The notes under the pieces were generated by a model. It made no database searches and was not told the origin of the DNA. It worked only from the letters and a program-made list of their open reading frames with translations. A stretch of 62,413 nt of DNA, counting the filler, from Choristocarpus tenellus KU-1152 (lineage: Eukaryota > Protista > Phaeophyceae): the NCBI GenBank assembly GCA_964200185.2. It is 12 parts of 12 records of this genome, joined end to end, with 100 filler letters (N's around TTAATTAATTAA, not from the genome) between each part and the next. Parts side by side here need not be neighbours in the genome. Positions count along the whole stretch, not along the records: positions 19,230 to 22,987 come from CAXNAD020018115.1; positions 23,088 to 26,400 come from CAXNAD020020877.1; 10 more parts are not named here. The stretch is one strand, 5' to 3'. Below, piece after piece: positions 1-62,413 of this stretch (positions are counted from its first letter, which is position 1; each line of letters starts with the position of its first letter). A program made the position numbers and the translations under genes.

Positions 1-263
1 GAGGAGTGTAGATCAAACTTGTTTTAACCACAACTGTTTTAACCACAAGGGAGGGAGGGAGGGAGGGAGGGCGATTTTGTCTCATGTTTCAACATACCAG
101 TGACAGAAAGTTAAGGAAACCAAAACAGTGACAGCATACAAAGGAAAAAAAACCCCGTCCACAACCAAGATCATCCTTTGCAAAAACTAAATATAAATAA
201 TAGAGCCAGCACAATACACAGCACAAACAAAAACCTCGAGAACGGGTGGCAAACAGAAAGGTA

Positions 264-2590
264 TCACACATGTGCGGTTTGGTGCATCCATACCAAGCAA
301 GCGGTCTTTTTCCCACTCACCTTCTTAGCCCTTGGTGTCTTCACTCTTTTTTTGCCCTTTCTCATCCAGAAGAATCCTCCTTCCCCTCCCCCTGCTTCGC
401 CTTGGACCTTCTTCCCACCATCTAACCCTACCCCTAACTGCTGTGCAACAGATCTCGATTTGGGTGCATCCCTTCCCATGTCTCCCTCCTTGCCCCCCGA
501 ACCATCCCCTGCCTCCTCCTCCTCCTCCTTCTCCTCCTCGCCCGCCTTCCTTCCATCACTGCCTTCCTCTTGGCGGTTGCCATCACTTTCACCATCGCTG
601 ATGTGGTCATCACTCTGGCAAATAAGATAAGTGTCGCCAGGGGGATATAGCGGCCAGAGAAACGCCTCTTCCCTTGAGGAGAAGAAGTGGTCGTGCAAGT
701 CCTTCAATCCATCAGGATCAATGTGTTTGGATGGGGTACGTCGTTCCCCCCCCCCCTCCCCATTCAAACTGCTTTCAATGTTGCTCACGCCAGCTGACCT
801 TGTCTTACCATCAACACCCGAGTCATTTTCCATCTCCTGGTGTATGATAGAGGGGGGGGGGTTAAGAGAAAAGAGACTGTTAGAGAGGAGTGGCAGTAGG
901 TGTGTAGGTCCTCCTCTTCTTTTTATTTTATTTTATTGTGTGCCTATTGTGATGCGTGCGGTTGAGGATGAGTGCAAGGTTTGTCCTCTTCTGAGAGGCA
1001 CCTCTTCAAGCAAGACACCTCTTAACAGGATACCCCCCACACTATCAGCAAACGGGGCTTCAGACAGGGTCATCCTCAGCAATCCATAAATCACAAAAAA
1101 AATACAGCACTAGGAGTCAAAGTACAGACACAGACATTCACCTGCATTCACCTGCAGCCCCCTCACCTTCACGACGCCAGTTCTCTCATCACCATCATCC
1201 CTTCCCCTCTTGCTCCTCCTGCCTTGCTGCCTTCGGCTCAGCCCACCTCTGAGCACAGCAGCCCTGCGCTGCCCCAGCCATCGCAGCTCTCCCCTAAGCC
1301 CAGACATCATGGCAGGCAAGACAGATCGGAGTCCTTTGGTGCCCCGCTCACCTATGTGGCGATCTCTGCTCTCAGCACATTTGCTTGTGCCACAGAGCTC
1401 CCTTCTATCCTCTACAATACCTACCTCTGTCCCTGATGTTTCGCAGACCCAATCTCTCTCCTCATCATCACTTCCTCCAGCCGCCAATGGTACTTCTGCA
1501 GTTGAACAGGTACTACTAGTACCGTCATAATTTGTACCTGCAGTCCCAGCTTGTACTGGTCCATCTTGCGCTGAGGGACTGGTCCCAACAGAACTGGTCC
1601 CAACAGAACTGTTGCAGTTCCCCTTTCCCATCCCCCAAGTCTTTGGCACAGCTGGCGGAGTGGGAGATTCACCCAGGTCTTGAGGAGGCAATAATGGTGT
1701 CCCTAAAGTAGTGGAACTGGTGGGGGTGGCATGTTTGGCCTTCGACTCTGGCCGGCCCAAGACCTGGGTCACAATAGATGAGATATCTTTACTGAGGGAA
1801 GTTGTGCCCCCAAGATTCAACAGTTGCAACAGTTTTGGCCAACATTTAAAGGGAACAGGATTATTGAGAGTTTAAGGGTGGGGGTTAACTAAGGGGGAGG
1901 GGAGGGGGGGGGTGGGGTGAAGGAGGTACATGGTGACGGATTTAAGTTGTCAGTGAAGGGTCAGGTTCATATATTGAGATTATCAAGAGTATTCCAAAAA
2001 GGGTTGTTGCTAATGGATTCACTTATGATGAGTGGGAAAGAAAACTGTTAAGGGTCAGTATCGAAAGGATGCTCTGTTAGGGTTAGGGTGGTAGTGCCAA
2101 TATCCCTAACAGTATTAGTAGAGTCACAGTAAATCACACACACAACAAAAAAGAAAGAAAATACTGAATGCATCCTATCCTATTGGGTGAGTGAGTGTGG
2201 CGTAGAGGTCATGCATTCTATATATATATATTTTGATTCCAGATGATAGCAAAAAAAGGTCCAGTTTAGTCAATGGTATGGTACATAACTAGGCAAGAAC
2301 CACCTCTTCAACCCTAACCCTAGATTATCAGTTGATCGACCAAAACACCGATTTGATAGTGCCAAAACACACAAAACACCCTGTTCCGTCCACCACAGGC
2401 TAGGGTTAGGGCTAGTCAGCAGAAATCAGGATTTTTTCACGGATTTATCTACAACTAGTCCTAAAAAAAAGGAACCTAACTTAGGGTTAGGACAAAACAT
2501 TGTCCGAGCCGTGTCCCCTCGAACTCTTACCCCTAACCCTCAAACTTATCGTTTCTTCATTGCACAGAGTGCGAGCCCAAACATTTGAAA

Positions 2591-2637
<47 letters not shown>

Positions 2638-4849
2638 ACCCCCCCCCCCCTCCCACCCCCCCACCCCCCCCACCNNNNNNNNNNCGCTCTCTAACCCCCA
2701 AACTTCTCGTTTCTTCCTTGCCCCAAGTGCGCGCCCAAACATTTGAAAACCCCCCCCCCCCCCCTCCCTCCTCCCCCCCTTATTCATCCAATGACATCAA
2801 CCAGTTCTATCTACTCAGCAAGTCTACCGACGCCATGAGCGTTTTCAACACATGCTCTCTTCACAACATCACCACACCAGTTTTATTCTTTATTTTATTA
2901 TTATTATTTATTTATTTATTTTTGTTGTTGTTGCCCAAGCGCTGGCTCCCCCTCGCGTGCCTCTGGTGCCAATCCTCACCCCGCACACATTTTTATTTTT
3001 CTGTGCTGCACCTTTGTTTCCGTACAGTTACAGTTACAACAACGAAAAAGAAATAACTCTTTGTATCCCCCACCCATCCTTCCGCAACTCACTAAAACGC
3101 CCCCTGACATGCACATCCCCCCCCCCCCCCCCCCCGCCCCGCCCCCACAAAGGTCCCAAATCCTTGTTCGGGATACTACACAAAGCTCCCCCGGCAGCGA
3201 TGTGTAACTGTGTAACTAACACTCAGAATATGAAATAGGGTACATCTTTTTCGGGGTTGATGTCTCCTGGCAACAAGGGCACAATCGATGCTCACCCCAG
3301 TCCATTACCAAGACAAGTCTTCAGCGGCTGTGCTTGTACAGGCGACGTGCCATGCATGCCACAACTAACCCTAACCCTACTCACCAAAATCGACCCCCTA
3401 CTCGGAATGAACCAAAACTAACCTTAACCCTAATCCTAACCCTAACCAAAATCAACCGCCGGTGAAGTAAGCGCTTGCTCTCATTGGTTGGGCGAGGTGA
3501 ACGTTTCAGAAAAAAAAACAAAAAACGGTTCAACGCTCTACGCTAAAAAAAAAGAGTCAAGACTACGATGCTGCTTGCATTTTATTTTTTTGTTGTCAGC
3601 CGTTGGTAAAAAAAAACTACTTCGAAAAGCACACCAATTAAAACATCAAGATCATTACTAGTACTATTACTATTAATTACTATTATTATTATTATTATTA
3701 TCATCATTTTTTTCAGAAGTGTTTCTTATTGTTGCGATTTTGATTTCGGAAAAGCAGAGATTAGTTTAAAGAAAAAGATTGAGGGGCAGCGTTCAATCAG
3801 TTGGTTTATTAGAGTTGGTTTATTAGTTGGCTCATTCTTCTTGGGAGTGCCCTCACTCAGTGCGATCTTCTCATGGAGGTCGGCGATCCGTGCTGCTCAC
3901 AATTCGTGCATACGTTTTTTTACGCTGCTGACTGGGTGTATATTTTTTTTGATCAAAATATGTAACTGATAAAAGCCTCAAAAAAAAAAAAAAAAAACCA
4001 AAAAAAAAAAAAAATTCAAAACAAAATTACAAAAAATTTTTATTTAAAACAACAAAAAAAAAAAAAAAAAAATATAAANNNNNNNNNNCGGAAAGTTGAA
4101 AACTTTCACGCCGAGCTGACAAACAATTTCGATTCACAAAACCCCAAAAAATAAAAATTAATTATAAAATTAATAACGATATCTCTTTCCTGTCATACAA
4201 ATGAAAAAAATAAAAATGAAAAGCTTTATTTTATTTTCTTAATCTAAGACCACCTACTCTACCGTTGTCAGCGTGAGGGAGAGGAGAAGGAGAAGGGGAA
4301 GGGGAATCTAACAAAACCAACCTCTTGCCAAAATACCCCGCTGTGAGATCATACACTACGCAGGCCATGCACTGTACCAAAAAAGGGGCACATAAAGCAC
4401 AAAACAAGACTTCCTCCTTCTCTTGCGGGGTCAAACTCGCATCAATCAAGCCTACACAACCCCTCAGACCATTTATCAATCCACACACAAGCTGCATTTT
4501 CAAAGCAGCACTCCACATCGCGTGCATGCCCTAACCCTATATAGCCTTAAAATCCCCCCTAACCCTAATCCTATAAACGAATCAACAATGCACCAAAAAA
4601 AAGAAGTGATATATAGAACATTTTGACAAATCGGCAGAACAGACATGTTATAAAGTGAAGAAACCGAGAGGCGGTACACGATATACCTAGATCGGAGGTA
4701 TACCATGTACCTTACATCGTCACACTGATCCAATGATAACCCCCCCCAAATACCTGGTTTGTGTCAATGTCCAACTTGACCTCAAAATCATCAAAATTAT
4801 GGTCTTTTCCCCATGTTTGATACGATGAATTGAAAGCCTTCCCTTAAAC

Positions 4850-4908
<59 letters not shown>

Positions 4909-5473
4909 AAAAAAAAAAAAAAACAATAAAATCCTCCCCATCCTCCCACCCACCCACCAATAAAAACAAAACAAAAAAACACATTTGCTACAAACCTGAG
5001 AGAACCAGACAGGGGACCGATCTCTGCCAAACCACCAAGGGACCGTGCCGCAGCCCGTATAGCTCGTCCAAGGGCCATCATCTCTCGTATATCCATTCGT
5101 TCCTCATGCCCAAAGCCGCCTTCCCAGGCATTGAGACCTGAAGTAGCAGTGGTAGGAGCACCCCCCAAAGCTCCCCTTGCACCTGCCTGCACGCCAGGTC
5201 TCAATGCCTGGGAAGGCGGTTCTGGTGCAGTCTCTCCCCCCCCGGCAGCGGCACTTGAAGTACCTGTACCTACTGGTTCTTGTCTTGCATTCGCTTTGAT
5301 TCCTGGCGCAGCAGTCAAAGCAGTCCTTACTTCCCCCGAACCAACAGTTCCTGAACCCGGCCCGCTGGAGATTGTCTCTTGACGCACCCTTTGGATGTTG
5401 TCAGTACTTCTATCGGAGGAAAGGAACGGTGGGGGGGGGGGCTTGTTGCTTCTGGTAGATGTATGTTCTTCCC
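264..5473 (-). CDS. Partial multi-exon gene for an unidentified low-complexity (G/E/S/P-rich) protein
   Basis: Long open stretches on minus (264-837, about 1141-1850, 4996-5473) bounded by pyrimidine-tract CAG acceptors and GT donors (e.g. ctgtatcag|GGGAAG near 5473, CTCAG|gtttgt near 4996, cataccag-type acceptor near 837). No recognisable domain; exon linkage not verified. Confidence 0.45.
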
Positions 5474-5977
5474 CTGATACAGATACAGACAGTAAATCCT
5501 GTGGGCAGGGAGGGGGGGGGGGAGGGGGGGGATAAGCAGCACCATTCTCAATAGTTGAACAAAAAAAATCAAGGTATGGCTTAGTGGGGGGGGGGGGGGG
5601 AGAGGAGGCTTTTACAGCCTGGCGCCACGACTTTTTTCCGAAAAAATCTTTCCCGTGTATCCCTTGAAAAAGGAGTGCNNNNNNNNNNNNNNNNNNNNNN
5701 NNNNNNNNNNNNNNNNNNNNNNTTAATTAATTAANNNNNNNNNNNNNNNNNNNNNNNNNNNNNNNNNNNNNNNNNNNNCTCTTTTCCAGATTTTGGTGTA
5801 AATGGACCCCCTGGTGTAGCCCCCCCCCCCCCCCCACAGATACTTTGGGTCACTGTTTTTTGGCTTTTATATCCCCGACTGAAAAACGGCAGCACTTTCC
5901 ATTTCTGCGGCAGATGATTCATTTCCACCCCCTTCTACCCTTGGTCACCATGACCCCTTCATTCCCTGTGCACACAG

Positions 5978-8009
5978 CAGAAATTTCCCATGAGCTGCCT
6001 ATGCCCACAGTGGCTGCACTGCCTATGGCTCAGATGGTTGCAACTCGGGGGGGTTGGATGGGTGAGGGTTCGTGTGGGACTGGGACTGGTAGACCACCTA
6101 CTTGTTCAGGAAATGGGCACTACAAGGGCAGTGATGGCAGCTGGGGTCCAATGTCGGTGCCGCCTCACCAGCCTCTGATATGTTCAGCAGGTAACCTTGA
6201 CTCATATCATTAGGTTGACTTTGTTGGTTGGGGTTAGGGTTGTTGCAAGTTGTGTTGGTACATATTTCTGTGTACCATGTAATATATATGTGTGGGATAC
6301 AGTTCATGTTGCCAAAACTCGTGAGTCTTGGTTGAAATGCTTCGTCGTGAAATGTTGAGTTCCCCCGTCCCCCTCCTCCCAATCTGGGTGCTGCATTAAT
6401 ACAATCATCCATTCTACTACTCCTATGAGATGCCCCTAAGCCCTGACCATAATCAGTGCACGCCCTTTGAGAAATATCTAGCAGGGCTTGTTGAATTTGG
6501 TCATGTCCCAGTTCAGTAGGAGGACGAATCTTTTGACATTTTCTTAATATTTGCAAGATGAAACATGAAGTGCAGAATTTTTCTTATAATTATTTGAAAA
6601 AATTGATATACCTGATACCTTGACGAAACAGCTCTATTTTATTTTATTAAAAAAAAAGATAATCTACCTTCTCAACTTCATGTGATCCATTCCCTCTAAA
6701 AAAACGATATCCTACTCTCTTGCACCAAGAATGCCTCCCCCAGGTATGAGACCCAGTCTAGCCCCAACCAGCTGTCAAGTAGTCTCTGACCATCTCCCCT
6801 CCTTCCTGATGAACAACAGGTGCCAGTCAGCACTCAACACATCAGGAGAAGGGACGCTGGGGGGATCAGGGAGGTGCAAGGGAGCGGGAGGGTGGGGGGG
6901 AGGGTAGGAGGATGGATGAGCAGCAACAACATGAGGGTAAGGGAGGGAAGAGGGACGGAAAAGTAGATAGAGAGGATACAGGGGTGCATGACAATATCAG
7001 CCAAGTGGGAGAGGATGGGGGAGAATATCAGCAAGTGGAGGAAGGTGAGGGACAATGTTTGAGATTGGAAGGTTTTAGATTTCAGACTCCCAGACTGAGA
7101 GTGAAGTCAACTTTCCTCAGGCCTGTGTATCGTTTTTTGCATTTTTTGGGGGGGGGAAGGAAGGGGGTAGACCACTTTTTTTGTTGTTGCTTCATCTGGA
7201 AGTCGATACAAACGCCTCATTCTATCTGTGAAACACCCCAAGCTATTTTTGAATATATGGTAATGAAGAAGGATAAATCATGACACAAAGGCTTTTGTTT
7301 GTTTTGATATGCTGTGTACTGTGAGGACGGACTAGTCTGACCGTAAGGAGCATATATGTTCGTCAAAAGTATCTCTGTACCACTTTATCTATTATTTTAT
7401 ATTGTGAAGGCGTGTGTTTTTGGAAAAAAAAAGTTCTGAATTTGATCCGAAAGACATTTCTCCTGTTTAAAGGGGTTGAAAGCCTCTTTCTCTCTTTTGT
7501 TTATTCATGTCGAATGCTATTGACTCGTTAGTTTGAACATCTTTTGGTGGTCATGTGAGAGAGCTACACAATTTTGGAACTGTATCATCGTGAGTGAATG
7601 TAAGCTCTGGTTTGATAATGAGTCGTTAACACGAGCACGAAAAAAAGGAGTTGGCACTCTAGGAGTTGTTAGAGATTTGGAAGAGTAGGCATCTGTTTTG
7701 TTTCAGCTTAGCCTTTTTCTTTTTCTTTTTTCACTTGGCTCCTGCAAATGACTTGCTAAGAGGACAAAAGTATGGGAATAGATTATCATGCTTGTATCTC
7801 TACCACAGAACAGTCCTTTTTGATCTGGGAAGCAGTTACCTGCAAATGTTCTGGATGGGCCACCCCTCTCCATACCCGTACAAACCCTTGGTGGTCTCTT
7901 GTGCCAACTCTAGTGAGCCCTTACCTCATTTCATGTTTTCCGCACCTCTTGGTGTCGCAGGTCTTCTCGGTGTCTCACGTCTCATGTGTCCCATCTTTTC
8001 TTTGAAAAA

Positions 8010-8040
<31 letters not shown>

Positions 8041-8246
8041 TTTGTAATGCGGTGGTACTTTTGATGGGCATGTGGGATGTACATCCTGAAAGGGCACTGT
8101 GCTGGAGGGAGTCAAAGAGATTGGCCAGAAAAAGAGCAGGCAATGAGCATNNNNNNNNNNCCTCATTTCATGTTTTCCGCACCTCTTGGTGTCGCAGGTC
8201 TTCTCGGTGTCTCACGTCTCATGTGTCCCATCTTTTCTTTGAAAAA

Positions 8247-8297
<51 letters not shown>

Positions 8298-11200
8298 TTT
8301 GTAATGCGGTGGTACTTTTGATGGGCATGTGGGATGTACATCCTGAAAGGGCACTGTGCTGGAGGGAGTCAAAGAGATTGGCCAGAAAAAGAGCAGGCAA
8401 TGAGCATCCTAGATAGTTTTGGTTGTTATATGCTTTGGGGCTGTGAATCATGGAACAAAATTTGTAGTTAAATAGATGCTGTACAAAACTTCCCACACGA
8501 TCAAATCTGATACCTATGCCATTGGCGCTCTCTCCGTCACCTGTAAAGGCCACTCTGAATCCCACCACACGTTTGATTCTCATGCCTCTCATGCCTCTCA
8601 TGCCTCTCATGCCTCTCATGCCTCTTTTGTACACAAGCATGCTGCAGGCTGTCCTGGGCACTCCTGGAGGGATCAATTTATATATTAGATACTCCTGATT
8701 CCTTACTTCCAAGATATGGCTTTAATAGTGAATTTGATGTATCCCAGACTTTCCACCAGGCAAGGCATAAACCAGGCCGCCATCTAAGGTCATGGTAAAC
8801 CCGCAGCCCAAACAGTGGAAATAGTTAATGACCCAGAACTGTACCTTCCATAAGTGTACCAAACCAGTCAAGGTCTGGGCCGAACCTTACATAAATGGTT
8901 TTATATCGAACAACGCGACAGTCTGAACCTAACCCTAGCCCTAACCCTAACAATTTAACACCACTGCCCGGTTGAGTAATAAAAATTGAGTCCAACCCTA
9001 ACCCTAAACCTAACCCTAACCCAACCGCAAGTATGAAGGAGATGTATGCCTAGACTATCCTGGTGCATCCACATACCTACTCATTTCCCCATGAGGTGTA
9101 TTTCATGTCCCAATCCTAACTGATTTCTTAACTTGCCTTCTTCAACAGAAGGACAGGATGGAAGAGCAATTGGCAAGAGAGAGGAAAGGGGTGCCAAGGA
9201 CGGTCAGATCAAGGCATCCCAAGTAAACCAAAAGCAACCCTCGGAAGTGGGTGGGAAAGCCCCAGCTGCTCGAGAGCGGGGAGAGTGCCGTGTGCCTAGC
9301 TGCACCAACACTGCAACCTTCAGGTCAAGCAGTGCTAATTTTGTGCGGGATGGAGAGAAGGCTTTGGAAAAGAGGGATGACACAGGGGTGTGCAAGGGTC
9401 AGAAAGAGCCGGATATGGTCAGCATCAGAGGAAAAAAGTGCAGTATTGAAGGGTGAGTACAGGCTCTTACTGTAACTATTGACAATGTGAGGATAAGTAT
9501 AAAAAGTATTGCAATTTATGAACACATCATATTGCTAGTGTAAATCAATCAAGGAGAAGTAATAGGTGTGTAGTGGATTTTGGTATAGATCTGTTTGTTT
9601 TTTGTGTGTTACATTTGGGCACGAATTTTCGTGAACAGTTTGGTCTGCAAGCTGGTTCAGTTCCAATGTTTACTGAAGGGCTTGGTCCAGAGATGTCAAC
9701 TAGTTCCGTGGTTCATTGTGTGGGCTGTCTGGTTCCACTATTTCAGGCTTATCTGGTCTAGAGTATCAGATATTTCTAATGTCCAGTTTTCAAACCAGCC
9801 CTTGACTTTGTACTAAACCATGGAGTGATTTGGTTGGCCAATTCAGATCCAGGAACAATTATGCAAATTCTCTGCCATATGATGCTGATGTTTTCCTAAG
9901 AAATATAATCCATACCCATGCATATTTGGGAACAATTTGTACCACCCATGATGAAGTTTGTACATGGATTCTCAATGTCTACTGGCAGTAAAACTCCTTA
10001 TTCCTCTCATTAATGTTCCCTTTGAGTGGGCCAGCCCTGTGTAGAATGTTTCTAAAAGGACTGCTTCAGGGTTGTCAACATGTTTCTACAGTCTGGTCTA
10101 GGGGCTGGCCTGTAGCCCTTGACTGTACTGTAGTCCTGCCTGATGAAGTACCCTGTTGATTTCCGCTGGAGTAAACTGTTAACATGTGATGTTATTTCTT
10201 ATCCTTACATGTGGTGATGTGATGGAAGAGAGCCATCTTGTACTGGAGGATACCTTATGACTTTTTGTACCATTTTGGTTTGTTTTCGTTTTGCTGATCT
10301 TGCAGGTGCTTGAGTCACCCAAACTTTGGGTATGATGAGGACAAGATAGCCACCCGATGTGGCATGCATAAGGAGGCAGGCATGGTTGATGTTAAGAGCA
10401 GGCGATGCTCTGTGAGTGTCTTTGTTTTTTGTGTTTGTGGCAGGATATATGATATTCAGTTGATGGTTTGAACTGTGTGGGTTGACAGATTGGCTTGCAC
10501 GTCAGTTTGAGAATTGCATCATGTGTAGGAATTCGTTGTAATTTTTATTTTTTGTGGTGCCTTTTGGTTTTGGTTTGTTCTGTGGCAGGAGTGTCCTCCC
10601 CTAGTCCAAGCACCAGCGCCAGCCCTTGCACACAATTCAGAATGCTTATTGGGAATAGTTGTACTAGTTGTACATTTAGCTGACCTCTCCTGTCCCATCT
10701 CATATGTACTACCTACCGCAACTGTGCCTAAGGGCTTGAATATCCACCTGGTTATGGGTATTGATATGTCTTGGGTGCAATAGTTTCAGGAAGAGGTTTC
10801 CTGGGAGATGTGGGTTTCAACAGTAGGACTAGAGCTCTAAGGAATTTGATATTTTTTTAATTGGAGAGAATTGCCTCTGATTGGTCAATGTCACCTTGGA
10901 TCATATCTCATATGCAAGGGGTATCTGACCTCTTCTTGTGTGAGGTGATCGTCTTCACTCCCTAGGAAAGAAAGGATATGTATCTGACTTGCATCTTGCA
11001 ATTTTGGAACATTTCCCTTGAATTTGGACTTGACTCAATCCCCTGATGTCAATGAACAGGTCGGCTCCAGAACAACCCCATATATCATGTTCTTATTATT
11101 CTTAACGTTTCAATAGTATTCCTCCTGATATTTTGTAACCTTGTGCTGTGTTGTGGATTGTGTTGTTGCTTGTCCCTTATTTGTCCCTTAATTGTCCCTT

Positions 11201-14200
11201 AATTTCCTTCTGACGTGCAGCGAGAGGGGTGTATGGTCCGACCCAAGTATGGGTTCAAGGGTATGCCATCAGTGGTCTGTGGGGCACATAAGGTTGCTGG
11301 CATGGTGTCTACAGTCAATGGGAAGGTGGTGGTTGCTACACGAAATGGACGAGGTGAAAGGTGTTTTGTATGTGTATGTGTGTGTGTTTGTGTGAGTTTG
11401 TGTTTGTGTGAGTCCCTGTTGCCTAACCCAAGTTGAAGGAAGATATGTTGATCTATGGTAGGACGTGTCTAGGGAATCAAAGTAGCCTTGACCCAATGAT
11501 AGTTTTGGAGTACCTTGTTGCAACCAAAATATTTAAAAAAAAACTATGACAAATAGTAGTAAGTTTTAAATAGACCAACATAGTATCATGGGTAGGTCAT
11601 GAGGGCTCTTGTGCAAATGCCCCAACCCTTGCTTGATATCCCATTAATCATCCACCCTTTCCTCCATGTGTATTTTTGCATAACTGCAGGATGTGCTAAA
11701 GCTGGAGGCAGTTCACCCAAATCTGAAGCCGGTAACAACAAGCCTGGAGACAAGAAGAGAACATCAGGCTCTATCACCAAGAGTGAGTATCTCATCATTT
11801 TTGTTTTGTGAAGTAGTGCATCTGATTGGGCAATGGAGCTTAAATGAGAGGATATTGTTAGTGTTCGGTGGGGGGAGGACAAATCATTGTGCTTTGGTTG
11901 TGAGGTTTTTGCTAAGGAGGCAAACAGGGGTTGGAAGGTGGTACTTCTTGTTATAGTTGTGTCACCTGCAGTTTCTTCATTGCCATTTCTTAGTCCCAAC
12001 CATAACATCCAACCTGTTGATATTGTTGTTGTATTGCTGTCAGAAACAACCCGCCGTCAGATCTGTGAGCACCATGGTTGCACAACACAGGCCAGCTACG
12101 GACTAGCAGGTGTGACATGTTATGTGTTTTTTGTGAGGCAGTAGGCAAGAGGAGGTTAGGGTTTGCTTTGGTAGGGATTACTTTGCCAGATGGTGTAGCA
12201 AGTGTGTAGTTTTGGTCTGTTCAGCAGATAGTTCTTTATCTCTTCATGTATTTTCAAATGCCTTGTGTCATGCCAGTTTGCACCTCTATACACATGAAAT
12301 ATTTTGCATACAAGCTTACACTATTGGCGTTGATAATGGATGCCTCTGTACGATCTGTCTTGATATCTTGAAGTGATTAGTTGGTTGTCGGTGCCTGGTG
12401 TATAGTACTCCACTTGGACTGCACTTTCATGAAGTGTTCTGTAACCTGAGTGTGCAATGAAACAAATGATTAATTTTGCTCTGGAAGAAGATTATTTCAA
12501 CATATCAAATAGTGTACGTACGTCTCACACTGCCATGTACACAATTGTTCTCATGCCTTTTCTGCCTTTTCTGCAGGCACACAGCGACCAATTTTCTGTT
12601 CCACTCACAAAGAGGAGGACATGGTTGGTCTCAAGAACAGGCCTTGCATGTACCCTGGGTGAGACTTGGAGATGCGGTTAGGGCTTGAGTCAGTGTTTGT
12701 GATGGGTTTGTGCCCTGGGAGTGGTATTGGCCCGATTGAGTTATTGTATTTGGGTTTTAGAATGAGAGAGTGGCTATCACCTGGGATGGAGTATATCTAA
12801 GGCATTCAACAGGCACGTTTTTCGTGTTTTTCGTGCATCAGTAGTGTACACCATGGGAATCGGAAGTGGAGGCCGCAATCTTCCTGTGATGAAGCATACT
12901 CTTGCGTAGTGGGCAAGGGTTGAACACCATTCAGAAGACTTTTAGTGACTAGATGTAACAATCTGTTTTGAACCCTAATCTACTAAAACTGTGACCATTT
13001 TCGGTATTTTTTAACGACCGTGACGATGTGTCCTCTAGATCTATTGTCTTAAGTAGTGGAGGAATGGAGTGGTCTTGCAGACGTACGTTATCACTCTTCT
13101 CACTCTCTATTGTGTTGATGTTTTTTTGCCTTCTCCCCTTCGTATTTCTTGTTTTTTGTACATAATTTTTGCAACATATCACCTCCCATAATAATGCTGA
13201 TGGAAAATATTGGTGCCAATAAACTGTACCCAGTAGTGTTTGCTTCCTATATTGTATGAACTTGGTTTTCACTTCTTGTAGGCTTGTATTGTACCTTGAT
13301 ACGTCCAAAAAGGTGTGTGCTGGACTTCTTGGTGACCATCCCTGTCTTTGATTCGTTGTTTGAGAGGGTGGAACCGTTTTGCCAAGTGTACAAATGATGA
13401 TGGTAATAATAGTGTTTAGAGGAATATCCACATCGTCATATTTCTACTTTGGTAGTTAAGTATTCCTAATGGTGTTAAGAAGTTGACTGGATAAGAAACA
13501 GCAACCTTTACGTACGTACAGGATTGTTGATTATGGCGTTTGTGTTTGTAGTTGGTTTCTTACCCCACATTTCATATTCTGTTGAAAACGTATCAGATCC
13601 CTAAATCTGATCGCCTTGTTTCCAACTTTGTCATGTATATCTGGAATTGTCAACAGGTGCGATGTCCGACCCCACTATGGTCGTGAGGGCTGTAGGGCCG
13701 AGTACTGCGCTAACCACAAGGAGGACTACATGGTGCACGTAAAGGTAACCTCCAGGAATCGCCAACTAAACGCATCGCGCGAAAAGGAATCCATAGTGGA
13801 AAACTCAGGGGAGGGTAACCGTGAAGGAGGGGAGCAGAGGAAGGTCAAGCAGAGCAAGAAGGAGGGCGATGCGAATGTGGATGCCCATGGAACAGGGATC
13901 AGAGAGGTCGAAGAGGTTGTTCCTGGCAATGTCGCAATCAAACGTGGCCGTGGCCGCCCAAAGAAGGTTGCCGTGACTGCGTTGGTATCTGGCATGACTT
14001 CTTCGACAAAAGACTCCTCACCCACAGCATCCAGAGGAACGTCTGCGTGTGCAGCAGCCAAGAGAAAGACAGGGGAAGCAGGCGATGGTTCCTCCTCGCC
14101 CATAGGTCAACTGAACGCGAAAGAAGATTGGGATAGAGATGGAGTTAGTGAGAGGGACGGAAAAGACCAGATGGAGGATTGCGGAGGGAAAGACTGGGAG

Positions 14201-15326
14201 GGGGAAGAGAGTAGGGTGTTCTCAGTTTCGAGAGGTTCTCAAGTCGGTATTCGGCCGGGTAAACGAAACATCAAACTATCGAGAAAAGCCCGGGCTGCTG
14301 CAGGTGTCGATGAGCCTAGCGGGCCACAGAGGATGACCAAGGACATGAGGATAAGAGAGAAAGAGAAGATTGCCGCAGCTGCCAGTTGGCAAAGGGGCAA
14401 CAAGAGGAAGATCCAACAGTTAGATGGAGGGGGAGGAGGGGGGGGGGTGATGGGGATGTTGGTGAGGGAGACAAAGGCCAATGCGGGTTTGGGGGAGGTG
14501 GCTAGAGTTGAGAGGGTAGGAATAGGAAGGGGGAAAAAAGGAGCCAGTGAAAAGAAGCTCAAGGCCATTGCTGCTGCTCGAGAGGTGAGTTAGAACCTTT
14601 GTGTATGTATGGATAGTTGATCTGGTCGAAGGTATTACTCTGCTTGCTGCCATGAGTTTTAATGTGTATTAGTGACGGCGCCGTTACCCACTGATTGGGG
14701 CAATGGCACCCCCCATGCTCATCCCCTCCCTACTTGAAAGCTTTGGTGATATGCTCGAATGTTGACCAGTTGAGTTTGTTCGACCTAGTTGGCCGCCGTG
14801 CTCATTCCCTTCCTACTTTGATTTTTGGTTGGGGTCTTGAATATCTACAAGTTGAACTTGTATAATACCTAGGTACATAATTAACCCTGAGTACCAGACA
14901 TCTAGCTTGATTATGATCTCACAACTGCTTGAAGGAGTGCAATGGTGCACCCACTAGCTTACCAATTTTAAGATAATGTTTTCATGATCTAACTTCATTA
15001 CATCGCTCGGGTCCATGTCTCCGTACATTGCAGGCCAAGAGGCTTAAAGTTGTGGCCAAGAGCTCTCGCTTGGCAGCCAATGCAGTTAGGGGAACCAAGG
15101 GAGTACCAGAATTTAAACGACCATTTGCTGCTGGATGCAATGCCTCTGGAATGGAGGAAGATAGATCAGAGCAAGGGTGGGAGGTGGAGGGAGACTGGGT
15201 GGAGGAGGAAGAGTGGTTAGACCAAGGTGAAGAGGTGGAAGAAGAGGAAGAAAGGGCTAACTGTGAGTTCGCAGATTGCCAAGGGAAGGCATCGTTCGGA
15301 CTGAGAGGAGGAGCAGCACGTTACTG
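5978..15326 (+). CDS. EsV-1-7 cysteine-rich repeat protein with an AT-hook (partial; both ends run toward gaps)
   Basis: Ten phase-consistent GT-AG exons: 5978-6190, 6820-7044, 9149-9452, 10306-10411, 11221-11353, 11690-11782, 12044-12109, 12577-12658, 13657-14584, 15034-15326. Spliced repeats CSIEGCLSHPNFGYDEDKIATRCGMHKEAGMVDVKSRR, CSREGCMVRPKYGFKGMPSVVCGAHKVAGMVS, CEHHGCTTQASYGLAGTQRPIFCSTHKEEDMVGLKNRP and CMYPGCDVRPHYGREGCRAEYCANHKEDYMVHVK fit the EsV-1-7 pattern C-x4-C-x3-(P/A)-x-(Y/F)G...C-x2-H-K-x3-MV. AT-hook KRGRGRPKK near 13940-13965. Confidence 0.9.
8578..8624. repeat. 9-bp tandem repeat (tctcatgcc) x5, intronic
   Basis: Read directly from the sequence. Confidence 0.9.
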
Positions 15327-16693
15327 GTGAGGGAAATAATATGCAGTAGATTGGTGAATGGATGGAGGGTTGAACATTATTGAAGTGATGAAATCAGTAC
15401 TGTGTAGAGAGAGTACCAAATTGCAGGAGAATCACACTCAGGTTGAAAAAGAACAATCAAAACCTCCCAAATTCAGCATCAATATTCCCCTTCTTGAACA
15501 ATTTAATACAACTTTTGCATATATCAATTTTATATTGCCACTTCAGCAAATGTGAGCTGACGTACAAGAAGTTATGCAAGCTATTGCTGAAGAGGGTTAC
15601 ATATTGTAGGCCCTCAACCTATATAGGAACTCCTTTACCTAATTGAACTTGTGGTGCATGAGACTAACAGGAACTTTCCCCTCACTTCCTCTGCACGCAC
15701 ACCTCCTTCTGCTGTGGTCTACTGGGCTGTGGACACAATTCTTATGTTAAACCCTCTTCTTGTTCAATGCAGTCAGATACACCGACTTTTTGGCATGGTG
15801 GCACTTTGACCTTGATCAATAGATGTATAGTTTTGGTGATCCAAAGCTGGTCCCCTTTCCTTGACTTGAATTTGGAACAAAGAAATTTGACCCTGAGCAT
15901 GTCAACATAGGAAAGCACAGACAACTCTGTATGCAGATTTTTTTTTGTGGGAAGGGTACTTTTTCGCAATAACATGTGATGTGGGTGGGTGGATGTTGTA
16001 GTTACTTATTATTGCTGAACTGTGGCTGTAGCACACCAGCTGGTCAAGTGAAGCCCTAAAACTTGAATTCAGTGACTGTCCCTCTGGTAGTTGAGTTTCC
16101 TCAATGTCCATGACGTATGCTTGTTCCATGGAAAAGTGATAAATTGGTCATGTGTTATTGTGAGAATTTACGTCACTGATGGTGTATCAATTTCTTCATT
16201 TATTGTCAGGCTGTTGAGATGTTTTTTGGATGTAGTTCCAGGTGCTCTCTGGCTTTTGGTTGGGTCTATGTTATTTCCCCTACCTCCCCCCCCCCCTCCC
16301 TATCTGCTTTTGGGTTGTTCCCTTGTCACTTTTTTTTGTTTTTTTCTNNNNNNNNNNNNNNNNNNNNNNNNNNNNNNNNNNNNNNNNNNNNTTAATTAAT
16401 TAANNNNNNNNNNNNNNNNNNNNNNNNNNNNNNNNNNNNNNNNNNNNTTGAACAAAAATATGAAAATAGGGTGTATTGCACAGGGGTTACAAAAAAAAAA
16501 GATGCAACTGCAAAACAAGCAAAACATGTGCTCCATACTCTACCCCAAACCCTAAAATCTGAAACCACACTTGTTAGAATATGTACTCAAGGATATTTTC
16601 AGGAGAATAAAAAGAATACTACTACTACTACTACTACTACTACTACAAATAATAATAATAATAAGATTTATCAGGAGCATTTGTTCACTGCAC

Positions 16694-18455
16694 CTCCAGG
16701 ATGATCTGCATAGTCCGGACGGCCTATTTGAGAAGGGACCTGTCTCCAAGGTGTTCTTGCATGTGGACGAAGCTTCCCTGTGAAGGAGAAGCCTGAAAAC
16801 TCTCTCGGCATCCCCCTTTCATGTCGTGCATCAACCACACAGCGTCATACAACGGCATGACAGAAGAAGCATTGTATAGCAAGTCAATGCTCTCATCAGG
16901 AATATTGTTCCAACAAAGGGGATGAAATGGGGAAGGGTAAGCTCTGGTGGGGGCGAGCTTCCTCACAAATACAATCGCGCCAATATTTTAACTGGGGGGG
17001 GGAGGGGTGGTTAGGAGGAAAAGGGGCTTTCTTTAGCTCGGAAAAGGCTGCAGTTGCCCATAGCCGTACCACTAACCTAAGTTAATCTAAACCCTTTTTT
17101 CAATTGATGGGTATACAAGTCAAGGCATGCAAAAAAGGATGTTCCTGTACAGATGCAAAAAACGATAATGAAATTCCCAATGCATAGGATCAGGACTGCC
17201 TTTGCTCGTGCAAATCATGTCAGTATCAAAATAGAGATGGTTAAACCATATCCTTCCATGTTAGGTCATAGTCCGCTACTTGCGTTTCACTAAACAGCGA
17301 AATTGCAACATCTCAGCTCACCCCAAGACACTTCCCCCAGACATAATCTGCTTTGCCAGCTTATGCAGAGCCTTGTGCTGCGGCCAGTGGCCCTTGAAGC
17401 ACTCCTGTGCACCATTGTCATTCATTCGAAAGGAGGATTGCGGTGAAGGGGAGAGGGGTTACAAGGCACAACGAACATAGCTAGAGATAACGAAAGTCTT
17501 GCGATTCAGCTCGATTCGATTTGAGCTGTTGTATTATAAACACGACGCAATTGTCTGGGGATTCCGACAGTTATTAAGACAAAAGGGTTTGGGGGTTGGT
17601 ATATCTTTGTCGATGTGATTATTATGGGAGCAAAGTGCGTAGGGTGTGTTCACTGTAACGGTTTATTAACAGTCAGTTCATGAATACGAACATCTCAGTA
17701 TGGACTATTGCTATACATTGCTGGGCACCCGCGAAATTTTCTGTCTTCTAGAATGGGAGTTCAGGTTGTGTCACTCTCTACAGAGCAAAAGTGAGCATTG
17801 CCTTGCACTTGCTCCTGTTGAGAGGGAACAAGTAAGACGTGTCTTTCAAGCACATTAGGAAATGGTCGGATATTATGTCACACGCACCCTTTCCATGATA
17901 CTTGGTACTAGAAATGTGGAATATACCATTAAAATGTTATTTGAGGAGAACTCGCGATGTGAAACTCATCTCAACCCCCTTGAGTGTATCCATTGGCAAA
18001 GGCGAATTCGGGGCTGTAAATGTATCTACTGTGAATGTCAATGACAAAAGAAGCATACGAAATTGGTCTATCGTTAGACCTATGGTACGGCAAGCACATG
18101 TGTGAGAGATATGAGGGTGTGCACGAAAGGGCTTGTGTGATATAGTTGGCAAGGTGCAGGGCCTTGAGTACTTCTCTTCTGTGTGACCGCACTATCGAGT
18201 TCAAGTTGATATTCTGGGGTAGGTCAGTTAAGCTACCCTTGAACAATGTGACACGGTCGAAGTGCGAGATAGATGGGGATATAAGGGCGAGGCATCGCTC
18301 ATCTCGACGTAGAGGTATATGGTGGACACCTGAGAGCAGTAGCGGCTGGGAGGGAGTCTAAGCTTGATACACGTAGGGCAGGTCATCGAACCAGTCTTGC
18401 CACAGTTTGGAGTCTCGCAAATGCTGCTACGGGAGCTGGCATCCTTGGAAGACAT
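16694..18455 (-). CDS. METAP1: Methionine aminopeptidase 1, N-terminal zinc finger and linker (first three exons; catalytic domain beyond the gap)
   Basis: Exons 18330-18455, 17322-17404 and 16694-16815 splice in phase to [42 protein letters not shown]|[28 protein letters not shown]|[40 protein letters not shown]. This is the C6H2 finger plus the FTGxLRP...RPDYADHP linker typical of MetAP1. Confidence 0.93.
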
Positions 18456-19339
18456 GGTGCTCCAAGAAAAGAGCACACCACTGCAACTCGATGATGACGA
18501 TGACAGGAGCGATACGTGTTGTGTGAAGGGTTGGGAAGGTTCAATCGCGCGCTCATCAACCACATGCGCGCGAAACAGGTCTTTTGGAAAGTTAAAGTGA
18601 AGAAATAATTTGACACATATATTATTACCGTACAAATTGAACACCAACGAAAAGACCGACCTGGGGGGGTTTGAATATTACGTACTAATGTAGAACTTAC
18701 TTAGAATATCCGTAGGTTGGTTGTTGTACCACCATTAATACATGCTACTAATACATTTCTAAGAACCAATACCTCTACCTCCTACTATACCTACTATACC
18801 TGTGATTTTGTCCATCATATTTATTTATTTTGTCCATTACAGTACCTACCCCGATTTTATACTAACTATTATGAACCAAACCCATTTTTGTACCGCTTTT
18901 TTCGACATACAAAAAAAAATAGGCTTTTGTACCGGAGTTCTCGGGCGACTTGGTACAAACTCCCAGAGATTTTCACGCGAGTTTGGCGCGCGCGCAATTA
19001 TTTCTCGCGAAAAGTGCCTTTCTTCCTGGTAGGGGAATAAAGTGGAAGCCATGACTTGTGCCGCGCGAAACCTTTGCAAGATGCCTTCAAATACACCGTG
19101 TCCCCCTTTCTACACAATCCACAAGTGCCNNNNNNNNNNNNNNNNNNNNNNNNNNNNNNNNNNNNNNNNNNNNTTAATTAATTAANNNNNNNNNNNNNNN
19201 NNNNNNNNNNNNNNNNNNNNNNNNNNNNNGTGATTTGGTTGCATACGTCGGATGGAGACTGTAAATGAACTTTTCCTGATTTTGGTCCAAATGGAGACCC
19301 TGGTCTAGACCCCCCCTCCCCTCCCAGATACTTTGGGTC

Positions 19340-19770
19340 TTGGATATTCCGAACGATGCCTTGAAAAACTGCTTACAGACGGGAATGCTGGCCGTGAGCA
19401 TAGATCCGCCTCCAGGTCCCAACTTAACCACAGGTACACGGTCGCCAACGAAGTGCTTGGGATCGTGGCGGTTCTAACACGCCCGGATGATGTCCTGCTC
19501 TTTGGCCAATGTGCGTGCAAGGAAGGACTCGCTATCTGCCACGAAATTCTTCACACAGGCTAAGCACTTGCAGCAGTCACCCTGTTCGTTGACGGGGATG
19601 GGTTCAGCCCATCCTCGGCGAAGCTTGGTACCGGTCGCTGAAGCATCATTGGTAGAAAGCTCCCGCGCATCGTTGTTGGTGGGCTGGTGAGGGGGCAACA
19701 AAGGGGGAGACGCAGGCGACAAAAGCCACCCCCTTGCTGTGGAAGCAACTGTCATGCTGTTTTCGGGCAA
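19340..19770 (-). pseudogene. N-terminal segment of a Sola-type transposase, with one in-frame stop, cut by a family-B MITE at 19339
   Basis: ORFs 19474-19770 and 19174-19431 share a frame, giving ...GDCCKCLACVKNF...IIRAC*NRHDPKHFVGDRVPVVKLGPGGGSMLTASIPVCKQFFKASFGISK. A Cys cluster followed by VCxxFFxxxxGIS resembles the N-terminal region of Sola transposases. Confidence 0.65.
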
Positions 19771-19832
19771 CAGGTGGTCTTGGGCAGTGAGAAGGTCTAG
19801 GAGTGATTAGATTCGAAGGCGGGCGTATGAAC

Positions 19833-20775
19833 TTTATTTGAGCTCCGGGCTATCCGTGGGACCACCCTGAGATGAGCCAAAGTATCTTAGAGGGTAGAGC
19901 CACGTCCATTTGGGGGTCAAAATCCAATATTACGATCTTGATGTAATTTTGACTATCGTGTTTGTTAGGAAGTTTCAATATCTATGTTTCGGACACACGT
20001 TTTCATAACGTATACATTTTATCTACCCCTAAACATTTTGGAGTAGCAAAATGTAATAAAAATAAACATGGGAAGCCAACCCCCAAATGGACAAACAGGG
20101 CAAAACTTGTACCCTCTAAGATACTTTCACTCAGATCCATGATCCTGAAAATCCGTGCGTTATTTTTTTCGGAAGTTGTAAATCCGTACTTACAAATTTT
20201 TAAAAGTACAAATCACATACTTAATTGATACCGTACGTTTCCAATGTTCCGAAACCAAGTTTGTTTGAGCTCCTGCTATCTGTGGGACCACCCTGAGTTT
20301 CATGATCCTGAAAATCCGTGTATTACGGTTTTCGGAAGTTGTAAATCCGATTATATCCGTACTTTCTAATATTTTAAAATACAAAGCACATACTTAGTTG
20401 ATATTGTACGTTTCCAATATTCCGAAACCAACTTTGTTTGAGCTCCGGCTATCCGTGGGACCACCCTGAGATCCATGATCCTGAAAATCCGTGTATTACG
20501 GTTTTCGGAAGTTGTAAATCCGATTATATCTGTATTTACAAATTTTTAAAATACAAAGCAAATACTTAATTGATATTGTACGTTTCCAATGTTCCAAAAC
20601 CAACTTTGTTTGAACTCCGGGCGATCCGTGGGCTAACCCTGAGATCCATGATCCTGAAAATCCGTGCATTACGGTTATCAGAAGTTGGAAATCCGATTAT
20701 ACCTGTACTTACCATTTTTTAAAATACAAAACATACTTGATTGATCTTGTACGTTTCTAATGTTCAGAAACCAAA
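19833..20775. repeat. Tandem array of four units of about 172 bp (first unit split by a MITE)
   Basis: The unit start tttgtttgagctccggctatccgtgggaccaccctgagatccatgatcctgaaaatccgtg recurs at about 19833, 20260, 20433 and 20605. Confidence 0.92.
19874..20132 (+). mobile_element. MITE family A, 259 bp, TSD AGAT
   Basis: TIRs GAGCCAAAGTATCTTAGAGGGTA...TACCCTCTAAGATACTTTCACTC. AGAT at 19870-19873 and 20133-20136. The empty site ccctgAGATccatg is visible in neighbouring array units. Confidence 0.95.
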
Positions 20776-20849
20776 AGGTAAAAAAAAAGTGGCACCCTCT
20801 AATTTTTTGAAGTACAAAATCTTAAATTGTTGGGTATTTGCATTCTTCA

Positions 20850-21230
20850 AAATACTAGAGACGACAAAACGCGGTTCAATGGGTTTATCAGATCCGATCG
20901 GATCCGCTAAACCCTTGAACACCCAAAACACGTGCGTTAGGATTTTTAGAAATAGTAAATCCAGTAATAACCGTTCTTACTATTTTTGAAAATACTTAGC
21001 ACACACATTATGGGTCTCACACGTTTCCAATTTTCAGAAACTAAAGGGTCACTTCCAACTGATACCCACAATTTATTTAAATACTAAAACCGATTTTTGG
21101 CGACGTGAGTATTAAAAAAATAGTAGAGATGACAAAAAAGTGGATCTAGAGTTTTAAAGATCCGATCTGATCTTCTAACCCCTTGCAGACCCAAAACACG
21201 TGCGTTAGGGATTTTACGAAATAAGAATAA
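20850..21230. repeat. Degenerate direct duplication of about 100 bp containing a long palindrome
   Basis: tagagacgacaaaa...gatccgatcggatc...cccaaaacacgtgcgttagg at about 20856-20950 is repeated at about 21124-21220. Confidence 0.75.
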
Positions 21231-21281
21231 TATTCTAATCTTTATATCAACAAATACAATTACAAACCACATCCTTCATTG

Positions 21282-21540
21282 GAGCCAAAGTATCTTAGAG
21301 GGTAGAACCACGTCCATTTGGGGGTCAAAATCCAATGTTGTAATTTTGATGTAATCTTGACTATAATTTTTATAAGATGTCAATATCCTTGTTCCGGATA
21401 CCCTTTTCAATAGCGTATACATTTTACCTACTCCAAAATATTATTTTGGAGTAGGTAGAATGCCATTAAAAACATGTGGGCAGTTAAGCCCCAAATGGAC
21501 AAACAGGGAAAAAATTGTACCCGCTAAGATACATTCACGC
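21282..21540 (+). mobile_element. MITE family A, 259 bp, TSD ATTG
   Basis: Same TIRs and body; ATTG at 21278-21281 and 21541-21544. Confidence 0.93.
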
Positions 21541-21825
21541 ATTGATGATAGATCCAATACGTTTGAAACGTATGAAACGAAAAGGTCACAAAAAACTGTT
21601 ACTCTCTGTCTCTTTCCAATATGAAATCGTATGCTGCTCGATATTCGTATTTTTTATGACACAATTGTCAACGGAAAGACAAATCTGAGTTTTGAGGATC
21701 GACCGACCAGATGAAACAAAGCAGCACCTCCCATCCCTCAGTCCTCATTTCAATTCATTTCCTTCAGTACATACCACGTGCACCTGTTATTTATCGATCC
21801 CCGTCACACCCTCCCAACCTTCGCC

Positions 21826-22724
21826 ATGTCCAGCATTCTCTCAACAACAACCCGCCTGCCCGCCGATGGCGCTGCCCACGGATCAAGAACGTGGGACAGC
21901 AATCTGAAGGGCATGCCCTCGCTCCTAGAATATCACTACCTCGGCACGTACCAGATGAAACTCGGCAACATCATATGCACGGAGACGGTGTGTCCACTGA
22001 GCGAGCGTGGCCTTGCGCGCGTCAGCAAGTCTATCCACGAGAAAGGCTGGCTGGAGCAGTTTGCTCTGTCTGTCGTAATCCAGCGAGACTCTTTAGGTAA
22101 TGGGTACTAGCTTACCGCCGAAACTGCGCTTGCCATTCAAGGACGTACACAGGACGGAAACCATAGAATAACGGTGCTGAAGAGAGAGTTGATCCCGAAC
22201 GTGCTTTCATGATGCAGGTCTACATGGAGTTCAACCAAGCAGAAGAGAGGCTAATTGCCAATGGTGGTTGATGGAGTGTTGTCGTTGTTCCATGATCGCC
22301 TGACTATTCTGATCAACTAAGCAACAAAGTAAGTTGAGTGTTTTCGTTGTTCCACGAACGCCTGACGACTCTTCTGATGTACGAAGTTGTTGCCGAGTTT
22401 CCTTTGTTTGGTTCATCGTCAGTCGGCCCATTGAGGATCTTTTCGTTTTTGGTCTTTTTTATCCCTCGTGGTCTTTCTGTCCACAGCAACATGTGACTCA
22501 GCACTGCATGCCGCGTGTGTACCGCGACCGCTTCCCACCTAACCCTTGTCCCATTCGCCCACTGCACCGCCACGCTTATAGCATTCAATGACGCGACCGA
22601 GAGTGTGGTCGAGCGCGCGCTGTACGATAAGATATATTTTCAGCACGAGCTCAAAGAAGCTATCAAGCAACAGACGAAGAAAAAAGACGTGTCACTAATA
22701 GAGATCCACAAAATGTACAAAAAG
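21826..22724 (+). pseudogene. Spliced ParB/Sulfiredoxin-fold (ParB N-terminal-like) gene, disabled by a stop and a frameshift; 3' end lost at the gap
   Basis: From ATG 21826: ...PLSERGLARVSKSIHEKGWLEQFALSVVIQRDSLGNGY*LTAETALAIQGRTQDGNHRITVLKRE. DGNHR lies at 22153-22167, in frame past TAG 22108-22110. After a 1-nt frameshift near 22190 the reading is DPERAFMMQVYMEFNQAEERLIAN, then an intron (weak donor at 22264), then exon 22582-22724 AFNDATESVVERALYDKIYFQHELKEAIKQQTKKKDVSLIEIHKMYKK|gtgagg. The order helix-SI-x3-G, strand, DGxHR, strand, helix with N matches ParB/Srx. Confidence 0.7.
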
Positions 22725-23087
22725 GTGAGGGAGTTGTCAACGTTGGTGGGATGGTGGCACTCTACTCCTCCTCTAGTTGGGTTACAGCTGTTGTGAAATC
22801 TCTCTGTGTCCTCCTATTCAACCTAAGTTGAGATAGTTATCCCGCGTTTAGGAACCCTGTCAACCAACTTATTGATTTTCGGGTGACAATGTAGTATGTA
22901 TGTGTGGTTAACCACAGACGTACAATAAAAAGCGTCCTTGTTTGTTTTATCGACGGTGTTGCCTGAACCCCCCCCCCCCCCCCCCCCNNNNNNNNNNNNN
23001 NNNNNNNNNNNNNNNNNNNNNNNNNNNNNNNTTAATTAATTAANNNNNNNNNNNNNNNNNNNNNNNNNNNNNNNNNNNNNNNNNNNN

Positions 23088-26000
23088 ATGGGTCCGAAGC
23101 GAGACCTGGTGATGTCCTGGATAGACTACTGGGCTGATACATACGGGCAGTTCATGCATCACAAGTCAACAATTGTGATCTACGCCGCGAACAAACAGGT
23201 CGGTTTTGCCCTTAGTTGTGGAGAGGTTGGCTGCACCCTGTGTTGGAGTTAGATGCAAACCGTGTGACCCGGCAGTACGTAGAAAAGGTGGATCTAAGTA
23301 GTATTTCGAGTGGTGGATGTTCATTACCTTGACCAGTTTGATATTATGGTTAAAAGAACATGTCAAGATTCCTACAAAGTGCTATCTTTTTTGTTTGCTA
23401 TGTCAATATATCAATATTCATTATAATACTCGTTGTCGATTTTACGAAGGAAGACACAATAAATGTTATTTCAACGCCGAGCACGCATACTCTGCGGCCC
23501 CAGGCCCGGTCTGAAATTGGTAGGAAAAGTGTGTACTTCGTATGTCCAAAGCGCTTCGCGATGATGATGATGACGGTAGATTCGCCTCCTTTGTCGCCTC
23601 TGCAAACGGCAGCGAGGCCCGAACCGAATGACGCTCATGGCAGATTTAATCAGATTGTTGTATCTGCTCTTTCGTAACGCACAATGCAAGCTTGCTTGAT
23701 CATGTCTTCGGTGTTCTTGGTCAAATTATAGGTCAGCCCGCCTTCGAGAGATGTTGCAGGGGTGTTCTTCGAGTGTTCCTTCTCAATACCTCCTCACTTG
23801 CCCACACAACCAACATTTTTAATTAGGAGCTATACAAGGATTTTTGCAAAGAGGCAATACGGGTGTATCCTGACGACCCTTCCAAGCGGGTAAGCAAGGA
23901 GTACTTCCTCCGATTGCTAAGAGAGGACAGGCCCAACATCCGGGTGAGGGTAGGAGGCGAGTTTATGAAATGTGACATATGTGTCACGTTAAAAGAGAAG
24001 CGGCACGGTGCGCCTGGTGTAAAACCCATGAACGACTCCACCGTCCTCGAGTCCATCGATAAGAAGCTGTCAGACCATCGACAGGTAGGTGTCCAGTGTT
24101 AATTTTGCAACAAGGGTACAGTGACAACATGTCATCGTCATTGCCCTCTGTTTTGAAGTAAATCCGTATCCTTTTGCGAATGAAGACTCCCACGTAGGTA
24201 TTTGTGGCAGCAGCAGCAGTAGCCTCACTCACCACAAAACTTGCTGTTATTAGCTGCCCAAACATCTTGTAAGACAGACTGCCTCCTGATAGTGTACCAC
24301 GGGCTGTGGGAGGGACAGGTCATGTAGTGGTCTTCCGGCCCGGTACGTGCGTACTTCCTACCATCCCGATAACTTGGTGTTTGTCTTGAACGCAGCAATA
24401 AAGAACATATCCCAATACAAACATATATTGTTACCCAGACTACATTTTGTTAGTAACCCTAACCTGATACGTGTTAACAAGTGGCACTTTTTTTTTAAGC
24501 TTTGAGCAGATTTATTTGATTAATTGACGTGATGTTGCTGTCCCCCATTCGCCAGATTATCCAAACGGATCGGCTGGTCATCACCAACAGCACCAGCAAC
24601 GCCATGCGGGCCAAAGCCGACGGTAAACCTCTCGGCTTCGTGTTCATGTCCGTAGGCGCCGCGAACCAGACAGCACACTCCCTCCCAGCACTTTACCCAC
24701 CTAACCACGGCGGTGACAGGTAACCACACGCACGCCTAGTCCATCCAACAAGAACTTTGCAGCCGCACACGGAACAGAATAGACGACCATGTTTTATTCT
24801 ACGGATGAGTGCAAAGTTCCAAGAAATAATCGCCAAAACAAAAGTACATACTTCCACTACCTATTCAATTCATCATGATGACCTTTCTTTAGATGTTCCT
24901 TTCGTTCATGTCCCCCTTATCAGGGGCTACTCCGAGCGCCAGAAGATCATGGCCGCACACGTCGAAGGCCAGTTCGCGGAGGTGTTCTTCACTCCTATCA
25001 ATCTTGGAGGAGGTATGTACTGTAGAGTAGCGTAAGAGCTAACCAATGGGTAGTGGAGATCGTAGACATGTACATCACCGTATGGGTGTATGTCCTCTAC
25101 ATTGCATAAACAAATTACATTACCCCTCTTATTAGCTCCAAACAAACAATTCGTAAATGAGCAGAGTACTTTTTGCCAACAGTTGTTGAACATCATTGTT
25201 CGCGCAGGTTGTAACCTTGTCTGCACAGCCCCCCACCTTGCCCTCACAAGGCTTATCAACAAGTACCGCAACAGCCTAGATGACTCGGGGAATTGCATCA
25301 TTCGGCACGCGCATTGGCAGGTAAGAAGGTTTCATCTTGACACGACCTACTCAACACATACTCGCTGAATACCAGTCACCAAGTAACTAACTGCACGGTC
25401 TTTAGTTTTGGTTTGTGTATTGCAACCTGCATGTATTATGGCGGTGATGTAGAGATTGCGCTCTAGCAATACTGGAAACCTACCCTGTTCCTCCACGAAA
25501 CGCGGCGAAAGGGGCTGACATATTGGCCTCACGCCCATCCCTCCCTCGCTCCCAACTCTCCCAACTGGCCAGGTCGACAACTGCGTCTCAGAGAACAAGA
25601 ACAATTTCTTTCTCAGATACGCGGGGCTGTTGTTTGCGGCGAGTGTCATTCATGTGGTCGAGATACATTTTATGACGGTGGGGCACACACATATCAAAAT
25701 CGATCAGATCTTCTCCAGGTAATTAGGCAAGATATGCAAGTTCGATAGCCACATATTGTTATTCTATGGACAGATACAGCCTCGAGTCTTGCAGCTCACG
25801 CTTGTTGCATTCCTGGAAGGTTAATGGTCGTACGCTGTAATCGATCGATTGGCTTTTGATTTCCCCACAACGAAATTTAACGATAAGAGCAGCTGCCAAA
25901 ACTGTTTCTTAACATACCCTCGAAACAAAACAATGAAAAAAAATGCACGCATCACCCAATTGGTATATTGATTTTTCCATATACATGCATCAGAGCATGT

Positions 26001-26400
26001 CCCTGCATATATATCCTGCTTATCCATTTCGCTTCTTTCGCCCCCGCCTCGAAATTAACTTGCTTGCGTTTCAACTTCAGGTTCTCACGTGGAATAAAAG
26101 GCGAAAACATATTCACAAGAACACAGCTGGGTGAAGAGCTGCAGGCCTCCTACACGGAGGTTCCAGTATACTACAAGACCCTGCGGAACGAGGGCAATTT
26201 CAAGGGACTCCTTGAAGGTCGCATCAACCGTGTCCCCAACATCACGAGCTACAGGACTTTTCGCGTTGAAAAAGGCGGTGATGGGCGGGTGAAGGTTAGC
26301 GTAAAGCGATACATGCACAGCGCCGAATGGAGTGGGATAGGCGGAGACCTTGCTATCGACCCCAACGCCCCTCCGCACGACCTCTTCATCGGCCACCCGC
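23088..26400 (+). mobile_element. Intron-containing Sola-superfamily DDD transposase (central and catalytic region; probably inactive)
   Basis: Seven phase-consistent exons: 23088-23198, 23827-24084, 24556-24719, 24924-25012, 25208-25320, 25573-25718, 26081-26400. Motifs: WIDYWADTYGQFM, SKEYFLRLLREDRPNI...FMKCDIC, and WQ|VDNCVSENKNNFFL...HFMTVGHTHIKIDQIFSR, matching the Sola-type QxDNCxxENKN...GHTHxxIDQxFS. The first acidic site reads SVGAANQ where DxxDQ is expected. Confidence 0.85.
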
Positions 26401-27112
26401 NNNNNNNNNNNNNNNNNNNNNNNNNNNNNNNNNNNNNNNNNNNNTTAATTAATTAANNNNNNNNNNNNNNNNNNNNNNNNNNNNNNNNNNNNNNNNNNNN
26501 CAGCCGCCACCCCCTCCCAGATACTTTGAGCCTATCCATCCAACCCATGCAACCAAATTCACCCCAAAACCGCGACAATGAAAAATGGGCCCCCAATGGA
26601 CAGCTGTTGCCAGATACTTCGACCCAATATGGGGCAGGCATTGATTTTAAAGGGGACAGGCTGCCTAAAGGTGGACAGGGATGCCATGCCAAGGGTGGTC
26701 AGTACCCGGATTATGGTATTAGGCAGTACGTTCCTGCCAACCTCCTGGACACTTTGGTCACTGCTGTGCGTCGCAAAAGGCTGGTGTCTCATTCCTCCTG
26801 TCACTTGAGAACCACCACACCTCACTGGGCATAAACGATGGTGGTGACAAAACCTGCATGGGGTTTGTGACTGTACAGATCCTTATGGGGACAGTGACAT
26901 GAAGAGGCTGTACTTTGATTACACATTCGCTAAGGAGGAGAAGAGTCACAGGGGAAAAAACAGAGAGAGCACAGACGTTTGGTGCATTCTGCTCAAGGTA
27001 GACACTAAGAAATAATGTATCTATAATAATATGTATGTATCCCTGCATCATTACTGTATATGGGGCTGACCTTCCAGACTTTGTTCATTATTGATGGTGT
27101 TGTTTGGGTCAC

Positions 27113-27371
27113 GAGTCAAAGTATCTTAGAGGGTAGAGCCGCATCCGTTTGGGGGTCAAAATCCAATGTTGCGATTTTGATGTAATTTTGGCTATCGTGT
27201 TTGTAAGGAAGTATCAATATCCTTGTTCCGGACACACCTTTTCATGACGTGTACATTTTATCTACTCTGAAACGTTTCGGAGTAGGTAAATATCATAAAA
27301 AAACTTGTGGGAAGCCAAGTCCCAAACGGACAAACAGGGCAAAACCCATACCCTCTAAGATACTTTCACTC
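27113..27371 (+). mobile_element. MITE family A, 259 bp, imperfect TSD TCAC/TCAT
   Basis: Same TIRs and body; the flanks match at 3 of 4 positions. Confidence 0.92.
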
Positions 27372-30174
27372 TCATTGAAGAATAGAGGCATTGAAGTGTT
27401 TTGTGCTCACACAGGTAAATCTCTATATATGCTGCCATGTCTCCATCCACCCCTTCATCTGTGTACTCTCCTGCTCATCATCCTCTCATATATCCTCAAT
27501 CTCGAATACTCTGGGGATTTTATCCTTACCAGGGGAAGCGACGAGGTTCTCCTCCCTCAGCCTACTCTCTTCATTCTCCGCAATCATCTTCACTAAGTTC
27601 AACTTCTTCATCCGGGCACATTTGGCAACTTCATTCAAGGCTAGCAAGTCGACTTTTGTCTTCTTCCTATTTCACTCTTTTATCCCCGTCCTCAAGATTT
27701 TTGAGGTTGTGCTTCCCCATAATCCAGCCGGCCTCACGAAGTTATCAGAGACCCAAATGTGCTGCGCACAGTTCCTAGCTACCACACGGAAGATCCCGTT
27801 GCTCCAAGGACGTCAGCGGGTCGAGATTATTCCCAACCTGATTGCTCAATCCCCAACTGAAACTCTCAACTTCTAGGCGCCATTGTGCAACTGTTAGGAC
27901 TCTCCTTCACACGAAAAGCATACCTACTGCGGGAACGACAGGATCCTGATCTTTCCAACGCATCACTTAGCGTCAATAGTTTGCGAGAGGTTCCCTACAG
28001 ATGCAGAGACGAGTAGAAACGTGCAAAACGTACTTTGCCTATGAAAAACTTGAAAAAATGGGACCCGAGTTTTCGTGCGTACATACCTATTAGTTCTTCT
28101 GTATTCTAATTATGTAGATAGTACTATTATTAGTATTTGATGATCATAGTAGACTGGAGTATATCATATTAATGTAATGATCTTTTGAGGTAATTGGACT
28201 TCCTCTTTTCTCTTAAATGGACATCATTGGTCGTAGGAGGGAACGTTTATGAAGTTACAAGAGTTTTCCGGGGGGGAGAATTCTGGTAGGAATGACGTAC
28301 AGGGAAGGGAGGGGCGAGGAAGGAAAAATAATATTTTTTCAAGGGTTGAACTATCCCACACTGGACCCGCGGCTTTTATGGTGCTTTAAAGAAGGACAAA
28401 GAACATCTTGATGTAGATGAACAAAGTTAATATTACAAGGGTCTTTATGGTCTCGATTCCGCTGACTGAGCATGTGGATGAGACTGGCGTAAACTACCAC
28501 ATTATTATTCTACAGTGTGGGGTTTGTAATCGTCCACACTAACTTACTATGAATCACTTATTTACTTGTCTGAACTATAGGAGCTGTATATTGTACATGA
28601 TATAAAAACCAATCAACAATATGAGTCAGTACATATAATATATTTCACTGGCTCTCCGTCCTACTACCTAACCCACCGGTGGTGTCTACGTGTGTCAGCA
28701 GTAGCACCATCTACGAACACACATTAAAATTTGCATCTAAAATGCAACGTTCATACATACATAAATATACGTATGTATGAATGATCTGTGCGTTGAGGTC
28801 AGCCTATATAATGTATCTCCCACAAGATGTGTATATCTTGTAAAAAAGACGTAAAGACAGAAGAAGTAGAAGAGGTAAGTATTCCCACAACAAATACACA
28901 CAACACCATCTCGTTGAACAGTAGTAGTAGTTGTATCCTACTACTGCACACCCAAATCAAGATGTAATGTCGTAGGTCCGCCTAGTAACGTTGCCCCAGA
29001 AAACGCATGCCATAGTAAACCGCCTTAACCTCTCGTCCGTTGTTGTCGTTTCTCGGAACGACCAGAAAGGTTGTTTTCAAATCTTGTGGTTCATCAACCT
29101 ACTTATGCTTAGACATTTATCAACCAAAGCAAACGAGAGGTACCTAGGTTTTGACCGTTTTGCATTATTTAGACCCAGTTGTTCAATCTTTCGGAGCTCA
29201 CACATGTTTTTATGGATGGTCTAGTTTTGACTCGAGAACGTTGGTTTCTCTAATAATGTTGAAAAATTTCGATGTAATGTAGAAAGTATCCTACACGCAT
29301 TTTCCACATATTTGTCAGCATCCTGGGTACCTCTCGCTTACATACACTCTTCCGATAGAGTGACGCAACACGTACCACATTGACTACAATCGGTCGAATT
29401 TTTCGAACATTGCAGCGGGAGCATAACTTCGACTCTATTTTCAGTCTGCAGCTTCAAACAGAGCACCGTATCCAGGCAGGAGAGACACACGATCTCCACA
29501 AAGAGGCACCTAAGTTGTAGCAGGCATTAGCCGTCTGAGACCCACCAGAGAGCACACATGTTTTAAAACACTACCGACATACTTCAAAGCATTAGTCCAC
29601 AACCAGTGCTATTCGTACATCGCAGCAGCTGTTCCATCACACCCCAATCACAAGTCAAAACCAGAAAAAGCACCTAAAACCCTCTTTCCTTTACGCACTC
29701 TCAGGACTGCTTTCCCCCTCCAGGTTACAACATAAGTACAGTAGACGTCTTGCAAAGGAGAAAGGAGCCAAATGCATACATAATGACGGCCCTCCTCCCG
29801 CCAGCCACCATACCTCTTCCACCTCCCTACCACGTAACAATAAAAACAAACATTTTTCGATTGGCGATAGCTAAAAACTCTTTTCTATATCTGTACGTTT
29901 GACTCGACATAAACACACTCACACTGACACACCGACTCCTCCATAAAATACACTCATGCCCTCAGCCCTTCACTACAAATGAACCACAGCCCTGCAACCT
30001 GCCTGCATTGGAAGCAAAAGCACAGGCTAAGAAGATTCCTATTGCTTTCAGGGATGAGGGAGGGGAGGGCAGCCCCTTCATAACTTGAGGCAAGAGCCAG
30101 CGAATCCCCACCCATCCTTTCGACCTCCACAACCAATCAACACTTCGAGAAACAACAACTGTGGCATTGCTTAT

Positions 30175-30208
<34 letters not shown>

Positions 30209-30447
30209 ACAGATCCATATCATACAGGTATTGTCTCGGAAGGATGAACCAAGTCCATTCTTGCGCGTCCTCCACAACATTCATACCGACGGGCGACCCA
30301 ACATCCCCTGTTCTGCCCCCCGCGCATACGGGCACAAGGGTCTACTAACACTGCCGAGGCGTGCTGTCTATCATCTCTTCTCATGTCACTGACGTTGACG
30401 GATCGAACCAGAGAGAGGCGGCCCAGTGGGGGGGAGCTATATATATT

Positions 30448-30480
<33 letters not shown>

Positions 30481-31804
30481 TCACAGCTAAACGTGGTCAT
30501 CTTAACAAGAGGCACAATCACACCTACATTTCGACTCCAAAAACAGAAAAAGAGATAAAAATGAAACAAAAACAAACACACACACACACAAAAGCATTGC
30601 TGTTGACAGTTTCAGCAGGCATTGATCGCCGTGCGCATTATCAATCTGCAAGTGTGAACACATTCCTCTCCGGGGTGCCAGCATGACAGAATCGAGGGTG
30701 TTGGAGCAGGGTACGTCGAACCGACGCCTTCCAAGCAGGGGTCCTCCTCAGGCTGGACTCGCTCTTCCAGTCCAAGTTGTCGTGGAAGTGCTCCTGGAGG
30801 GGTGGAAGTTCATTGGCACTGTTCAGGCAGAGATTCCAAGAGGTTCTACAAAAATAAAAAAAGGGGGGAGAGGTCTGACCGTTCTCCGGAGGATCAAAAC
30901 TCACTACAGGAAGAGCTATTCATTTCTTCATTGTTAGAACGGTAATGTTCGGTGGGTGTAAGTCCAGTACGGTCAAGACCTCTTGAATGTGCTCTGAATT
31001 ACTATTATTATTATTATTATCAATGAGAGTCGAGAGGACACTAAACAATCAAAACCAAGCCCTCTATCTTTTGATAATATTGGACATAACACGGTTCGAT
31101 TGAATCACAAACTATTGAACAGGTATGAACCCCCCCCCCCCCCTCCCCCCAACTTTTTTTCCCTTTTTTTTGTATGGAACCGAAAACGTGATTTTCAAAC
31201 CAGAATCAGAGCCATTCCGTACTGTCCAGTGCACTCTCACATGAAGTACTCTAACCAAAAGATACTCACTACCTACAGCTTCATTCTCAAGAATCTCGAC
31301 AGAAGATACTCATGACCTAAGGTCACCAAATACAGCCTGGTTTCATGTTGTACACATTTCTTCATCTTGGGAATAGTCAGGGCCAGGGATATTATTACAG
31401 TTCTCTGACAGAAGATGGGTACTATTACAACTGCTCGAGGGAAGTGCTGGCAAACTACTAATCCGTCAACTGTAAGGGATCCATCCATGTGAAACAAAAG
31501 CAGCCCCTTTCCCAGTACACAGAGTGTGTCCATCAACCCCACATAGTATAAAAAAGAAAAAATATTCTAGACATCAATCAGAGAAATCCATTAAGACCTC
31601 ATTTAGTTTCTGTTTCAAGTCACAATGCCTGCATCGCAGTAGTCTGAGTGTAAAATTTGAGCATCATATTGCACATTAGATCAACAATGTTGAATCCCCC
31701 CCCCNNNNNNNNNNNNNNNNNNNNNNNNNNNNNNNNNNNNNNNNNNNNTTAATTAATTAANNNNNNNNNNNNNNNNNNNNNNNNNNNNNNNNNNNNNNNN
31801 NNNN

Positions 31805-33903
31805 ACCAGTGCACACAGTAAAAAAGATATTCCTTCCCCCTGGCACGGAAACGCTTGTTCCAGTTTGTTCTCAGGCACTTCGAGGAACAGCTACCGATGC
31901 AGTGGTGGAACCTATCATTTACACTGGCACAAACCTCCAGCACGAGGACGACATACATCCCCACTGGCAACACATAATAGTCAGTCGTACCCTCACTGTT
32001 GGGGAAGAAGATGGAGGATGTCTAGTCAAAATTGCCAATTTGTCACAAAAAGGGATCAAGTTGCCAGCTGAGTTTGTAGTTGGTCATGTTTCCCCTGTAT
32101 CAAAAACATATGCCTAATCAGACACAACAGTAAGTGCAGTTGCAGCCACACCATCTACCCCTGAAGAACTGAAACAGGCTAGGGAAGAATTGAAGTTGGT
32201 TTTTTCTAACAAGGCTTCTACAAATATTCAACTGACACTGTCTGAGCAAGAGGAATTACTAGATGTAGTGGCTAAATTCAGACCAGCCTTTTCATTGTCC
32301 GAAAAAGAATTAGTTTGCTATACCACTACTTCTCTTAACTTTCTATTACAACCAGGCACTAAACCTGTTAGCAGACCACCGTATCGCACGGCACCAAAAA
32401 TACACGACTCTATTCGACAATGCGCAAATGATATGGAGAATCGGGGTATTATAAAACCCTCATCTAGCCCATGGGCATCCCCTGTTACCATTGTTGCCAA
32501 ACCAGACGGATCACCTCAATTCTGTGTGGATTTTAGAGGAACCATAAATAAACATTTGATACGTAATTCATGGCCTTTGCCATCCATGGATGAGTGCTTA
32601 TCCATGTTGGGGGGTTCAAAATATTTCTCTTGTTTAGATATTCAATCAGCCTACTGGCAACTACCAGTCACTGATGAATGCGAACGACAAAAAACTGCCT
32701 TCATCACGCCGGATGGGAAATATGAGTTTCAGAGGATACCATTTGGAGTACAAAATGCACCTTGGATATTCCAACGCTTTATGTCTGAAAGCTTTTCCAG
32801 TATCGGTCCTAGCTCAGGGTTGTTGATATAGACGATATTGTTTTAGCCTCTCCGTCATGGACACACCGTAAACAGTTGATCACTACAGTTCTGTCACTGT
32901 TACAAGATGTAGGGGTGATGTTAAAGCCGTCCAAGGCTCAATTTGGCTCAAAACAAATCCGTTATTTGGGACATGATGTTAGCCCACAAGGAATTGCTGT
33001 ATCCCAAGCTCGTATTGAAGCTATATTAGAGATGCATCCTCCTCAAACTGTGAAAGGCTTGCAATCGTTTTTAGGTTCAATGAACTTTGTTAGGAAGTAC
33101 ATTCCCCACCTAGCAACAGCAACAGAACCGTTGGTTGAATTGATTCGCCATACACAAAAAGTAAAGTCACACAAAGAGTTCACTTCAGTAAAACGAGCAA
33201 AGAAAGACCACAATGATATATCACCTAGATGGAATCGACCACAACAAACTGCTTTTGATGAATGCAAACGAATGTTATCAACGGCTCCAGTGCTACACTT
33301 TCCTGATTTTTCTAAGGAATTTTTTATTCATGTAGATGTCAGTAATGTTGGGACAGGGGCGTTTTTAGCACATAAAAATGAAGACCATTTTGATATAATT
33401 GCATACCATAGTGCCTTACTTTCCCCCTCCCAACATAAATATTCAGCCACACAAAAAGAGTGCCTTGCTGTTATTCTGACAATCCAACATTGGAGACCAT
33501 ATATTTGGGGTAAACATTTCACAGTTATCACTGATCATTCAGCCTTACGGCGGCTGCATACGATGCAAAGTACGTCCAATCTGTTAACTCGATGGGCCTT
33601 AGCTTTGCAAAGTTTTGATTTTACCGTCCTTCATAAGCCTGGAAGATTACATTACATCCCAGATATGTTGTCACGTCCTCAACTGGAAGAATGCTGTAAA
33701 CATGAATCTGAACCAGCACCCCTAAGCCCTATATGTCGAAATGTGGGTACAAAAACCACTGATGCAAGTTCTCAAGCAAGTAAGGTGTAGCCTGCCTATG
33801 AATTGTCTGTGGATCGACTAGGTGAAATCACTGAAGTGGCAAGTGACTCCGAGCTCTTTGCAAGCTCCATCAATGTGTTCCCTGTAGACAATAATACGGA
33901 AGT
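31805..33903 (+). mobile_element. Ty3/Gypsy LTR-retrotransposon pol remnant (RT and RNase H), pseudogenised, integrase absent
   Basis: RT motifs SPWASPVTIVAKPDGSPQFCVDFR, DIQSAYWQ, KTAFITPDGKYEFQRIPFG. The YxDD codons are frameshifted at about 32828 (ttgatatagacgat). RNase H motifs HVDVSNVGTGA, YSATQKECLA, TDHSAL, RWALALQSFDF. Stops at 32115 and 33788. Confidence 0.95.
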
Positions 33904-34159
33904 GAGTGAAAGTATCTTAGAGGGTACGAGTTTTGCCCTGTTTGTCCACTTGGGGGTTGGCTTCTCAATAATTCTTTTATGACATTTTCTTAGTCCAAAA
34001 TGTTTAGGAGTAGGTAAAGTGTACATACTTTATGAAAAGGTGTGTCCGAAACATACTGACGTTTCCTAACGAATTTGATAGCCTAATTTACATTAAAATG
34101 GCAAAATTGGATTTTGATCCCAAATGGACACGGCTCTACCCTCTAAGATACTTTGACTC
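33904..34159 (-). mobile_element. MITE family A in reverse orientation, no TSD
   Basis: GAGTGAAAGTATCTTAGAGGGTA...TACCCTCTAAGATACTTTGACTC; flanks are AAGT and GAGC. Confidence 0.92.
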
Positions 34160-34700
34160 GAGCCCCAACTCACGTCCATCCGAACAACCACGTCAGCTTA
34201 CACCGGAACACTGTGCGATCTGTTTCTCCGAGGTACAAAAGCTAGTCCTCCCTTTGCCCTGCACACACTCACTGGATCTGGGCTTTGCCTCGGCTCTATA
34301 CCTCCGCACCAGACCCCTACATCCCATCCCGTGCCCCACCTGTCATACCCCTGCCAGCCCAGAACACTACTACGCTGCTATGGAGGGGAGTGTGGGAACT
34401 GAAGCCGTGCTGGAATCCATCCGATCACAATCGTCCTCCACCCCTTTTTCCATCCCAGCATTCCACCTACTCTCCATCCCATGCCCCCACCCACCAGCCC
34501 CTCCCCCTTCTTTCCCTCCCTGCCCTAGCTGTCTAGAGCTTCTCCGCCCAGACCACCAAGGCACCCTCCCCTGTGGGTGCTCGCTCCACCTCAACTGCAT
34601 GGACAGCCTCTGCGAAGATGCCAATCACCCTTTCACATGCCCCTACTGTGGAACACACTTACCCATCCCCACGCTTTCAGTTGCACCTACATCACCCTAA
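34160..34700 (+). CDS. Intronless tandem RING-like zinc-finger coding segment, possibly retroelement-derived
   Basis: CAIC...LPCTHSLDLGF...CPTC (degenerate) followed by CPSC...LPCGCSLHLNC...CPYC (full eight-ligand C4HC3-type spacing). Confidence 0.6.
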
Positions 34701-35874
34701 CCAGCCCAAGGCCGACACCTGGTGGGCTCATAACCCGCTTGAATAATGCTACTGCACCCCAAATCCACCTCTTTTCACCACACAATATCCCAGGCCAAAC
34801 CTCACACCCCACCCACCTCACTCCACAGGTCGGAGCCCCCCTACCCCCCCCCCCCCCACCCCCCCCCCCCCNNNNNNNNNNNNNNNNNNNNNNNNNNNNN
34901 NNNNNNNNNNNNNNNTTAATTAATTAANNNNNNNNNNNNNNNNNNNNNNNNNNNNNNNNNNNNNNNNNNNNGTGTAGACCCCCCCCCCCCTCCCAGATAC
35001 TTTGGGTCTAGACTGGGGCTGAGCTTGTAGAAGGGCACAGCACGAGTGTGTAGCCACCTCGATAGACCGTCACTTTGAATGATTCAATGTTTCAACTGTT
35101 GGCTAGACGTACAAGGTGTCAGGTGTGAGGGAGGTGAGGAAGTTGAGTTCCGTACAAACCTTCTATCTTTTCACCCTGTGTCTCAGAAACCACTGTTCTT
35201 TACCATTTCTTGGTGATCCCACTAGGTGAAGACCCCCACACTCTCTGTTCCAAACACGGAAGACCACAGTGATGAAAGATGTATGAAAATATATATGATA
35301 AAAAGTAAGTGTATACATGCTTGGGTTCTGTTGGGAAGGAATTCCGTAATAAAACCAGTCCATCCAGAAAAATATGAAGTGGTAAGAGATTTGAGTGCAA
35401 TACAAAACTCACCTAAATCAGTTAGAAACGATACACACTGGGATTGAAGTTTTGTACGGCTATATTTTCTAGATTAGATGTGTGCACACACCCTCTGATC
35501 CCAATTCCTACACCATGTAACCTGACCCTCGCTCTGATTCAACACATTGACTCCCCCACAGCCCAGTCACACAAATCCGCTCCACCTCTTCCTCTCAAGC
35601 TCATGACCCCTCCCTAAGCTCCCTGGGCAAGTCAAGCCCAGCCTCTCATAGCAATCCCAGTTGTACATGTTCCAGATCTTTGTCTCAACATTGATTCCAT
35701 CTTTTTCTAAACCAACACTCCTTCCTTACCACAATACGAACACATACATATCCAAGAACCTTTTTGGTGGGCACCAGCTCTACAATTTAAAGTGATAAAA
35801 ACGTAGTGGTGAAGTCCACCTCTGCTCGCTCCCCTCTTCAAGGGTGTCAATGCTTACCACCTTTTGGGCCTCAC

Positions 35875-38800
35875 CTGAGGTTGAGGCGCGTGAGAGTGGT
35901 GTTTTCTCTCATCCCCTCCATGAGCATCCGCCCCCCCTCGTCTGTGAGGCGGTTCAGGCGGAGGTTGAGGTCCACCAGTGACTTGTTGGTGCGGAGAGCG
36001 CGCCCAAGGTACCTTCCCCCCTCTGCATGAACCTGTTTTCATGCCCAGAGGGGGGCAACTGGAACGTTTTACGGCTCATGGTTGTAGTGGGATAACTGAG
36101 CCAAAGCTAAGCGAGAGGTATGCTATGCAGGTTTTGACCGTTTCTGTTTTGAATTTTTTTTAAAGTAATTTCTTTTTGTCTTTAAAAAAAAATCGTCTAC
36201 AGTTCCCCCATATTTTCTTCTATATATGGATTAAGCGCTCTAGTAGGTTTTGTTTTGTTTTGTTTTTGACTTGTGAGAGACGTTGATATTTCTCCGTTGT
36301 TTTAAAAAAAGAATTCGACACGATTCAGAAAAATATCCTTCAAATGTTTGAAAAAAAATATAGGTGAACTTTTTTTGTGCATATTTTTTTAATTTATCTT
36401 TCGGCATCTTTAAAATGAAACTTTGTCTACCTCTTATTGAGGAATGAGGAGTGGAACAGTCTGAGAAGGGGGGTCGGTTTCGGCGCTATTGCCCCTTTGA
36501 AGGTGTTTTTGGATCATGTGAGGTGACCCGAAGCATTTAAGAAGTTAGGAGTTTTGCCGTGTTTGTTTGTTTGGGGTTTGGGGTTTGGGGTTCCCACGTT
36601 TTTTTTATATGCCCGGTTTTCGTTTTTCTGTTTGAACACAGTTACCTAAAATTTATACCACTATGAAAGGTGTGTCCAGAGCAAGGATATCGACACTTGC
36701 TAACAAACACGACAGCCAAAATTAATCAAAATCGCGACATTGGATTTATCTTGGACCCTAATCAGACACGGCCCTACTCTCTTCAATGCTTCGACTTAGG
36801 TATACACCATGTCCATGCCTGAAATGCTGTTAAGAGCCCCCTTAGGAGTGTGTGTCTATATAGAAGAGGAGATTAGGTTACGAACACGTCGCATTAGCTG
36901 AAAGCGCCCTCCACAATTGCTCAAAACACTTCAAACAGGAGACGGTCATGGGAGAACTCAACTTAATATCCTCTTCTTAGAAGGATTCCTCTAACTAAGG
37001 CGCTCTAATAGATGCGTAAAATACTCTATATACTCCGAAACATCCCCGAAAATTTGAGACCATTAACACCTCAAAACAATACACCGAACTTCAAGAGGGG
37101 TCACAAGGTAGAGAAATCTGGAGCTCTGGAGCTCTGGAGCTCTACAGAGCCGTACCCTTTTGTTTTTATATGTGATGGCGTGATCTTTCGAATAGTAGTA
37201 CCAGATTCTATTTTGGTGTAACTCGAAGCTTGTGGCAGTTAAATAGCAAAACAGAGTATCGTTTCCCTTATATTTAATGTTTGGAAAAACGTGGTCCTCA
37301 GGTAGTGACTGCTCTCGAACAATCACGAGAATTTTCTCCTATCTCTTCTGCACAACTACCCCAAACCGTGCGTTATTTCGTTTCATATTTGAACACACGA
37401 ACAAAAGGGAATGCCTTGATTCTACTAGGTTGATCTCGACCTCCAGTTTTACCTTGAACTTGACTACGATGTTGATTTTGGAACACTAGTAACCCTTGAA
37501 GTACGAATTTGCAACAATATTTTACCGACCAGTCTGATGGTTTGTCTTGAAATGCATAAAAATCTATCAAGCTTGTGCTTGAACCACTAAGAGTAGAGCA
37601 AGAAATTGTACCCTGCTTTAAGGCCAACAAACACACACACACATGTATATACTTTTGTGAAAAAAACTTTGCAGCAAGAAACCCTTGCATTTGTTAATAA
37701 AGATCCTGTGCTTTACGTCGCCGCTCACAAAAATATTCTGGCTCCTGGCACTTCACACCTTGGCTGCATAGAGTCTCTTCAAACCATATTCATACATAGA
37801 TATATTATATATATATATATTATATACAGATATATTATATACAGATATATTATATACAGATATATTATATACAGATATATTATATACAGATATATTATAT
37901 ACAGATATATTATATATAGATATATTCATACATAGATATATTATATATAGATATATTATATATAGATACAACCCTAGGTTCTTCGCCATATTCGTGGAGA
38001 TAGATTCATCTGAACACACACCCACATGCTCCAGAGTGTATGTCTGTTCAAATTGTTTCAGAAACTGATCAAGTACTAAAATATGCGGATCGTGACTAAA
38101 ACGAAGGTATTCTGGGTTTGTGCCGGGCATATGCATACATACATACATAATACATACATACATATTTGTGTATCCTCCATGAGCATGATTGAGCAGAAAA
38201 ATATACTGGAGTATCTATTTATTCCCCAGCCTATCCTCAACCCGACCCACTTAATCCCTCTGTAACTAACACACTGTACTTGCCTGATTATCCGCCATGT
38301 TGAGGCTCACTAGCACACTCCTCTCACCCAAGAGTTTGGATAGCAGACGTGCTCCTGTCTCAGATGATATTGGGGTTTGTTGGGTTGGAATTGATGTTGC
38401 TGGGAAGGCAGGAATTGAGTTTGATTGGGGGGGGGGGCTATGAAAGGAATCGGGATTGCAGTCTTTGATGTGGGTGCTTGGTGTGTGTGGAGCAAGAGTG
38501 ATGTGTGCCAAAGAACATTCAGTTTTGTAACACTCTAAAGCTGGCCATCCTATACCCTGCCCTCTTGCCAATGAAGTACAGGAAGATCTGGTGGTACTTC
38601 AAAGTGGTGGGCTGGCACTGCCTTACTGGGCCTTTGCTGTTGATTGTATCCAACCACTTACCATTTGTGTTGGAGGCCCGAATCCTTAGTCACTATTATT
38701 CCATCAATCATGAACAAAACAAAAAAATCCAAAATTGAAAAATGCTGTTTAAGAATCCCCCAAAACTATTACACTCCATGACCTGTATCCCCACTTTTCA

Positions 38801-39743
38801 AGCCATTGTTTGAACCATGAGATAATTTTATCACATCTCCATCCTTGTCGCGGATGGCACATGGTAACCCTAACCCTGAACCTGTGAAAAGTCCTAACCC
38901 TAACCCTAACCCTTTGCCGCAATTGGAGTCTCTGATAACTAACCGTGGCATGAAGGCAAGACAAGAACGTACAACTGTCTTCCCAAAAATAAAAAAGGAG
39001 GTAAGGCTGTCTGTCCCCCGGGAGAGCCCCGCCCATCCCACCTTGACCTGAGGCCTTTAACATTTACTCCATACCATGGTTGGTGATCTTGTTGTGGCTA
39101 ACGTCCAGGAACGTTATGGTGTCGTTTCGGATCAGGCCCGTCATGAGCATCCTCATCAGATCGTCGTCTATGAGGTTACTCTGTCGAAGAGGTAATGGGG
39201 GGGGGGATGACTGCCGTGGGATCTAAGAAAGGGGGCATGCTCAGATTATTGTTTCAGAAGAATTGTCAGAGGGGGGCAATGGGATGGAAATCTTCCCGAT
39301 GCGTGCATGCATGCGTGCGCTCACTCGCATGTGTGTGTGTAGGTGTCTGCCACCTCTGTGTCACTGCGTCTACACCTGTGGGTGAACACAAATGCACTCA
39401 TTGAATTCTTGGTGACCCCATCGTGCACCCAACCTTCAGAAATAAAAATTAAAAACTACTGCGGTCCGAAAACAAAAAAAATAAAACAATATTTTTTGTC
39501 GAGGGTAGGTTCACTCGGCCTCTCCTCCTACAGCTTCGAACTCCCCTTATTTTTTATTCCTTTCTTGCCCCCCCTCCCCTCCCCCACCCCCCCGCTGTGT
39601 CTTCTCACTTGCAGCACCAATGACGTGAGGTGTGTGGACTGCTGTATGGTCTTGGCCAGGCAGCTAGCGTCAGAGATCTTCATCCCGAACAGCATGCGCT
39701 CGTACTTCATGCCGATCTCGTGAACCCCGTAAGTCAAGTCCAG
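35875..39743 (-). CDS. TCTE1: Dynein regulatory complex subunit 5 (TCTE1/DRC5), LRR region, four internal exons
   Basis: Exons 39609-39743, 39075-39180, 38284-38354 and 35875-36032 splice in phase to LDLTYGVHEIGMKYERMLFGMKISDASCLAKTIQQSTHLTSLVLQ|SNLIDDDLMRMLMTGLIRNDTITFLDVSHNKITNHG|ARLLSKLLGERSVLVSLNMADNQ|VHAEGGRYLGRALRTNKSLVDLNLRLNRLTDEGGRMLMEGMRENTTLTRLNL. YGVxxIGMxYxxxLFGM followed by RI-type LRRs is characteristic of TCTE1. Confidence 0.9.
36526..36797 (-). mobile_element. Degenerate MITE family A copy in a DRC5 intron
   Basis: atgaaaggtgtgtcc...aaaatcgcgacattggatt is the reverse complement of the family A body. Confidence 0.65.
37795..37967. repeat. 15-bp AT-rich minisatellite (agatatattatatac)n
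   Basis: About 11 near-identical units, read directly from the sequence. Confidence 0.9.
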
Positions 39744-39943
39744 CTGAAGGGTTAGGGATTTTTAGGATAGTGTGAGGTCACGCAAGGGTTGGGAGTAGGG
39801 GGGACACCATGAACTGCGAAGGCGTGTCTTCTGTTGGCAAAAATATGTGACGACTATGGACATAGATCGTGCACAGAGGTACACTGAGCATTTGAGACCT
39901 CGGGGTGCTTCGGACGCGCCATGCACTGCTCTCTCGAAAAAGC

Positions 39944-39997
<54 letters not shown>

Positions 39998-40120
39998 AAA
40001 AAAGAAATAACCCCACCAACNNNNNNNNNNNNNNNNNNNNNNNNNNNNNNNNNNNNNNNNNNNNTTAATTAATTAANNNNNNNNNNNNNNNNNNNNNNNN
40101 NNNNNNNNNNNNNNNNNNNN

Positions 40121-40270
40121 CTACCCCAAGGGCTGGCAAATTTTTCAATAATGCCTTGCTCTTCAATAGTATTAACACACGAGTCAATTACTTGTTGAGT
40201 ACGGGGGTTTGCTCTGTAAGGGTTCCTGTCAACAGGTTTGGTACCAGGCTCTATAGGAATTTCTGCTTCA
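40121..40270 (-). mobile_element. Second Gypsy fragment (pre-RT region) from a different copy or family
   Basis: EIPIEPGTKPVDRNPYRANPRTQQVIDSCVNTIEEQGIIEKFASPWG parallels NFLLQPGTKPVSRPPYR...GIIKPSSSPWAS in the 31805-33903 element. Confidence 0.85.
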
Positions 40271-40529
40271 GAGCTAAAGTATCTTAGAGGGTAGGGCCGA
40301 GTCCATTTGGTGGTCAAAATCCAATGTCGCGATTTTGATGTAATTTTGGGCGTCGTGTTTGTTAGGAAGCGTCAGTATCCTTGTTGTGGACATACATTAT
40401 AATAACTTGTACATTTTACCTACTCCAAAACATTTTGGAGTAGGAGAATATCATAACCAAACCCAGGGGAAGCCAAGTCCCAAATGGACAAACAGGGCAA
40501 AACTCGTACCCTCTAAGATACTTTCACTC
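40271..40529 (+). mobile_element. MITE family A, no TSD
   Basis: Same TIRs and body; flanks are TTCA and AGTC. Confidence 0.92.
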
Positions 40530-41794
40530 AGTCATAAGGAGTGATGTGCAGTTCACATTCCACAATAAAGACATTCCCACAAGATGCGGACACACATTGG
40601 TCTGCAGAAACCGCGACTTGATCAACACATGTATTGTATTGCATGCAGTGCAACATAAACTTACATCAGAAGGGTTTGTAAATGACTCCAGTCGTGCATA
40701 GGTATATTCCGCATTGATGGCCAGTATGTATGCAGCATCACGCATTTGCACTCCCCCCGCATAGATGGCCACTACAACTCGCTCTTGATCTATTATTCCC
40801 TTGAAGAAGGAGTGACCAAAGTCGGGCCATTCAGACACTAGTCCAAGATAAAGACCCCTTGCCCCCTGAAAATCCACAGGGACATAGAGGGGAAGTTTGC
40901 TAAGGGAGAAGAGACCGCCAGTGTTGGAGGGAAATCTCATTCGCAATTTCGCTTACAAACCTACATGCATGCAGGGTAGAAGTGGGCACTGGGAAGAAGT
41001 GGGTATGTGTGGTGCTATCTCACACCCAGTAGCCTGGATGAACCAACCAAATAAGTTACAGCGCAAGAGTTCAATGCCCATTTGAAACTGATGAACATTG
41101 AAGTACTACCTACAATTTTATAGCGTTTATTTACCATTCTCTCCTTACTGTGGCAATTTAGCTATTTTATTGAAGACCAACACAAAATACTCAAGAAGAC
41201 TGTACAAATGACACAAGAGTTGACAATAAAAATATCTGTTTTGATTGCCTTGGGCCTGACTGCATTGTACACCTCTGTCAAAGCGTTATAGTTTCCTCTA
41301 TGTTTTGCTATTGCATTTGAGGCGTTGGTGATAGCTCCCCTCAGTTACAATCTAGAAAACAAAACAAAACGAAGGGCATACTTGGAAGTACTTTGAACCA
41401 ATCACAAACATATTACCATCACTCACCTCTTCATGCTCTTTGACAAATCTGATCGTTGGATTTCTCTACTTACAAAAATAGCGGTTGATATGAAACAAAC
41501 GATTCACCTCTTTTGTGACGTCCTTGAGATTCTTTTCATAGTATTGTAGGATTTTGGCTGCAAGGTCCTTCTCATCGTCAAAGAATTTTGATTGTTTCAA
41601 ATTCAAAACCTGTATATTAGACGAGACAGGGTCCAGGAAACACACAATATCTGATTGTGTGATAACCACAGTTTGGGGGGGAGTCATATGGGTCTCGCAC
41701 AACATCGACTTGTAGCGGCTGGTGAATATAACGTATATTATCACACAACATCGACTCTGGTACATATCCATGAATGTATCTTCTATAGTAAATC

Positions 41795-42071
41795 TTACCA
41801 AAAGTAAACGAGAGGTACCACAGGTTTTGCCTGTTTTACATTTCCAAGTCCATTTTTCAACATATTGTAATTCTCCCATATTTATACTCTATGGATAACG
41901 TTCTATCAGGGACTTGAGAGCGTTTATTTCTCCGTTGTGTGAAACTGTTCCGACACAATTCAGAAAATGTCCTGTACACATTTGTAAAAACGAAACGAAA
42001 CGAGTTTTGCGTATACATTTCTCGGCATCCTTAAAATGCAACTCTGGGTACCTCTCGTTTACTTTTGATTC
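41795..42071 (+). mobile_element. MITE family C with a perfect 21-bp TIR core
   Basis: CAAAAGTAAACGAGAGGTACC (41799-41819) is the reverse complement of 42047-42067. Related copies at about 29121-29340, 36098-36445, 44965-45035 and 59890-59939; the 36098 and 59939 copies terminate in GAGCCAAAGC. Confidence 0.82.
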
Positions 42072-45000
42072 TCTATGCATTTGTGACAACACAGAACATG
42101 AAAATATTTGCTTCAAGAATTCCAAAAAGCATAAATTTGCAAGGTGTTTTGTCAAAGTTGTTCCATGTTGCTTGATATGTCCAGCCTCTGGAGTGCAAGC
42201 TCAATAAATTCCAGGATAACATTCTGTTAGTGAGTCAGTATCGCAAGGGATTACATTCATAAAGTACCCATACTATAGGGCTGTTTGATAGGATGTGCCT
42301 GAAACGGGATGATCTATCTCCAAGGACGACTCTGATAAATCAAACCAATGATTGATCCACACAAATAACTTCAAGGATGACAGGTGAAGGCGAAAAAGAA
42401 AAAAGTACCAACCATATTTCTTCTTTCCCTATAAGATGCGAGCTCACTGTTTCTTACGCTAAGAGCAGCCTACAAGGGTGAGTTTGTGCTCCGACAGGTC
42501 CAAAAATGCATAAATCATAGGTCTTCTCCAATGTTGATACTTTTTGTCTGACTACAAAAAAGAGAGGGGTGCTTTTCAAATCGAATGTGAGTACTTTTAG
42601 TTGATGTGTAAAACACCTGAGGTTGCACATATTTGCTTAGCTCCTTCTCAAACTCTTTTGGTTTAGTTTTCTTTTTGTTGTAGTCCCCATAGCTTTCCTG
42701 GAGCTAAAAAGAGAAACACAGTAGCATATTACAAAAGGGAAAAGGGTTAGCGGGCCTGGTAAAGTGGACAGCCTGTTGTGGCAAGAGGGGAAGGTGAAAG
42801 CTTTGGGAGCCAGGAAACGTTAATGGCCGATGGTGCTGTATGTATCAAGATATCTTCTGTGTTTCATGGTAGAAGGAGGCTTATCACCTGCTTGTTACTC
42901 CATGCACATATCCCCCTCTCACCAAGGTTTAGACTTGGTCCTTACCCACTCACTTCAATAAGATGTGTGAAAGTGACATGTTGTCTTTGAGGAATGTTTA
43001 TACATCACAGCAAGAGTCTAGGCTGGACGATATTTAGGTCTTGGTCTTTAATTCTACCATACAATATGCCCGTGTCCTTCTTAGTATTAGACCTCCTGCA
43101 AACATTCTTTTTCCTGGCCATCCAAGAACAGCTCGGAAAACAGCACTGAACCAAACCAGTTGAGAGGTAGGCAGGTCTGGACCCTTTTTGTATTCTAATC
43201 TATCTGTGTTACCCTGTGCAATACACTCTATTTCATCTCTTCATGTGCACAGTAGTGTAGGAAAAATTGATATCCCCCCTTTCCACACACAAAGTCACGC
43301 CACAATTCAGCAAATGCTCTTATATACAACTACAAAATGTCGTATTCTCATATTTTTGGTTGTTCTCTGGATCCCTAAAACGCGACCTTGCCTACCTCTC
43401 AACTACTTCGGCTCAATTCATAATGAACTAATCGAGGACTCAACACCATTAAGTGTCATGGGTAACTTTTGTTAGTCGGTGAAAAAGGAAATCTCTCTGC
43501 GGAAAAGCAGTGAACTCACCTGAAAAGCTGCAAGTTGTATTGAATCCTTGGCGTTGCCACGATATACCCCATTTATGACATCATTCACAGCCTGTCGGAG
43601 GGAGTATGAAAGAGGTTTTGCTTCACTTCGGCACCACAGAGTATATGCCCCAAATATAGGAATGGCATTTCATTATAATAATATTTACTGTATGTATTTT
43701 CGGCGTGAGAGGGAAGGTGGCAACATCAATTCATCCTAAACGAAAAAACGAAACCAAACCTCATCTACATCCACGTAATTATTTCAAGGCTCTGGTAGTA
43801 TACCATAGTCAGACCATAACAAATAGGTGGTTTGCCCTCCCTTGATATGGAGGCAATGTGTATGGAGTGAGGGGTGAGGTAGATGGACTATCCGAACAAG
43901 TGCGTACTGCTTTGAAGGTACCTGGTGTGGGAACTACAAGTGAAAAATATTGGTTATTTTGTTCGGTGAATTACAGTTATGGCAAATTCTTCATGAGAAG
44001 TGGTGCCACACACGACTATTCCTATAGTGTTGTGTTTATCGATCCATTCTGCTGGCCCAATGTATGTGACATACTGGGCAGTGTAAGTTAATAGTATTGC
44101 AAGGAGGAGCAGAGATTTTGAAATCATAAGGACTGCTTTTGGGGGATATCATGTAGGACCATTTTAGTTTTGCCAGGCGATTCTTCGACTTGTGCTTTAG
44201 GGGTCCCCAAACGAATTACCTACTACTACTAATGGTGCCTGGGAAGTAGTTACAGTTGTTTAACACCATTCAGAAAGTGAAATTAGTGAGTAGTCGTAAC
44301 AATCACTTTTGGAAGCTAATTTTTGAAGTACTCTTACCATTTTAGCAAGTGTGACATGCTATCGTGCTCGCTAAAATGTTAAGAGTGTGTTTTCGCGGCA
44401 TTATCAACAAAGGTGACGGGTGTGTACACTCACCAAAAAGGTTACTCACGATATGAGTTGTAGTGAAAACTAGTGAAGACCTAGACCTATGCGATACGTC
44501 CTAGCAAGTCGTCTTCGCCTCTCAGATCGTATCAACTCCCATATGGAAGGCCTCTCCGATTTGACCCACACTAGGGTTGCGCTTGGTGGATTGGTGGTAT
44601 TGACAAGTCCAACAGGGTCTACTCTTCGCAAGGAACCCAATGGTGACCACCCTCCGCTCTGAGGGTCAAAGTATCTGAGGGGGGGGGTGTCGGCGTCCGT
44701 TTTTACTCTTTTTTGATTTTCACTNNNNNNNNNNNNNNNNNNNNNNNNNNNNNNNNNNNNNNNNNNNNTTAATTAATTAANNNNNNNNNNNNNNNNNNNN
44801 NNNNNNNNNNNNNNNNNNNNNNNNCCAAATGGACGGCCGCCACCCCCTCCCAGATACTTTGAGCCCAATGGTGTACACAAAATTGATATCCATTCCTCCT
44901 TTTACACACACAGAGTGGTGTCCCCACAATCCAGCAAAGACTCTTTCTGCAATTGCACAAAATGTATGTCTTTGCCCTTTCTCGGCATCCTTGAAATGCA

Positions 45001-46417
45001 ACCCCCCCTACCTATTAGTTGGTGGTTTGACTCTTTGCACTTCATAAGAATATAAGTGCGGTCTACTGTAGGAGTTCTGAGATAGAGCCAGAATTTCAAC
45101 AACCTCTGTGATACCAGAAATGGGGGGAGTAACAATCAACTTCATCTCTTGCATGCCTACTATTGGTCAGCCTTGCATTGATCATTACAACAATTTCTTC
45201 ACAAGTATATGCAAAAAAAGAACCATCGAAAAACAGCCTGAAAATATGTAAACTCGAAATCAACTTCAAAACGGATAGTGCAAAGAAACTACCCTGGGCA
45301 AACTGAGGCATATGAAGTGAAACAATGGAGGACCCCGCAGACTAATATTCCCTCACTCCTCGCCCACACCTTTCGAGGGCTAGGCTAGAGGCACACTGGT
45401 CTGAACATTGGTTCGTAGGGAACAATCTCCAAGAGGACTTTGTTGTACGACTCAGTTTTTGCTGGAGAAAGTTCTTTTCAAGTATAAAATACAAGAAGAT
45501 TTCACAGTCCTGATTTTGGTCTTCTTCCTCCCCTTACACATCTCTATAAGGTCAGGAGGCGTAAGAATAAAAAATGGGGAAACTAGAAGGGCTCTTCACT
45601 CTCCTCTTTTCCAAAACTCATCGGATAAAATCACCAATATACTAGGCGCTCACTTGCTGTTCCTTCTTTTTTTGCGGCTGTTTGTAACATGTACTAGTAT
45701 TATGGAGTACATGTTTCTATATTTGTTAGTTCCTTCATATATTCAAAATCCGATCTTAAAATACTTTGTCCTTCAAAAGTCATAGTAGCCGTGTTTCTTC
45801 TCGGGGTTGTTCCTACTTGCGTCTATTAAGGCTCTCTGGATCATATATACCAACCGAGAGCAGGATTTGCACTACACTCTCATTCCCAAACCAGACAATT
45901 TTTCCAATCTTTCGTAACGAGACAGGTCGTTATTTTTTCTACTTTTTGAATATGTCCAGATTACCTGGTCTGTATACTACTGTACATACTATTTGTCGTA
46001 CCCACTAAATGCCAGTTTCCAGACATCTTCATTTTGGGGTAAACAATACTTGGCCTATCACAGTCAATTCTACTCTAGACAATCAATTTCATAGCCAGGC
46101 CAGTGACCCGTAATTCCACACCCTTCCCTCATCTTCAGGATTCCGCTTATTCTCTTCTAGTAACTCACAACCAATTATCAACAAAAAATACAAAACATCA
46201 CAGCACTCACTGCAATCCGTCCATCATTTAATACACAAGACCAAGCCCACAATCTAGCTTGCAGGCACGTAAATAAATATATGTACATATCGAACTGGAA
46301 AATGCCCCTCATCCTTAAAATCCTACATTTTGAGATAATATTTTTTGCAGCACCCATGAGTATCACTGTGTTTTGAAGAAAGAAGAAGGGGGAAATAATA
46401 CAACCGCTTCACACCAG

Positions 46418-46689
46418 ACATCAAAATATCTACGAGGGTAGGGCCGCGTCCGTTCAGGGTCATAGATCCAATGTTGCGATTTTGATGAATTTTGGCTATC
46501 ATGCTTGTTAGCAAGTGTCAATATCCTTACTCCGGACACACCTTTCATGGTCCTATACACTTTACCCACTCTCAAACCCGAAATGTTCACACAGAAAACC
46601 GAAAAGGGCATAAAATAACGGTTGAAAGCCAAGCTCCAATGAACGGACAAGTGGGGCAAAACTTCTTACCCTCTTAAATCCTTTGGCTC
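46418..46689 (+). mobile_element. Degenerate MITE family A copy
   Basis: The internal tccaatgttgcgattttgatgaattttggctatc...ggacacacctttcat and eroded TIRs align with family A. Confidence 0.75.
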
Positions 46690-48209
46690 ACCTGGTCCAA
46701 GGCAAAACCCAGGTTCACCCACAACCTCTACCCAAACAGCCTGGTCATGGTGAGTGTCCATAAAGTCGGCGATGAACTTTATCGCTGAAGCACCATTGAG
46801 TCCCAGCTGGCAGAAGAAGAAAAGTGGGAAATGGTGAGAAGAACCATATAGATCCAACCCCTCATCTTGACTGATATAGGGCAGGACCTGAGCCTCACAA
46901 ACAAGGGGGGTCCACCATTCATTGTTGTGTTGTAGGTCATTGGTGGGAGGAAAGTGGTTGAGGTTAAGAGACATCATGCAAGGCCTTTTGGGCTGTGGTT
47001 GAAGCAAGGAACGGCTCAGGGCATTCCTTATCACAGGTATCCAGGTACATCTCGATTTTCATGCGCCCACAAGATCCTACTTGGAAAGCGGTCTGCATAC
47101 TAAAGGTATTTAATACTCTGGATGAATGAAAGAGACACAATCCCTCCTACCGCTGAGAACCTCTTTCCTATCCCATATCCATAGGACGGCAAGGTCTGTG
47201 GGTTTCTTCAATCATCGTTCTCCCCACCATAATGATTCAACTACAACAAAGGCAGCGAGACGCTTACGATAAGCCAAGTCCCTGTGGGTTGAAGTATTCC
47301 GTACGTCACTGCTGACGTGCCTACAGTGGTTGTACTCCAAAGGTCAACCCTGACCGGATTGCCTTCGTTACCAATGACGATCATCGTACACGAGTAAGTC
47401 TGGATGATGGAGGGTAAGTCTGGATGCCGGTCACGCCCGTGACTCCAAAAACGTTGCATTCAGAGGCAAGAAGCCCACACGCGATCTCCGCCCCTACCCC
47501 TCGAACAAAGAGATCCAATCCGTTGCCCATATAGGCGGGGCCCTAGGCGTATTCCTGCCGTTAACGGAATAGGACTCCTCTTCTATCTTGTGCTGATGGA
47601 GACTCCAGACGGACGATCAACTATAGTTGAGAAGAGATCTGTCCTTCCGATGCTCCGCCCCTCCAGATTTCAAGCTCCGCCGAGTCACCACCCTATACGG
47701 TAAGCAGAGACAAGATTTGTTTTTGGCCTGCGGGGAAGGAGCAGCAGATTGGTTTGCTGCTTCGGATAATATGTACGTGTGCTGAAATCATTTGTAAAAC
47801 GTCCTTATCAGAAACCGTCCGTCTCGAAGAAAAATAAAATTACTTCTATAACAAATGGTGTACATCGCAACTACTGCTGTTTGAACGAGGCTTGGGCAAG
47901 AGTAAAAGACGGAAAGAAAACACGACGGACCTGTCTATCCTTCTTGGTCAACACATCCCATTGTCCCTTCCATTTTGCGTAGAATATCATTGCAGTTGAC
48001 ATTTTCCAAAAGTTGAAGAGCAATAATATCCAAGTGTGCGCTCTATCAACGATCCCTATAGAACTGAGGGTTGCCAGCTGTACGAAACTCCTGCTATTGC
48101 AGGTTATTCGAGCCACCCCAGCCCCTGTTTCCAATCAAGCGTCGCATTATTTGGTCGAGGAACCATATATATGTATATATATATACTCTGGAGTATATTC
48201 CAGCTTCGT

Positions 48210-48247
<38 letters not shown>

Positions 48248-51200
48248 GACCTACGACAGAGCAAGCAAAACAACGGCAAACCAGGCAGGCAAGAGACAGG
48301 GTGGACTGTTATAAAGCTGCCAATGGCCAGTCCGTACATAGTAGCAAGGTTGGCGACGAGATCGATGGAAAAAGGAAACTGTGGAAGAGGTGTCACTTGC
48401 CGTTCGGTCGGACCGCTGGTCGATGTGGTCAGACAATGATCTTGAGTCCATCCCAACCACAATGTGATCGGCAAGGGGATTCAAGAAGGATCTGACAGTG
48501 GGCATTGCACACGCAGTGGGGGAGAATATCCATGGTAGAGGTGTGCAGGTCGCGGCATGAGCACTCGCTTAGCCTGACATGCGTTGTCCAACCCATGGGC
48601 TGCCTTGGTGTCAATAGGGTAGACAATAACACTCCATGCATAGCAGGAAGGTGGAAGGAGAGGATAACATTTTGTGTACATAGCATACACTTGATATAAT
48701 AGTGAGTAGGACAGTTCTGACCTAAGTTAGCGAAGAGATCAGATGCTTCCTATTACAATGTTAGTATCAAGAGATGTGTCAAGGGCGCAGTGCAGAGGAT
48801 TGTGTACAGGTCATTGGAAAATAACTCATTACTGATGTTCGAATAGGTACGGGGGTCTCTTCAATATACTTACACGACCTATTCCTTTAAATGAATGATT
48901 CTGTACATTACATTACATCACATCAAGTAGGGTATAGACAATACGAGTCAGAGTCCTTCGATTCGTAACCGCCACCGGCTCTAGAGCTCTCCATCTCCAT
49001 TTCCGTCTCCCTCTGTGTGAGCACTGTACCTCTTTGTGTGTGTGTGTGTCTTCGTCGTGTGTGAAATATTGACCACCTACTCAACCTCCTACAAGCGGTG
49101 GTGGTAGTAGTACTCTCTTTTCGGTGTGATGGCGGATTCTTGATTCCTTAGTAAAGACGGTGGTGCAGTAATCGTACGTGTATGCCTGTCGTGATGACTG
49201 ACACAGGACTGAAAAGCAAGTTTCATCGTCCCCATCCTCCTGCGGAAATTGCAGCAGCAGAAAGATAGTAGAAGGTGTCCACTAGATTCGCCTTTGCTTG
49301 TGTTCACTTCGATTCCTTTTTGCTTGGACTTCGCCAGGTGTTTCCTGGCAGAAAATACCAGTATTGTAGGTGCCCATATTATAAACTATTACTTGCACGA
49401 GACGTGTCAGCTTTGATTATCATCTTCTCACCATGTGTAGGAACACTGATACGTTGAGAGACAAGGCTATGGTGTGGGAATCAACCTGGGATGGGCAATG
49501 AAATTCAAAACATGTCAAAAAAGGTTTGTCTTGTTGAAGTACACTTACATCTCTTACGAGGCAAGTGTAAGGAAACACACATGGCACTAACGTAACTTCT
49601 TGAGTGCATTTTTAATACATGAGCACAAACGTGCCTGACATTGTCTTTCTCCTTAATCCATGAGTGAATGCGTTTGTTGTCTATCATTCAACACACTAAG
49701 AAAGATTTAGAAAAGTAGAACAAGTCCAGGTATTGAAAACACAAACATGGTTGTGCCACACTTCAGTGAGTCTCTACTTAACCCTTATCTAAGCCACATG
49801 GAAAAGACAAAGCAAGTTATCATGTCCCTGTGAATCAAGAGCAAGAGCAAAGATATTAATTGTATGTAAACTTCAGGCGATCTTTTTTTCCCAGTACTTC
49901 ATTCAATTCAACTTCAATTTGGTGTTCAGTAGTCCAACAAGTGAAAAGAAGGGGGGTGATTATACTATATTGCTGTGGTGAAGCGCAAGGGGTTGCGGAA
50001 TCACTGCTGACTCTCCCAGTAGTAGACTACAGTATCCAAAATCACCTCGGTAGGATTGCTCATCCTGTCCTTACGTGTGAAAGCTCATCGCACTCAATTT
50101 CCTTTCAATCTGGTAGAAACTATAGGAACTGACAGAGAAGCGGTCTCAGGACTGTCTAGAACAACATGCACAGCACTGTATATATAGTAGCTTTTCATGG
50201 TCACTGCTTCATCCTGAAGGTGGTGCAGGCATTACACATAGTCTACTGGGCGCACAGCTCTCCATTCATATAGGGTGGGCTACCCAATGAACAAGAAGTA
50301 CCCAAGAGGATTGAATGTCAGAAGAATTAAAAGAAAGGAGAGCAACAGAGTTATACCATCTCACAGGGCGTGATGAGTTTACAGTGCTCTGATGAGGGAC
50401 GACTGGTTGTGGCACACGTATTTTGAGTGCTATGGAGGGTATATTCAGGAAACAATGATATGCTCGCAGCTAATCTTCTCTACAGCCATACCGCACCCAA
50501 TAAGCGGGGGTTAACTGCAATTCAGGCACGGGGATAGTACATATTGCACAAGGTTCAAAAAGACATTGAAACTCAAAAGGGTCAAAATCGACCCCCCTCT
50601 AAGATACTTTCACTCACGGTCATACCAGTCATATGCTCAAAGTATCTGGGGGGGGGGGGGGGGGGGAGCCGCGTTCCTGTNNNNNNNNNNTAGACTATTT
50701 TCCTTCCGGGCACTACAGGTAATATGGCAAGGGTGGGGGGGGGGGGGGGGGGGGGGGGTAGCCGCTGTCCATTTGGAGTAAATTTTTTCATGTCGCGATT
50801 TTTTGGGTGATTTGGTTGCATACGTCAGATGGATAATGTAAGTGCACTTTTCCTGGTTTTGACCCAAATGGACACCCTGGTGTAGACAGCTCCCCCCCCC
50901 ACAGATAATTTGGGTCGTATCCTTCTTCACCTATGCAACCATGCGACAAATCACATCAAAACACACTACTCATCACAATAGCAGCATATATTCGCACTAA
51001 AACTCTCTCCTCACTCCCCCTAAATTCACTGCAGAGATGGTGCCATATTCGGTCCTATTTTCTCCAACACCTACCTGAGATGTGTCTGTCCCAATCCATG
51101 ACACCAGAGGTACACGAATACAACCACATCACGATAAATATTGTGTGGGTAGAGCTACCAATCGCCTCATCTACACCTACATCAATAGAATCAGCCCATG

Positions 51201-52189
51201 TACAAAGCAGTGGTCAAAATATCAGAGTTGATCTGCCGCACCATAGTCCAGGTTGGAGAATATGTTCTCGTACCTCTTCCTAATATAGTAAAAGCCACCA
51301 TGTGTATGAACAGATGCTGGAAGAGAGCCTGGAGGTGGTACGGTGCACAGCATCATTCCAGAGCTTCTTCCTGCCCACGGGTATTTACAGGGGATCACAC
51401 CATGTAGTGTAGTAACACAAAGCACTATCTCCTGCATAGAAGGCTAGAATATCAAACTTATGTAGCAGAGAGATAAACTTGAGGGATCCCCTACCTTCCC
51501 CTATTTGTTTGGTCAAGCAGCAAGCAAAACGCACACAACTTCAAAAAAACTGAGACCGCACACTCAGTCATATTATAAATAATGTTTGTGTATAAAGCAT
51601 GTTGCTCATAGAATGAAATACAGAACAGAGGGAGAAACCTCGTAGAAGAGAAGAGGGTATAAAAAACAGATAAAAAGAAAGGCTGAGAAAAATAATAGTG
51701 AGGCCAAAAAAAAAGGTGCTGGTCCAACCTGCTGCACGAGCAGACAAGGACGCCACAAAAAACAGGAAAACAAACTAACCTAATGACATAAATCAAATAG
51801 CAACACAAAAGCTGCAAAATCAACTGCATTGATCGGAAAAGGTACCATCCCCACATATCCCTTGGACAAGTCCTCCACGCACCCCACCTCTACATACAAG
51901 GCAGACAGCGGCAGACTCTTCACACACGCACAATAAACGATATTTTTCCTTCCCACAGGGAAGCGCAGAAGAAACTCTCTGTGATTCGACGCATCAACAC
52001 CAAGCCATTATCACCATCACCACCACCATCGCTATCTTAATCATGGCGGGAACAACCGTTCATATAAAAGCATTTTTTTTCCAAGACTTGGTCTTTGCAT
52101 AGGGGTTGAAGTGGAAGTGACATCGGTGGCTGTTGTTTCTGAAACTATACCCATTGGTATTGTGTCACCTGGAACTGGAAAGGCAGAGG

Positions 52190-52424
52190 AGAGCAAAGTA
52201 TCTTAGAGGGTAGAGCCGCCTCCATTTGGGGATCAAAATACAATGTTGTGATTTTGATGTAATTTTGNNNNNNNNNNNNNNNNNNNNNNNNNNNNNNNNN
52301 NNNNNNNNNNNTTAATTAATTAANNNNNNNNNNNNNNNNNNNNNNNNNNNNNNNNNNNNNNNNNNNNATGTTGTGATTTTGATGTAATTTTGGCTATCGT
52401 GTACCCTCTAAGATAGTTTCACTC
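52190..52424 (+). mobile_element. MITE family A spanning a gap, internally deleted on the right; a further 3' fragment lies at about 50575-50615
   Basis: Left TIR at about 52190; right TIR taccctctaagatagtttcactc ends near 52424. The 25 bp atgttgtgattttgatgtaattttg occurs on both sides of the spacer. Confidence 0.8.
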
Positions 52425-54918
52425 TTTAAGAATACAAATGTCCAACAATTTCAGATTTTGTATCTCAAAAAATTGGAGGGTGCCATTTTTTTTTACCTTT
52501 TGGTTTCTGAACATTGGAAACGTACAAGATCAATGAAGTATTCCCATTCAAAAAGGGGCCTTTAAAAAGAGCCGCAATATTTACAAAAAAAAACATATCG
52601 GCACTTTTTCCGCACCATTTTCAGTCAAACCATCCTCAATAATAGTACGCTCCATCCTTAATTTTTTTAATCCACTGTTGGATCCTTATAATGCAACCCT
52701 ACCCATCTCTCAGATCGTTCGACTCATCTGACAAAAGTTAAAATTGTGCACGCGTAGCTAGCTTCTTGTGAGAAGCAACAGTATCTGTCTTCTTGAAGTA
52801 TGTATCAAAGAATTGCACGTATGTAACACTGAGTATGTGCTAAGTACTGGACACAAATATGTTTTTATTTGTGTTAGTCAGAAATATGTCCACTCAAAAG
52901 GTGGATGTTACAGTGTTGTAGTCAAGACTTGGGTGAGAGAGATGTAGTCAACTTGCCTACACCAGACCTTGAATGTACGTAGCTGGATGAAGCGCAGCAC
53001 AAGACTTCCTTTCTCTACAGCAATTCGGGACATTATCATTGAACCCCCCCTTCCACACCTCGTAATTGATATCGAAGCATCAAGTGAGACAATTAGAATA
53101 ACACCAGATACACTCAAGAGCATATTACACATCATGATAATGAAGGTATCATCAATAGCTATCGCTAGTTGCGAAGTGGTGGATGTTTACACCTATTGTC
53201 CAACACTCCCTTCTTCCCTTCCACATGCCATCCAATGATTTTTCCAAACGTTATTGACACCCCTGGCACTGCCCAACTGTGCTACTCGGGCACCTCCCCC
53301 CTCTGCCCCATTCCTGCCGATGTTGCTGGAGTGCAGGGAATTCTAGTTGGTGGAGTTTCTCTTCCTCTTTCCCCTGCAACCACAGTTCACACATCACCCC
53401 CTGTACCTTTCTGCTGTGTTGCTGGAGGACTGTGGGTACTACTTCGGACAGATACTTTCTTCTCTTTTTCAACCTGATAGTTTCCGGGGGGTTTTAACCA
53501 GGTACACATCCCCACAGCCCCTTTCCTCCTGGAGCTGTTTGAGTACTGTGACTACTGACTAGGAGAGCTTCCCTTCGCTCTGTTCTCCCAGGCACGGCCC
53601 TCTCCCCTGTTACCCACACATACCTCTGCGTATGTGAGAGTCTTCGAATACTCCATCCATGTCATAAAAAGTCGGCAGTAGCCCACTATGGTTGTTGCAA
53701 GTGAGACACAGGAATACTTCACAGGATTGTCGCAATATGCTCCTCTAGGCGCACAAAATTCTCTAGAAGGGTGGAATGCTGGAGTCAAGATGCAAAGAAA
53801 TGAATCAAACATGAAGTGCAGGGATAAGGCGCACAAGAGGGTATAGTTGCATTGGACACCCAGGAGAAAAGAAAGAGCACCTGCGCCACATGATAGATAG
53901 TCAGAGGGACAGACATCAACAAAACAGTAAGACAAATGGAGCGCAGACCACACTCCCACCTCGGTCCTTCTCGTGACGTAACTAGAGTGCAGGAGCACTT
54001 GACCGTGGATGTCACAGATAGATCCCATCAACATTTTCAGGTGCAATGAAGCCCTTATCCCCATGTTGTAGCCCATTTCTATTGTGAGGAAGTTGGGTGC
54101 AACAGCAGTCTTCATCGAAACAATTTTCTGTGGAACACACTTCCTCACACCTCAGCAGGGCCATCATCGCGATGGGGACAATGAGCGCTGACAGAGGGTC
54201 AAATAGTGCCAGCCAGACCCTGAAGAAGATAGGTCACCGAGTTTATCAAATGTCAAACCAAATCAAATATCCCTTAGGGATTCTCAACGAATCTTGAGGG
54301 TTGTATGTAGTATAGTGTTGCTAAAGAGATTGCACAGGATGCCTTTGTTTTGACGTAGGGGGCGACATCTAAGAAGCTATCAATAGAAACATTGTTCTAA
54401 TCAGTAGTGCGAGACTCTGAACTAAAAGAGTCCCCTACCCTACTTGCTGGTGAGGAATGTGTGTAATTGCTAGTTAGTAGTAGCAAGAGCTTTAATATAG
54501 GAGTATTTTGGTATGTATGGGATCAATTGCTTCCCTTCAACCAATGGCACACACACCAACACCCCTCTTGCATGGCAAGCACTACAGATTGTAGACGTGT
54601 ACTATCCTATTCATATATGTCACCACACTACAACAAGAACAGACCGAAAACGAGGTAGGAACGCTTCATTTGCCAAGCGATGCTGAGGTGGTGGATCCAG
54701 CACAAGGTTTAGGGGAGGAGACTGAGTGACATGCAGTAGAATGGCTAATCCCAAAGTGCAAGAAGCAGGGCACAAAAGGAGGCAGTACGATTTATTTTTC
54801 TTGCAACAGTAGCAGTTAGCATGAGAGGTGTTGCAGTGTGCAAATGCAGTGTGTAGTACCTCTGACCACGGGTTGGGATAGTCAGTCCTCAGACTACAGT
54901 GAAGATAATATTAATAAT

Positions 54919-55098
54919 GATCCAAAGTATCTGGGGAGGGGGGGGGGGTCTACACCAGGGTGTCCATTTGGTCCAAAACCAGGAAAAGTGCACTTTCATT
55001 GTCCATTCGACGTATGTAATCAAATCACACAAAAATCGCAACATGAAAAAATTGGCCCCAAATGGACAGCCGCCACCCCCCCCCAGATACTTTGAGCC
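54919..55098 (+). mobile_element. MITE family B, 180 bp, poly-G/poly-C subterminal tracts, TSD TAAT
   Basis: GATCCAAAGTATCTGGGG...CCCCAGATACTTTGAGCC; TAAT at 54915-54918 and 55099-55102. Other full or partial copies at about 5779-5851, 19229-19339, 26501-26532, 34972-35008, 44663-44724, 44825-44865, 50634-50916, 56774-56973, 57082-57159 and 62343-62413. Confidence 0.92.
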
Positions 55099-58000
55099 TA
55101 ATAATACTTCTGTTTAGGGGTCCCCATGACCATGCACACTTAGAGTCTATAAAGCATGCACAAGAGCGGCAAACAGTGCTCTATCCGTTACGGAAATAAA
55201 TCACATCTCATGTAAAAAAGGCCCATCCTTGCGCAATTTAAGAAGTTTGGGGTTGCTCCGGAATAGTAATAATAATACCTCAACACACATTCATAAAAAA
55301 AATTAAAAAATCTCATTATATTTACCTCATCAACAACTTAACATACATAAATACTTCATGAATACATCTTATTTTGAAACAATGAATTCATCTTATTTCG
55401 AAACAATGAAAACAGACCCGATACGTACTTAGCTATACACACAAAACAAAATATACTTCGTAAGCAGGGTAAGGTAACCAGCAAGAGGCTGTCTCCAACG
55501 GAAGATCCATTGACAGCATCAACCAGCAAGCACAGGAAACATAACTATGTTCCCGAGTCTTGGGTATTAGGTGTTGCTCAAGAACATGAAGGCTGAGAGT
55601 AGTAATACACCCCTTCACAAAGTACTCCGATATCAGAGCTCAAGTGACTGCCCCACCAAGTTACACAGCACCTATCCACTTGGGCACCAAGTCCATATGA
55701 TGCAGCTGCATGAATTCTGAATAATAACGCCTCCCAACAAACCTACCACTGCTCCAAGCTAGAAAACACCACCCATCTCCCCCCGAATGGTCTCCCTTCT
55801 TTCCCTAGATAGTTCCTTAGAGTCTTCACCATGCATTCCTTGTAAAGAGCACCCAGAGTCTTCAAGCGTCACTCTCCATGAGACTAGAGGGTTGAGCATA
55901 ACCCGCTACACACCTCCTTCTAGGGATTTACTTCATTTCAATAGTGTGGTCATGTTCTTACGAAAATGATGGTACTACGCCTACCAATAATGCCATCAGT
56001 CAGAAGGTGGTCATGTTGAAGAGTTCCAACCAGACAAAGGGTCCAGTAACCCCTCAACATCATCTCCTGCATAAACAGCTGCAAGGCTTGTGACATCAGG
56101 ATCATCAGAATCTTGCTGTGCACTGAAGATGCCGGAAGCGGCCTCGACAGCCAGGGCATGCCAGTCTTTGCCCTTGATCAGTCCATCGCGGATCTTGTGG
56201 CATCAAAAGGCCACGAATTGGCCGTCATTAAAATGACCATCAAAACGGTACAATATGATATGGGAGGGGAAACAATCAGTTGTTGAAAATTGGGTGGGAA
56301 GCAACCATCCTAAACACAATCGGAGTTGTGGGATGGGTTTTATGATATAATTAGTTTAGTACCAAAACATTCCACCCCAGGGTTAGGGTTAGGGTTAGGG
56401 TATATTATACTGAACTATGAGTACCACAGGGTTTCATCATTGTTTGTTTCCAGGAGAAAGTGCAATGAGTCGTTCCCATCTTAGGGTTAGGGTTTGGAAG
56501 AAATTAGTGCCGCTCATCTTAGGGTTAGGGTTCCAGCTATCGCATCGTGGAGACTCCTCATCACCTGAGACACCACCTCATCATCTAAAGCAGTGGCAGT
56601 CTTGATCTTGAAAATTGACAGTGATAGTTTTTTCACCCCAACACCATCATAAACCTCTAACCCTAGAAAAATCAAATGAAAAACTAAATAAAATAAAATA
56701 AAACAAACAACACCTCAGAGTGCACGTACGTTGACAGCGCAGGGGGGAGGTAAGCAATGGAAGCACCCTCTCAGGCTCAAAATTATCTGTAGGGGGGAGG
56801 GGGGGGGTTCTCTACACCAGGGTATCTATTTGGGGCAAAACTAGGAAGAGTGTACTTTCAACGTATGCAACCAAATCACCCAAAAATCGCGACATGAAAA
56901 AATTGACCCCCAAATGGAAAGCTGCCGCCACCCGACCCCCCCCCACCCACCCACCCCCAGATACTTTTGAATCCCCCCCCCNNNNNNNNNNNNNNNNNNN
57001 NNNNNNNNNNNNNNNNNNNNNNNNNTTAATTAATTAANNNNNNNNNNNNNNNNNNNNNNNNNNNNNNNNNNNNNNNNNNNNAATGCACTTTTCCAGGTAA
57101 GGGTTCGAATGGACACCCTGATGTAGACCCCCCCGCCCCCCCCCCAGATACTTTGAGCCAAATGTATTGATTCGTCCCTAGCTGGGTTGAACAGTATGTA
57201 GATGAATTAAGGAAAGAGGAAGGGGTGAGGCCTTCTGTTACAGGCGAATAGCGCGAGCATTTCTTCTCGTGTTCTAGCAAGCGCGAGCAGTATACGAGAT
57301 TCGTAGCACATAGGAAACCTTACAGAATGAATGCCGATTTCCGGGAAGTTGCAGAAAAGATTTGTCATTTGAGTACATATAAAACAGCTTGCAGATGCCT
57401 TTTGGCTCATAGTCTGTAGAAATCAGGTGGATGATGCTAATATCAGAGTGCTTTTGAGAGCCACTCAATGCACCTCTTTTTTTATTTCTTTATCGAATAA
57501 AACATAAAGTCAAGCATTAACCTAAGCACTGAGTGAAGCATTGAGAGAAGAGGGGCTGACGCCGCAAGTGGCCATCAACCGTGGAAATACCTCAATAGCG
57601 TCGTTTAAAGGTCGTTGGATTAGAGTTACACATCCTGTGGAGGTAAGCTTCTGGAGCGTGCTGTAACACTTCATCCCTGTAGGGGGGTGCCCTTGTCACC
57701 GATCAACCTTATTCGGTAGATCACTAATCACTTGTCACTCATCACCAATTGCTTGCTACGATGTTTCCTGTTCCTGAACTCTTCATTGTTCTGCTCCATT
57801 AACCTACTCCATTAACCTGTCCTTATCTTCTATCCTTCAGAACGCACCTTCTTTTCCATCAACTGATTGTTTCTTGAATAATCTACTTTCGCGCAAGAGT
57901 TGAAAGCATGTTCTTGACAATCATGGTGCTTTCAACCCAAACTGCCTGATAGATACGGACATCCTAGTCCGGCTTGGTCGAAACAAGGTGGTGAAATAGT

Positions 58001-58494
58001 GATGTAGTGAACCAATTTTGTCCTATGAATAATTTTAACTGTGTTAAATGAACGGACCATAACTGAAGGATTTCAACATACTCGGAAGTACTACTACTAG
58101 ACGTACATGGATATAGTATAGTTCAGTTTACACAACGGAGTTTAGAGAACCAGTATTCTGTAATCCCTAACAAAAAGGTTACGACACAGGTCAGATAGGT
58201 TTAAGTGTGGATTAGGTAGGGCAAAAAGGGGTGGGTAGGATAGGATGGGACGGGTGTTGGGTCCAGGGAGGTTTGGAGCATGGTCACTGTAAGCCTTACT
58301 GTAGAAAATTGGAAGGTAGAAAAAAGAGTATGCACGGAAAGTTTTGCATCCTGCTAGGGGTAGAGCAAGATCGATTGGCAAGAATATTGTTCCAATCATA
58401 TGCCCATACTATTTGGACGTAACTGTATGTGCCTTACACGTATCAGAACCTTATACATGGTTTAACGTATACCAATAATGTGTATATATATACA

Positions 58495-58757
58495 TATTAT
58501 TATGCCCTCTGACATTTTGCAGATGTGTCAGGGGAGTATATATATATTATATATTATTTTGCCCTCTGACATTTTGCAGACGTGTCAGGGGAGGGAAACC
58601 AATGAAAACTATACATATGTCATTATTAGCCCTAAAGAAATATAATATCATAATGTAAAAACACTCTAAAACACTGTGAGTGTGAAAACCACCACTAATC
58701 TATCAGTTACTTCAACACTATCAATATTATTTTATAATGCCCTCTGACATTTTGCAG
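58495..58757. repeat. Local triplication of gccctctgacattttgcag
   Basis: Copies at about 58504, 58561 and 58739; the first two continue into a.gtgtcaggggag. Confidence 0.8.
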
Positions 58758-58772
58758 TCACTCTAGGATGAT

Positions 58773-59077
58773 ACCAGTCTTAATTTCTTTGAAAGGGTTG
58801 CCCAACTATTTAAACAACCAGCATATCAAATGAAAGTTCTGAATCTAAGCTATCAGTGGCGCAAGGGATTTTTTCGGACATTTTTTGGTAAGGTTAACCT
58901 TTAACCGAATGTTTTTGACACAACCTTGGAAATGTTCCGGAATGAATTATCACGACCAAACATATTTTCCGAAAGAATTACTGTACATCTGTCAATAGCT
59001 TAGGTCCAGAGTGTTCATTAAATATGCTCATTGTCGATTAACTAGTTGGCCAACCTTTAAAAAAAATCAAGATTGGT
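58773..59077. mobile_element. Foldback or MITE element with about 85-bp imperfect inverted arms
   Basis: ccagtcttaatttctttgaaagggttgcccaactatttaa...gcatatcaaatgaaagttctgaatctaagctat pairs with atagcttaggtccagagtgttcattaaatatgc...ttaactagttggccaacctttaaaaaaaatcaagattgg. Confidence 0.7.
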
Positions 59078-59135
59078 CACCGCCAAAACGGTATGTGGGT
59101 GGACCATGGCTTAATACTGCGTAAGCCACTCACAG

Positions 59136-59468
59136 GACACGATTCTGATTGAGCGTCGTCGAGGACACTGCTTGATGCTTCCCAAGTACCACTCTGAATT
59201 GGACCCGATAGAGATGGTCTGGGGGCGGGCGAAGCACTATGTACGAGGCCACTGTGACGAAATGTTGCCTGGAATGAGATCCAACATTCCTGTCAGTCCT
59301 GAGGAAGGGGGGTTGTCCAGAGTAATTGTGGAGAGATTCTTCAAGATGAGTATTGCTTACCCCTTGATATATTCCAACGAGAAAGGCATGGAGTGCACCA
59401 AATTAGACAGGGTGTACAAGACATTTAAGTCTCACAGGAGATCAGCACCTTCAGAATATCTCACTTGA
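59136..59468 (+). mobile_element. C-terminal part of an IS630/Tc1/mariner-type DDE transposase
   Basis: ILIERRRGHCLMLPKYHSELDPIEMVWGRAKHYVR...YKTFKSHRR fits the LPKFHxELNPIExxW...KSHRR type. A CAG acceptor lies at 59133-59135. Confidence 0.8.
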
Positions 59469-60144
59469 CTTGGCATGGATTGTCTGGTTCAGAGACCTAG
59501 GCCCCCATTAGTGAGCCTTAGCCAGCAGGTGACAACATCGACAAACGGGAAATAATGGAAAGAGAATGGAGAGACTGCAATGGCTATGTTCTCCGGGTGA
59601 AGATGACCTCATCAGGCGTCAAAATCATCATAAATGCGCGGTTCGCTCGCGGACTACTTGATTTAAGTATGGTTCTGTATTTCTCACGATTATTACAAGT
59701 TGACCAACCGAGACCCATCAAAAGAGGTTAACCATGCTGATGCGATTACAACAAACATATTTTCATGAACATAATTGTTGTTGATCACAAGTTATGGCAC
59801 GACAAAGTTGATGCAGGAGGTGACTGCCAACACTGTAGGACTTTATGCATAGAAACAAGGGTGAATCGCAAAATATGAAAAAAAGGAACTTAAAATGCAA
59901 GACATCCAAAACCTGGGTACCTCTCATTTGCTTTGGCTCAAAATACTGTTGTGATACCGCCCAAACATAACAGAAGGGGGAGAGAAGGAAGATAGAGGAT
60001 CTAAAAGGGATGCGAGAAAATCAAACCAAAAAGAAAACAGGATTCAGCCAAAAGTAATGATGGAGGTGGTGGTGGTGGCTTTGGGCAACCTTACATGCTG
60101 CTCTAGTGCAACACATATAGTAACTGACCAGAATCCTTCAAATA

Positions 60145-60530
60145 ATGCCACTCTGCCAAGAAACTCGTTATGTCTTCAGTCATACAATCGTACCAGTTGT
60201 GTCGGATAGTGGTTCTTGGTGCTCCATACCTCAACGGCAATCCCAAACTCTACAAGATCGTCTCCAAGGCATGTCCACCAACACTCCTTCTGTCCACCTT
60301 TCTTCCAATTTCCGACCGCAAGCTCCCCAAACTTCAATACCTTACGAGGAAGTCGGTCATCCCCCATGTGTACAACCCACCCAGCAAAGAGAAGTCTCCG
60401 ATTACACACTGTTGTCTCGATACTCTCATACACAGTCTTCACAAGGAAACATTGTTGGACATGACATGATCGGTACATTTTCATTGTATTGGGAAAGCCT
60501 ATACAGTAGTGGAGGAGGACGCTATAGAAG
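60145..60530 (-). mobile_element. 3' end of an RTE-type non-LTR retrotransposon ORF, decayed
   Basis: ESIETTVCNRRLLFAGWVVHMGDDRLPRKVLKFGELAVGNWKKGGQKECWWTCLGDDLVEFGI matches the RTE C-terminal RRLxWAGHVxRMxDxRLPKxxxxGEL...WxDxL pattern. Confidence 0.85.
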
Positions 60531-62413
60531 ATGATGCATGAAGCAACATACCACCAATAAGAACTAACGAAATCATAAAAAAATATCACATGAAGCCATC
60601 AAGATGCATCGACCTGTAGCTCACATCCCACCCCTCACCGTTGATAGCATCACACTTCGCGGAGGACGGCCCTCAGTAGTAGAGAGGTGACATAACTAAA
60701 AAAAAAAACTATCTCTATATCACAGATATAGCGCGAGAAACGTATTTATCATTATCCATGGATATCTTCCCGTTGACCCTAACACATTGCTATGTACTTC
60801 CGCTAGTCTGCTAATAAAAAAAATTAAGCACCCTCAGGAGAAACTAATATTTTTTTATACATTGTTCTTCTCTTTTGTACATTACACGATCTCTTGAGGT
60901 GCCAAATCAATCTATTACATGACCTCCTGGAGCCTTTTCTGTATGCGGCAAACCTACTCTTTCCCTCCGGCAGTATCTCCATACTTCGTGCACTAGGGAT
61001 CATATTTCAACGATCTGTCCACAACGATTCACCCACAATACACCTAGCTTGCAACCCCCCTCTCCTCCCTCCCTGGACAAAGAAAAAAAATCACCACAAT
61101 TCTCAGCATCTTTTGCTACCCACATAGTAACAAAAGGCATGTCTCGCTGCCACGTTGTATGACCAGCTGCAAACAGAAAACCCAGAAAACTAACACATTG
61201 AAATTGTTGACGACACATTTTCCAGCAAGCAAGGCAGATAGCAATTGAACTACCTATTAAAGGGTAATGAACAAGTTATATTCAAAACACAGACATATTT
61301 CCATGGCCCCACAAAGGGCCAAGCAGCATATACACACCAACTGAGGGGGATATGCGGGTTGCTAGCCATCTCTTGCAATGCACACAACCAGTGCCAATTT
61401 CTCACCAATCACTTTTGAGTCTTGCAAGTATTGTACTTCCCATACATAAGAACAATGCATACCACGACTTCAGTTTCCCTCCTTCCACAGATGTACGTAA
61501 AACATTTCCGACATACAGGTCCAACTTGATACTTCTGAGCAAGTACAGTCACTAATTCACTAAGAGGAAAAATGCACACCTCTTCACACGTTCAGTTAAA
61601 TAAGAAAATGCATTATGTGGACATAAAGACAAAGAGTAAAACAAGAATTGATCGTGACAAACAAAGACCATATACATTAGCCCTTCCCCTCTCCCACCCC
61701 CTCCCCCACCTCTCTACTACATACACAAACACAGTAAGTTGACCTCAGGGTCACCATCACAAATGCATCCATCACAACTATTCATCTCTCTCTCTCTCCC
61801 TCTCTCTGTATGTGTGTGTGTGTGTCTATGGGGCCTTTAAGCAAAGACACTCATGTGTGTAACCACCGCTTCAATGTTGCTGATGTCGGACATTTTGAAT
61901 TGTAAGTTTTTGACACTCTTCATCACCCGAAGCTTCTGGTTCACATGTTCTTTAAACCTGTGAAAGGTGTGGCGATGCATGGGGTGGGGGGGGGCAGAAG
62001 TAAGTCAGACTAAGACAGGGGAGAGGACCCATCATAAGGAACACTCCTTCCACCATGGTGTCCATCCAAACGATATGGAGTCATGACAACATCCAACTCA
62101 TAATTTCACAGTGTCTACTTTCTAGTTTTGTTCCTCTCCTCATCTTAGAGGAAGAGATCCACACTGTAATACTTATCATACACACCAACTACAAGTTGTT
62201 TTACGTTTGCACACAAATCACTCAGGGGATAGGCTTGTATCAAAGTGTACCAAACAATGGAAGGCGCAAACAGCCACCATAAGCCCAACCTCTAGGTTCC
62301 ACACTACTACTACAATGAAAAAGGAAGTAGTCCAACCCAGTAGACCCAAAGTATCTGGGGGGGGGGGGGGGGGGGCCACCCCCGGGGTTCTCTTTTGTCC
62401 CAAAAACAGAAAA

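What the first reader, a model, noticed from the sequence alone, without database searches (positions are those of the whole stretch)
19340..26400. Candidate new element: a Sola-type DNA transposon carrying a divergent, spliced ParB/Srx-fold gene with a repeat array between the two genes
Seen: on one ungapped contig (19229-22987), a Sola-like transposase N-terminus (minus, 19340-19770) and a ParB-like gene (plus, 21826-22724, DGNHR) point away from each other. About 2 kb separates them, holding four repeats of about 172 bp and a duplicated palindrome. The rest of a Sola transposase follows the next gap. Both genes carry a few lesions (stops, a frameshift, a substituted catalytic Asp), and part of the spacer recurs elsewhere in the window. 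Established: ParB/Srx domains are mainly prokaryotic nucleotide-binding modules (ParB CTPases load at palindromic parS sites; others accompany DNA methylases and conflict systems), and Sola elements are usually described as encoding a transposase only. Inference: this is one two-gene element whose accessory ParB-fold protein may act on the internal array or accompany a DNA-modifying domain lost in the gap. I do not know of a described Sola plus ParB arrangement, but novelty is unverified, and element ends are not visible.
Basis: partly seen in the sequence, partly recalled or inferred. Interest (0 to 1): 0.88.

Follow-up and report, generated by a model that had tools for sequence, protein, structure and literature searches.

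The report
Brown-algal Sola transposon with ParB gene
This is a damaged copy of a multi-copy brown-algal jumping gene that carries a bacterial-type ParB-fold gene beside a row of six palindrome-bearing repeats, which the protein likely binds to control or mark the element's own DNA; a Sola transposon with a ParB gene was already published for Ectocarpus in 2025.

Summary
The spliced gene at 21826-22724 has a ParB/Srx fold, with homologues in four brown-algal orders. The transposase at 23088-26400 has seven exons and a DUF7869 core, and is 74% identical to an Ectocarpus subulatus protein. Both genes and the spacer are multi-copy. The pairing is published: Sola1-1_Ec32 carries an opposite-strand ParB + N4C/N6A methyltransferase gene (PMC12477816). 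This scan also found Sola + ParB elements on other DNA. Corrections: most of the spacer DNA that recurs elsewhere is two nested 259-bp MITEs with 4-bp TSDs, and a third MITE cuts the N-terminal ORF. [quoted passage not shown] Added here: six units share one imperfect palindrome at 163-268 bp spacing, and GATC is enriched. This copy's methylase exons and both element ends are missing. New member of a known kind.

The parts
19230..19339 (-). End of a G-tract MITE (terminus GACCCAAAGTATCT) that cuts the N-terminal ORF; the rest is lost in the gap
   Evidence: 80-85% matches at 50807-50916, 54919-55028 and 57082-57155; termini listed
19340..19770 (-). Probable transposase N-terminal exon (CCKC...VCKQFFKASFGIS), one internal stop
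   Evidence: ORF seen directly; multi-copy; Sola identity rests on recalled motifs, no database hit
19830..20774 (+). Four 172-173 bp tandem units, each with the imperfect palindrome AAAATCCGTG-n-TTACGGTTTT (degenerate in unit 1)
   Evidence: units 2 and 3 fold better than 100 of 100 shuffles, unit 4 does not (27 of 100 as good); unit 1 was not folded
19874..20132 (+). 259-bp MITE (GAG...CTC ends, 23-bp TIR) nested in array unit 1, TSD AGAT
   Evidence: TSD; the empty site CCTGAGATCCATG is intact in units 3 and 4; five full copies in the window
20775..21281 (+). Two longer diverged units (269 and 238 bp) with the same motif plus a GATC-rich palindrome at 20891 and 21159
   Evidence: hairpin 20860-20940 z = -3.85, second copy z = 0.15
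21282..21540 (+). Second 259-bp MITE of the same family, TSD ATTG
   Evidence: 7, 7 and 6 contigs in the three runs join 21280 to 21551, skipping about the MITE's length
21826..22263 (+). ParB/Srx-fold gene, exon 1 (stop at 22108, frameshift near 22188)
   Evidence: 76% identical to P0001 over 121 aa; fold from homologue model
22582..22724 (+). ParB gene exon 2 (helical region leading into the predicted HTH); later exons lost at the gap
   Evidence: 81% identical to P0001; no further exons found in the window by tblastn
23088..26400 (+). Sola-type transposase core, 7 exons: 23088-23198, 23827-24084, 24556-24719, 24924-25012, 25208-25320, 25573-25718, 26081-26400; first catalytic Asp is Gly at 24655-24657
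   Evidence: DUF7869 E 7e-18 and 4e-6; collinear with P0058, 74% over 378 aa, 0 stops; spliced joints in run X3

Best explanation
This is a decayed, MITE-interrupted and fragmentarily assembled copy of a multi-copy brown-algal transposon, likely of the Sola1 kind published as Sola1-1_Ec32, in which a spliced ParB-fold gene faces away from a probable transposase 5' exon across a six-unit palindrome array. Shown: the fold, the exon structures, the array, the nested MITEs, many divergent copies, and spliced transposase joints in one run. Inferred: the contig 19230-22987 is inverted in the scaffold or comes from a sister copy; intact members encode ParB domain + HTH + a C-terminal DNA amino-methyltransferase(-like) domain, as in Ectocarpus; the HTH binds the repeated palindrome between the two divergent promoters, the ParB domain dimerises or clamps with a nucleotide, and the enzyme domain marks nearby element DNA (GATC is the candidate), so that the element regulates or shields itself. 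I put the identity at about 0.8 and the self-binding-and-marking mechanism at about 0.4. This copy cannot work alone (stop, frameshift, lost catalytic Asp).
For: Fold: AlphaFold model of homologue P0001 from a 39-row alignment, pLDDT 88-98 over residues 11-120; the top four rows are PadC Z 9.7 (rmsd 2.6, 99 aligned), KorB 8.9, pNOB8 ParB 8.7 and Srx 8.1; all 6 Foldseek PDB hits at E<=0.001 are ParB or Noc. Family: 51 hits (one, P0046, is spurious); the window groups with C. tenellus, Undaria, E. subulatus and Sphacelaria rows in a 99/97 clade. Both genes have E. subulatus homologues. Repetition: all 30 bins covered in all three runs for both contigs; the stop (22108) and the Asp-to-Gly change (24656) are read as the intact base at all listed depth. 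Contigs from divergent copies tile from the array to the ParB start, and no element end shows between the genes among the rows displayed. Motif: six homologous sites spaced 163, 173, 173, 268, 268 bp and none elsewhere in the window at <=3 mismatches. GATC: 5 observed against 1.0 expected in non-redundant units, reached by 2 of 2000 shuffles, the only enriched one of 16 palindromic 4-mers. Precedent.
Against: The N-terminal ORF and the core are on opposite strands across a gap. No full-length homologue covering the N-terminus was found; P0058 starts downstream of it. No second locus with both genes could be fetched (no genome; empty). No methyltransferase exon is in the window. The only homologue with a methylase-like tail (P0003) scores under 0.8 in the Atlas, has no Pfam methylase hit and shows no DPPY-type motif; P0001 and P0002 end without one. 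The frame-restoring insertion at 22188 is shown for only about 5% of depth in X1 and X2. The palindrome is weak in unit 4 and in the last unit. The array motif was drawn from the array itself. No contig listed bridges the N-terminal ORF to the array start. Sequence homology to Sola1-1_Ec32 was not tested.
Confidence: 0.7

Rival explanations
1. Same element, but the accessory protein is a DNA-binding repressor or loader without methylase activity (absent or dead enzyme domain); it controls the divergent promoters by occupying the array.
For: P0003's tail has SIG where a DPPY-type motif would be expected (my reading; motif recalled) and gives only sub-threshold methyltransferase leads. P0001 and P0002 gene models end without such a domain. 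The model also matches the repressor KorB.
Against: The Ectocarpus element's 1104-aa protein is reported with a methyltransferase domain. The homologous gene models are short and probably partial (contigs of 3-9 kb where given). GATC is enriched in the array.
Confidence: 0.3
2. The ParB contig and the transposase contig are unrelated repeats placed side by side; the ParB gene rides on another or non-autonomous element, and the minus-strand ORF is not Sola.
For: Strand conflict across the gap. Other linkers do not always join continuous DNA: MetAP catalytic motifs are absent beyond the left neighbour gene, and same-type MITE ends face each other at 44725. ParB-type accessory genes move between transposon superfamilies in red algae. 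No hit for the N-terminal ORF.
Against: The ORF ends in the C...F...GIS pattern that I recall preceding the W..YW...G..MP block that opens the next contig. One linker has a 25-bp overlap of its flanks, so the scaffolding is at least partly real. The published Ectocarpus element has this gene pair. In run X3 the ORF has exon-like depth (7,900-12,400 against 70-490 over the array; a weak hint, the tool warns against ranking by depth).
Confidence: 0.15
3. The two-gene element is real but the array is a by-product of local tandem duplication, with no binding role.
For: The units are 85-93% alike and so recent; the palindrome is decayed in several units; the second GATC hairpin folds no better than shuffles; A/T-rich DNA gives many short inverted repeats (26 pairs).
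Against: The motif persists in the longer units, which are only 49-64% like the short ones. Inverted-repeat arrays lie beside the ParB gene of red-algal Plavaka elements.
Confidence: 0.3

Closest known systems
Sola1-1_Ec32 of Ectocarpus sp. 7 (PMC12477816; passages, part 1 of 2 of section 5, and supplement rows read; its FASTA supplements could not be read)
   Same: Brown-algal Sola-type transposase plus an opposite-strand accessory gene with a ParB-like domain; nested insertions and dead transposases are described as common in these giant elements; self-binding and self-modification are proposed there.
   Different: That element is complete (21,549 bp, AACCG-CGGTT ends, 282-bp TIR, 1104-aa protein with a methyltransferase domain) and has 2 intact copies. 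Here the ends and methylase exons are missing and copies are many. Its supplement calls the gene 'Ectocarpus specific', whereas the family here spans four orders. No internal array is mentioned in the parts I read. Direct homology is untested.
Plavaka (EnSpm) PAG3 of Bostrychia moritziana (bioRxiv 10.1101/2025.02.11.637652; passages read; supplements closed)
   Same: Transposon accessory gene with an N-terminal ParB-like domain next to tandem arrays of inverted repeats, proposed to bind and modify its own element.
   Different: Red alga, EnSpm transposase, 2OG-oxygenase instead of a methylase, three accessory genes.
Chlorophyte/chytrid ParB-HTH + Dam fusions and phage ParB-terminase methylase loci (PMC4738411; passages read)
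   Same: ParB-type DNA-binding module joined to an adenine methylase, of phage or bacterial origin.
   Different: Not described there as Sola cargo; no sequence link tested (no phage tblastn match).
Bacterial ParB/Noc/KorB/PadC and sulfiredoxin
   Same: ParB/Srx fold followed by a helical DNA-binding region; G-x-x-R kept in 41 of 53 family members.
   Different: 8-20% identity; DGNHR instead of the GERR box (recalled); no ParA found; no Pfam ParB hit in any of 39 members.

Membership tests
Sola DNA transposons | DDD transposase | tested here: met
   DUF7869 hits; FMSIDA / VDNC / HTHxKID triad in P0058, first Asp lost only in this copy. That DUF7869 is the Sola core is recalled; the DDD definition is from PMC10741241 (passage).
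Sola DNA transposons | Terminal inverted repeats and 4-bp TSD around the element | not testable with these tools
   Both ends fall in or beyond gaps; no genome is held.
Sola1-1_Ec32-type two-gene elements | Accessory gene with a ParB-like domain | tested here: met
Sola1-1_Ec32-type two-gene elements | Accessory gene on the strand opposite to the transposase | tested here: inconclusive
   Opposite to the probable N-terminal exon on the same contig, but on the same strand as the core across the gap.
Sola1-1_Ec32-type two-gene elements | C-terminal N4C/N6A methyltransferase domain | tested here: inconclusive
   Gene cut by the gap; homologue P0003 tail gives only leads under 0.8 and no Pfam or NCBIfam methylase hit.
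Sola1-1_Ec32-type two-gene elements | Sequence homology to Sola1-1_Ec32 and AACCG-CGGTT termini | not testable with these tools
   The two FASTA supplements cannot be read; DGNHR is absent from the 5 readable files.
ParB/Srx superfamily | ParB/Srx alpha-beta fold with G-x-x-R loop | tested here: met
   Z 9.7 to PadC over 99 residues; motif census; weak PHROG ParB hits in a few members, best E 2e-4.
ParB CTPases of ParABS partition systems | GERR box, CTP clamp, ParA partner, parS loading | tested here: inconclusive
   37 of 53 members read DGNHR and none GERR in the census (box recalled); no ParA among 146 flanking ORFs scanned; nucleotide binding not testable.
MITE / non-autonomous TIR element (259-bp family) | Short, non-coding, TIRs, TSD, many copies | tested here: met
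   23-bp TIR; TSD perfect in 2 of 5 full copies, one mismatch in 1, absent in 2; hundreds of distinct flanks at its ends.

The most novel reading that the evidence does not exclude
Sola1 elements with a ParB(-methylase) gene are an old lineage found across brown algae, not an Ectocarpus oddity, and this family shows their cis-site: a parS-like palindrome repeated at 173 bp (about one nucleosome repeat, by recall) plus a GATC cluster between the two divergent promoters. The protein would load there as a nucleotide-gated clamp and write 6mA/4mC on the element, a private epigenetic system in a lineage that has largely lost host DNA methylation.
Probability: 0.25. Interest if true: 0.6.

Novelty: new member of a known kind. 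Interest (0 to 1): 0.3.

Why it matters
The gene pairing is in print, so this locus is no discovery. It does add two testable things. First, the ParB family spans Discosporangiales, Sphacelariales, Laminariales and Ectocarpales (order names recalled), while the published note calls the Ectocarpus gene lineage-specific; this holds if the two are homologous, which I could not test. Second, it supplies a defined candidate binding site and a candidate methylation motif for the untested idea that algal transposons bind and mark themselves. Most brown algae lack DNMT1, which is kept in Discosporangium (bioRxiv 10.1101/2024.02.19.579948, passages), so an early-branching genome with many copies is a good place to look for element-restricted methylation.

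Tried and rejected
No genome is held, so loci with both genes could not be counted. Related-locus scans found nothing in metagenome, viral or prokaryote collections. Pfam gave no ParB hit for window pieces or 39 family members; PDB sequence searches gave only chance hits; no phage tblastn match. A single-sequence fold of P0001 failed (pLDDT 35). No RNA holder is listed; X3 is read as RNA-like only from its spliced joints. No spliced ParB joint is among the rows shown (682 joints not shown). Profile comparison of the N-terminal ORF with the transposase alignment was empty, as expected since those proteins lack the N-terminus; no Atlas result exists for that ORF. The original Sola paper was not held, so subgroup termini are recalled. 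A six-frame Pfam scan of the left flank was not obtained; 146 flanking ORFs were scanned instead. Rejected: the GAG...CTC termini in the spacer as element ends (both ends and TSDs of each MITE are present, and empty sites exist); a GATC-N4-6-GATC pattern as special (2 found, 2.25 expected); the DrmE_C and GmrSD_N Pfam hits (below cut-off). Literature searches; none showed a description of this Choristocarpus-like family or its array, but closed supplements may hold one.
Full report
What the sequence shows. The region spans two contigs separated by 100-base linkers. Contig 19230-22987 holds, left to right: 110 bp of a G-tract MITE end, a minus-strand ORF (19340-19770, one stop), a 2056-bp spacer and a plus-strand two-exon gene. 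Contig 23088-26400 holds seven plus-strand exons that read as 400 codons without a stop, hit DUF7869, and match E. subulatus protein P0058 at 74% over 378 residues and C. tenellus proteins at 87-90%. The first catalytic Asp is Gly here. The closest named homologues of both genes are from Choristocarpus tenellus, so the window is most likely from an early-branching brown alga (inference).

The ParB gene. The window exons are 76-96% identical to the intact homologue P0001. Further named homologues come from Undaria pinnatifida, Ectocarpus sp. CCAP 1310/34 and Sphacelaria rigidula. A search of 1.84 billion representatives gave 51 hits; I dropped P0046 as spurious, leaving 53 family rows with P0001-P0003. 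DGNHR is present in 37 of 53. A tree of 52 rows (51 of the 53, two too short, plus the window) puts the window in a 19-row clade at 99/97 with the C. tenellus, Undaria, Ectocarpus and one Sphacelaria row. Pfam does not recognise the family, but structure does. A model of P0001 residues 24-380 from 39 rows is confident over the first 120 residues. Its best matches are PadC, KorB, pNOB8 ParB and sulfiredoxin at Z 9.7-8.1, and ParB/Noc fill all six Foldseek hits at E<=0.001. The Atlas and the viral library agree. The C-terminal part is not in the window. P0003 ends in a stretch that resembles the start of a methyltransferase, but the support is below threshold.

The spacer. Two 259-bp elements with GAG...CTC ends and perfect 4-bp TSDs sit at 19874-20132 and 21282-21540. 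They are nested MITEs: the empty site is intact in other array units, and contigs in all three runs skip the second one. They account for most of what recurs elsewhere in the window and are not ends of the large element. Without them the spacer is four 172-173 bp units followed by two longer diverged units. All six carry a related imperfect palindrome at spacings of 163, 173, 173, 268 and 268 bp, found nowhere else in 62 kb at up to three mismatches (the pattern was drawn from the array, so this shows locality, not function). Units 2 and 3 fold better than all 100 shuffles; unit 4 and the last unit do not; the 269-bp unit is borderline at 6 of 100. The longer units add GATCCGATC(G/T)GATC. GATC is the only enriched palindromic 4-mer in one short plus one long unit (5 against 1.0; 2 of 2000 shuffles).

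Copy number and activity. Three runs of one study were laid. Every bin of both contigs is covered by many divergent contigs. Outside MITE-dominated bins the summed depth in X1 is about 3,700-100,000, against 18-40 for 7 of the 8 single contigs listed; this suggests hundreds of copies, although the tool warns that depth is no copy number. The stop and the Asp-to-Gly change are private to this copy at all listed depth; the frame-restoring insertion is shown only in a minority. Run X3 alone has GT..AG joints across four transposase introns, plus loose ends matching the neighbouring exons at two more, so some members are transcribed and spliced, assuming X3 is RNA (not on record). At least four ParB and five transposase gene models are named from C. 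tenellus.

The weak link. The N-terminal ORF points left while the core points right, so as scaffolded they are not one gene. Flipping contig 19230-22987 gives ParB leftward, array, N-terminal exon rightward, MITE, gap, core, which is the expected order. I put an inverted contig at about 0.5, two sister copies at about 0.35, and unrelated repeats at about 0.15. The linkers are not fully reliable: one has a 25-bp overlap, another joins same-type MITE ends. No retrieved protein covers the N-terminus, so its assignment rests on recalled Sola1 motifs, position and depth.

Comparison with what is known. PMC12477816 (passages, part of section 5, supplement rows) describes Sola1-1_Ec32, 21.5 kb, with a gene on the strand opposite to the transposase for a 1104-aa ParB-like + N4C/N6A methyltransferase protein, and proposes self-binding and self-modification. 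The Bostrychia preprint (passages) reports ParB-domain PAG3 beside tandem arrays of inverted repeats. PMC4738411 (passages) covers ParB-HTH + Dam fusions. PMC13076208 (passages) and the brown-algal genomes preprint (passages) give the host methylation background; PMC4455052 and PMC10741241 (passages) give Sola definitions. Eight unreviewed notes of this scan describe Sola + ParB-methylase elements with palindrome rows in plant genomes; they are leads only, and they prompted my search for a phased motif. Look-ups by sequence and by place found nothing.

Verdict. A real, multi-copy transposon with a ParB-fold accessory gene; a new member of a published kind, seen here as a broken and incompletely assembled copy. 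The most likely mechanism is self-binding at the array with self-marking by a methylase domain; every step of that is inferred. Interest 0.3.

Noticed in passing
window 16674-18455, minus: Start of a host gene with a zf-C6H2 domain (Pfam E 1e-7) that looks like methionine aminopeptidase 1 (recalled); its catalytic motifs were not found in the window.
   Followed up: partly
window 32118-33787, plus: Retrotransposon pol fragment, RT and RNase H with a frameshift, followed by a 259-bp-family MITE at 33904-34159.
   Followed up: no
window 5851, 19339, 26532, 35008, 44663, 44865, 50634-50916, 54919-55098, 57159, 62343: A second, G-tract MITE family shares the subterminal motif AAAGTATCT with the 259-bp family; one full copy has TSD TAAT. 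The two probably use one transposase; their ends differ from the AACCG ends of Sola1-1_Ec32.
   Followed up: partly
window 52425-52541, minus: A 118-bp piece of the array junction (20733-20850) at 91% identity, next to a shortened MITE.
   Followed up: partly
eleven linkers, e.g. 19130-19229, 22988-23087, 52268-52367: 100-base gaps with TTAATTAATTAA in the middle; one has a 25-bp exact overlap of its flanks, ten have none. Contig order and orientation may be unreliable.
   Followed up: partly
window 12064 and 15262, plus: Cys-rich repeats resembling EsV-1-7 domains (pattern recalled).
   Followed up: no
window 23195-24921: Run X3 has a GT..AG joint that skips two transposase exons: possible alternative splicing.
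   Followed up: no
window 22274-22386: About 50-bp tandem duplication (80% alike) inside ParB intron 1; it folds no better than shuffles.
   Followed up: partly
window 19830-20601: Three units contain TGGGACCAC, which resembles half of the F-plasmid sopC site (recalled); the other half is absent, so probably chance.
   Followed up: no
window 37777-37987: 15-bp AT-rich minisatellite.
   Followed up: no
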